A stretch of 24,000 nucleotides of DNA from Paratractidigestivibacter faecalis (GTDB taxonomy: Bacteria; Actinomycetota; Coriobacteriia; Coriobacteriales; Atopobiaceae). Positions 1 through 24,000 of the stretch are shown in pieces. Position numbers and translations under genes: made by a program. Where the stretch lies: assembly GCF_003416765.1 (NCBI RefSeq), contig NZ_QSNG01000001.1:188742-212741 (forward strand), in the 5' to 3' direction. The notes below the pieces were generated by a model, which worked only from the letters and a program-made list of their open reading frames with translations, was not told where the DNA came from and made no database searches. Positions within the stretch are counted from its first letter, which is position 1; each line of letters begins with the position of its first letter.

Positions 1-7
1 AAGGCAA

Positions 8-47
8 GGCCGCCCGGCGAGAAGTTCGCGCTTCTCGCCGGGCGGCC
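8..47 (-). terminator. GC-rich hairpin downstream of the M32 carboxypeptidase gene
   Basis: Perfect 17-bp inverted repeat ggccgcccggcgagaag (8-24) / cttctcgccgggcggcc (31-47) with a 6-nt loop. It lies 22 nt past the stop codon at 70-72 (minus sense). The minus-strand tail reads ttgcctt, a weak U-tract. Confidence 0.55.
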
Positions 48-69
48 CTCGTTGACGTGGCCCTCGCGC

Positions 70-1620
70 CTACTGCAGGCCGTAGAGCGAGCTGAACTTC
101 TGCGTCAGGTAGTCCGTGTAGTACGCAGGCGAGAAGGGCTCTCCGCACGCGGCGAGCATGAGCTCGTCGGAGTCCTTGGCGCGGCCCCAGTGCCAGATGT
201 TGGTGCGCAGCCACTCGCGGATGGGCGCGAGGTCGCCGGAGGCGCAGACGGCGTCAAAGTCCATGCCGCCGGCCACCATGGCGGCCTTGAGCTGGGCGCC
301 AAAGGCGCTGCCCAGCGCGTAGGTGGGGAAGTAGCCCAGGCTGCCGTCAGACCAGTGGGTGTCCTGTAGGGCGCCGCGAGCGTCGTCGGGCACGTCGAGG
401 CCCAGGTACTCCTTGTACTTGGCCGCCCAGAGCGCGGGGATGTCGGCTGCCTTGGCCTCGCCCGAGAAGAGCATCTGCTCAAGCTCGTAGCGGATGAGGA
501 TGTGGAGCGGGTAGGTGAGCTCGTCGGCGTCGCAGCGGATGAGGCAGGGCTCGGCGCAGTTCTCGGCAAGGTAAAGCTGGTGGGGCGTCACGCGGCCGAG
601 CTGGCCGGGGAAGCGCCTCTGCAGCACCTCGAGCAGCGGTCCCGCAAAGGCCTCGGAACGGCCCACGATGTTCTCGAAGAAGCGCGACTGGGCCTCGTGC
701 ATGCCCATGGAGGTGCCACCCTTGAGCGAGGTCATGGCGTAGGCCGGGTCGACGTTCTGCTCGTAGAGGGTGTGGCCGCCCTCGTGGAGCATGGAGAACA
801 CGTTGGAGAGCACGTTGTCCTCGTAGACGTGGCTGGCGATGAGCACAAAGCCCACGCCCGGGCCGCCCGTGAAGGGGTGCTCGGTGCGGCCGAGCCACAG
901 GGCGTCCTTGTCCACGCCCTCCAGGCGCATGAGGTCGCCGGCGAGCGCCCACTGGCGCTCCACGTCAAACTTGCCGTCCATGACCTTGTGGTCGGGCTTG
1001 TGACGGCTTGCCATGCAGTCGGCAAGAAGCGGAATCACGCAGTCCTTGACTTGGGCAAAGAACGGGTCGTAGAAGGCGCGGCTCGTGCCGTGCTCAAACT
1101 CGTCGAGCCAGACGTCATAGGGGTCCTTCTCGGCGTTCTTGGCCTGGGCCATGTGGCGCATGGCCTCCACGATGCGGTCCAGGTAGGGCTCGAAGCTCGC
1201 CCAGTCGTTGGCCGCCTTGGCGCGGCGCCAGACGTCGTTTGCCTCGGTGGTGAGGCGGGTGAAGGCGGCCTGCTCCTCGGCAGGGACGTCGATGAGGGAG
1301 GCGCGGTCTCGGCGGATGACGCGGGCCTGGGCCAGGCGCGTCTGCCCCATGAGCTCCGGGTTCTGCTCTATGCGGTCCAGAAGCAGTCCGACCTCGGGTG
1401 CGCAGAGCGCCTCGACGCGCTCCTGCTCGAGCAGGCCCACGGCCTCGCCGCGCTCGGCGGTCGCCTTTGCCGGGTCTATGACGGGGCCAAGGGAGGCTAT
1501 CTCGTCGATGGCGTAGCGGTGGCAGTAGAGTGTGCGCTCCAGGGCGTCCAGCTGGGCGATGTCGGCGCGCGGGTTGGGGATTGCCGGCTCGCTTGCGGGC
1601 GCGGCGTTGGCGTTGGTCAT
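70..1620 (-). CDS. Carboxypeptidase Taq-like metallopeptidase (family M32)
   Basis: Track ORF 70..2466(-) trimmed to ATG at 1620-1618, preceded by AGGAGG (reverse complement of 1625-1630). An alternative ATG at 1650 has a GAGGG upstream. 516 aa. HExxH zinc motif in 'FSMLHEGGHTLYEQ', plus 'HPFTGG' and 'IRCDADELTYPLHILIRYELE', typical of M32. The upstream 280 codons of the track ORF are Ala/Gly/Arg-rich antisense of the ROK kinase gene. Confidence 0.9.
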   Translation of the reverse strand: MTNANAAPASEPAIPNPRADIAQLDALERTLYCHRYAIDEIASLGPVIDPAKATAERGEAVGLLEQERVEALCAPEVGLLLDRIEQNPELMGQTRLAQARVIRRDRASLIDVPAEEQAAFTRLTTEANDVWRRAKAANDWASFEPYLDRIVEAMRHMAQAKNAEKDPYDVWLDEFEHGTSRAFYDPFFAQVKDCVIPLLADCMASRHKPDHKVMDGKFDVERQWALAGDLMRLEGVDKDALWLGRTEHPFTGGPGVGFVLIASHVYEDNVLSNVFSMLHEGGHTLYEQNVDPAYAMTSLKGGTSMGMHEAQSRFFENIVGRSEAFAGPLLEVLQRRFPGQLGRVTPHQLYLAENCAEPCLIRCDADELTYPLHILIRYELEQMLFSGEAKAADIPALWAAKYKEYLGLDVPDDARGALQDTHWSDGSLGYFPTYALGSAFGAQLKAAMVAGGMDFDAVCASGDLAPIREWLRTNIWHWGRAKDSDELMLAACGEPFSPAYYTDYLTQKFSSLYGLQ

Positions 1621-1833
1621 GGATCCTCCTTGGGTTGGGTGTCCTCCCATGAGTCTACCCTCGCGCCCCCTGCCGTGACCCGCCAAAGGCAGGACCGCCT
1701 CACCCCCCTGGCGTTTTGCCGGCCAATCGTGTCCGCAGGCGTCCCATTTGGGACTTGAAGCGCTTGCGTGCCTTCCGCTCACCGTATGATGGCGAGAAGC
1801 ACACAGACGCGTTTCGGCGAAAGGACCCGCAAG

Positions 1834-2787
1834 ATGGAAGCTGTTCTTGGCATCGACGTTGGCGGCACCAGCATCAAGGCCGGCCTCTTCACCCCCGAGG
1901 GCGAGCTGCTCGAGGAGCGCAAGGTCCCGACGCCTGCCCTTGTGGATGACGCGGCCTACGCCGTCGTGACCGATGGCCTGAAGCGCATCCTCGACGCCCA
2001 CGACGCCACGCCCGAGGACGTCATCGCCTGCGGCCTGGACATCCCCGGCCCCGTTGCCGATGACGGCACGGTGGGCTTCCTCCCCAACATCAAGCTCGAC
2101 CCGGAGGGCCTGGTGGGCGCCATCAGCTCCGTCTTCCCGCGGGCGCAGATAGCCTTCGTGAACGACGCCAACGCGGCCGCCCTGGGGGAGATGTGGGCCG
2201 GCGTGGCGCACGGCACCTCCAGCTACGTGCTCATTGCCCTGGGCACGGGCGTGGGCGCAGGCGTCGTGGTCAACGGCCGCCTGGTCGCGGGTGCCTTTGG
2301 CGCGGGCGGAGAGATTGGCCACATCACGGTCAACCCGCACGAGACTCTGACCTGCGGCTGCGGTCGCAAGGGCTGCCTTGAGCAGTACGCCAGCGCCAAG
2401 GGCATCGTCCGCCTCTACCTGGCCGAGTGCGAGGCGCGCGGCGTCACGCCCGTCAAGGTGGAGCACGCCACCGACACCCTCTCAGTCTTCCGCGCGCTTG
2501 CCGCCGGCGACGACTGCGCCAAGCTGGCCGTCGACCAGATGTGCGAGTATCTGGCCCAGGCCATGGCCCAGGTCTCCTGCGTCGTCGACCCCGCCATGTA
2601 CCTCATCGGCGGCGGCGTGGCCGGCGCCTTTGCCACGTTTGCCCCGGAGCTGCGCCGCCGCTTTGCCGCCCACGCGCTTCCCACCTGCAGGGACGTCCGC
2701 ATCGAGGCCGCGAGCCTGGGCAACCAGGCGGCCATGTACGGCTGCGCCTACGAGGCCCTGCGCCTGCGCGACGCGGCTGGCAAGTAG
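1834..2787 (+). CDS. ROK-family sugar kinase (glucokinase-like)
   Basis: Start moved to ATG 1834 ('MEAVLGIDVGGTSIKAGLF', the N-terminal DxGGT ATP-binding motif begins immediately). 'GEIGH' and the ROK zinc motif 'CGCGRKGCLEQYAS' are present. 317 aa. Earlier in-frame ATGs (1768, 1786) cannot be excluded. Confidence 0.85.
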   Translation: MEAVLGIDVGGTSIKAGLFTPEGELLEERKVPTPALVDDAAYAVVTDGLKRILDAHDATPEDVIACGLDIPGPVADDGTVGFLPNIKLDPEGLVGAISSVFPRAQIAFVNDANAAALGEMWAGVAHGTSSYVLIALGTGVGAGVVVNGRLVAGAFGAGGEIGHITVNPHETLTCGCGRKGCLEQYASAKGIVRLYLAECEARGVTPVKVEHATDTLSVFRALAAGDDCAKLAVDQMCEYLAQAMAQVSCVVDPAMYLIGGGVAGAFATFAPELRRRFAAHALPTCRDVRIEAASLGNQAAMYGCAYEALRLRDAAGK

Positions 2788-2873
2788 GCGACGGGCGCTT
2801 CTTTCCTCCGTTTGCGTGCGTCGGTGCGCCTCTCGCCGCATAGATGTTGACAAATTGGCAACTGGTGGTTTCT

Positions 2874-2924
2874 AGCACCTCCAAACCGAGTTCGGAGGTG
2901 CTATTCTTTGTGGTGTTGTTTGTG
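2874..2924 (+). terminator. Hairpin plus T-rich tail between the ROK kinase and EIIA-1
   Basis: agcacctcc (2874-2882) pairs with ggaggtgct (2894-2902) across an 11-nt loop, followed by attctttgtggtgttgtttgtg. It is most simply the kinase terminator. A TTGACA box at 2847-2852 sits just upstream but has only a poor -10 (ttctag at 2870), so I make no promoter call. Confidence 0.5.
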
Positions 2925-2971
2925 AAAGCCGCGGCCCAGAACCACTGCGGCATGGCTGAGAAGGAGCCGGC

Positions 2972-3427
2972 ATGAGCGAGACCGTCACCGCGTCCCACGT
3001 TTTCCTTGGCAACACCGCGTCCTCCGTCGACGAGGTCCTGCAGTTCCTGTCCGAGAAGGCCGTCGAGCTGGGCGTCACCGACGACGCCGAGGCCACGCTG
3101 GAGGCCTTCAAGAACCGCGAGGCAGAGGGCACCACGGGCATGATGGGCGGCTTTGCCATCCCGCACTGCAAGAGCGACATTGTCAAGCAGGCTACCGTCA
3201 TGGTCGTCAAGTTCTCCGGCGAGGTTGCCTGGAGCTCCATGGACAACGCCCCCATCAAGTGCGCCATCGCGCTGCTCATTCCCGCCGCGCAGGCTGGCGA
3301 CGTCCACCTGCAGCTGCTCTCCCACGTGGCCGTCCTGGTCATGGATGAGCACTTCAGGGCCGACGTCCTGGCCTCCGATGACCCGGAGCAGATTGCCGCC
3401 CGCCTGAACGAGGACCTGGCCGAGTAG
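2972..3427 (+). CDS. Stand-alone PTS EIIA component, fructose/mannitol (EIIA-2) family
   Basis: 151 aa. Phosphorylatable-His loop 'GGFAIPHCKS' and second family motif 'HLQLLSH'. SD gaaggag lies 5 nt upstream of the ATG. Paralogous by eye to the EIIA at 5497 (shared 'KAVELGVT', 'IPH.KS', 'HLQLL'). Confidence 0.85.
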   Translation: MSETVTASHVFLGNTASSVDEVLQFLSEKAVELGVTDDAEATLEAFKNREAEGTTGMMGGFAIPHCKSDIVKQATVMVVKFSGEVAWSSMDNAPIKCAIALLIPAAQAGDVHLQLLSHVAVLVMDEHFRADVLASDDPEQIAARLNEDLAE

Positions 3428-3451
3428 GCCGCCCCAGGCAAGAGCCTCTTT

Positions 3452-3489
3452 GAGCCCGGTACCTGCCTGGTGCCGGGCTCTTCTTGTGG
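3452..3489 (+). terminator. Rho-independent-type terminator after EIIA-1
   Basis: gagcccggtacc (3452-3463) pairs with ggtgccgggctc (3469-3480), 12 bp including one G-U, with a 5-nt loop. It is followed by ttcttgtgg. Confidence 0.6.
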
Positions 3490-3550
3490 TAGAAGTGATT
3501 GGCGCGGCCCGCTGGCGCCGCCGACCGCATGCGTCCCAGGGGAGAAGACC

Positions 3551-4366
3551 ATGGCCATCAAGCTCATCTTGACCGACATTGACGGCACCATCATGCCCTA
3601 CGGCAAGAGGCAGGTGACGCAGAGGTGCCGCGCCGCCTTCCACGCCGCCATGGACGCGGGCATCCTGGTGGGCCCGGCGAGCGGCCGCTTCTTCTCCTGG
3701 ATCCCCAACTTCTTTGGCGGGGACGAGGCCTGCTGCCAGACGGCGCTTGCCACCAACGGCATGCAGGTCTACCTAGAGGGCCGCAAGGTCCTGCAGAAGG
3801 AGCTGCTGCCCGCCGCGCTGCGGACCATCATGGGGGCGCTTCGGGAAGTGCCCCAGTCCGGCCTGCTGGTCTTTGAGGGCGCCCGACCGCTTCTGGTCCA
3901 GGGCTCCCGGGATGACCTGGCCATTGCCTTCCCGTCCTACGCAAAGACCTGCGAGGACGCCGACGCGCTGCCGGAGGCCGGCATCACCAAGGCAAACGTC
4001 TTCCTGGTGGGGGACCTCGAGCGTACCCGCGAGGTGGTGGGCGCCCTTGACGCGCTGACCGACGAGGTCGACCTCGACGTCCCGCAGCCCATGTTCTCAA
4101 ACGTGGTGCCCGCCGGCTGGAACAAGGGCGCCGCCCTGCGCTGGCTCTGCGAGCGCGTGGGGGTGACCCCCGAGGAGACCGTCGTCTTCGGGGACGCCGG
4201 CAACGACCTGCAGATGTTTGCCGCGACGCCCAACTCGGTCGCCGTGGCCAACGCCCTGCCTGAGGCCCGCGACGCCGCTCGCTACCACATTGGCTCCGTC
4301 GAGGACGACGCGGTTCCCGCCGCCATCGAGGCGCTCGCGCGCGGCGAGTGGCCCTTTGCCGACTAG
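3551..4366 (+). CDS. Cof-type HAD-IIB family phosphatase (sugar-phosphate phosphatase-like)
   Basis: Start moved to ATG 3551, downstream of the 3452-3489 terminator, with SD aggggagaag upstream. HAD motif I 'LILTDIDGTIM' (DxDGT) and motif IV 'FGDAGNDLQMF' (GDxxND). 271 aa, typical Cof size. Confidence 0.8.
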   Translation: MAIKLILTDIDGTIMPYGKRQVTQRCRAAFHAAMDAGILVGPASGRFFSWIPNFFGGDEACCQTALATNGMQVYLEGRKVLQKELLPAALRTIMGALREVPQSGLLVFEGARPLLVQGSRDDLAIAFPSYAKTCEDADALPEAGITKANVFLVGDLERTREVVGALDALTDEVDLDVPQPMFSNVVPAGWNKGAALRWLCERVGVTPEETVVFGDAGNDLQMFAATPNSVAVANALPEARDAARYHIGSVEDDAVPAAIEALARGEWPFAD

Positions 4367-4427
4367 CCTTCCGGGCCTGCCCTTGGAGGTGTCTGGCGGT
4401 GCCGTTTGCGCCGCTGGCGGATTACTT

Positions 4428-4441
4428 AAGACCGCGGTCTT
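4428..4441. promoter_or_regulatory. Perfect 14-bp palindrome upstream of the GntR/HutC regulator gene (candidate operator or weak HAD terminator)
   Basis: aagaccgcggtctt (7-bp arms, no spacer) located 55 nt upstream of the regulator ATG at 4496 and 62 nt past the HAD stop. The role is inferred only from position. Confidence 0.3.
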
Positions 4442-4495
4442 CTTTGCGCCGGGCGTGGGGTACCGTAAAAATGATGGCCGTTGAGAGGAGACCCC

Positions 4496-5233
4496 ATGGG
4501 TGCAACGTCAAAGAAGCAGCCGCTCTATGGCCAGCTGGTGGACAGTCTGCGCGAGAAGATCGAGACCGAGTACGAGCCGGGTGACCTGCTGCCCTCCGAG
4601 CGCGAGCTGTCCGAGGACTACTGCATCTCCCGCACGACGGTGCGTCTGGCGCTGAAGGAGCTCGAGACCCTGGGCTTCATCAAGCGGCGCCACGGCAAGG
4701 GCACCTTCGTCGCCGACCGCTCCCAGGAGACCACCAACCTCACACGCGCCTACAGCTTCTCGGAGCAGATGCGCAGCCTCGGCCGCATCCCGCGCTCCGA
4801 GCTCCTTGAGTTCTGCTCCGGCGAGGCCTCCAAGACGGTGGCCGACCGCATGGGCCTTGCCGCCGGCGAGCGCGTGATCTCAATGCGCCGCCTGCGCCTT
4901 GCCGACGACGTCCCCATGCTCATCGAGCACACCTACCTGCCTGGCAAGATCTTCTCGGGCCTGACGTCTGACGAGGTGGACTCCCGCTCGCTGTACAAGA
5001 TCATGGCCCAGGACTACCACGTCGAGGTCCGCGTGGCCGAGGAGGAGTTCTACGCGAGCGTGGCCCGCAGGGAGGACGCGCGCCTCCTGGGCATCTCCGA
5101 GGGGGCTCCCGTCCTGCAGCTCTTCCGCCTGACCTACAACACCAGAAACCAGGTGGTCGAGTTCACCAAGGGCGTCGCCCGCGCCGACCAGTTCCACTAC
5201 AAGGTCTCCTACTACGGCGGCTCCAGCGCCTGA
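4496..5233 (+). CDS. GntR-family transcriptional regulator, HutC/UTRA subfamily
   Basis: Start at ATG 4496 (SD gagaggag at 4483-4490). N-terminal wHTH 'LPSERELSEDYCISRTTVRLALKELETLGFIKRRHGKGTFV'. The ~170-aa C-terminal part has the length and pattern of the UTRA effector domain. 245 aa. Confidence 0.85.
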   Translation: MGATSKKQPLYGQLVDSLREKIETEYEPGDLLPSERELSEDYCISRTTVRLALKELETLGFIKRRHGKGTFVADRSQETTNLTRAYSFSEQMRSLGRIPRSELLEFCSGEASKTVADRMGLAAGERVISMRRLRLADDVPMLIEHTYLPGKIFSGLTSDEVDSRSLYKIMAQDYHVEVRVAEEEFYASVARREDARLLGISEGAPVLQLFRLTYNTRNQVVEFTKGVARADQFHYKVSYYGGSSA

Positions 5234-5398
5234 CGCTGGGGACGTTGTTAATTACCTGGTAAAAGGGACACCCATGCCGTTGGCCCCCTGCGGGCTGGCG
5301 CGAGTGCCGCCGCATTGCGGCGCTGCGCCGCCGGTGGGTGACAAATACGTCTCAATAGGCACGCTGGCTCCTCGTTTTCCCTGCTCGGTTACGTCGTC

Positions 5399-5457
5399 TT
5401 GTGCACCGGTCGTGTGACAAAGCGCCTCTTAAGCCAAGGCCTTCTCCCCCATAGACT
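5399..5457 (+). promoter_or_regulatory. Candidate activator site plus weak promoter for the PTS operon
   Basis: Imperfect inverted repeat ttgtgcac (5399-5406) - cggtc - gtgtgacaa (5412-5420). Then TTAAGC (5429-5434), a 17-nt spacer and TAGACT (5452-5457), about 40 nt upstream of ATG 5497. The weak -35 fits an activator-dependent promoter. All by-eye. Confidence 0.3.
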
Positions 5458-5496
5458 CTGAGTTGTCAGAGAGATGAGTCGAGAGAGGAGGCAAGC

Positions 5497-5940
5497 ATGG
5501 CCTTGTTCGATTCCAGCCACGTCATTGATGGGCTTGAGGCCGCCGACCAGGACGCCGTCTTTGAGGCCCTGGCGCAGAAGGCCGTCGAGCTCGGAGTGAC
5601 GTCGGATGCGTCCGCAGTCGTCGCAGACCTGCGCGCCCGCGAGGGAGAGGCGTCCACGGGCTTTGGCGACGGCATCGCCATCCCGCACACAAAGAGCCCC
5701 AACGTCGCGGTGCCGTCAATCGTCTTTGCGCGCCTTGGCGCCGGCATCGAGTGGAATGCGCTGGACGGCGAGCCGGTCGATACCGTCATCAACATCCTCG
5801 TTCCGGAGGGCGGCAGCAACACCCACCTGCAGCTTCTTGCCAAGCTGGCGAGAAACCTCGTCCACAAGGACTTTGTCGCAAAGCTCAAGCAGGATTCCAT
5901 TGAGGACGTATGCGCCCTGATTCAGGGCGTCGTCGGATAG
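5497..5940 (+). CDS. PTS EIIA component, fructose/mannitol (EIIA-2) family
   Basis: 147 aa. 'GDGIAIPHTKS' His loop and 'HLQLLAKLA'. SD gagaggagg lies 6 nt upstream of the ATG. First gene of a co-directional, tightly spaced gene string. Confidence 0.88.
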   Translation: MALFDSSHVIDGLEAADQDAVFEALAQKAVELGVTSDASAVVADLRAREGEASTGFGDGIAIPHTKSPNVAVPSIVFARLGAGIEWNALDGEPVDTVINILVPEGGSNTHLQLLAKLARNLVHKDFVAKLKQDSIEDVCALIQGVVG

Positions 5941-5978
5941 CACTGCAGTCATCTAAAGCACAAGGAAAGGAGAAGCGC

Positions 5979-7418
5979 ATGGCAAAGTCCATTGTGGCAG
6001 TGACCAACTGCCCGGCTGGCATCGCCCACACCTACATGGTGGCCGAGGCCATCCAGACCAAGGGCACCGAGCTGGGCTACGAGGTCCACGTGGAGACTCA
6101 GGGCGCCAGCGGCGTTGAGAACAAGCTCACGCCCGAGCAGATCAAGGAGGCCGACTACGTCGTCTTGGCCCTCGGCCGCGGAATGAACGACGACGACCGA
6201 GTCCGCTTTGACGGCAAGAAGGTCGTGGAGGTTCCCGTCTCCGAGGCGCTGAAGCGCATCGACGATCTCATGGGCAACCTCGAGGCTGAGGCCAAGGTCT
6301 TCCACGCCTCCGCGGTCAAGCTCGGCGCCAAGCAGGAGAGCGTCACGACGGGCGTCATGAGCTACCTCATGGCTGGCGTCTCCGCCGCCCTCCCGTTTGT
6401 CATCGGCGGCGGCGTGCTCATGGCCATCGGCTCCATCATGGCGCAGTTCGGCGCACCCAACGTCGCTCCCGGCGACGGCCAGATGGCATCTCTCGCCTGG
6501 GTCCTCAACACCATCGGCGGCCTCGGCTTCACCTTCATGATTCCCATGATGGGCGCCTTCATCGCCAACGCCATCGGCGACAAGCCCGCCATCATGCCCG
6601 CCTTCATCTGCAGCTACCTGGCCAACAGCACCGACCTCCTCGGTACCCAGGTTGGTGCCGGATTCCTCGGCGCCTGCGTCATCGGACTCGCCATCGGCTA
6701 CTTCGTGAAGGCCTTCAAGAAGGTGAACCTGGGCAAGAACTTCCAGTCCCTGCTCGGATTCCTGATCATCCCGGTGGTCACGCTCTTCGTCTTTGGCCTT
6801 GCCACCTACTACATCATCGGCCCTGCCATGGCCTGGCTGATGAACGCCTTCGTTGGCCTCCTGAGCTCCATCCCGAGCTCGATGAAGCTCGTCGCCGCCT
6901 TCCTCGTGGGCGCCATGCTCGCCTTCGACATGGGTGGCCCCGTCAACAAGGCCGCCTGGTTCTTCTCCTTCTCCCTGCTGGGCTCCGGCGTGTATGACTG
7001 GTACGGCATCGTCGGCGTCGTGACCATCCTCCCGCCGATGGCCGCCGCCATCGCCACCTGGATTCGCCCCCAGCTCTTCACGCAGGCCGAGCGCGACTCC
7101 GCGGTTCCCGCCCTCATCGTCGGTGCCACCGTCGCCACCGAGCCGGCCATCCCCTACGCCCTGGCCGCCCCCCTGCCCATGATCTCCGCCAACGTCATTG
7201 CCGGCGGCGTCGCGGGCGCCATCTCCATGGCCCTTGGCGTCGAGCGCATTGCCCCTGGCATTGGCATCTTCGACCCGTTCCTCGGACTCATCTCGCCCGC
7301 CGGCAGCTACTACATCGCCGTTGCCGTCGGCCTGGTTCTGAACATTGCCCTCATCATCGTCTTCAAGTCCGCTTGGATGAAGAAGCGTGAGGCTAAGAAC
7401 GCCCAGTTGAGGCGCTAG
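5979..7418 (+). CDS. PTS EIIBC component, fructose family
   Basis: Start moved to ATG 5979 (SD aaggaaaggag upstream). N-terminal Fru-type EIIB cysteine loop 'VAVTNCPAGIAHTYMVAEAI'. This is followed by a ~350-aa glycine-rich, multi-span hydrophobic EIIC domain. 479 aa. Confidence 0.88.
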   Translation: MAKSIVAVTNCPAGIAHTYMVAEAIQTKGTELGYEVHVETQGASGVENKLTPEQIKEADYVVLALGRGMNDDDRVRFDGKKVVEVPVSEALKRIDDLMGNLEAEAKVFHASAVKLGAKQESVTTGVMSYLMAGVSAALPFVIGGGVLMAIGSIMAQFGAPNVAPGDGQMASLAWVLNTIGGLGFTFMIPMMGAFIANAIGDKPAIMPAFICSYLANSTDLLGTQVGAGFLGACVIGLAIGYFVKAFKKVNLGKNFQSLLGFLIIPVVTLFVFGLATYYIIGPAMAWLMNAFVGLLSSIPSSMKLVAAFLVGAMLAFDMGGPVNKAAWFFSFSLLGSGVYDWYGIVGVVTILPPMAAAIATWIRPQLFTQAERDSAVPALIVGATVATEPAIPYALAAPLPMISANVIAGGVAGAISMALGVERIAPGIGIFDPFLGLISPAGSYYIAVAVGLVLNIALIIVFKSAWMKKREAKNAQLRR

Positions 7419-7426
7419 ATTGGTTG

Positions 7427-7464
7427 GCCTCGTGGGACCGTCGGCTGCGGCGGTCCCACGAGGC
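7427..7464 (+). other. Strong intercistronic stem-loop between EIIBC and the C-S lyase gene
   Basis: gcctcgtgggaccg (7427-7440) pairs perfectly with cggtcccacgaggc (7451-7464). Three more pairs are possible inside, giving about 17 bp with a tetraloop. The tail gtctgtgaaagg is not U-rich, and the lyase SD aaaggagaggg follows directly. Confidence 0.6.
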
Positions 7465-7487
7465 GTCTGTGAAAGGAGAGGGAAGGC

Positions 7488-8663
7488 ATGCGCTACGACT
7501 TCGATCGCGTGATTGACAGGATGGGTACCTACAGCACGCAGTGGGACTACGCCGCCGACCGCTTTGGCAGGCCGGACGTCCTTCCCTTCTCCATCTCCGA
7601 CACCGACTTCGCCGTTCCCGACGAGGTCATGGGCGCGCTCCGTGCCCGTATGGAACACCCCATCTTTGGGTACACGCGTTGGAATCACGCCGACTACAAG
7701 TCAGGCGTCGTCGGCTGGTTCGAGCGTGATGGGGTATCCCATGTGGACATGGACTGGGTTGTCTACAGCCCCAGCGTCATCTACTCTGCCGCCTCCATCA
7801 TCCGCCTGGCGAGCGAGCCGGGGGATGCCGTGGTCACCCTGAGCCCCATGTACGATGCGTTCTATGGCCTCATCGAGGGAAACGGCCGCACGCTTCTCTC
7901 CGTGAGCCAGGCGAGCGCGATGGATGGCTACGGGCTCGACTGGGACGCCCTCGAGGCGGCACTGGCCAGGCGAGAGTCCAAGGTCATGCTGCTCACCAAC
8001 CCCCACAACCCCACCGGCAAGGTCTTCAGCAGAGAAGAGCTCGAGCGCATCGTCGAGCTCTGCGACAGGCATGGGGTCTTTCTCGTGTCGGATGACATCC
8101 ACCGCGATGTCATCCTGGGCGAAGTGCCCTACACGCCCGTCACCGACGTGACGACTAAGGGCGTCGCTCTTCTCTGTTCGGCCTCCAAGACGTTCAACAC
8201 GCCCGGCCTCATCGGCTCGTACGCCCTCTTGCCGGAGGAGGGCCTGAGGGAGCGCTTCCTCTATGAGCTCAAGCAGAAGAACGCCCTCTCGAGCGTGAGC
8301 ATCCTCGGCATGACCGCCCAGATGGAGGCGTACCGCTCGGGCTCCGAGTACGTCAGCGAGATGGTCTCCTACGTCCGGGCCAACATGGAGGCGCTCAAGG
8401 CGTTTCTCGACGAGAGTCTCCCTGAGATCAGGTTCGAGGTCCCCGAGGGAACCTACCTTGCCTGGATGGACGCGTCCGGCCTTGGCCTTGAGGCTTCCGA
8501 GCTGCAGCGAAGGCTTGTGGACGTCGGCCACGTTGGCATAATGTCTGGCGAGACGTACGGCGGCGCGGGGTACCTGCGCATGAACCTCGCCTGCCCAAGG
8601 TCAAAGGTGGAGAGGGGGATGGAGCGGATGCTTCGGGGCATTCGCCTGCAGACGTCATGCTAA
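7488..8663 (+). CDS. PLP-dependent C-S beta-lyase / cystathionine beta-lyase of the MalY/PatB family (class I/II aminotransferase fold)
   Basis: 391 aa. N-terminal 'YDFDRVIDRMGTYSTQWDY' signature of MalY/PatB-type enzymes, 'NPHNPTGKVF', and PLP-lysine motif 'CSASKTFNTPGL'. SD aaaggagaggg upstream. Confidence 0.85.
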   Translation: MRYDFDRVIDRMGTYSTQWDYAADRFGRPDVLPFSISDTDFAVPDEVMGALRARMEHPIFGYTRWNHADYKSGVVGWFERDGVSHVDMDWVVYSPSVIYSAASIIRLASEPGDAVVTLSPMYDAFYGLIEGNGRTLLSVSQASAMDGYGLDWDALEAALARRESKVMLLTNPHNPTGKVFSREELERIVELCDRHGVFLVSDDIHRDVILGEVPYTPVTDVTTKGVALLCSASKTFNTPGLIGSYALLPEEGLRERFLYELKQKNALSSVSILGMTAQMEAYRSGSEYVSEMVSYVRANMEALKAFLDESLPEIRFEVPEGTYLAWMDASGLGLEASELQRRLVDVGHVGIMSGETYGGAGYLRMNLACPRSKVERGMERMLRGIRLQTSC

Positions 8664-10420
8664 GCAAGAGGCAAAGACAGCTCCTTCGGACGCTCGACGA
8701 GGGCCCTCGCTCTGGCTCCGAGCTCGCCCGGGCCCTGGGGGTCTCCCGCCGCACGGTCATTCGCGAGGTGGCCAGCGTCAGCGCGTGGCTCGAGTCCATG
8801 GGCGCGGGCAGCATAGCGAGCGATCCCAACTACCACCTCGTGGTGACGTCGGACGAGGCGCTCGCGTCGCTTCTCTCGCAGGACCTCTCGGATGAGGCTC
8901 GCGTCCTGTTGTGCGTTCTCAGGACCCCGGGCGTCGCAATCGCCCAGGTGGCCGAGGAGACCTACCTGTCCCCGAGGGCCGTCCGCGCCGCCATGGCCGA
9001 GGCCAACGACCGCCTCCAGGGAATCGCAAGCCTGGAGGCTCGCGTCGGCTACGGCATCGACGCCCGCTTCACGGGCATGGAGGCCCCTGACCTTCTCGCC
9101 GCGCTTGCCATGGACAACTCGGGCGTCTTGGCCGAGCTTGAACGCTCCTGCGGCGTCGACTCCCTGATGCGCATGGTTGGCGAGAAGAGCGACGAGTATC
9201 GGCTGCTCATGGAGCCCTACCTCTCCCAGGGGCAGCTCAGGATTCAGACCCTCGCCGCCGCATACTGCTGCGCGTGGATCGTGCCCGACTCAACGGGCGT
9301 GGCGGATGCCCGCGTCCGCGCCGTCTCGCTGTTCCAGGGGCGCAAGCAGCGTCTTCTGTACCGGCTGATCACGCATCGGGCGGCCATTCTGGCGCGAATC
9401 AACGAGGCCCTCTCCTCCCATGGCATAAGGCCAACCAGAGAGGACCTGGGTAGCCTCATCTTTGACCACGTGCTGCGCTGCGCGCTCTTTCCCACGCTCA
9501 TGTCTGCGGAGATCCAGGGACAGATGCGCTCCATGCGCATGGAGCATCCGTTTGAGTTCGACTTCGGAAGCGACCTTTCCGAGAGCTTCAGGGAGTTTGA
9601 CGAGCACCTGTATGTGGAGCCCGACTTTCTTTCTCTCTACGTGCTGGCGTCTCTCGAGCACTACTCCCAGCGGCCCGTCCGCGTTCTTCTGGTCTGCAGC
9701 CGTCCCTCCGTGGCGACCATCAACAAGACCCTGATCGAGCGTGGCGTCGATGGCGTAGAGATAGAGCTCGCCGATGACGAGGCCCAGGCAAAGAGGCTCC
9801 TTGAGCAGGGGACTCATGACTTGGTGGTCGGCGACTCCATCGTTGCCTCGAGGTTCAGCGCCGGGCACGACTGGGACCTCTCGTTCTCGGGAGTCCTGTC
9901 TGCGGCGGAGGTGGACCGCATACGCCAGCTTGCGCTGCGGGTTCTCTACGAGTGCGACATAGAGAACCTCCTGCCCAAGGGCAGCTACCTCGAGCTGCAT
10001 GTCGGGGGGACCGACTACCTCTCCGAGCTCTCCTGCGGGCTCAAGGTCCTGGAGGAGAGGGGCGCGTTGTCCGCGGAGGAGACGGGCCTGATCCTCGACA
10101 GGGAGAACCAGGGCGAGCGGCTGCAGCTCGACGGGGTTGCCTTTCCGCACTCCATCACCCCCGTCATGTCGGCCACCTTCCGGCTCCTCGTCATCCGTCC
10201 GGACGTGCCGCTGCGCGATGGGGGTGAGTCCATCGGCCTCATTGTCATCACGCTTGCCAGCCAGCGGCTTGCGGACAAGAGCAGCATGTTCAACTACCTC
10301 TTCTCCGTCATGCACGACGCCGAGCGCTCGCACGCGCGGCTTCCGCGCAGCTACGGGGAGGTCGTCTCGTTCCTGAGGCGTGACTTTGGCTATGCCAGCC
10401 AAGCGAAAGAGGGGGAGTGA
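8657..10420 (+). CDS. PTS-controlled transcriptional regulator of the MtlR/LicR/FrvR type (HTH - PRD-like - EIIB-like - EIIA-like)
   Basis: 587 aa. N-terminal HTH 'KRQRQLLRTLDEGPRSGSELARALGVSRRTVIREV', then a second HTH-like segment. The central His-containing helical region ('LIFDHVLRCALFP', 'MRMEHPFEF') is consistent with a PRD. 'VRVLLVCSRPSVATINK' resembles an EIIB-like Cys loop. The C-terminal EIIA-2-like domain has 'LDGVAFPHSITP'. The ATG overlaps the lyase stop (ATGCTAA, 8657-8663). There is no AAA+/sigma-54 module. Confidence 0.75.
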   Translation: MLSKRQRQLLRTLDEGPRSGSELARALGVSRRTVIREVASVSAWLESMGAGSIASDPNYHLVVTSDEALASLLSQDLSDEARVLLCVLRTPGVAIAQVAEETYLSPRAVRAAMAEANDRLQGIASLEARVGYGIDARFTGMEAPDLLAALAMDNSGVLAELERSCGVDSLMRMVGEKSDEYRLLMEPYLSQGQLRIQTLAAAYCCAWIVPDSTGVADARVRAVSLFQGRKQRLLYRLITHRAAILARINEALSSHGIRPTREDLGSLIFDHVLRCALFPTLMSAEIQGQMRSMRMEHPFEFDFGSDLSESFREFDEHLYVEPDFLSLYVLASLEHYSQRPVRVLLVCSRPSVATINKTLIERGVDGVEIELADDEAQAKRLLEQGTHDLVVGDSIVASRFSAGHDWDLSFSGVLSAAEVDRIRQLALRVLYECDIENLLPKGSYLELHVGGTDYLSELSCGLKVLEERGALSAEETGLILDRENQGERLQLDGVAFPHSITPVMSATFRLLVIRPDVPLRDGGESIGLIVITLASQRLADKSSMFNYLFSVMHDAERSHARLPRSYGEVVSFLRRDFGYASQAKEGE

Positions 10421-10424
10421 GCCC

Positions 10425-11828
10425 GTGGGAGAGACGTCTTCGAGGCGGCAGATCGAGGCATACGTCAACGAGGTCTGGCCCGACTACCTGCGTGACCTGG
10501 AGTGCCTAGTTGCGGTTCCGAGCGTGGTCGACGAGTCCGCCTCGGCTCCCGGCGCCCCCTGGGGGCCAAGCTGCCGCGAGGCCCTGGACGTGGCGATGGG
10601 CATAGCCGAGCGCCAGGGGCTCATCGTGGGCGACTGCGATGGCGCCCTTGCCTACGGCGACCTTCCGGGCGAGACCGACGAGCAGGTTGCCACCATTGCG
10701 CACGTCGACGTGGTCCCGGCTGGCGAGGGGTGGGACGTCGAGCCCTTTGCCGTGACCCGCCGCGATGGCGTGCTTCTTGGACGCGGCGTGCTCGACGACA
10801 AGGGGGCTGCCGTGGCCTCGCTCTATGCCGCGGGCTACCTTGCCCGTCGCGCGGCGTCGGGCCGTCCCTTCCGCCGCTCCCTCAGGTGCCTTCTCGGCGC
10901 GTCCGAGGAGGCTGGCATGATGGACGTCCGCCGCTACCTCGCTAGCCACGAGCCGCCCGGCTTCCTGTTCACGCCAGATGCCGAGTTTCCCGTCTGCTGT
11001 GGCGAGAAGGGCTGCGTCAACGCCGAGGTTAGCCATGCCGTTGACCATACGGGCGTGATCGCTTCCCTGTCTGGTGGCGTGGCGAGAAACGCCGTTCCCG
11101 CCCGCGCCGAGGCCGTTTTGAGGGTGGACGCGCAAGGGCTGCCCGCGGCCGAGGGCGTGGACGTGGCCTCTGCCGGAGCAGGCGCCTCTCGGGTCATTGC
11201 CCATGGGGTCGCAGGGCACGCAGCAGAGCCGGCGGGCGCGACTAACGCAATAGGGGTGCTTGCGAACTACCTCCTGAGGCTTGGCTGCCTGGGGCCCTCC
11301 GAGCGCGAGTTTGTCTCCCTTTGCAAGAGGGCTGTTTGCGCGTGGGACGGCTCGGGCCTCGGGATTGAGGCGAGCGATGAGCTGTTTGGCCCCCTGACCT
11401 GCGTCGGAGGAATGCTCTGGACGCGGGAGGGGAGGTTTGCGCTGACCCTGGACGTTCGTCTTCCGGCCGCGGCCGGCGTGGAGAGCGTCTGCTCCGGGCT
11501 GGAGCGGGCCGGGTCCGAGCATGGCTGCGAGGTCCTCATAACCCACACGCGGCAGACCTTCTCGACAGATCCGGGCTCTGGGGAGGTTATGGCGCTTCGC
11601 CGTGCCTACGAGGAGTTCTCGGGCCGGGAGGCAACGCCCTTCGCCATCGGCGGGGGAACGTACGCCCACCACTTCCCCAGCGCCGTTGGGTTTGGGCCGC
11701 TTGACCGCTCCGAGCCCCTGCCGGACTGGGTCGGTCCGGAGCACGGCCCCAACGAGGGCGTTTGGGAGCATCAGCTCAAGCGTGCCCTGGCAATCTACAT
11801 CCGGGCCCTGGAGGGGCTTCTGGCCTAG
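10425..11828 (+). CDS. M20-family dipeptidase (PepV/Sapep-like)
   Basis: 'IAHVDVVPAGEGWDVEPF', 'GRGVLDDKGAAVASLYA' and 'GASEEAGMMD' are the metal-binding and catalytic motifs of M20A dipeptidases. Preferred start is GTG 10425 (SD agagggggag at 10407-10416, 8-nt spacing; 467 aa). The alternative ATG 10392 would overlap the regulator gene by 29 nt. Confidence 0.8.
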   Translation: MGETSSRRQIEAYVNEVWPDYLRDLECLVAVPSVVDESASAPGAPWGPSCREALDVAMGIAERQGLIVGDCDGALAYGDLPGETDEQVATIAHVDVVPAGEGWDVEPFAVTRRDGVLLGRGVLDDKGAAVASLYAAGYLARRAASGRPFRRSLRCLLGASEEAGMMDVRRYLASHEPPGFLFTPDAEFPVCCGEKGCVNAEVSHAVDHTGVIASLSGGVARNAVPARAEAVLRVDAQGLPAAEGVDVASAGAGASRVIAHGVAGHAAEPAGATNAIGVLANYLLRLGCLGPSEREFVSLCKRAVCAWDGSGLGIEASDELFGPLTCVGGMLWTREGRFALTLDVRLPAAAGVESVCSGLERAGSEHGCEVLITHTRQTFSTDPGSGEVMALRRAYEEFSGREATPFAIGGGTYAHHFPSAVGFGPLDRSEPLPDWVGPEHGPNEGVWEHQLKRALAIYIRALEGLLA

Positions 11829-11909
11829 CCGCCGCGCCGCCGGCCTAGCGGTCGGCGTTGCATTCTCGCCAGGCGAGAAGCGCCTGCGGCATTTCTGGCG
11901 AGTTTTGCC

Positions 11910-11992
11910 TTGAACCAAGTAGTTCAATTTTGTCGTGCTATAGTTGCCACAAGTTCAATTTCAAAGTTGAACTTCAGTCCTCAAATTGAACT
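11910..11992 (+). promoter_or_regulatory. AT-rich promoter/operator array upstream of the HTH-aminotransferase gene
   Basis: Extended -10 tgcTATAGT (11936-11944). Inverted repeat ttgaac-N6-gttcaa (11910-11927). 24-bp near-perfect palindrome aagttcaatttcaaagttgaactt (11951-11974). The 10-mer agttcaattt occurs at 11921 and 11952 and as its reverse complement aaattgaact at 11983, giving exact 31-nt spacing. Confidence 0.55.
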
Positions 11993-12008
11993 ACGGGAGA
12001 AGCACACG

Positions 12009-13550
12009 ATGGCACGGGAGACTTTCCAGACAAGACTCAAGAGGGCCATGGAGAGTGCCGGCCTCAAGCAGGTCGACCTCGTGCGCATTGCCGCCGAGCG
12101 TGGGGCCAAGCTCGGAAAGAGCCAGGTCAGCCAGTATGTCTCGGGCAAGGTCACGCCCCGAAGGGACGTCATGGAGCTCCTTGCCGGCGTCCTTGGGGTC
12201 ACGCCCCAGTGGCTTATGGGCGCCACGGACGCCATGCCTGACGAAGTCGCGCCCGCGGACGCCACGGCCGAGACCGCCGCGCCCCAAGCCCCGAGCACTT
12301 CTCGCCAAAAGACAACGGACCAAGGGAGCGTCACCATGCGAGAGTTCAAGAAGTCCAACAAGCTCGACAACGTCCTGTACGACGTCCGCGGCCCCGTGGT
12401 GGACGAGGCCGCCCGCATGGAGGAGGACGGTGCGCGCATCCTGAAGCTCAACATCGGCAACCCGGCGCCGTTTGGCTTCAGGGCTCCCGACGAGGTGGTC
12501 TACGACATGCGCCAGCAGCTCACGGACTGCGAGGGCTACTCGGACTCCCGCGGTCTCTTTGCCGCGCGCAAGGCCATCATGCAGTACGCCCAGCTGCGCA
12601 ACATCCCCAACGTGGACATGAAGCACATCTACACCGGCAACGGCGTCTCCGAGCTCATCCAGCTCTCCATGCACGCGCTCGTCGACGACGGCGACGAGGT
12701 GCTCATCCCCAGCCCGGACTACCCGCTGTGGACCGCCTGCGTCACCCTGGCCGGCGGCCACGCCGTCCACTACGTCTGCGACGAGCAGAACGAGTGGAAC
12801 CCTGACCTGGCCGACATGGAGTCCAAGGTCACCAGCCGCACCAAGGCCATCGTGGTCATCAACCCCAACAACCCCACGGGTGCCGTCTACTCCAAGGAGG
12901 TTCTGGAGGGCATCGTCGAGATCGCCCGCAAGCACCAGCTCATGATCTTTGCCGACGAGATCTACGATCGCCTGATTATGGACGGCTACCAGCACACCTC
13001 CATCGCCTCGCTCGCGCCCGACCTGCCGTGCGTGACGTTCTCCGGCCTCTCCAAGTCCCATATGATCTGCGGCTACCGCGTGGGTTGGATGGTGCTCTCG
13101 GGCAACCAGCGCTGCATGAGGGACTTCATCTACGGCGTCAACATGCTGTCCAACATGCGCCTGTGCTCCAACGTGCCCGCGCAGTCCATCGTCCAGACGG
13201 CCCTGGGCGGCTACCAGAGCGTCAACGAGTACATCCGCCCCGGCGGCCGCGTCTACGAGCAGCGCAACTACGTCTACGAGGCGCTCAACGCCATCGACGG
13301 CATTACGGCCGTCAAGCCCAAGGCGGCCTTCTACATCTTCCCCAAGATGGACGTCAAGAAGTTCAACATCACGGACGACGAGCAGTTTGCCCTTGACCTG
13401 CTGCACCAGAAGAAGATCCTCATCACCCGCGGCGGCGGCTTCAACTGGGGTGAGCCCGACCACTTCCGCATTGTCTACCTGCCGCGCATGGAGGTGCTCA
13501 GGGAGTCCATGGAGGACCTCGCGGACTTCTTCGCGCACTATCGCCAGTAG
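12009..13550 (+). CDS. XRE-family HTH domain fused to an AlaA/AlaT-type PLP-dependent aminotransferase
   Basis: Start moved to ATG 12009. Residues 1-~72 form an XRE HTH ('LKQVDLVRIAAERGAKLGKSQVSQYVSGKVTPRRDVMELLAGVLGVTPQWLMG'), followed by a ~35-aa Ala/Pro/Thr linker. From M110 ('MREFKKSNKLDNVLYDVRGP') there is a full aminotransferase: 'KLNIGNP', 'VVINPNNPTGAVY', PLP-lysine 'SGLSKSHMICGYRVGW'. One uninterrupted frame, 513 aa. Confidence 0.85.
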   Translation: MARETFQTRLKRAMESAGLKQVDLVRIAAERGAKLGKSQVSQYVSGKVTPRRDVMELLAGVLGVTPQWLMGATDAMPDEVAPADATAETAAPQAPSTSRQKTTDQGSVTMREFKKSNKLDNVLYDVRGPVVDEAARMEEDGARILKLNIGNPAPFGFRAPDEVVYDMRQQLTDCEGYSDSRGLFAARKAIMQYAQLRNIPNVDMKHIYTGNGVSELIQLSMHALVDDGDEVLIPSPDYPLWTACVTLAGGHAVHYVCDEQNEWNPDLADMESKVTSRTKAIVVINPNNPTGAVYSKEVLEGIVEIARKHQLMIFADEIYDRLIMDGYQHTSIASLAPDLPCVTFSGLSKSHMICGYRVGWMVLSGNQRCMRDFIYGVNMLSNMRLCSNVPAQSIVQTALGGYQSVNEYIRPGGRVYEQRNYVYEALNAIDGITAVKPKAAFYIFPKMDVKKFNITDDEQFALDLLHQKKILITRGGGFNWGEPDHFRIVYLPRMEVLRESMEDLADFFAHYRQ

Positions 13551-13820
13551 CGGGTCGCCCGGGGTCTCGCAGCCATCGGTCCACCCAGGCCGCCTCGCCG
13601 TCTGCCGGTGCGTCACGCACCTGTAACGGCGGGGCGGCTACATTTTTCCTACATGTCGGATTGCGCCCCCGCTCCGTGGCGGGCGTTTGGATTGCGGCGT
13701 TACTGTGTGCACGCACTTTGTCTACCTGCGGACTTGTTTCTGCAACGTAAACTTGTGAGCTTGTGAAGCGGCGCATGGTGCGCCGCGCTGTGAACGCCCG
13801 TGGGGCGCAGAAGGAGACGC

Positions 13821-14849
13821 ATGTCTGAGTACACCGAGAACGAGAACGTGATGGACGAGGCCCTGGAGGCCGCTGAGGAGACGGTCGAGGAGACCGAGGA
13901 GATCGTCGAGGCCGAGGAGGCTGCCGACGAGGAGACCGAGCAGGCCGAGGAGGTCGTCGCCGAGGAGCAGGACCGCGACGCCATCCTCTTTGACAAGGCA
14001 CAGCGTGCCGCCCGCCTTCTGCGCAACCGTCGCGACGCCATCTCCAAGGAGGCCGACACCAAGGCCGAGCGCATGAGCGACATGGTTCGTGCCCTCAAGC
14101 TCCTGGAGCTCAAGCCCAAGATGGAGCAGAAGGAGATGGCCGACCTGCTGGGCATGAGCCTGCGCGCCCTTGACGAGCTCATGGCCAAGGCCGAGGCCGA
14201 GGACCTGGTGGGCCGCATCGAGTCCGAGGAGGACGACAAGCGCAAGGTCGTCGTCTTCGCCGCCGAGGGCGCCGTCGAGGCTGCCGCCAACGCCAAGCCG
14301 GAGAAGGACCACTACGTCCCCAGCCTCTCTGACGAGAAGATCGACGAGATTTGCGCCATGCTCGACGAGATCATCAACCCGCTGACCGAGATGGGCCTGG
14401 ACAACGACCGTCGCGACGGCCGCGGTGGCTTCGGCGGCCGCGATGACCGTCGCGGTGGCGACCGCAACGGCTTCCGCGGCGGCGACCGTGGCGGCCGTGG
14501 CGGCTTCGGCGGCCGTGGCGGCGACCGTGGTGGCCGCGGCGGCTTCGGCGGCCGCGATGACCGTCGCGGCGGCGACCGTGGCGGCCGCAGCTTTGGCGAC
14601 CGTGACAGCCGTGGCGGCGACCGTGGTGGCCGCGGCGGCTTCGGCGGCCGCGATGACCGTCGCGGCGGCGACCGTGGCGGCCGCAGCTTTGGCGACCGTG
14701 GCGGCTACGGCAACCGTGGCGGCTACGGCGACCGTGGCGACCGTGGTGGCTACGGCGGCCGTGACAGCCGTGGCGGCGACCGTGGCGGTCGTGGCGGCTA
14801 CGGCTCCCGTGGCGGCTACGGCAACCGCGGCGGCTACAACCGCGACTAG
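13821..14849 (+). CDS. Hypothetical protein: acidic N-terminal tract, MarR-like wHTH-looking core, C-terminal RGG/RGGF/RGGY repeat tail
   Basis: ATG 13821 with SD aaggag (13811-13816); 342 aa. Residues 1-~52 are about 60% Glu/Asp. The core 'MVRALKLLELKPKMEQKEMADLLGMSLRALDELMAKAEAEDLVGRIESEEDDKRKVVVF' follows the MarR wHTH pattern by eye. Residues ~194-342 contain 23 RGG triplets by my count. A canonical terminator follows. The frame is supported by G/C-dominated third positions and the SD. Confidence 0.75.
   Translation: MSEYTENENVMDEALEAAEETVEETEEIVEAEEAADEETEQAEEVVAEEQDRDAILFDKAQRAARLLRNRRDAISKEADTKAERMSDMVRALKLLELKPKMEQKEMADLLGMSLRALDELMAKAEAEDLVGRIESEEDDKRKVVVFAAEGAVEAAANAKPEKDHYVPSLSDEKIDEICAMLDEIINPLTEMGLDNDRRDGRGGFGGRDDRRGGDRNGFRGGDRGGRGGFGGRGGDRGGRGGFGGRDDRRGGDRGGRSFGDRDSRGGDRGGRGGFGGRDDRRGGDRGGRSFGDRGGYGNRGGYGDRGDRGGYGGRDSRGGDRGGRGGYGSRGGYGNRGGYNRD
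14512..14700 (+). repeat. In-frame tandem duplication within the RGG tail coding region
   Basis: 14512-14604 and 14608-14700 are identical over 93 nt (period 96 nt = 32 codons, 'GGDRGGRGGFGGRDDRRGGDRGGRSFGDR'). A diverged third copy of the GGFGGRDDRRGGDR core lies at ~14425-14466. The whole span 14400-14846 is a degenerate GGC/CGT/GAC repeat. Confidence 0.95.
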
Positions 14850-14875
14850 CCCCTCGCTCAACGCGCAGGCGCAAA

Positions 14876-14909
14876 GGAGCCCCCGGGTCATCTCGGGGGC
14901 TCCTTTTTT
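14876..14909 (+). terminator. Rho-independent terminator of the RGG-protein gene
   Basis: ggagcccccg (14876-14885) pairs with cgggggctcc (14894-14903), a perfect 10 bp with an 8-nt loop. It is followed by tttttt (14904-14909) and preceded by aaa, so weak bidirectional use is possible. Confidence 0.85.
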
Positions 14910-14916
14910 GTTGAGA

Positions 14917-14949
14917 AATGAGACAAAGGGACAGTCCCTTTGTCTCATT
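14917..14949. other. Second, perfect 15-bp hairpin at the convergent junction with pdxT
   Basis: aatgagacaaaggga (14917-14931) pairs with tccctttgtctcatt (14935-14949) across a 3-nt loop (cag). There is no U-tract on either strand. It lies 17 nt from the pdxT stop (14966-14968). Confidence 0.6.
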
Positions 14950-14965
14950 GCGTAATTGATGTACC

Positions 14966-15538
14966 TCAGATGGCGAGAAACGCCTCGTGGACAAGGACGC
15001 TCTCGTCCAGCTCCGGGTGAAAGGCCAGGGCAAGCTGGGAGCCCTGCCTCACGGCAACGGTGCGCCCGTCGACTTGCGCGAGAACCTCCACGCCCGGGCC
15101 CGCCTCCATGACGTAGGGTGCGCGGATGAAGGTCATGGGCACCCGCCCGATTCCTGCGACCTCGCCTTCCGTATGGAAGCTCCCCAGCTGGCGACCGTAG
15201 GCGTTGCGCTGCACGAGGACGTCAAGCGTGGACAGGCGTGGCGTGCCCTTGTCGTCGTGGGCGTCCAGGCGCTTGGCGAGGAGGATAAGTCCCGCGCAGG
15301 TGGCGAGCACGGGCATGCCCTCCTCGATGCGCCGCCTCAGCCCGTCGAGCATCCCAAGCTCCTCGAGGAGCTTTCCCTGAACCGTGGACTCCCCACCGGG
15401 AAGGACCAGGCGGTCAAAGGGTTGCTCCAGGTCGGAGGCCTGCCGAAGCTCGACGCACTTCTCGCCAAGTCGGGAGAGCATGCGCTCGTGCTCGATGAAG
15501 GCGCCCTGGACGGCCAGGACCGCGGTGGTGCCGGCCAC
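14966..15538 (-). CDS. pdxT: Pyridoxal 5'-phosphate synthase, glutaminase subunit PdxT
   Basis: 190 aa. 'LVLPGGESTV', catalytic Cys in 'LATCAGLILLA', and 'LAFHPELDES' His-Glu pair. The GTG start at 15538 overlaps the pdxS stop (TAGTG). Confidence 0.92.
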   Translation of the reverse strand: MAGTTAVLAVQGAFIEHERMLSRLGEKCVELRQASDLEQPFDRLVLPGGESTVQGKLLEELGMLDGLRRRIEEGMPVLATCAGLILLAKRLDAHDDKGTPRLSTLDVLVQRNAYGRQLGSFHTEGEVAGIGRVPMTFIRAPYVMEAGPGVEVLAQVDGRTVAVRQGSQLALAFHPELDESVLVHEAFLAI

Positions 15539-16434
15539 TAGCGACCACGCTCCTCCATGATGAGCTGAATCTCGTCGGCGTTGATGCCCACCATGGCCTC
15601 GCCGAGGTTCTCGGAGAGCCTTGCTATGAGCGCGGCGTCCTCGTAGTTGGCAACGGCCTTGACGATGGCGGCCGCACGCTGGGCGGGGTTGCCGCTCTTG
15701 AAGATGCCGGAGCCCACGAAGACGCCCTCGGCGCCGAGCTGCATCATGAGCGCGGCGTCGGCCGGGGTGGCTACGCCACCGGCGGCAAAGTTGACCACGG
15801 GAAGCTTGCCGTTCTGGTGGACGTAGCGCACGAGCTCGACGGGCACGGCCAGCTCCTTGGCGGCCTCAAACAGCTCGTCCTCGCGCAGGCTCGCAACCTC
15901 GCGAATCTGGCGGCAGATCTTGCGCATGTGGCGCACGGCCTGCACCACGTCTCCGGTTCCCGGCTCGCCCTTGGTGCGGATCATCGTGGCGCCCTCGGCA
16001 ACGCGGCGCAGCGCCTCGCCCAGGTCGCGGGCACCGCAGACAAAAGGCACGTCGAACTGGGTCTTGTCGATGTGGTAGACGTCGTCGGCGGGGGAGAGTA
16101 CCTCGGACTCGTCGATGTAGTCGATGTCGATGGCCTGCAGCACCTGCGCCTCGGCGATGTGGCCGATGCGGCACTTGGCCATGACGGGGATGGACACAGC
16201 CTCCTGGATGCCGCGAATCATCGCCGGGTCGCTCATGCGGGAGACCCCGCCGGCGGCGCGGATGTCTGCGGGGATGCGCTCGAGGGCCATGACGGCGCAG
16301 GCTCCGGACGCCTCTGCAATGCGTGCCTGCTCGGGGGTGGTGACGTCCATGATGACGCCGCCCTTGAGCATCTGCGCGAGCTTGCGGTTGAGGCGAGCGC
16401 GCTCCTCGCGGGACGGGACGTTCTTCTCTGCCAT
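15538..16434 (-). CDS. pdxS: Pyridoxal 5'-phosphate synthase, lyase subunit PdxS
   Basis: Start moved to ATG 16434 (SD aaaggag, reverse complement of 16441-16447). '[23 protein letters not shown]', '[22 protein letters not shown]' and '[11 protein letters not shown]' are highly conserved PdxS blocks. 298 aa. Confidence 0.95.
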
Positions 16435-16450
16435 GCGTTTCTCCTTTGCG

Positions 16451-16543
16451 TAGCCAATGCGTGTGCGAGCTATGCTAGGCCCAATCTGGCATGAGCAAAA
16501 CATCCAGACTATGACAAAATAACCAGGTCAGAATAGGACCAAT
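16451..16543. promoter_or_regulatory. pdxS/pdxR divergent control region with three same-orientation TAG(G)(N)CCAAT boxes (candidate PdxR sites)
   Basis: tagccaat (16451-16458), taggcccaat (16476-16485) and taggaccaat (16534-16543). The last two are 9/10 identical. They lie in a locally AT-rich 131-bp gap between divergent pdxS (start 16434) and pdxR (start 16566). Confidence 0.4.
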
Positions 16544-16565
16544 AAGCAGGATCGGATAAGGCCAG

Positions 16566-17978
16566 ATGCTTGACTACAACCTTGCCGAGAAGGGCGAGCT
16601 GTCTCTTTACGAGTATCTCTACCGGCGCATTCGCGATGACATTGTGTCTGGCGTCCTGGAGGCTGACGATCGTCTGCCCTCCAAGCGCTCGCTGGCGCAG
16701 CATCTGGGCGTGAGCCTGGTCACCGTCGAGGGCGCCTATGCGCAGCTCGTGGCCGAGGGCTATGTGAGGGCGCGCGCGAGGAGCGGCTACTTTGTCAACG
16801 CGCTGCCGGGGCTGCCTGTTCGGACGGCCCTCGTGCAAAGGAGCGCCACGGCCTTGCCTTCGGGGGTGGTCGCGCCGGCCGAGGCCATCCCCAAGGCGTC
16901 CGAGGATTCCGGCGAGCTGGCTCGGCTCTGGTCACGGGCCCTTCGGGACGCCCTGGCAAACGAGCCGGAGTCCGAGCTCTTCTCACCTGCTCCGCCGCAG
17001 GGCCTCTGGCGGCTTCGAGCGGCCATTGCGGACTACCTGTGCCAGACGCGTGGCATGGAGGTCGACCCCTCGTGCGTTGTGGTGGGTGCGGGCGCGCAGA
17101 CCCTGGACAATATGATCGTGCAGCTCCTGGGGCATGAGCTCACCTACGGGGTCGAGGATCCTGGGTATCCGCGGCTCACCCGCCTCTATCGGGCAAATGG
17201 GGTGAAGGTGGTCCACGTCGGCCTGGACGGCGAGGGCGTCCGTATGGACGAGGTGGGCGCTGCCTGTCCCGATGTCATGCACCTCATGCCGTCCCACCAG
17301 TTCCCAACGGGCCGCGTGACCAGCATCGCAAGAAGGTACGAGCTGCTGGGGTGGGCCTGCGCGGAGGCGGGGAGCCGCTGGATCATCGAGGATGACTACG
17401 ACTGCGAGTTCCGCCTGGCGGGGCGCCCCGTCCCGGCGCTGGCAAGCATCGACGCCACCGGTAGCGTCATATACACCAACACATTCTCAAAGGGCCTCGG
17501 TGCCGCCCTGCGCCTGGCCTATATGGTCTTGCCCGGGCAGCTGATGGAGCGCTACGGCACCGAGCTGGGCTTCTATTCCACCACGGTGAGCTCCGTCCAG
17601 CAGGTTGCCCTGGCGCGCCTGCTCGAGTCCGGCGCCTACGAGCGTCACGTGGCCCGCATGCGCAAGCGCTACCGTGAGCTGCGCGACGAGTTTGCAGACG
17701 TGCTCGCGAAGTCTGGCCTGGCCGACCGGGTCCGCATGGAGGAGGCGGACTCCGGCCTTCACTTCGTGCTGGCGGTGGGCACGTCCCTCTCCGAGGAGGA
17801 GCTGGTGGCGCGGGTCGCCGGGCCGGGCCTTTCTCCCATGCCCCTCTCTTCGTGCGCCTGCCTGCCAAAGAACCGCACGGCCCCAGATGGCCTGGCGCGT
17901 CTTGTCGTGCAGTACGGGAGCCTTGACTCCGAGGCAATCTCCGCCTTTGGGGCCGAGTTGAGCCGCGCTTTGGCATAG
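16566..17978 (+). CDS. pdxR: MocR-family regulator (GntR wHTH + aminotransferase-fold domain), PdxR-type by context
   Basis: 470 aa. N-terminal GntR HTH 'LPSKRSLAQHLGVSLVTVEGAYAQLVAEGYVRARARSGYFV', a linker, then a type-I aminotransferase-like domain with 'YTNTFSKGLGAALRLAYMV' (PLP-lysine). Transcribed divergently from pdxST, the classical PdxR arrangement. Confidence 0.85.
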   Translation: MLDYNLAEKGELSLYEYLYRRIRDDIVSGVLEADDRLPSKRSLAQHLGVSLVTVEGAYAQLVAEGYVRARARSGYFVNALPGLPVRTALVQRSATALPSGVVAPAEAIPKASEDSGELARLWSRALRDALANEPESELFSPAPPQGLWRLRAAIADYLCQTRGMEVDPSCVVVGAGAQTLDNMIVQLLGHELTYGVEDPGYPRLTRLYRANGVKVVHVGLDGEGVRMDEVGAACPDVMHLMPSHQFPTGRVTSIARRYELLGWACAEAGSRWIIEDDYDCEFRLAGRPVPALASIDATGSVIYTNTFSKGLGAALRLAYMVLPGQLMERYGTELGFYSTTVSSVQQVALARLLESGAYERHVARMRKRYRELRDEFADVLAKSGLADRVRMEEADSGLHFVLAVGTSLSEEELVARVAGPGLSPMPLSSCACLPKNRTAPDGLARLVVQYGSLDSEAISAFGAELSRALA

Positions 17979-18052
17979 GAGCGCCGGCCTCTTGGGGCCT
18001 AAATAACGTTTTGGGTTCGTGGGTCGCGCTTCTCGGCAGCGAGGGCAAATGA

Positions 18053-18085
18053 AAGAACCTGCAGGCTTTTGACCTGCGGGTTCTT
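18053..18085. terminator. Shared hairpin between convergent pdxR and the M16 peptidase gene
   Basis: aagaacctgcagg (18053-18065) pairs with cctgcgggttctt (18073-18085), 13 bp including one G-U, with a 7-nt loop. On the minus strand it is followed by tcatttg, so it more plausibly terminates the M16 gene. Confidence 0.55.
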
Positions 18086-18148
18086 GAAAGCGCTAGAGCA
18101 GCTGCCCGTGAGCGGCGAACCCAAATCGCGTTTGGGCCGCCGGGAGCC

Positions 18149-21088
18149 CTACTCTCCCACGAGCTCGCAGAGCTTGAGGTTCACGCCGGCCGCCTCGAGG
18201 GCCTCGCGGCCGCCAAAGACGCAGACGCCGGACGGGGTCTGGTCGGCCAGCGCCTCGGCAAGGCCGCGCACCTGCTCGGCGGTGCACCCAAGCTCCTGGC
18301 GGCGGATCTCTTCTCGCCAGCCGGGCTTCTGGCCGCCAAAGCGGGCGACGTCCTGGCGACGCGCCAGTGCGCGCGGCTTCACCGGGGCGTCGTGGGCGGC
18401 CACGGTGGACACCACGTAGCCGTCGAACTCCTCAGCGGTGGGCTTCCACTCGGAAAGCCATGCCGCCGCGGCGTCGTAGCACGCCAGCGTCTCGTCGACG
18501 TGCGGGTCGCGGAAGGACCAGAACTCGCGGAGGTTCTCGCCGGTGTGCTTGAAGCCGGTCCCGTAGGCGCCGCCCTTCACGCGCACCTCGTTCCACAGGT
18601 AGTCATAGGTGAGGGCCCGCGTTGCCACGGCCCAGACGCCGCGCTCGCCAGGGTCGGCGTCGGACGGCGCGAAGGCGCGCGCGACGTAGCTCACGTTGGA
18701 GGGAATGACAAAGCCCTCGTTGACGGGGACGGGCTCGGGCAGTTCCAGGGCGTGCGCGGCCACGCCCGTCCCGGCATGGAGAAGGCCCAGGTCGCCACCG
18801 GCGGCCCAGAAGCGCTCGCGGTCCTCGGCGCTGCCGATGAAGCTCACCGTGACCTCGTCGGCGGTGAAGATGCGCGCGGCCAGGTTGCCCAGGATGTCGC
18901 AGAGCCCCTGCTTGCGAGCCTCCCAGTTGCCCAGGAGCTCCTTCAGGAAGAGGAAGTAGTCGAGGCCGCCCATGAGGCTGCTCGCCTTGCTCGCGCGCGA
19001 GAAGTACGAGCCGGCCCGTGCCACGGAGGCCGCGTGCCCGCTGCCGGTGAAGTACTGCTCCATGCCCACCTTGCGCTGCGTCAGGATGTCGCGGATGCGG
19101 GCGCCGTCGGCAAAGAGGGTCTCTCCCCAGACCTCGCGCGGGATGTCGGCCAGGCGCTCGGCCTTCTCGCTGAGCGCGCAGGCGCCGACCACGAGCGTGG
19201 GCGCCGCATAGGAGAGGTCCCCCTCGTGGGTGTAGGTCTCGAGGAAGACGTCGAGGCCGCCCAGGTTCTGCTCGATGAGGGTGTCGAGGTCGGAGGCGTT
19301 GTGGCGGTGCGTGTCGAGCTTGCCCAGCAGGTCGGAGAGCACGCCCACGTACGGGAGCTCCTCCACGCGGCAGCGACGCAGGTCAAAGTAGTGGTAGACG
19401 TAGTCGATCCCGTGGGTGTCCAGCTCGTGCGCAATGCAGGGGAGAGGTGCGTCCACGTCTCGGGGCTCAGGCTCGGGCGCGGGGTCCTCGACGTCCGCCA
19501 CGGTGAGCTGGGGCAGCGTGGCCAGCGCCTCCGGCGAGTCCGGGGCCTCCTGCTCGGCGCGCAGGGCCTCCACCTCGGCGGCTATGCCGGCGAGCTCCCC
19601 GTCGCCCATGGTGGCGCGGCACGCCTCGAGCTCGGCCGCCTCCTCGGCGGCGTCGCCCCCCTCGACGGGCACGAGGTCGACCTCGGCCGCGTGCGGGTTC
19701 TGGCACACCAGCTCGCGCAGGACCTGCTCGAAGAGGCCCTTGTCCAGGCCGTCCTTGAGCGTGGCGAGGGCGTCCTCGTAGTGGACGTAGTCGAGCGGGC
19801 GCTCGTCGTCGTAGAGCCAGCTGGACATGACGCACATGGAGAGGGCCACGCCGTCGGGGTAGCCGCCCCAGTCGCCCTCGCGCAGGTTGAACTCCGCCTG
19901 GGCCAGCGCCGCGGAGAGCTTGTCGCGCGGGATGCCCTTCTCGGCAAGCTCGGCGCAGGTCTCCTCGAGAAGGGCACGGAACTTCTCGGCCGCGCCCTCC
20001 CTGGTGCCCTTGAGCTGGAACATGGCCTGGGGCTGCAGCATGCCGTCCAGCAGCATGGCCTGGAAGTCGTCGGCAAGGCCGGCGTCCATGACGCGTCGCT
20101 TGAGCGGGGCCTCGTTGGAGCCGCAGAGGGCGTCCAGCAGCACGTCGGCGGCGAGCACGCGCGTGCGGTCGGCGGCGCCGCCAATGACGTAGCTCACGCC
20201 GACGGACGCGTTGCCTGCCGCCGTCGCCATCTCCACGCGGGCGGGCGCAGGAGAGACGGGGGCCTGGAGCGTGAGCGGGTTGGGCTCGCCCGCGTCGCGC
20301 TCGGCCGCGTTGCGGAAGCGCTCGTCAATGAAGGCCAGCTCGCGGTCTATGTCCATGTCGCCGTAGAGCACGGTGTAGCTGTTGGGGAGCGCGTAGTGGC
20401 GCGCGTGGGTCTGCAGGAACCCCTCGTAGGTGAGCGTGGGGATGGCGCGCGGGTTTCCGCCGGACTCAAAGCGGTATGCGGTGTCGGGGAAGAGCTGCCT
20501 GGAGAGCGCCTGGTAGAGCACGTCGTCGGGGTCGGAGAGCGCGCCCTTCATCTCGTTGAAGACCACGCCGTTGTAGGAGAGGCGCGCGTCCGCGCCCTCT
20601 CCCTCGACCTCCAGGTGCCAGCCCTCCTGCTCGAAGATGCGCGGGCGCCGGTAGATGGCGGGGTGCAGGACCGCGTCCAGGTAGACGCTCATGAGGTTCT
20701 CGAGGTCCGCCGTGTTGGTGGAGGCCACCGGGTACATGGTCTTGTCTGGGAAGGTCAGCGCGTTCAAGAAGGTCTGCATGGACGTCTTGAGCAGGTTGAC
20801 GAAGGGCTCCTTCACCGGGTAGGCGTCAGAGCCGCACAGCACCGAGTGCTCCAGGATGTGGAAGACGCCCGTGTCGTCTGCCGGCGGGGTCTTGAAGCTG
20901 ATGGCAAAGGACTTGTTGACGTCCGCGCAGGCAAGCCACAGCGCCCTGGCGCCGGAGGCGTCGTGGCGCAGGACGTAGGCCTGGCCGGAGATCTCGGGCA
21001 CGGCCTCGACGTGGGTGACGGTGAAGCCTGCGTGGCGCGTCCCCACCGCAAGCGCGGCGTCGGGTGCGTCAAAGGTTGTCTGGTGCAT
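18149..21088 (-). CDS. Insulinase-like zinc metallopeptidase, family M16 (PreP/M16C-like, ~1000-aa form)
   Basis: 979 aa. Inverted zinc motif HxxEH in 'GVFHILEHSVLCGS' near the N-terminus, with 'FNEMKGALSDP' downstream. ATG 21088 is preceded by gaggag (reverse complement of 21094-21099). Confidence 0.88.
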   Translation of the reverse strand: MHQTTFDAPDAALAVGTRHAGFTVTHVEAVPEISGQAYVLRHDASGARALWLACADVNKSFAISFKTPPADDTGVFHILEHSVLCGSDAYPVKEPFVNLLKTSMQTFLNALTFPDKTMYPVASTNTADLENLMSVYLDAVLHPAIYRRPRIFEQEGWHLEVEGEGADARLSYNGVVFNEMKGALSDPDDVLYQALSRQLFPDTAYRFESGGNPRAIPTLTYEGFLQTHARHYALPNSYTVLYGDMDIDRELAFIDERFRNAAERDAGEPNPLTLQAPVSPAPARVEMATAAGNASVGVSYVIGGAADRTRVLAADVLLDALCGSNEAPLKRRVMDAGLADDFQAMLLDGMLQPQAMFQLKGTREGAAEKFRALLEETCAELAEKGIPRDKLSAALAQAEFNLREGDWGGYPDGVALSMCVMSSWLYDDERPLDYVHYEDALATLKDGLDKGLFEQVLRELVCQNPHAAEVDLVPVEGGDAAEEAAELEACRATMGDGELAGIAAEVEALRAEQEAPDSPEALATLPQLTVADVEDPAPEPEPRDVDAPLPCIAHELDTHGIDYVYHYFDLRRCRVEELPYVGVLSDLLGKLDTHRHNASDLDTLIEQNLGGLDVFLETYTHEGDLSYAAPTLVVGACALSEKAERLADIPREVWGETLFADGARIRDILTQRKVGMEQYFTGSGHAASVARAGSYFSRASKASSLMGGLDYFLFLKELLGNWEARKQGLCDILGNLAARIFTADEVTVSFIGSAEDRERFWAAGGDLGLLHAGTGVAAHALELPEPVPVNEGFVIPSNVSYVARAFAPSDADPGERGVWAVATRALTYDYLWNEVRVKGGAYGTGFKHTGENLREFWSFRDPHVDETLACYDAAAAWLSEWKPTAEEFDGYVVSTVAAHDAPVKPRALARRQDVARFGGQKPGWREEIRRQELGCTAEQVRGLAEALADQTPSGVCVFGGREALEAAGVNLKLCELVGE

Positions 21089-21178
21089 GTGTGCTCCTCG
21101 GTTCGCAGTTTGACGAAGAGCAGCATACCCCTAACCCGCTGGTGCTACGCTAGCAGCTCGCGTGAACCAGGGAGGACC

Positions 21179-22159
21179 ATGGCAACTGTTAACGGGGACG
21201 TTGATGTTTCCCAGGTAAAAGGGACGCCCCTGCCTGCCGGGCAGGAGGCTGGCACGGCCGAGAAGGCCGCTCGTGACCGTGCGCGCATCCGCCGCGGCAT
21301 AGTCTGCACGCTTCTGGGCGGCGCCCTCTGGGGCCTCAACGGCACCGTTTCGAAGTTCCTGATGGACGCCTACGGCATGGAGCCCCTCTGGCTGGTCTGC
21401 GTTCGCGAGCTCACCGCCTGCTGGCTCTTCCTGGCCGCGGCCGCGGCAAGCGCCGACGGCCGCTCCAAGCTGCGTGCCGTGACGCACGACGCGCGCGGCA
21501 TGCGCGGGATCCTTGCCGTGGCCCTGGGCGCCGTGCTCTTCTCGCAGGTGGCGTACCTGCAGGCCATCAACTGGACCAGCTCCGCCACGGCCACCATCAT
21601 GCAGAGCCTGGGCATGCTTCTGGTTCTGACCTACGTCTGCCTCACCATGCGTCGGCGCCCCCGCAGGCGAGAAGTGCTCGGCATAGCCCTGGCCCTTGTG
21701 GGAACGTTTCTGGTGGCCACGGGCGGAAATCCCGCCGAGCTCGCGCTGCCCCTGGGCGGCCTGGTCTGGGGCCTGGTCTGCGCCGTGTCCTCGGCCTGCC
21801 TCTCCATCCTGCCGGCAAAGCCCATGGCCAAGTGGGGCAACTTCGTCGTCAACGGCCTGGCGTTTCTGGCCTCGGGCGTCATCCTGACGTTGGTCTATCG
21901 CCCCTGGGAGCACATGCCCGCCCTCGACGGCCTCGCCCTTGCGCTTCTGGCCTTCTGCATCCTGGGAGGCACCTTTGGCTCCTATGCCCTCTACCTGCAG
22001 GGCGTTCACGATGCCGGCTCCATGCGCGCGAGCCTTCTCGGCACCATCGAGCCCATCACGGCCACCATCACGACGGTTCTCATGCTTGGCACGACCTTCT
22101 CGCCGGCCGATCTCGTGGGCTTTGCCATGATCTTGGCCATGGTCTACCTCACGGCCTAG
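21179..22159 (+). CDS. EamA/DMT-superfamily membrane transporter
   Basis: Only the last 326 codons of track ORF 18392..22159 are credible. ATG 21179 is preceded by agggagg. After a ~40-aa polar N-terminus the protein is about 10 hydrophobic spans arranged as two similar halves, typical of EamA. Substrate unknown. Confidence 0.75.
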   Translation: MATVNGDVDVSQVKGTPLPAGQEAGTAEKAARDRARIRRGIVCTLLGGALWGLNGTVSKFLMDAYGMEPLWLVCVRELTACWLFLAAAAASADGRSKLRAVTHDARGMRGILAVALGAVLFSQVAYLQAINWTSSATATIMQSLGMLLVLTYVCLTMRRRPRRREVLGIALALVGTFLVATGGNPAELALPLGGLVWGLVCAVSSACLSILPAKPMAKWGNFVVNGLAFLASGVILTLVYRPWEHMPALDGLALALLAFCILGGTFGSYALYLQGVHDAGSMRASLLGTIEPITATITTVLMLGTTFSPADLVGFAMILAMVYLTA

Positions 22160-22276
22160 CCGCGGTCCCGGGCAAGAAGCCCGCCCCAATCCGACGCCAC
22201 CAACCAAAAGGGCGGAGCCCCACCAACCGGTGAGGCGCCGCCTGCTCGTTGCGCGTATGTGCCGCGGGCCGGCCCG

Positions 22277-23359
22277 CTAGATGCGCTCCATGTTTGCCAG
22301 GACCGAGGAGTACCAGCGCGCCGCGTTGGGCGGGCAGTACTTCTGGGCGGCGGCGTAGGTGAGGTGTCCGCCGTAGCCGGAGGCAAGGCCCGCCACGTGG
22401 TCCCAGATGGCATCCTCCCACGTGTTCCAGCTCGAGCTTCCCCAGCCCCAGGCGTTGTGGGACCTGAAGCAGTAGAGGCCCTTGGAAGACTCCACGGCGC
22501 TGATCGCCGGCGAGAAGCGCGGGTCCACGCCGTAGTCCCAGGCGGCCTCGGCAAACGTCGTGCCCTGTCCCGCGAGGGGAGAGCCGGCGAGGTAGGCGTC
22601 GATGCGGGCGGCCCAGCCGGCCACGAAGGTGTCCTTCTGGGACTGCCAGTCAACGGGGTCTGGGTCGGGCTGCGCGGGAACCTCGACGGGTGCCTGCTCG
22701 CCGGAGCCGGTGGTGAAGGTGCTGTCGCCGGAGGCGGCGTCTGCCTGGGCCTTCTGGATGGCCGCCTGGCGCTCCGCCTCCTCGGCGGCCGCCTGCTCCG
22801 CCATCTGCTGCTCCAGCTCTGCGCGGGCGGCCTTGGCCGCGGCCAGGGCGTCGGAGGCCGCCTGTCGGTCGGACTCGGCGGCTGCCTGCTGGGTGGCCAG
22901 GTCCGAGCGCGTCTGCTGGAGCTCGGCGTCAAGCGAGGCTAGCTCGCTCACGGCGTCGTAGTTGTGGGACTGGATGACGTCCAGGTACTGGATGGTCGCA
23001 ATCAGGGAGTTGAAGTCCTCGGAGGACAGCAGCAGGTCAAGAAGGCCGCCCGTTCCCTGCTGCATCTTGTACAGCAGCCTGATCGAGTCCGCCGCAGCGG
23101 CGCGCTTGCCGGGGAGAATCTCCTCGATCTGGGCAATGCGCTGCTCGTTGGCGTCAATCTGGGCCTGGACGCTCTCCACGCGGGCGTTAGCCTCGTCGTA
23201 GGCGGTCGAGGTCTCCTGGATCTGCTGCTGGATCTGGTCGATTGACGCGGCAAGAACCGTCCTTGGCGTCGCGAGCGTCGCAAGCGCACAGGCTGTCAGG
23301 GCGCTGGCTGCAGCCAGGCCGCGAAGACGGGCGCCGCGAGCTGTTTTGGTGAGCGTCAA
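22277..23359 (-). CDS. Secreted coiled-coil protein with lysozyme/glucosaminidase-like C-terminal domain (putative peptidoglycan hydrolase, CwlO/PcsB-like architecture)
   Basis: 360 aa. TTG start at 23359 with SD ggaggt 8 nt upstream. Signal peptide 'ARLRGLAAASALTACALATLATPRTVLAAS'. A ~190-aa Gln/Ala-rich heptad region follows. The C-terminal 'AEAAWDYGVDPRFSPAISAVESSKGLYCFRSHNAWGWG' resembles the Glu-Ser catalytic block of muramidase/glucosaminidase-type domains. The domain assignment is tentative. Confidence 0.6.
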   Translation of the reverse strand: MTLTKTARGARLRGLAAASALTACALATLATPRTVLAASIDQIQQQIQETSTAYDEANARVESVQAQIDANEQRIAQIEEILPGKRAAAADSIRLLYKMQQGTGGLLDLLLSSEDFNSLIATIQYLDVIQSHNYDAVSELASLDAELQQTRSDLATQQAAAESDRQAASDALAAAKAARAELEQQMAEQAAAEEAERQAAIQKAQADAASGDSTFTTGSGEQAPVEVPAQPDPDPVDWQSQKDTFVAGWAARIDAYLAGSPLAGQGTTFAEAAWDYGVDPRFSPAISAVESSKGLYCFRSHNAWGWGSSSWNTWEDAIWDHVAGLASGYGGHLTYAAAQKYCPPNAARWYSSVLANMERI

Positions 23360-23464
23360 AGAACAGTACCTCCGTGCTCGCCCTCCCGGATTTGCCGGGC
23401 TTCACAAACGTCTAACCCCGCTACTTTACCGCCTGAGCGGCCCGTTCACTTGGTTTTCACGAGT

Positions 23465-23505
23465 GCGGCGGCAGGTAGCAGGGGGTACCTGCCGCCTGCC
23501 GCCGC
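23465..23505 (-). terminator. GC-rich hairpin downstream of the usp gene
   Basis: ggcggcaggta (23467-23477) pairs with tacctgccgcc (23486-23496), 11 bp. An alternative register pairs gcggcggcagg (23465-23475) with cctgccgccgc (23495-23505). There is no clear U-tract on the minus strand. Confidence 0.4.
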
Positions 23506-23555
23506 AAGGGAGCCGTCTGTGGGGGGCGCAGTCGTGGGGCCGTCTCGCCCGGTGC

Positions 23556-24000
23556 CTACTTGACGATGAGCGTGTCGCACTCGGTGTTGCGCGTGAGGAA
23601 GGTGGAGATGGAGCCCAGGATGGCGTACTTGATGGACGAGAGGCCGCGGGCCCCGCAGACCACCAGGTCGGGCTTGATGACGTCGAGCATGTCGTCCTTG
23701 AGGGTCTCGCGGATGCGGCCGGCGCGTACCACGACCTCGACCTTCTTGATCTGCGGCTCGGCCTCGGCCTTAGCCACCTGCCCGGCTATCGAGTCCCTGA
23801 ACTCCTTCTCCAAAGCGGGAATGAGATCCACCGGGTAGGTCCCGGCGGCCTCGAGCGCGGTGGAGTCGATGACGTGGCCAATGTAGAGCTCGGCGTTGTC
23901 GCAGGCCGCGATCGTTATGGCGCGGTCGAGCACCTTCGCCTGCTCCTCCGACCCGTCAAGCGAGACGAAGATACGGTCATACCCGAGGTCCTGATAGGAA
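23556..24000 (-). CDS. Universal stress protein (UspA family), 5' end outside the window
   Basis: The track ORF starts at a GTG (23933), but the frame stays open to position 24000 and reads '...SYQDLGYDRIFVSLDGSEEQAKVLDRAITIA...', the canonical Usp N-terminal strand. ATP-binding motif 'VVCGARGLSSIKYAILGS' and C-terminus 'ECDTLIVK'. Confidence 0.85.
   Translation of the reverse strand, partial: SYQDLGYDRIFVSLDGSEEQAKVLDRAITIAACDNAELYIGHVIDSTALEAAGTYPVDLIPALEKEFRDSIAGQVAKAEAEPQIKKVEVVVRAGRIRETLKDDMLDVIKPDLVVCGARGLSSIKYAILGSISTFLTRNTECDTLIVK

What the first reader, a model, noticed from the sequence alone, without database searches (positions are those of the whole stretch)
5399..11828. Fructose-family PTS operon carrying a C-S beta-lyase and an M20 dipeptidase instead of sugar-phosphate enzymes
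SEEN: five co-directional genes with minimal spacing. EIIA (5497-5940), then a 38-nt gap to EIIBC (5979-7418), then 69 nt containing a stem-loop to a MalY/PatB-type lyase (7488-8663). The lyase stop overlaps the start of a PRD/EIIA-type regulator (ATGCTAA, 8657-10420). An M20 dipeptidase starts 4 nt after the regulator (GTG 10425) or overlaps it (ATG 10392). The string contains no 1-phosphofructokinase, phospho-glycosidase, isomerase or aldolase. ESTABLISHED: Fru-type PTS operons normally carry fruK-like kinases. MalY/PatB enzymes are PLP-dependent cysteine-S-conjugate/cystathionine beta-lyases. E. coli malX (PTS EIIBC)-malY and the cryptic frvABXR operon (EIIA, EIIBC, peptidase-like FrvX, PRD/EIIA-type FrvR) are precedents for PTS+lyase and PTS+peptidase pairings with unresolved substrates. 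In skin corynebacteria, sequential M20 dipeptidase and beta-lyase action releases thiols from Cys-Gly S-conjugates. INFERENCE: here all three elements are in one operon under a PTS-phosphorylatable regulator. This suggests phosphotransferase-coupled uptake and processing of a sugar- or polyol-linked cysteinyl/dipeptidyl conjugate (S-glycosyl, Amadori-type or Cys-Gly conjugate). Alternatively the lyase may moonlight as a regulator, as MalY does. I know of no characterised system with this composition.
Basis: partly seen in the sequence, partly recalled or inferred. Interest (0 to 1): 0.75.

Follow-up and report, generated by a model that had tools for sequence, protein, structure and literature searches.

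The report
Sugar-transporter operon with lyase and peptidase
A gut Collinsella operon joins a sugar-phosphorylating (PTS) transporter to an amino-acid-cleaving lyase and a dipeptidase; transporter and lyase recur together across many bacteria, usually with a peptidase, which points to an uncharacterised route for eating sugars attached to amino acids or short peptides.

Summary
The five co-directional genes exist exactly as described. The window comes from Collinsella (aerofaciens group).

The operon is an frv-type PTS operon:
- The EIIBC is 62% identical to E. coli FrvB.
- The EIIA and the regulator are FrvA and FrvR homologues.
- A MalY-clade PLP lyase sits where E. coli has the M42 peptidase FrvX.
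- A PepV/Sapep-type M20 dipeptidase is added at the end.

Synteny is strong. The lyase directly follows the FrvB orthologue in 32 of 32 informative genomes. FrvR plus M20 follow in 26 of 26 informative Coriobacteriia loci. Lactobacillaceae carry only EIIA-EIIBC-lyase-FrvR.

The pattern extends beyond frv. In 61 of 61 informative metagenomic loci, a MalY-clade lyase lies just downstream of a PTS permease. The permeases come from four lineages: Frv, Fry, MalX and lactose/cellobiose. Most Lac- and Fry-type loci also carry M42 and M24 aminopeptidases. No locus examined has a phospho-glycosidase or sugar-phosphate enzyme inside the module.

E. coli frvABXR, fryBC-ypdEF and malXY therefore look like partial versions of one uncharacterised module. 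I found no paper that defines its substrate.

Best reading (inferred): a carbohydrate conjugated to an amino acid or peptide is taken up by the PTS, trimmed by the peptidase and released by beta-elimination. The substrate is unknown.

The parts
5338..5457 (+). Promoter/operator region. Two GTGACAAA boxes (5338-5345, 5414-5421). Weak -35 TTAAGC (5429-5434), a 17-nt spacer, then -10-like TAGACT (5452-5457). SD GGAGG lies at 5487-5491.
   Evidence: These elements are conserved in an alignment of the upstream regions of Collinsella species whose upstream neighbour genes differ. Sequence read. The consensus sigma-70 scan found nothing, which fits an activator-dependent promoter. Function is inferred.
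5497..5940 (+). FrvA-type PTS EIIA (147 aa), phosphorylatable His64
   Evidence: Pfam PTS_EIIA_2, 114.9 bits. NCBIfam FrvA model PRK09913 scores 145.5 bits against a cut-off of 151. 35% identical to E. coli FrvA. GIAIPH motif seen.
5979..7418 (+). FrvB-type PTS EIIBC permease (479 aa), IIB Cys11
   Evidence: NCBIfam FrvB model PRK11404 scores 786.8 bits against a cut-off of 806. The next best models are MngA at 273.7 and FruA at 262.9. 62% identical to E. coli FrvB. 96% amino-acid identity to other Collinsella species, against 71-84% for the other four genes.
7427..7464 (+). 17-bp GC-rich hairpin between the permease and lyase genes, with no T-run
   Evidence: Free energy -40.9 kcal/mol, z = -5.3. 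A strong hairpin occupies the same position in all 12 taxa examined, although its sequence differs. In L. casei, Ligilactobacillus and Atopobium it is followed by a T-run. Its role (partial terminator, processing site or mRNA stabiliser) is inferred.
7488..8663 (+). MalY-clade PLP-dependent beta (C-S) lyase (391 aa)
   Evidence: Best solved relative is E. coli MalY 1D2F, 371 bits and 43% identity. TIGR04350 scores 337.4 against a cut-off of 340. PLP Lys234 plus Tyr122, Asn174, Asp202 and Arg364 are conserved. The clade motifs T17-Q-W-D-Y21, D24-R-F-G27 and LPFSISD are invariant in PTS-linked homologues and absent from PatB genes that are not PTS-linked.
8657..10420 (+). FrvR-type PTS-controlled DNA-binding regulator (587 aa): HTH, second winged helix, PRD-like region (His271), degenerate EIIB-like region, EIIA-like domain (His498)
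   Evidence: NCBIfam FrvR model PRK09863 scores 280.3 bits over residues 1-574. Pfam finds HTH_11 only. hhalign against LicR-type PRD regulators gives 99.8% probability and E = 8e-28 over the full length. H271..R274 and P497-H498 are invariant.
10425..11828 (+). M20A dipeptidase of the Sapep/PepV type (467 aa, GTG start)
   Evidence: TIGR01887 scores 268.7 against a cut-off of 208. Closest solved structures are S. aureus Sapep 3KHX and PepV 1LFW. Metal and catalytic residues His93, Asp95, Asp125, Glu161, Glu162, Asp184 and His449 are present. It follows FrvR in 26 of 26 informative Coriobacteriia loci.

Best explanation
This is a catabolic operon of the frv family for a carbohydrate (or polyol) that arrives attached to an amino acid or dipeptide.

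Proposed pathway:
1. FrvA and FrvB import the conjugate and phosphorylate its sugar part at the expense of PEP.
2. The M20 dipeptidase removes the neighbouring residue, so the conjugated residue has a free amino group and a free carboxylate.
3. The MalY-clade PLP lyase cleaves the bond at the beta-carbon of that residue (O- or S-linked Ser/Cys type). This releases the phosphorylated sugar, which enters central metabolism without a dedicated glycosidase, together with pyruvate and ammonia.
4. FrvR binds the two GTGACAAA boxes. It switches the promoter according to its phosphorylation by the PTS at the PRD-like His271 and the EIIA-like His498.
5. The hairpin after frvB sets the ratio of transporter to enzyme transcripts.

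Shown: gene identities, intact catalytic residues, and conserved linkage of PTS, lyase and peptidases.

Inferred: the substrate class, the order of steps, the lyase acting as the sugar-releasing enzyme, the operator assignment and the hairpin's role.
For: 1. Homology. The EIIA, EIIBC and regulator are FrvA, FrvB and FrvR homologues. The lyase is MalY-like. The M20 is Sapep/PepV-like. All active-site residues are intact.

2. Linkage in genomes. The lyase directly follows the FrvB orthologue in 32 of 32 informative genome loci spanning Coriobacteriaceae, Atopobiaceae and Lactobacillaceae. M20 follows in 26 of 26 informative Coriobacteriia loci.

3. Other FrvB operons carry a peptidase and the lyase together:
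- Listeria: A-B-M42-lyase-R.
- Mycoplasmatales: RpiR-ABC-M42-lyase.
- Granulicatella: A-B-R-lyase-M20/M28-like.
- L041: RpiR-RidA-AlaDH-lyase-ABC-M42. RidA and alanine dehydrogenase match the 2-aminoacrylate and pyruvate-plus-NH3 products of beta-elimination.

4. Generality. In 61 of 61 informative metagenomic loci (all 80 loci form 36 clusters at 90% lyase identity) the lyase lies downstream of a PTS EIIC. The counts are 24 Frv, 14 MalX, 31 Lac and 1 Fry type, which includes some loci with shorter upstream flank. 30 of the 31 Lac-type loci and the Fry-type locus also have M42 plus M24. The same cluster is found on an E. raffinosus megaplasmid and in L. sakei LT-13 (PMC5845896).

5. No glycosidase or sugar-phosphate enzyme lies in any module examined. 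The lyase is the constant partner of the permease and the peptidases are the variable part.

6. Pocket evidence. In PatB enzymes the N-terminal segment lines the leaving-group pocket and varies between orthologues (PMC7385124). In the PTS-linked clade this segment is invariant and polar/aromatic (TQWDY..DRFG).

7. RpiR/SIS regulators accompany several variants. From my own knowledge, this family typically senses sugar phosphates.
Against: - No substrate is known, and no experiment links any of these PTS systems to a glyco-amino acid.
- As far as I know, PLP-dependent beta-elimination of an O-glycosyl serine has not been reported.
- The activities measured for MalY-type enzymes (cysteine, cystine, cystathionine, racemisation) are generic (PMC5845896, PMC6143707, PMC7385124).
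- Enterobacterial frvABXR and fry operons have peptidases but no lyase. Lactobacillaceae and MalX-type modules have the lyase but no peptidase. The two enzyme types are therefore not strictly interdependent.
- M20 has stand-alone paralogues of similar identity in Coriobacteriia, and the tree does not clearly separate operon copies from them.
- The metagenome scan used clade motifs as search patterns and kept the 80 hits closest to this lyase, so the 61 of 61 figure describes this clade only.
- RidA was seen in one locus only.
Confidence: 0.45

Rival explanations
1. Amide- or ester-linked conjugate. The PTS imports an aminoacyl- or peptidyl-aminosugar (for example a Cys-GlcN-type compound). The peptidase, not the lyase, frees the sugar phosphate. 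The lyase only disposes of the released cysteine-like residue as pyruvate, NH3 and H2S.
For: Aminopeptidases and dipeptidases (M20, M42, M24) hydrolyse aminoacyl amides. Cysteine desulfhydrase is the activity actually measured for the L. sakei and C. difficile MalY enzymes. E. coli frv and fry operons have peptidases without a lyase.
Against: The lyase, not a peptidase, is the universal partner of the permease. The Lactobacillaceae Frv cassettes and all 14 MalX-type loci have no same-strand peptidase gene beside the lyase (two, L072 and L073, carry an M24 gene on the opposite strand). That would leave the link uncleaved. A dedicated, invariant polar pocket motif is not expected for plain cysteine.
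Confidence: 0.15
2. Non-carbohydrate cysteine S-conjugate pathway, as in body-odour or mercapturate metabolism. A Cys-Gly S-conjugate carrying a hydroxylated aglycone is imported. M20 removes glycine and the lyase releases a thiol.
For: The same two enzyme families (M20A PepV or TpdA, then a PatB/MalY-type lyase) perform exactly this sequence in S. hominis and Corynebacterium (PMC7385124, PMC11742315). Bile-derived conjugates are available in the gut (my own knowledge).
Against: Those pathways use a peptide transporter and their genes are not clustered. Here the partner is always a PTS permease, drawn from four sugar-specific lineages. NCBIfam's Cys-Gly-3M3SH dipeptidase model scores 156.6 bits against a cut-off of 1025. 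The thioalcohol pocket is hydrophobic, whereas this clade's N-terminal pocket segment is polar. E. coli MalY prefers cystathionine to Cys-3M3SH.
Confidence: 0.12
3. Regulatory lyase. The PTS takes up an ordinary sugar. The lyase acts mainly as a protein partner or antagonist of the regulator, as MalY does with MalT, and the M20 gene is a passenger.
For: In E. coli, MalY represses the mal regulon by binding MalT (stated in PMC5845896). The lyase stop codon overlaps the FrvR start codon, and lyase and FrvR are adjacent in most Frv-type loci.
Against: All catalytic residues are invariant over 36-60% sequence divergence. The lyase remains PTS-linked where the regulator is RpiR, a LicR-type PRD protein or MalI instead of FrvR. 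Peptidases from three families are recruited repeatedly, and RidA plus AlaDH sit beside the lyase in L041. No enzyme for a sugar phosphate is present.
Confidence: 0.08
4. Glycopeptide containing D-amino acids (for example cell-wall-derived). The MalY-type enzyme serves as a broad racemase, and the peptidases degrade the stem peptide.
For: L. sakei MalY racemises many amino acids in vitro. In L. plantarum the cassette lies next to MurNAc utilisation genes mupG-murQ-murP-rpiR.
Against: The adjacency to MurNAc genes is seen only in L. plantarum. No muramoyl-alanine amidase is present. The racemase assay used 200 ug of enzyme, 50 mM substrate and a 60-min incubation. RidA and AlaDH fit elimination, not racemisation.
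Confidence: 0.05
5. Coincidental neighbourhood. The lyase and M20 are housekeeping sulphur-amino-acid and peptide enzymes that happen to sit beside a fructose-like PTS.
For: Stand-alone M20 paralogues of about 46-49% identity exist in Coriobacteriia. MalY/PatB enzymes can substitute for MetC (PMC7385124).
Against: Adjacency holds in 32 of 32 and 61 of 61 loci across phyla and four permease lineages. Gene starts and stops overlap or are 4 nt apart. Distant PatB genes are not PTS-linked.
Confidence: 0.02

Closest known systems
E. coli cryptic frvABXR operon (FrvA EIIA, FrvB EIIBC, FrvX M42 peptidase, FrvR regulator)
   Same: The transporter, EIIA and regulator are homologous (62%, 35% and 24% identity). 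Gene order is A-B-[enzyme]-R. A metallopeptidase is part of the unit. The substrate is unknown in both.
   Different: A MalY-type lyase occupies the FrvX position, and the peptidase is an M20 dipeptidase placed after the regulator. Enterobacterial versions (E. coli, Hafnia) have no lyase. Listeria newyorkensis has both M42 and lyase.
E. coli malX-malY, with the homologous operon in Firmicutes (C. difficile CD3027-CD3030)
   Same: The lyase is 43% identical to MalY and shares the clade-specific N-terminal motifs. In both cases the lyase gene directly follows a PTS permease gene.
   Different: MalX belongs to the glucose/maltose PTS family, not the fructose family. The regulators are MalI or RpiR. 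No peptidase gene lies on the same strand beside the lyase. MalY's known role in E. coli is binding MalT, which has no counterpart here.
E. coli fryB-fryC-ypdF-ypdE-fryA, and the Lac-family 'PRD regulator-M42-IIA-IIB-IIC-M24-MalY-RDD' clusters (L. sakei LT-13, E. raffinosus, many gut metagenome contigs)
   Same: A PTS permease combined with metallo-aminopeptidases and (outside E. coli) a MalY-clade lyase, with no sugar-phosphate enzyme.
   Different: The permease lineages differ (Fry, Lac/cellobiose). There are two aminopeptidases (M42 plus M24) instead of one M20 dipeptidase. The regulator is a LicR-type protein with a clear PRD. An RDD membrane protein is added.
Thioalcohol (body-odour) pathway: DtpT, PepV (M20A) or TpdA, then PatB or AecD C-S lyase
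   Same: Sequential action of an M20 dipeptidase and a PatB/MalY-family lyase on a conjugated Cys-Gly dipeptide. It is the only characterised pathway I found that uses this enzyme pair.
   Different: Uptake is by a proton-coupled peptide transporter. The genes are unlinked. PepV there is a general dipeptidase. The lyase pocket is hydrophobic. The model for the dedicated dipeptidase is far from matched.
PTS pathways for sugar conjugates or amino-sugar acids: MngA/MngB (2-O-mannosyl-glycerate) and Salmonella DgaABCD/DgaE (D-glucosaminate with a PLP ammonia-lyase). Both are cited from my own knowledge.
   Same: A PTS imports a sugar joined to, or modified into, a small acid, and a dedicated enzyme then splits the phosphorylated product. 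MngA is the second-best named model for this EIIBC (273.7 bits). Dga sets a precedent for a PTS paired with a PLP-dependent eliminating enzyme.
   Different: MngB is a glycosidase. DgaE belongs to another PLP family and Dga to the mannose PTS family. Neither pathway involves peptidases.

Membership tests
frv-type PTS operon (E. coli frvABXR) | EIIBC permease closest to FrvB among named PTS permeases | tested here: met
   PRK11404 scores 786.8 bits, just under the equivalog cut-off of 806. The next model scores 273.7. 62% identity over 473 residues.
frv-type PTS operon (E. coli frvABXR) | Separate FrvA-type EIIA encoded directly upstream | tested here: met
   PRK09913 scores 145.5 bits against a cut-off of 151 and is the best match. 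35% identity. His64 is present.
frv-type PTS operon (E. coli frvABXR) | FrvR-type regulator (HTH plus C-terminal EIIA-like domain) in the operon | tested here: met
   PRK09863 scores 280.3 bits over residues 1-574, below the cut-off of 426. The PH motif is invariant in an alignment with E. coli FrvR.
frv-type PTS operon (E. coli frvABXR) | M42 peptidase FrvX between frvB and frvR | tested here: not met
   A tblastn search of the window with FrvX gave no M42 hit. The position is held by the lyase, and the peptidase is M20, placed after the regulator.
MalY-clade, PTS-linked PLP beta-lyases | Fold-type I lyase with the PLP lysine and catalytic Tyr, Asp, Asn and Arg | tested here: met
   K234, Y122, D202, N174 and R364 align with MalY K233, Y121 and the other catalytic residues.
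MalY-clade, PTS-linked PLP beta-lyases | Clade motifs T-Q-W-D-Y..D-R-F-G and L-P-F-[ST]-I-S-D | tested here: met
   Invariant in 9 PTS-linked lyases including MalY. TQWD is present in 118 of 120 close homologues. The motifs are absent from three PatB genes that are not PTS-linked.
MalY-clade, PTS-linked PLP beta-lyases | Gene lies immediately downstream of a PTS EIIC gene | tested here: met
   69-nt gap in the window. 32 of 32 genome loci and 61 of 61 metagenome loci.
MalY-clade, PTS-linked PLP beta-lyases | Beta-elimination activity, and the identity of its physiological substrate | not testable with these tools
   Only generic in-vitro activities are published for relatives.
PatB family C-S lyase (NCBIfam TIGR04350) | Score at or above the curated cut-off | tested here: inconclusive
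   337.4 bits against a cut-off of 340. The L. salitolerans orthologue scores 353.6.
Sapep/PepV M20A dipeptidases | Subfamily model above cut-off, with di-metal and catalytic residues present | tested here: met
   TIGR01887 scores 268.7 against 207.95. H93, D95, D125, E161, E162, D184 and H449 were checked against Sapep (3KHX) by the alignment, with PepV (1LFW) residue numbers from my own knowledge.
Sapep/PepV M20A dipeptidases | Equivalog of housekeeping PepV or of the Cys-Gly-3M3SH dipeptidase | tested here: not met
   PRK07318 scores 271.2 against 435, TIGR01886 scores 179.5 against 632, and NF052477 scores 156.6 against 1025.
LicR/MtlR-type PRD-containing PTS regulators | N-terminal HTH plus Mga-like winged helix, and a C-terminal EIIA(Mtl/Fru) domain with phosphorylatable His | tested here: met
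   HTH_11 and HTH_24. hhalign 99.8% over the full length. P497-H498 invariant. Pfam finds PTS_EIIA_2 in orthologues.
LicR/MtlR-type PRD-containing PTS regulators | PRD with conserved histidine | tested here: inconclusive
   Pfam finds no PRD even at E = 1. However, the invariant H271..R274 aligns with the PRD histidine of LicR-type regulators in hhalign. There is one PRD-like region, not two.
LicR/MtlR-type PRD-containing PTS regulators | EIIB-like domain with phosphorylatable cysteine | tested here: not met
   The region aligns, but the cysteine is not conserved among FrvR homologues.
Cys-Gly S-conjugate (thioalcohol or mercapturate) pathway | Peptide (POT-type) uptake and a hydrophobic leaving-group pocket in the lyase | tested here: not met
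   The transporter is a PTS. The N-terminal pocket segment is polar (TQWDY, DRFG), against Tyr25 and an apolar pocket in ShPatB. Residue-by-residue mapping was not possible without coordinates.

The most novel reading that the evidence does not exclude
MalY-clade lyases may be the sugar-releasing enzymes of a widespread, unrecognised catabolic route. In this route, PTS permeases of several families import O- or S-glycosylated serine or cysteine, free or in short peptides from mucins, plant or yeast glycoproteins, or bacterial glycoproteins. Metallopeptidases trim the peptide. A PLP-dependent beta-elimination replaces the usual phospho-glycosidase and yields sugar phosphate, pyruvate and ammonia. 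If so, the cryptic E. coli frv, fry and malXY systems would be remnants of this route, and MalY's control of MalT would be a secondary acquisition.
Probability: 0.3. Interest if true: 0.85.

Novelty: new variant of a known kind. Interest (0 to 1): 0.72.

Why it matters
E. coli's frv, fry and malXY loci have lacked a substrate or rationale for about three decades. MalY's physiological reaction is also unknown.

This operon and its relatives show that the three loci are fragments of one conserved design: a PTS permease, a MalY-clade lyase and metallopeptidases. Fuller versions occur in genetically tractable lactobacilli, enterococci and Listeria, and in abundant gut Coriobacteriia.

That turns an old annotation puzzle into a testable hypothesis with concrete candidates, namely glyco-amino acids and glycopeptides.

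If confirmed, three things would follow:
- A new chemical logic for deglycosylation.
- A new nutrient class for gut and food bacteria.
- A physiological context for microbial C-S lyases, which matter for H2S, flavour thiols and xenobiotic metabolism.

Tried and rejected
- An Rfam scan of the whole window found nothing.
- The sigma-70 consensus scan found no promoter. Terminator-like matches were 7, close to the 4.7 expected from shuffles, with none on the operon strand between genes.
- Literature searches for frv, fry/ypdEF, PTS plus C-S lyase, and MalY plus aminopeptidase plus PTS found no functional study of the module. The MalY structure paper is not held in the library.
- The upstream genes are shared only with the nearest relative (L017) and not with other Collinsella, so I excluded them from the unit. 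They are ROK kinase 1768-2787, a second EIIA 2972-3427, Cof-type HAD phosphatase 3470-4366 and GntR/UTRA regulator 4481-5233.
- The downstream HTH-aminotransferase gene (12009-13550) has its own AT-rich repeat-bearing upstream region and is absent after M20 in Olsenella and Atopobium. I excluded it as well.
- FrvB-M42 'fusion' proteins (about 830 aa) looked like evidence of functional coupling. The one I examined lies in the E. coli rha-frv context, where the two genes overlap, so it is probably a frameshift or a gene-calling artefact.
- An M20 tree could not cleanly separate operon-linked copies from stand-alone ones.
- I did not run structure prediction. No coordinates are returned, FrvR homologues from loci cannot be submitted, and a MalY-like fold would not discriminate between the hypotheses.
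- An Amadori (N-alpha-fructosyl) substrate was considered unlikely on chemical grounds, because a blocked alpha-amine is incompatible with the lyase and with aminopeptidases.
- The pattern of nucleotide identity (88-90% in frvB, 68-80% elsewhere) fits stronger purifying selection on the permease, not a recent recombination.

Full report
**Observation**

The window is about 66% G+C. Its EIIBC protein is 96% identical to that of many Collinsella genomes, including C. aerofaciens.

- EIIA 5497-5940
- EIIBC 5979-7418
- lyase 7488-8663
- regulator 8657-10420
- M20 peptidase 10425-11828

I read every junction:
- Each gene has a Shine-Dalgarno sequence.
- The lyase stop overlaps the regulator start (ATGCTAA).
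- The peptidase most likely starts at GTG 10425, 4 nt after the regulator stop. That codon has a GGGGGAG ribosome-binding site, whereas ATG 10392 has none.
- The 69-nt gap after the permease holds a 17-bp hairpin at 7427-7464 (-40.9 kcal/mol, z = -5.3).

No terminator-like site on the operon strand falls between genes; the consensus matches inside the operon lie within coding sequence. The window has no Rfam match.

**What the genes are**

- The EIIBC scores 786.8 bits on NCBIfam's FrvB model. The curated cut-off is 806, and the next models are MngA at 273.7 and FruA at 262.9. It is 62% identical to E. coli FrvB.
- The EIIA is FrvA-like (145.5 bits against 151; 35% identity).
- The regulator matches the FrvR model over its full length (280 bits).
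- Pfam sees only the N-terminal HTH in the regulator. Three further results fill in the rest. An alignment with seven homologues, including E. coli FrvR, shows an invariant Pro-His (His498), the EIIA type-2 active-site motif, and an invariant His271..Arg274. A profile-profile comparison with LicR-type regulators (HTH-Mga-PRD-EIIB-EIIA by Pfam) aligns the full length at 99.8% probability. That comparison places His271 on the PRD histidine and His498 on the EIIA histidine. The EIIB cysteine is not conserved.
- The lyase's best solved relative is E. coli MalY (371 bits, 43% identity). B. subtilis PatB comes second. The PLP lysine (K234) and the other catalytic residues are present.
- The peptidase belongs to the Sapep/PepV M20A subfamily, with all metal ligands. 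It is not an equivalog of PepV or of the Cys-Gly-3M3SH dipeptidase.

The operon is therefore an frv operon with two changes. A MalY-type lyase replaces the M42 peptidase FrvX, and an M20 dipeptidase follows the regulator.

**Conservation of this arrangement**

A genome scan with the EIIBC returned 33 loci with 66-96% identity. I searched them with tblastn using the window's proteins.
- The lyase directly follows the permease in all 32 loci that extend far enough.
- FrvR and the M20 gene follow in all 26 informative Coriobacteriia loci (Collinsella, Olsenella, Atopobium and relatives).
- Lactobacillaceae carry EIIA-EIIBC-lyase-FrvR without M20. This holds for Ligilactobacillus, Loigolactobacillus, L. 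plantarum and L. casei.

The conserved core is thus four genes, and M20 is an addition in Coriobacteriia.

The operon's upstream region is also conserved between Collinsella species whose upstream neighbours differ. It contains:
- two GTGACAAA boxes 76 nt apart;
- a weak -35 (TTAAGC);
- a -10-like TAGACT.

This fits an activator-dependent promoter, presumably served by FrvR. That assignment is an inference.

A strong hairpin lies between permease and lyase in all 12 taxa examined, though its sequence differs. In L. casei, Ligilactobacillus and some Atopobium it is followed by a T-run, like an intrinsic terminator. Transcription may therefore be attenuated after the PTS genes, and co-transcription of all five genes is likely but not shown.

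**More distant FrvB operons**

At about 60% identity to this EIIBC, the neighbourhoods are informative:
- Listeria newyorkensis: EIIA-EIIBC-M42-lyase-FrvR.
- A Mycoplasmatales MAG: RpiR-EIIABC-M42-lyase.
- Granulicatella: EIIA-EIIBC-FrvR-lyase-M20/M28-like peptidase.
- Hafnia and E. coli: A-B-M42-R with no lyase.

A peptidase has thus been joined to this permease-lyase pair at least three times, from different families. In one case the neighbours (RidA and AlaDH) match the products of a beta-elimination: 2-aminoacrylate, then pyruvate and ammonia.

**The lyase clade is PTS-linked in general**

Nine PTS-linked lyases, MalY included, are 36-60% identical to each other. They share invariant N-terminal motifs (T-Q-W-D-Y, D-R-F-G, L-P-F-S/T-I-S-D).

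A metagenome scan with this alignment gave 80 loci with 43-84% identity to the window's lyase. I searched them with a panel of reference proteins.
- All 61 loci with at least 2.5 kb of upstream sequence have a PTS EIIC gene upstream on the same strand. Two of these needed a second look because of frameshifts.
- The 80 loci form 36 clusters at 90% lyase identity.

| Type | Loci | Arrangement |
|---|---|---|
| Frv | 24 | As in the window; M20 in the Coriobacteriia ones |
| MalX | 14 | True MalX orthologues by TIGR02004, with RpiR regulators |
| Lac/cellobiose | 31 | PRD regulator-M42-IIA-IIB-IIC-M24-lyase-RDD protein |
| Fry | 1 | PRD regulator-EIIA-EIIB-FryC(64%)-M24-M42-lyase |

The type counts include some loci with shorter upstream flank.

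The Lac-type cluster also occurs on an Enterococcus raffinosus megaplasmid. It is drawn, without comment on its meaning, in a paper on L. sakei MalY (PMC5845896). E. coli's fryB-fryC-ypdF(M24)-ypdE(M42)-fryA is the lyase-less counterpart.

As controls, I looked at three more distant PatB-family genes (27-35% identity). They lie beside cysteine synthase, an NhaC-type carrier or a DMT carrier, not directly downstream of a PTS gene, although the Klebsiella locus has an unrelated PTS cluster about 2 kb away on the opposite strand. All three lack the motifs.

One caveat applies. The metagenome scan used the clade motifs as search patterns, so the result describes this clade and not the whole family.

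**What is published**

- I found no study of the frv or fry operons' function, and none of a PTS-peptidase-lyase unit.
- L. sakei MalY has beta-lyase activity on cysteine and a broad racemase activity, assayed with 200 ug of enzyme and 50 mM substrate.
- C. difficile malY lies in a PTS operon, is a cysteine desulfhydrase in vitro and is strongly induced in biofilm (PMC6143707).
- In S. hominis, PepV (M20A) and then PatB release a thioalcohol from a Cys-Gly conjugate that enters through a peptide transporter. The three genes are unlinked (PMC11742315).
- In PatB, the N-terminal segment forms part of the leaving-group pocket and varies between orthologues (PMC7385124). In the PTS-linked clade that same segment is invariant and polar. 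I take this as a hint of a shared polar leaving group. I could not map residues in three dimensions.

**Mechanism**

The constant pair is a sugar-phosphorylating permease and a PLP enzyme. That enzyme needs a free alpha-amino acid carrying a leaving group on its beta-carbon. The variable additions are exopeptidases. No module examined contains a phospho-glycosidase or any sugar-phosphate enzyme.

The simplest reading is that the substrate is a monosaccharide (or polyol) linked through O or S to serine or cysteine, either free or in a short peptide. The steps would be:
1. The PTS phosphorylates the sugar.
2. The peptidases expose the conjugated residue. In Collinsella an M20 dipeptidase does this, which implies a dipeptide.
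3. The lyase releases the sugar phosphate, pyruvate and ammonia.
4. FrvR couples expression to PTS phosphorylation.

This is an inference from composition and synteny. I give the general statement 0.45 and the specific beta-eliminative deglycosylation about 0.3.

**Rivals**

- An amide-linked aminoacyl-aminosugar, with the lyase only degrading the released cysteine (0.15). Against it: many modules have no peptidase.
- A non-carbohydrate Cys-Gly S-conjugate (0.12). Against it: the partner is always a PTS.
- A regulatory lyase, as with MalY and MalT (0.08). Against it: the catalytic residues are invariant and the regulators are interchangeable.
- A D-amino-acid glycopeptide with the lyase acting as a racemase (0.05).
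- Coincidence (0.02).

**Novelty and verdict**

It needs correcting in detail: the core is four genes, the lyase is MalY-like, and an Amadori option is unlikely.

The operon is a new variant of a known but cryptic kind, the frv family. The wider pattern ties together E. coli's frv, fry and malXY loci and offers tractable organisms and concrete substrates to test. That is why I score interest at 0.72.

Noticed in passing
window 11900-13550 (+): The gene just downstream really starts at ATG 12009 (513 aa). It fuses an XRE-type HTH_3 domain to an alanine-aminotransferase-like PLP domain (PRK08363, 350 bits, below cut-off). Ahead of it is an AT-rich stretch with repeated AGTTCAA/TTGAACT boxes that look like its own operator. 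It is not conserved after M20 in Olsenella or Atopobium. The parallel with alanine dehydrogenase beside the lyase in L041 (pyruvate to alanine) may or may not be meaningful.
   Followed up: partly
window 1768-5233 (+): Upstream cluster: ROK-family kinase, an orphan second fructose-type EIIA (2972-3427, 36% identical to the operon's EIIA, His present), Cof-type HAD phosphatase and a GntR/UTRA regulator. It is shared only with the closest relative (L017) and not with other Collinsella. An EIIA with no permease of its own beside a kinase and a phosphatase is unusual.
   Followed up: partly
window 14966-17978: pdxT-pdxS (PLP synthase, minus strand) and divergent pdxR (MocR-type, 472.7 bits) lie within 3-6 kb of the operon. 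PLP synthesis genes and four PLP-fold proteins (lyase, HTH-aminotransferase, PdxR, plus the operon context) thus sit within about 10 kb.
   Followed up: no
window 5979-7418 compared with L002-L018: Conservation across the operon is very uneven between Collinsella species. EIIBC is 96% identical in amino acids (87-90% in nucleotides). EIIA is 76%, the lyase 84%, FrvR 72% and M20 about 71% (61-81% in nucleotides). This looks like much stronger purifying selection on the permease, not recent recombination.
   Followed up: partly
window 13551-14965: About 1.4 kb with long ORFs on both strands (408 aa minus, 349 aa plus) that match no Pfam or NCBIfam family. Which ORF, if any, is a gene is unknown. 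The only terminator-like site on the plus strand (13668-13683) lies at its start.
   Followed up: partly
L032 11854-12765; L036 9168-10915; L038 9693-11048: Signs of decay in some Lactobacillaceae copies. The lyase is truncated to 280 aa in a Ligilactobacillus MAG, which also has a different, divergent 637-aa regulator. FrvR is split or shortened in one L. plantarum strain and one L. casei-type contig.
   Followed up: no
L077, L081, L084, L088 at about 12700-13890: Several Lac-type loci carry a second, distant PatB-like lyase (32-34% identical) about 3.5 kb downstream of the MalY-clade one. It is preceded by a SpoU-type methylase and followed by a class II FBP aldolase.
   Followed up: no
L035/L036 780-5614: In L. 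plantarum the frv-lyase cassette lies immediately after a MurNAc utilisation cluster (mupG, murQ-like SIS, Glc-family EIIBC, RpiR, EIIA) and before a bglG-PTS-GH1 cluster. It is part of a sugar-uptake island. The adjacency to cell-wall sugar genes was not seen elsewhere.
   Followed up: no
window 70-1560 (-) and 18149-21088 (-): The window also encodes an M32 carboxypeptidase and an M16-family (PreP-like) peptidase, so the region is rich in peptide-degrading enzymes. The M32 gene keeps its place only in the nearest relative (L017).
   Followed up: no

Follow-up and report, generated by a model that had tools for sequence, protein, structure and literature searches.

A predicted autorepressing trigger enzyme in Coriobacteriia: an XRE-type helix-turn-helix fused to an AlaA-type aminotransferase, with a putative enzyme-only isoform

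Organization of the fusion gene

Analysis of the window (the whole 24,000-nucleotide stretch from Paratractidigestivibacter faecalis) identified a stop-free frame that runs from the ATG at 12009 to the stop at 13550 and comprises 513 codons for amino acids. As the original prediction had described, this single unbroken frame encodes an XRE-type helix-turn-helix (HTH), a linker, and a full aminotransferase; the coordinates given there hold, and Pfam agrees with the assignment. The gene is organized as follows:

12009–13550, forward strand: whole gene and long isoform, consisting of HTH, linker, and AlaA (513 aa; ORF, Pfam, and orthologues)
12009–12224, forward strand: XRE/Cro-C1 HTH, aa 1–72, of the TP901-1 CI N-terminal-domain type (Pfam HTH_3, PDB, and AF2)
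12225–12335, forward strand: Ala/Pro/Thr-rich disordered linker, aa 73–109 (AF2 pLDDT and orthologue variation)
12336–13550, forward strand: proposed short isoform, an AlaA-type aminotransferase without the head, 404 aa (M110 equivalent to Met1 of AlaA)
13053–13055, forward strand: codon of K349, the presumed PLP Schiff-base lysine, residue 240 counted from M110 (orthologues and 4CVQ)

Pfam HTH_3 (PF01381) is matched at residues 10–69 (26.8 bits, cutoff 23) and Aminotran_1_2 (PF00155) at residues 144–492 (E 1.2e-51). The same scan reports HTH_31 in the 513-residue protein and places no GntR-type winged HTH (PF00392) at its N-terminus. The sources name the protein 'aminotransferase class I/II-fold PLP-dependent enzyme' or 'alanine-synthesizing transaminase'; the label given in the original prediction, 'bifunctional HTH-domain containing protein/aminotransferase', was not confirmed, and the phrase was not found in the literature. 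The plain annotation 'aminotransferase class I/II' is predicted to conceal a regulator, and a literature search returned no paper on an XRE-AlaA fusion. The neighbours of the gene are a PTS operon upstream, a MarR-like gene, and pdxST downstream. To look for a functional link to the PTS operon or to pdxST, short flanks of the orthologous loci were compared: the upstream neighbour is common to three, and a MarR-like gene lies downstream in 19 of 106.

Distribution of the fusion

The gene has full-length, stop-free matches within its genus and across other families of the order. The same holds for the 80 best of the 381 loci from GTDB species in which this HTH is found. When 250 genomes were sampled evenly from the phylum, all fused genes (11/11) fell within the order of the window, with no fusion found in Bifidobacterium or in other Actinomycetota outside that order; unfused orthologues are present in 19 other genomes of the sample at 45–57% identity. 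The unfused Actinomycetota orthologues start at query residues 93–113. The survey of fused versus unfused forms that had been proposed for this locus therefore places the fusion in Coriobacteriia, the AlaA orthologues in the rest of the phylum being unfused. We conclude that the fusion is genuine and ancient. A sequencing-derived joining of two genes is excluded, because the frame is uninterrupted in every complete orthologous locus examined. An apparent natural split between the HTH and the enzyme in one genome (G005) results from a stretch of N in its assembly.

The DNA-binding head

AF2 predicts five helices in residues 6–69 with a pLDDT of ~95. The closest solved homologue of the HTH is the N-terminal domain of TP901-1 CI (PDB 3ZHM, 5A7L, and 6TRI), with a profile E of 1.5e-14, a single-sequence E of 1.2e-09, and 66 residues aligned; the 434 repressor is also among the PDB matches. 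The recognition-helix region is near-identical, reading KLGKSQVSQYV here and KLSKSTLSQYV in TP901-1 CI. In TP901-1 CI, the N-terminal domain sits on a flexible linker joined to a dimerising body (PMC4941734). The fusion protein is laid out alike, its HTH being tethered flexibly to a body that oligomerises, but the enzyme replaces the helical CTD1/CTD2 oligomerisation domains, and neither a prophage context nor a MOR-like gene was seen among the neighbours.

The aminotransferase body

Residues 110–513 align gap-free with residues 27–430 of the 4CVQ chain (553 bits, E 4.7e-165), which is E. coli AlaA and whose residue 27 comes right after the tag. This bears out the prediction that the aminotransferase begins at M110, which matches Met1 of E. 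coli AlaA, and extends 404 residues to the end. The E. coli protein (YfbQ) is colinear over these 404 residues and shares the PLP lysine and the active-site positions, but it has no DNA-binding domain, and E. coli alaA is regulated in trans (Lrp). The predicted catalytic motifs, NPNNPTG and SKS, are intact, and 32 orthologues all share K349, N288, D316, Y319, R357, and R487. On the basis of what is generally known about class I aminotransferases, we take K349 to be the PLP Schiff-base lysine and the other residues to have active-site roles.

The gene is the sole AlaA-like gene of its genome, where the remaining aminotransferases are at most 29% identical. Its colinearity with AlaA, its invariant catalytic residues, and its uniqueness in the genome indicate that the enzyme function is under selection. 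Judged from its sequence, the body is apparently a catalytically competent AlaA-type glutamate-pyruvate aminotransferase. The best NCBIfam alanine-aminotransferase equivalog, NF006230 (PRK08363), scores 350.6 bits, under its cutoff of 534; this shortfall is weak counter-evidence to AlaA membership, since none of the listed NCBIfam models is shown to derive from E. coli-type AlaA. In the AF2 monomer, the aminotransferase body is modelled with moderate confidence (mean pLDDT 71).

The linker and the internal start

Among orthologues, the linker ranges from ~24 to 113 residues, and its sequence is hypervariable and cannot be aligned; in AF2, residues 78–108 have a pLDDT below 40. The linker codons contain one further feature, found as the original prediction had claimed:

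12322–12328, forward strand: internal Shine-Dalgarno (SD) sequence AAGGGAG, 7 nt before the ATG at 12336 (sequence and orthologue conservation)

In this genome, a 5-mer SD occurs 5–9 nt before 1.8% of internal in-frame ATGs. A lone SD ahead of an internal ATG is unremarkable; its conservation across orthologues, as read from the comparison of their sequences, is far beyond chance. This conservation bears on two readings: either ribosomes initiate at the internal ATG and two isoforms are produced, or only the long protein is made, with the SD-like run and the Met surviving as a remnant of the ancestral junction (regulator gene, intergenic ribosome-binding site, and alaA) or serving as a pause site that gives the HTH time to fold before the enzyme emerges. 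M110 lies exactly at the ancestral Met1 of AlaA, as a fusion by stop-codon loss predicts. In addition, the lineage L018/L101 (genome G024) has neither ATG nor SD at the junction and carries no second AlaA, so that the long form alone can be the enzyme there and the short form is therefore not required universally. The SD is weak in two or three further orthologues.

A remnant, however, should decay as the linker does. Comparison of 69 unique orthologues instead revealed AARGGAG at positions −14 to −8 of the internal ATG, with at least 96% purine at each of the six positions from −13 to −8 and little information at the neighbouring positions, although counts over these mutually related orthologues overstate their independence. 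The stretch is encoded by 47 different pentapeptides, and in several lineages, where the ATG is displaced by 2–4 codons, the SD is displaced along with it. A strict 5-mer SD precedes the internal ATG in 56 of 71 orthologues (79%), against 3 of 1011 other in-frame ATGs (0.3%) in the same genes. The predicted mRNA structure near the internal ATG is also weak, at −3.3 to −5.4 kcal/mol, compared with −8.2 for the gene background and ~−11 to −12 kcal/mol for the upstream region, which suits an initiation region. We therefore regard a long-only product as quite unlikely. The proposal of two isoforms, which formed part of the original prediction, gains strong comparative support from the conservation of the SD and ATG, their joint displacement, the dip in mRNA structure, and the low frequency at control Met codons.

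Candidate operators and the promoter region

Four candidate sites of the AAATTGAACTT type fall inside 11900–12010, the region that the original prediction had named for DNA-binding assays. The upstream region contains the following features:

11920–11930, reverse strand: candidate operator site a, TAGTTCAATTT, one mismatch to the reverse complement of AAATTGAACTT, overlapping the −35 region
11936–11944, forward strand: putative extended −10 element, TGCTATAGT, with a predicted transcription start near 11951 (sequence reading)
11951–11961, reverse strand: candidate operator site b, AAGTTCAATTT, no mismatch, located at the predicted transcription start
11964–11974, forward strand: candidate operator site c, AAGTTGAACTT, one mismatch, forming a near-palindrome with site b
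11983–11993, forward strand: candidate operator site d, AAATTGAACTA, one mismatch, in the leader directly 5' of the first SD
11995–11999, forward strand: SD GGGAG of the long isoform, 9 nt before the ATG at 12009

Sites a and b are 31 bp apart and sites b and d 32 bp, or approximately three helical turns, with site c off the helical phase of the other three. Sites with at most one mismatch number nine in the 2.1-Mb genome, and the four within 11920–11993 form their sole cluster, so that the regulon probably consists of just this gene. A wider regulon was considered and rejected: the five single near-consensus sites elsewhere sit unclustered in long open frames and are taken as chance occurrences. 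The exact 9-mer likewise clusters solely at the orthologue in five further genomes, which represent four families. Sites of this type recur, helically phased, at every orthologue. The regions upstream of the orthologues contain on average 2.9 sites per 220 nt, compared with 0.06 per 220 nt in coding sequence, and the spacings between sites peak at ~11, 20–21, 30–32, and 42–43 bp.

In TP901-1 CI, the OR half-site is AGTTCACG (PMC7250872), which has the AGTTCA core in common with AGTTCAAT here, a match that fits the predicted specificity of the HTH. Both systems have several operators, but here direct repeats occur together with inverted ones, at spacings that are variable but phased. The layout conserved in orthologues is aGTTCAAttt, 5–7 nt, and TGnTAnAgT; a TGnTAnnnT box lies between sites in 60 of 68 orthologues, and GGAG occupies the same place ahead of the first start. 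A strict sigma-70 −35/−10 scan of 11700–13800 returned no promoter, and the promoter is accordingly only a putative one, placed by the conserved extended −10 box. An RNA element in the leader was ruled out, as the leader matches no known RNA family (Rfam) and its predicted folding does not surpass that of shuffled sequence (z 0.11).

The positions of the sites also bear on how a short product might arise. In G270 (L107), the linker carries two operator sites directly 5' of the internal start and its SD, an arrangement that resembles the one at the first start, and L078 and L085 have one linker site each; this would fit a short product made from an internal promoter and a transcript of its own, rather than by internal initiation on the full-length mRNA. 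Such an origin is highly improbable, given that linker sites occur in just 2 of 71 orthologues plus G270, that no promoter-like element was found in 12009–12336, and that the linker is too variable for a conserved promoter.

Comparison with MocR regulators

The fusion resembles MocR regulators (GabR, PdxR, and TauR) in having a DNA-binding head, a linker, and a dimeric PLP fold-type-I body; moreover, autoregulation is common among MocR regulators, as is binding to repeated sites close to their promoters. This architecture, the putative autoregulatory sites, and the presence of pdxST and a MocR-type pdxR ~3 kb from the gene would be consistent with a metabolite-sensing one-component regulator like MocR/GabR, in which occupancy by alanine, pyruvate, glutamate, 2-oxoglutarate, or PLP/PMP shifts the HTH geometry and DNA binding, and the enzyme output is secondary. 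Control of the HTH by a ligand or PLP was the alternative offered in the original prediction; the sequence speaks neither for nor against it and points to no signal that would relieve repression. Such a regulator can be compatible with the two-isoform model, but as the principal function we consider it unlikely. The body is a colinear AlaA with invariant catalytic residues and is the only AlaA of the genome; the long, disordered, and hypervariable linker would transmit an allosteric change poorly; the genome holds no second target cluster; and pdxT adjoins the gene in only two of the loci checked by their short flanks. The fusion also differs from MocR proteins in its parts: the head is an XRE/Cro-C1 HTH (PF01381) rather than a GntR winged HTH, and the body is a genuine orthologue of AlaA that keeps the canonical start, whereas the MocR body is a specialised effector-binding domain. 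We know of no MocR counterpart for the conserved internal start.

Proposed mechanism

The sequence and its orthologues point to a probable autorepressing trigger enzyme with a long product (repressor and enzyme) and a short product (enzyme only). As in a trigger enzyme, an intact catalytic domain and an HTH lie in one chain, with candidate sites at the gene's own promoter; binding to DNA, repression, initiation at the internal ATG, and titration through heterodimers are the steps that we infer. The long form would be translated from the ATG at 12009 and would dimerise via the aminotransferase body, as AlaA does, and would therefore present two tethered HTHs. These HTHs would bind the AAATTGAACTT-type sites that extend from the −35 region across the transcription start into the leader (11920–11993), repressing the gene's own promoter. 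Ribosomes would also initiate at the internal SD and ATG (12322–12328 and 12336), yielding the 404-residue AlaA without the head, which presumably makes up most of the enzyme. Short chains may pair with long chains and leave few two-headed dimers, in which case the promoter would sense the abundance of the enzyme, and the repressor level need not equal the enzyme level.

A more elaborate joint reading is tentative: rare two-headed dimers would bridge the phased sites and report the enzyme level in a ratiometric circuit, and substrate would alter how the heads are presented. The substrate-driven open-to-closed movement of AlaA could change the presentation of the two tethered heads. If so, alaA transcription would answer the alanine, pyruvate, and glutamate status directly, without a separate regulator.

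Comparison with trigger enzymes and isoform pairs

PutA and BirA each combine, in a single chain, a functional metabolic enzyme with a repressor that acts on the gene or operon encoding it. These proteins use other DNA-binding folds (ribbon-helix-helix and winged HTH), other enzymes, and a defined ligand or redox switch, and we know of no enzyme-only isoform of either from an internal start. The Tn5 transposase and its inhibitor provide an in-frame internal start, with a short form that keeps the dimerisation body without the DNA-binding end and is thereby able to dilute the active species. The AlaA fusion, an unrelated protein, shares only the logic of this arrangement, heterodimer titration being a proposal for the fusion.

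Alanine aminotransferase ties pyruvate to nitrogen metabolism, and to our knowledge the control of its level is poorly known outside E. coli. Across a whole class of bacteria abundant in the human gut (Collinsella, Olsenella, Slackia, Eggerthella, and relatives), control of AlaA appears to run through the fused head, and a head-less AlaA appears to be produced from the same mRNA. If confirmed, the fusion would add a new architecture to the few trigger enzymes, a natural case of isoform-based tuning of an autoregulatory loop, and a small, transferable unit made up of an operator, a tethered HTH, and a dimeric enzyme.

A second XRE-AlaA family in Psychrobacter

A second, divergent XRE-AlaA family was identified in Psychrobacter (P0127 and P0300–P0418; loci L108–L110). 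Its members, of 516–588 aa, likewise consist of an HTH_3/HTH_19 domain, a low-complexity linker, and AlaA, with palindromes repeated upstream of the gene. They differ in that their HTH is ~20% identical to that of the window and is nearest to P22 C2 rather than TP901-1 CI, in that their operator-like motif is ATGCAAG, 6 nt, and CTTGCAT, and in that they show no clear internal SD. Taken with these fusions, the proposed control, if true, may be a general and unrecognised form of regulation of central-metabolism enzymes. In the best tree, the aminotransferase domains of the two fused families are not sisters, and a single fused clade was not rejected by the AU test (p 0.169).

HTH–AlaA fusion: domains and distribution

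No stop codon interrupts the frame that starts at ATG 12009 and ends at 13550; it encodes 513 residues, as the original prediction of an uninterrupted fusion had claimed, and GGGAG lies nine bases before this first start. Pfam analysis of the encoded protein identified the XRE-type HTH claimed at the N-terminus (HTH_3, XRE/Cro-C1, residues 10–69; 26.8 bits against a cutoff of 23), followed by the claimed aminotransferase as a class I/II domain on residues 144–492 (E = 1.2e-51), and both expected catalytic motifs, NPNNPTG and SKS, are present. In the AlphaFold model, the HTH domain forms five helices with a pLDDT of about 95, and the linker has a pLDDT below 40. Linkers of the orthologues range from ~24 to 113 residues in length and cannot be aligned in sequence. 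The 90%-identity cluster of protein P0001 has members of 467, 501, 513, and 600 aa, which suggests linker-length polymorphism or differing start calls among very close strains.

Within the genus, nearly every genome has a stop-free, full-length match to the fusion, and such matches also come from several other families of the order. An HTH-only scan of the GTDB species genomes gave 381 loci, of which the best 80 all belong to Coriobacteriia (Collinsella, Olsenella, Enorma, Atopobium, Slackia, Eggerthella, and others); among these 80, every locus without a contig-end break is joined to an aminotransferase. The single apparent split of HTH and enzyme into separate genes was rejected as an assembly gap of N. 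The fused-versus-unfused survey proposed with the original prediction was carried out on 250 genomes sampled evenly from the phylum: fused genes numbered 11, all of them in the order to which the window belongs, and 19 other genomes carry unfused orthologues (45–57% identity) that begin at query residues 93–113. Judged from these genome comparisons, the HTH–AlaA fusion is real. Of the 106 loci checked, 19 have the gene found downstream at window 13800–14849 next to the HTH–AlaA gene; most of them come from Collinsella and close relatives.

The aminotransferase part

The best solved match to the enzyme part is E. coli AlaA (4CVQ, 553 bits). Fusion residues 110–513 align without a gap to chain residues 27–430, indicating that M110 corresponds to Met1 of AlaA and that the C-termini coincide. 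In an alignment of 32 orthologues with identities down to about 65%, K349, N288, D316, Y319, R357, and R487 are invariant; from general knowledge of class I aminotransferases, we take K349 to form the Schiff base and the remaining five positions to bind PLP and carboxylate. No second AlaA-like gene was found in the genome, in which the remaining aminotransferases are at most 29% identical. The top-scoring NCBIfam alanine-aminotransferase equivalog stayed below its cutoff (350 vs 534 bits), which we read as the mark of a model built on another lineage. On sequence grounds, we conclude that the enzyme part, with its predicted activity, serves the organism as its alanine aminotransferase. The representative search also returned P0234, an AlaA-like aminotransferase of 626 aa whose N-terminus carries a DivIVA domain (Pfam PF05103, E = 1.4e-17) in place of the HTH, a further unusual N-terminal addition within this enzyme family.

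A candidate operator array upstream of the gene

In the 75 bp upstream of the gene lie four 11-mers that differ at one position at most from AAATTGAACTT or its complement, together with a putative promoter element.

Candidate operator sites (match to AAATTGAACTT or complement, at most one mismatch) and promoter element, window coordinates
start 11920, candidate operator site a
between sites a and b, extended -10 box TGCTATAGT, by sequence reading
start 11951, candidate operator site b
start 11964, candidate operator site c
start 11983, candidate operator site d

Only nine such sites occur in the whole genome (at most one mismatch; 2.1 Mb, 65.5% G+C); the four upstream of the fusion gene form the sole cluster, and the remaining five are single and lie within long open frames. 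Five further genomes, representing four families, likewise have exact-9-mer clusters at the orthologue only. The same motif is found upstream of every orthologue, usually in three copies; across 68 orthologues, the density averages 2.9 sites per 220 nt of upstream sequence and 0.06 per 220 nt of coding sequence. The recurring layout consists of a reversed site, 5–7 nt, the extended -10 box, and forward sites reaching to the SD. Centre-to-centre spacings concentrate at about 11, 20–21, 30–32, and 42–43 bp, which are multiples of the helical turn; in the window, 31 and 32 bp separate sites a, b, and d. An RNA element was ruled out as an explanation of the repeats, since no Rfam family matches the leader and the predicted folding of the leader is no better than that of shuffled sequence, and the repeats are therefore candidate protein sites.

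Profile comparison revealed that the closest solved relatives of the HTH are the N-terminal domains of the CI repressor from the lactococcal phage TP901-1 (E = 1.5e-14 over 66 residues), with the recognition-helix stretch reading KLGKSQVSQYV in the fusion protein and KLSKSTLSQYV in CI. For the right half-site of the TP901-1 OR operator, the published sequence is AGTTCACG (PMC7250872), and the fusion-gene motif in the same strand sense is AGTTCAAT. The motif was found independently of this homology, and it is mainly because the two agree independently that we assign the upstream sites to this HTH. In TP901-1 CI, a flexible linker joins the N-terminal domain to the dimerising body, and half-sites are bound cooperatively (PMC4941734).

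A probable internal start conserved among orthologues

The internal SD claimed within the linker codons is present as AAGGGAG at 12322–12328, with a 7-nt spacer before ATG 12336. A lone SD upstream of an internal ATG is not rare, as a 5-mer SD lies 5–9 nt before 1.8% of the internal in-frame ATGs of this genome. Among 71 unique orthologues, 69 carry an ATG at the AlaA start or within a few codons of it, and 56 of these 69 have a strict SD (AGGAG, GGAGG, or GGGAG, 4–10 nt upstream), compared with 3 of the 1011 remaining in-frame ATGs in the same genes. Counted from the ATG, the consensus at positions -14 to -8 is A-A-R-G-G-A-G, purine making up 96–100% from -13 to -8, and positions -30 to -16 hold near-zero information. 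At the five residues preceding the Met, the orthologues show 47 different peptides (QGS, QRS, KGS, PRS, KEG, PKG, and others), so that the retention of a purine-rich SD indicates constraint on the nucleotides, not on the protein. Where the Met is displaced by two to four codons, the SD is displaced too (loci L050/55/69, L085, L090/92, L091/105, and L093). Predicted local mRNA structure weakens around the internal ATG: from -30 to +30 it lies between -3.3 and -5.4 kcal/mol per 40 nt, compared with an average of -8.2 for the rest of the gene and about -11 to -12 for the upstream region. A few further orthologues have a weak internal SD. The L018/L101 lineage has neither the internal ATG nor the SD, and its sole AlaA is the fusion protein; the long form would therefore have to be enzymatically sufficient there. 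In most lineages, this one included, the internal start is very probably functional, and the conserved, co-moving SD and ATG lend strong comparative support to the predicted pair of isoforms, the 513-aa long form and a 404-aa short form.

At orthologous locus L107 of genome G270 (1420–1470, minus strand), two extra AAATTGAACT sites lie within the linker-coding region, where they translate as 'EIEL' twice. These sites directly precede the internal SD (GAGGAG) and ATG, copying the layout of the first start, and could act in internal regulation or as an auxiliary looping operator. One operator-motif site is also present in the linker of each of L078 and L085. The operator core AGTTCAA is repeated at window 12343–12349, 7 nt past the internal ATG, in R-E-F-K codons. 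This copy is kept in most orthologues, always with E, Q, or K encoded by a G-ending codon; it may be kept through protein conservation and G+C-rich codon bias, and was not counted as a site.

Proposed mechanism and comparison with known systems

In the proposed mechanism, the long form would dimerise via the AlaA body and carry two tethered HTH heads, which would bind the phased sites in the -35 region, at the transcription start, and in the leader, repressing the promoter. Such repression would be autoregulation, with a regulon of one gene, and this autoregulatory reading is well supported. The short form would be a plain enzyme, and one-headed mixed dimers would, we infer, bind poorly; in that case the fraction of two-headed dimers, rather than total protein, would set repression. 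Such control would reconcile a high enzyme level with repressor function. Substrates or PLP may affect DNA binding, although so long, variable and disordered a tether makes tight allosteric coupling less likely.

The fusion design would work like that of the trigger enzymes PutA and BirA. The fusion protein is similar in appearance to MocR regulators but falls outside their definition, as its head is not a GntR winged HTH, and it differs from phage CI in lacking the C-terminal domains and prophage context. A literature search for an XRE–AlaA fusion found no description. We class the fusion as a putative trigger enzyme or HTH–aminotransferase regulator.

A second XRE–AlaA family in Psychrobacter

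The representative search gave a fused protein of 49% identity, P0127, from which a large Psychrobacter family was traced. The HTH of this family has only about 20% identity to the window HTH, and P22 C2 is its nearest relative. Upstream of these genes lie two or three copies of a palindrome that differs from the window motif (ATGCAAG, 6 nt, CTTGCAT), a candidate operator that would belong to another HTH attached to the same enzyme.

ATGCAAG-6 nt-CTTGCAT palindromes upstream of Psychrobacter XRE–AlaA genes
L108:2349–2423
L109:2365–2428
L110:2361–2439

No clear internal SD was found in the Psychrobacter fusion genes. By sequence comparison, phage-repressor-type heads on AlaA are present in two phyla. 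The maximum-likelihood tree built on the aminotransferase domains recovers each fused group as a clade (support 98) and does not place the two as sisters; joining them was not rejected by the AU test (p = 0.169), and the two families may stem from one event or two. Directly upstream of the XRE–AlaA fusion in one Psychrobacter genome lies a MocR-type gene (GntR + Aminotran_1_2; L110:777–2231).

Follow-up and report, generated by a model that had tools for sequence, protein, structure and literature searches.

The stretch of DNA that was analysed, called the window here, spans 24,000 nucleotides of Paratractidigestivibacter faecalis (Atopobiaceae), an actinobacterium of the gut. Within it, an open reading frame runs on the forward strand from the ATG at 13821 to the TAG at 14847-14849 and translates into 342 amino acids. 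In RefSeq the product has an exact match, WP_117204352.1, a "hypothetical protein" of the same species. The gene and the signals around it are as follows.

13821..14849, forward strand: coding sequence, 342 amino acids plus stop, product identical to WP_117204352.1
13811..13816, forward strand: Shine-Dalgarno sequence AAGGAG, 4 nt 5' of the ATG, read directly
13748..13753, forward strand: tentative candidate for a -10-like box, TAAACT, about 70 nt ahead of the ATG
14873..14912, forward strand: intrinsic terminator with a 15-bp stem, a 4-nt loop and a T-run, from the terminator analysis

The gene and its expression signals

The gene at 13821-14849 on the forward strand is a real, monocistronic gene, as the first-pass annotation of this DNA had held, together with its AAGGAG Shine-Dalgarno sequence and its length of 342 amino acids. 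In the alignment of upstream regions GAAGGAG is kept ahead of the orthologues, and the TAAACT box is shared with L003 and L028; since a sigma-70 consensus scan upstream of the gene found no full promoter, the box is offered as a tentative promoter element only. The canonical terminator is present as well, with its stem at 14873-14906, a trivial offset from the 14876-14909 given earlier; 10 of the 15 pairs are G-C, TTTTTTGTT comes next after the stem, and the structure also faces the convergent pdxT gene. The reading frame and the start codon are supported by a GC3 of 0.92-0.94 in the head and core of the frame, by an N-terminus, MSE[YF]xEN, that is conserved among homologues, and by the exact RefSeq match. 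Long open reading frames that cross the repeat in other frames, such as the one at 13722-14948 on the minus strand, were set aside as artefacts of GC-rich repeats. Folding of the 5' leader RNA showed no extra stability over shuffled sequences (z -0.13), so a riboswitch or thermosensor in the leader was dropped, and Rfam found no match over the whole window.

Codon usage is extremely biased. CGG, CGA, AGR, GGG, GGA and GCG make up none of the 147 arginine, glycine and alanine codons but about 28% of those in nine neighbouring genes, and CGT supplies 51% of the arginine codons, against 12% in those neighbours. The core taken alone has none of the disfavoured codons among 36, and the orthologues in Collinsella and elsewhere show a like trend. 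Such usage is typical of a highly expressed gene and suggests that the protein is abundant.

An acidic head, a MarR-like core and an RGG tail

The protein falls into three blocks, and AlphaFold2 (AF2) predicts 56% of it to be disordered. Taken whole, it has a pI of 4.9 and a net charge of about -17.

13821..13961, forward strand: acidic disordered head, residues 1-47 (pLDDT below 50, no secondary structure, composition)
13962..14417, forward strand: folded core, residues 48-199, of a divergent MarR-type fold (AF2, Foldseek, profile matches, hhalign)
14127..14261, forward strand: wHTH proper, residues 103-147 (AF2 secondary structure, invariant columns)
14418..14846, forward strand: RGG/GAR-type disordered tail, residues 200-342 (composition, AF2, RGG counts)
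14512..14700, forward strand: perfect 96-bp tandem duplication, 2.0 copies at 100% identity, within the tail-coding repeat

The head is almost a pure run of negative charge. Residues 1-50 are 42% glutamate, hold no lysine or arginine and carry a net charge of -23, which bears out the acidic N-terminal block of about 50 residues described at first sight, and AlphaFold2 places no secondary structure in residues 1-47, whose pLDDT stays below 50. The heads of the orthologues are 30-92 residues long, with 40-72% Asp plus Glu and at most 2% Lys plus Arg; in the homologue alignment the head sequence is poorly conserved except for this composition.

The core was modelled with a mean pLDDT of 83 and is laid out as a long helix alpha1/2, a wHTH, a wing, alpha5 and alpha6. 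In the wHTH, alpha3 spans residues 103-110, the recognition helix 114-126 and the wing strands 130-133 and 144-147; the AF2 model of the core has helices at 7-52, 58-65, 69-81, 106-111 and 126-145 and strands at 85-88 and 99-102. The best 50 Foldseek matches in the PDB all belong to the MarR family, with 121-173 columns aligned; splaying of the monomer model keeps the TM at about 0.4. In a profile search of the PDB, MarR proteins make up 21 of the 23 matches (best E 0.002), and hhalign joins the family profile A2 to A6, a profile of relatives that pass Pfam MarR at 1e-8 to 1e-13, with 99.5% probability (E 2.9e-22, 147 columns). Single sequences give far less. The core alone scores 12.4 bits against Pfam MarR (PF01047/PF12802), below the cut-off of 24.6 (E 0.15), and the full-length protein has no match to Pfam MarR; its sole Pfam match, Herpes_pp85, was rejected as a spurious product of low complexity. 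The NCBIfam model HpaR matches the single sequence at E 1.7e-5, and none of the NCBIfam MarR-type models passed (12-25 bits against cut-offs of 88-240). On the models, then, the core is a divergent MarR domain, weak by single sequence and solid at the level of profile and structure, and the winged-helix call made from the bare sequence survives both the profile comparisons and the structure prediction.

Among 30-35 homologues R115, R132 and D139-x-R141 are invariant, within a total of about 24-31 invariant core columns, depending on the alignment. The core D-x-R aligns with the wing motif D-R-R of SlyA, and R132 and D139-x-R141 correspond to wing positions through which MarR proteins touch nucleic acid. 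The recognition helix is rich in Glu, Asp and Ala and is acidic or neutral, which makes base-specific reading doubtful.

The tail qualifies as a true disordered region of the RGG/GAR type. Residues 196-342 consist of 44% Gly, 26% Arg, 15% Asp and 9% Phe plus Tyr, with a net charge of +16, an NCPR of +0.11 and a kappa of 0.05; residues 200-342 are modelled at a pLDDT of 34-47 with secondary structure absent, so that both ends of the protein are predicted to be disordered. The count of 23 RGG triplets reported earlier is exact, and so is the observation that Asp is interspersed among them. Composition alone would give 7.4 +/- 2.0 such triplets, as judged from 20,000 composition-preserving shuffles, none of which attained 23 (maximum 16), a threefold enrichment. 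There are 8 overlapping starts that fit the Tri-RGG definition (RGG-X0-4-RGG-X0-4-RGG), plus 14 Di-RGG, and 10 of the 13 Phe and Tyr residues of the tail lie in an RGG[FY] context.

At the DNA level, the perfect 96-bp duplication points to a recent expansion of the tail repeat. Length variants of 260-342 residues within the species arise from block indels confined to the tail, a variation that short-read assembly may exaggerate, as the repeat breaks contigs at 29 of 78 loci. Across orthologues the tail is 70-177 residues long, having varied through gain and loss of repeats, and its composition (Gly 0.42-0.50, Arg 0.23-0.26, Asp plus Glu 0.10-0.14, Phe plus Tyr 0.06-0.10) is nearly constant, with a charge that is always net positive. 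A near-fixed composition over a varying length argues for selection on composition, as for a functional IDR. The RGG triplets are encoded in 5 synonymous DNA versions, and these variants, together with the optimal codons used throughout, argue for selection at the protein level.

Distribution, neighbourhood and known relatives

The gene was found in at least 504 species genomes of Collinsella and Atopobiaceae, which bears on the phyletic distribution that the first-pass annotation asked about: the family is Coriobacteriales-wide and vertically inherited, and it looks single-copy. It is near-universal in Collinsella, where the variant KLLDLKP occurs, and database members number 5,707 in the orthologue cluster of C. 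aerofaciens alone. Both arms are retained in 49 of 49 complete orthologues, from at least two families of Coriobacteriales. Synteny with HTH-AlaAT and pdxT-pdxS-pdxR is conserved in Collinsella, where extra genes sit between AlaAT and the RGG-tail gene; in the Olegusella-type branch this synteny is absent and the neighbours are cation efflux genes. A functional link to PLP metabolism was therefore rejected. Across the branches compared, no functionally linked, divergent or co-transcribed neighbour is conserved. The upstream inverted repeats are short, and no palindrome is kept across six aligned upstream regions, so MarR-style autoregulation is not supported. A stand-alone cistron with no conserved operator, whose neighbours change between branches, speaks against the role of a local regulator.

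An origin from a phage, a defence system or a plasmid was rejected: PHROGs gave no match to the protein, plasmid and phage sequences searched with the core by tblastn gave none, the sole PADLOC match was a marginal Csa3 wHTH (E 0.006), and the gene is chromosomal, with its synteny conserved in Collinsella. Searches of Pfam and NCBIfam matched no nucleoid-associated protein family, and at 342 residues, pI 4.9 and a net charge of about -17 the protein is not a classical one of the HU, H-NS, Lsr2 or Fis type.

The topology of the core, alpha1, alpha2, wHTH, wing, alpha5 and alpha6, is that of MarR/SlyA proteins (MepR, OhrR, SlyA, MarR), and the wing D-x-R with its preceding Arg is conserved in both. 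Unlike them, the RGG-tail protein lies below the Pfam and NCBIfam thresholds, has a 47-residue polyacidic head, a 143-residue RGG tail and an acidic recognition helix, shows the codon usage of a highly expressed gene, and has no operator or adjacent target gene found. Its closest certified MarR relatives are unnamed, uncharacterised tier-2 proteins (P0132, P0135, P0141, P0160, P0209 and P0218), which also carry a low-complexity extension of 50-200 residues past alpha6. A tail on a MarR core is thus not unique. Those tails, however, are mostly His/Gly/Pro-rich or Gly-rich rather than built of RGG and Asp, the relatives have no acidic head, and their cores pass the Pfam MarR thresholds. What sets this protein apart is that an acidic head and an RGG tail occur together.

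Bacterial Arg/Gly tails had been listed earlier for helicases and RNase E, a list to which the Rho insertions of Actinomycetota belong too. In that high-GC phylum, R/D/N/G-rich insertion domains of Rho raise its RNA affinity (PMC11347177). In Rho of B. thetaiotaomicron, an acidic motif autoinhibits basic motifs until release leads to RNA binding and condensation, which its authors compare to G3BP1 (PMC13269538). The RGG tail has its amino-acid palette and its high-GC phylum in common with the Actinomycetota insertions. In Rho, bacterial DEAD-box helicases and RNase E, IDRs for RNA affinity or condensates decorate enzymes, whereas here they flank a small non-enzymatic wHTH and form most of the protein.

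Eukaryotic proteins offer a likeness of a different kind. The stress-granule scaffold G3BP1 joins a folded dimerisation domain to an acidic IDR and to an RGG IDR at its C-terminus, and binding of RNA relieves the autoinhibition that the acidic IDR exerts on the RGG region; the logic of the parts is alike, but there is no homology, with NTF2-like and RRM domains there and a MarR fold here. In nucleolin, acidic stretches at the N-terminus are combined with nucleic-acid-binding domains and a GAR domain at the C-terminus, and the RGG boxes of nucleolin and of the FET proteins (FUS/EWS/TAF15) are spaced by Asp and Phe/Tyr. The motif style of the tail (GDRGGRGGFGGRGG) closely resembles these boxes, spacing included. 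The likeness to nucleolin, Nsr1 and FET is convergent, not homologous: the folded domain here is a bacterial wHTH, and neither a bacterial arginine methyltransferase nor a context of nuclear import is known to apply. Abundant architectural wHTH proteins of low specificity exist in bacteria (SarA/SlyA-type) and archaea (TrmBL2, Sso10a), and acidic tails tune nucleic-acid binding in HMGB1 and in region 1.1 of sigma70. None of these is known to pair an acidic head with an RGG tail, and the present protein differs from classical nucleoid proteins in being acidic as a whole.

The layout of acidic head, MarR core and RGG tail appears to be undescribed, in keeping with the first impression of it. Full-text literature searches that covered RGG and MarR proteins, the host species, Collinsella and disordered tails yielded no account of the family, and a paper on a database of bacterial LLPS does not mention MarR or RGG proteins. 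The sources that name the protein say "hypothetical protein", save one JGI label on a relative, "DNA-binding MarR family transcriptional regulator". In metagenome assemblies members are often truncated, as the contigs end within the repeat, and this, with the near-universal "hypothetical" naming, has led the family to be systematically overlooked.

A possible nucleic-acid scaffold and its alternatives

The reading we prefer, at a probability of about 0.4, is that of an abundant dimeric scaffold for nucleic acid, probably RNA, in which acidic heads would tune the RGG tails by a logic like that of G3BP1 and nucleolin. We infer each of its parts: dimerisation, nucleic-acid binding, RNA preference, head-tail autoinhibition and condensation. 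MarR proteins dimerise through an interface formed by alpha1, alpha5 and alpha6, and judging from the fold the core would do so too, giving two wHTH wings and two RGG tails per particle. Through its tails the particle would engage RNA, or else GC-rich nucleic acid that is single-stranded or structured, by multivalent contacts that depend little on sequence. Nucleic acid would have a competitor in the acidic heads, which would also seek the tails and basic surfaces of alpha1 and the wing, either in cis, as autoinhibition, or in trans, by head-to-tail association; binding would then start only above a certain threshold, and clustering or condensation that depends on RNA or on concentration could follow. 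Such a protein would be cytoplasmic and generally associated with nucleic acid, not a pathway-specific repressor. The strong Shine-Dalgarno sequence and terminator, the codon bias, the RGG enrichment and the invariant wing residues side with a scaffold. A bolder version would make the protein a convergent bacterial counterpart of G3BP1 and nucleolin, an abundant MarR-fold dimer whose RNA-binding, head-autoinhibited tails would form a tunable switch for the nucleation of condensates, of RNA and protein or of the nucleoid, in Coriobacteriales, with the repeat-encoded tail length as a rapidly evolving dial that sets the condensation threshold at strain level; we hold this version to be unlikely.

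Could the protein instead be a conventional MarR-type transcription factor, sequence-specific and with a defined regulon, whose arms only modulate how tightly it binds DNA, how it searches or how it responds to a ligand? Its homology to MarR and its MarR fold, both genuine, an invariant D-x-R and R132 typical of DNA-contacting MarR proteins, the JGI label and the tails of the nearest certified MarR relatives all point that way. We nonetheless judge it somewhat unlikely: no palindromic upstream operator is conserved, there is no divergent or co-transcribed target and synteny is not kept across branches, the recognition helix is acidic or neutral, more than half of the protein is disordered, and the extreme codon bias suggests that the protein is far more abundant than specific repressors typically are. 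High expression would suit a hub or chaperone too, one whose head binds basic proteins (ribosomal, HU-like or RNA polymerase) while its tail tethers it to RNA, in the manner of nucleolin or NPM1 in ribosome or RNP assembly. The conserved charge of the head, with its scarcity of Lys and Arg, the N-terminal motif MSE[YF]xEN and the parallel with the acidic stretches, RNA-binding domains and GAR tail of nucleolin fit that role; but the gene neighbourhood points to no partner and the head is poorly conserved beyond its composition, and we regard it as quite unlikely.

Finally, the arms might have arisen by replication slippage in a genome rich in GC and be functionally neutral, carried by a decaying or minor MarR paralogue. 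Tandem DNA repeats do encode the tail, the perfect 96-bp duplication among them, and tail length is polymorphic within the species, if perhaps exaggerated by short-read assembly. Yet all complete orthologues, in at least two families of Coriobacteriales, keep both arms at near-constant composition and charge sign, RGG is threefold enriched over composition, the synonymous RGG codons and optimal codons point to selection on the protein, and the core retains its invariant columns. This explanation is already disfavoured and seems to us very improbable.

If the scaffold reading is true, the family would be the first MarR transcription-factor fold in bacteria to have been turned into an RGG-tailed, acidic-headed scaffold, and a compact and genetically simple prokaryotic system, one protein of 342 residues whose three modules can be separated, for the gating of binding and condensation by IDRs of opposite charge. 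Collinsella is a prevalent genus of the human gut and has been linked to rheumatoid arthritis, and known autoantigens have GAR epitopes; that these epitopes have a likeness in a bacterial protein which is abundant and holds over 20 RGG triplets is a purely speculative analogy. The natural polymorphism in tail length, from 260 to 342 residues of protein in one species, is a ready-made allelic series.

Gene structure and three-block product

The focal gene encodes a 342-aa protein identical to RefSeq WP_117204352.1, a 'hypothetical protein [Paratractidigestivibacter faecalis]' on a 2.09-Mb contig of a host belonging to the Actinomycetota, Coriobacteriia, Coriobacteriales, Atopobiaceae. Its reading frame and start codon are secure, given a GC3 of 0.92-0.94 in head and core, an N-terminus (MSE[YF]xEN) common to the homologues, and the RefSeq identity. 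The first-pass annotation described a monocistronic gene with an AAGGAG Shine-Dalgarno sequence and a canonical terminator, which is borne out by the following signals together with the 270-bp non-coding gap after the preceding gene:

13811-13816, + strand: Shine-Dalgarno AAGGAG, 4 bases 5' of the ATG
13821-14849, + strand: focal CDS, ATG 13821 to TAG 14849, 342 aa
14873-14906, + strand: strong intrinsic terminator 3' of the stop, 15-bp stem with 10 G-C pairs, then a T-run

Two Ala/Val/Thr-rich open reading frames across the same region, of 408 aa (13722-14948, -) and 176 aa (14425-14955, +), were rejected as artefacts of the GC-rich repeat, although they could mislead gene callers.

The proposed layout of acidic head, core and RGG tail holds in composition and charge: residues 1-50 are 42% Glu with no Lys or Arg (net charge -23), residues 51-195 are mixed helical (net charge -10), and residues 196-342 are 44% Gly, 26% Arg, 15% Asp and 9% Phe plus Tyr (net charge +16). 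The original count of 23 RGG triplets in the tail is correct. In 20,000 shuffles the tail yielded 7.4 +/- 2.0 triplets with a maximum of 16, so the RGG pattern is not a by-product of tail composition; furthermore, 10 of the 13 tail aromatic residues directly follow an RGG, and the Tri-RGG definition is satisfied at 8 overlapping positions. In a full-length AlphaFold2 model, residues 1-47 and 200-342 have pLDDT below 50 and no secondary structure, while the core (48-199) is confident; 190 of the 342 residues (56%) are thus predicted to be disordered. With an NCPR of -0.46 the head is polyanionic; the tail, by its FCR (0.41), NCPR (+0.11) and kappa (0.05), is a weak, well-mixed polyampholyte. 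The pI of the whole protein is 4.9. The tail is encoded by nested tandem repeats, among them a perfect 96-bp duplication (14512-14700). The focal protein ends in ...GGYNRD (14838-14846), unlike most orthologues (loci L003, L005, L027, L028 and others), which end in Arg and a terminal aromatic (...NRF, ...NRY, ...RRY or ...SRY); these C-termini and the common N-terminus may act as short linear motifs.

A divergent MarR core

Single-sequence searches of the core fall short of curated family thresholds: Pfam finds no MarR match in the full-length protein, the core alone reaches 12.4 bits against a MarR cut-off of 24.6, and the NCBIfam matches to MarR-type models (HpaR, OhrR, MarR_EPS; residues 88-185) are sub-threshold. 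At profile and fold level, however, the core belongs with the MarR proteins. When a profile of 18 family cores was searched against PDB sequences, 21 of the 23 matches were MarR-family regulators (SlyA, OhrR, MepR, MgrA, HosA and others; best E 0.002), with alignments spanning nearly the whole domain. HMMER, run exhaustively against 1.84 billion representatives, returned 977 relatives. A second tier of these, at E about 1e-12, scores above the cut-offs of Pfam MarR and MarR_2 (E 1e-8 to 1e-13) and aligns with the focal family in hhalign at 99.5% probability (E 2.9e-22, 147 columns). Three independent lines place the core in the MarR superfamily, of which the protein is by descent a divergent member, and the earlier MarR-like call stands despite the single-sequence failure.

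The wing residues D139-x-R141, together with R132, are invariant and align with the D-R-R of the SlyA wing; in MarR-DNA complexes the wing arginine touches the minor groove. The recognition helix is unusually acidic (consensus R-L-R-E-L-D-x-x-L-A-E-A-E), which makes base-specific DNA reading by this helix doubtful.

The nearest certified MarR relatives, also unnamed, carry low-complexity C-terminal tails too, but of a His/Gly/Pro type and without an acidic head. The tails of relatives P0132, P0141, P0145, P0160, P0209 and P0218, all unnamed in every source, are long and consist of HGHGPHG-type His/Gly/Pro stretches, GKGQGFHHGSGKGK repeats or Gly/Arg/Phe-rich sequence. MarR proteins with disordered tails may be a broader undescribed phenomenon.

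Distribution and evolution of the family

Searching with the core alone gave 77 close homologues, all in Coriobacteriia and each either unnamed or 'hypothetical'. The architecture was found described in neither databases nor the searchable literature, in keeping with the initial impression that it was undescribed. With each GTDB species represented by one genome, at least 504 species carry a relative; among the matches listed, nearly all are labelled Collinsella, Coriobacteriaceae or Atopobium, with three loci bearing other bin labels (Bacteroidaceae, Oscillospiraceae, Prevotella). In a more divergent branch (Olegusella, Atopobiaceae), the acidic head is shorter and the tails are of RGG/DRGG type. 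For a MarR protein the architecture is unexpected. The family occurs widely in a major genus of the human gut and has been overlooked partly for technical reasons.

Among the best 80 loci, the three blocks recur in all 49 complete copies, with heads of 30-92 aa and tails of 70-177 aa that contain 11-23 RGG triplets (25 in L002). In another 29 copies, of 78 related loci, the contig stops within the tail repeat (L004, L006-L010, L012-L014, L016, L018-L021, L024, L025, L030-L032, L037, L044, L052, L059, L063, L065, L074, L077-L079; L082 also ends there). Because contigs break inside the RGG-coding repeat, many database homologues are 'partial' or tail-collapsed, and short-read metagenome assemblies systematically cut the family short. 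The 302 members of the P. faecalis 90% cluster hardly differ in head and core; block indels in the tail (P0002, P0221-P0233) give proteins of 260-342 aa, a range in which true allelic variation and assembly collapse are not separable and part of which may be short-read collapse.

Across 32 distinct complete proteins, tail length varies 2.5-fold, yet tail composition is nearly constant (G 0.42-0.50, R 0.23-0.26, D+E 0.10-0.14, F+Y 0.06-0.10; net charge +8 to +21), and D+E make up 40-72% of the heads, K+R no more than 2%. This bears the mark of selection on the composition and charge of the disordered regions rather than on their sequence. At L023 (5830-6885, Coriobacteriaceae), an apparently frameshifted tail ends in ...RQPWRRPRRSRW, with many non-optimal codons in the tail (21/147) and none in the core; the cause is a sequencing error or else a natural allele frameshifted in the repeat.

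The focal gene lies on the chromosome and has descended vertically: P. faecalis and Collinsella share the order HTH-AlaAT, focal gene, pdxT-pdxS, pdxR, no relatives were found in plasmid and phage collections, and the protein matches nothing in libraries of phage and defence families. In Collinsella, AlaAT and the orthologue are separated by an inserted deformylase-like gene and MFS transporter; in the Olegusella-type branch, the pdx/AlaAT synteny is lost and a cation-efflux gene lies upstream instead.

Expression, proposed mechanism and neighbouring genes

None of the 147 Arg/Gly/Ala codons of the focal gene is CGG, CGA, AGR, GGG, GGA or GCG, against about 28% in nine neighbours, and the core alone is equally free of them (0/36). 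CGT supplies 51% of Arg codons (12% in the neighbours), GAA and AAA are absent, and orthologues follow the same trend. Codon choice this extreme is typical of highly expressed genes and is not what a pathway-specific MarR repressor usually shows. No conserved operator-like palindrome was found upstream, the 5' leader has no significant structure, Rfam gives no match, and the gene context carries no functional signal.

In design the protein resembles two eukaryotic proteins, by convergence and not homology: G3BP1, with a dimer domain, an acidic IDR and an RGG IDR, and nucleolin, with acidic stretches, nucleic-acid-binding domains and a GAR tail. The tail shares phylum and amino-acid palette with the Rho insertion regions of high-GC Actinomycetota, which are rich in Arg, Asp, Asn and Gly and raise RNA affinity in M. 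tuberculosis and M. luteus (PMC11347177). An acidic motif of B. thetaiotaomicron Rho keeps two basic motifs autoinhibited; their release permits RNA binding and condensation, a mechanism that the authors liken to G3BP1 (PMC13269538).

Functional claims for the focal protein are entirely inferential, and the reading we prefer, at a probability of about 0.42, is tentative. The MarR fold would dimerise into a particle that bears its wings, RGG tails and acidic heads in pairs. By RGG chemistry and the Rho precedent, the tails would make multivalent contacts with RNA, or with single-stranded or structured GC-rich nucleic acid, and the wings, given their invariant residues, would add backbone or minor-groove contacts. 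The heads, given their charge and the precedents of G3BP1, B. thetaiotaomicron Rho and HMGB1, would compete in cis or trans for the tails and the basic alpha1/wing surfaces, setting a threshold for binding and possibly also for condensate clustering. A global role is favoured because of the probable high expression and the lack of operator or regulon context. Against this model stand the acidity of the protein overall and of its recognition helix, and a tail whose charge is weak and well mixed.

A conventional MarR regulator with modulatory tails is unlikely though worth keeping in view; it has the fold on its side, and the codon usage is unusual for such a repressor. Less probable again is a protein-binding hub or chaperone of the nucleolin/NPM1 kind, working through the acidic head. 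That the arms are neutral slippage products on a minor paralogue is very improbable: the repeats would suit slippage, but arm composition is conserved, RGG is threefold enriched and the codons are optimal. Under the charge-gated reading, the family would offer a simple, testable bacterial model for RGG function.

Several other genes in the window deserve a remark in their own right:

12009-13547, + strand: XRE-type HTH_3 fused to an AlaA-like class I/II aminotransferase, upstream of the focal gene
16566-17975: gene of MocR/PdxR layout (GntR wHTH plus aminotransferase), near the focal gene
70-2466, - strand: 798-aa ORF, M32 carboxypeptidase match over the C-terminal ~460 residues only
1768-2784, + strand: ROK-family kinase gene, overlapped by the 798-aa ORF on the opposite strand

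The 798-aa ORF is over-extended at its 5' end. The HTH_3 fusion differs from the classical MocR/PdxR layout and may represent a separate class of aminotransferase-domain regulators; it is kept in Collinsella and other Coriobacteriales loci at 76-83% identity.
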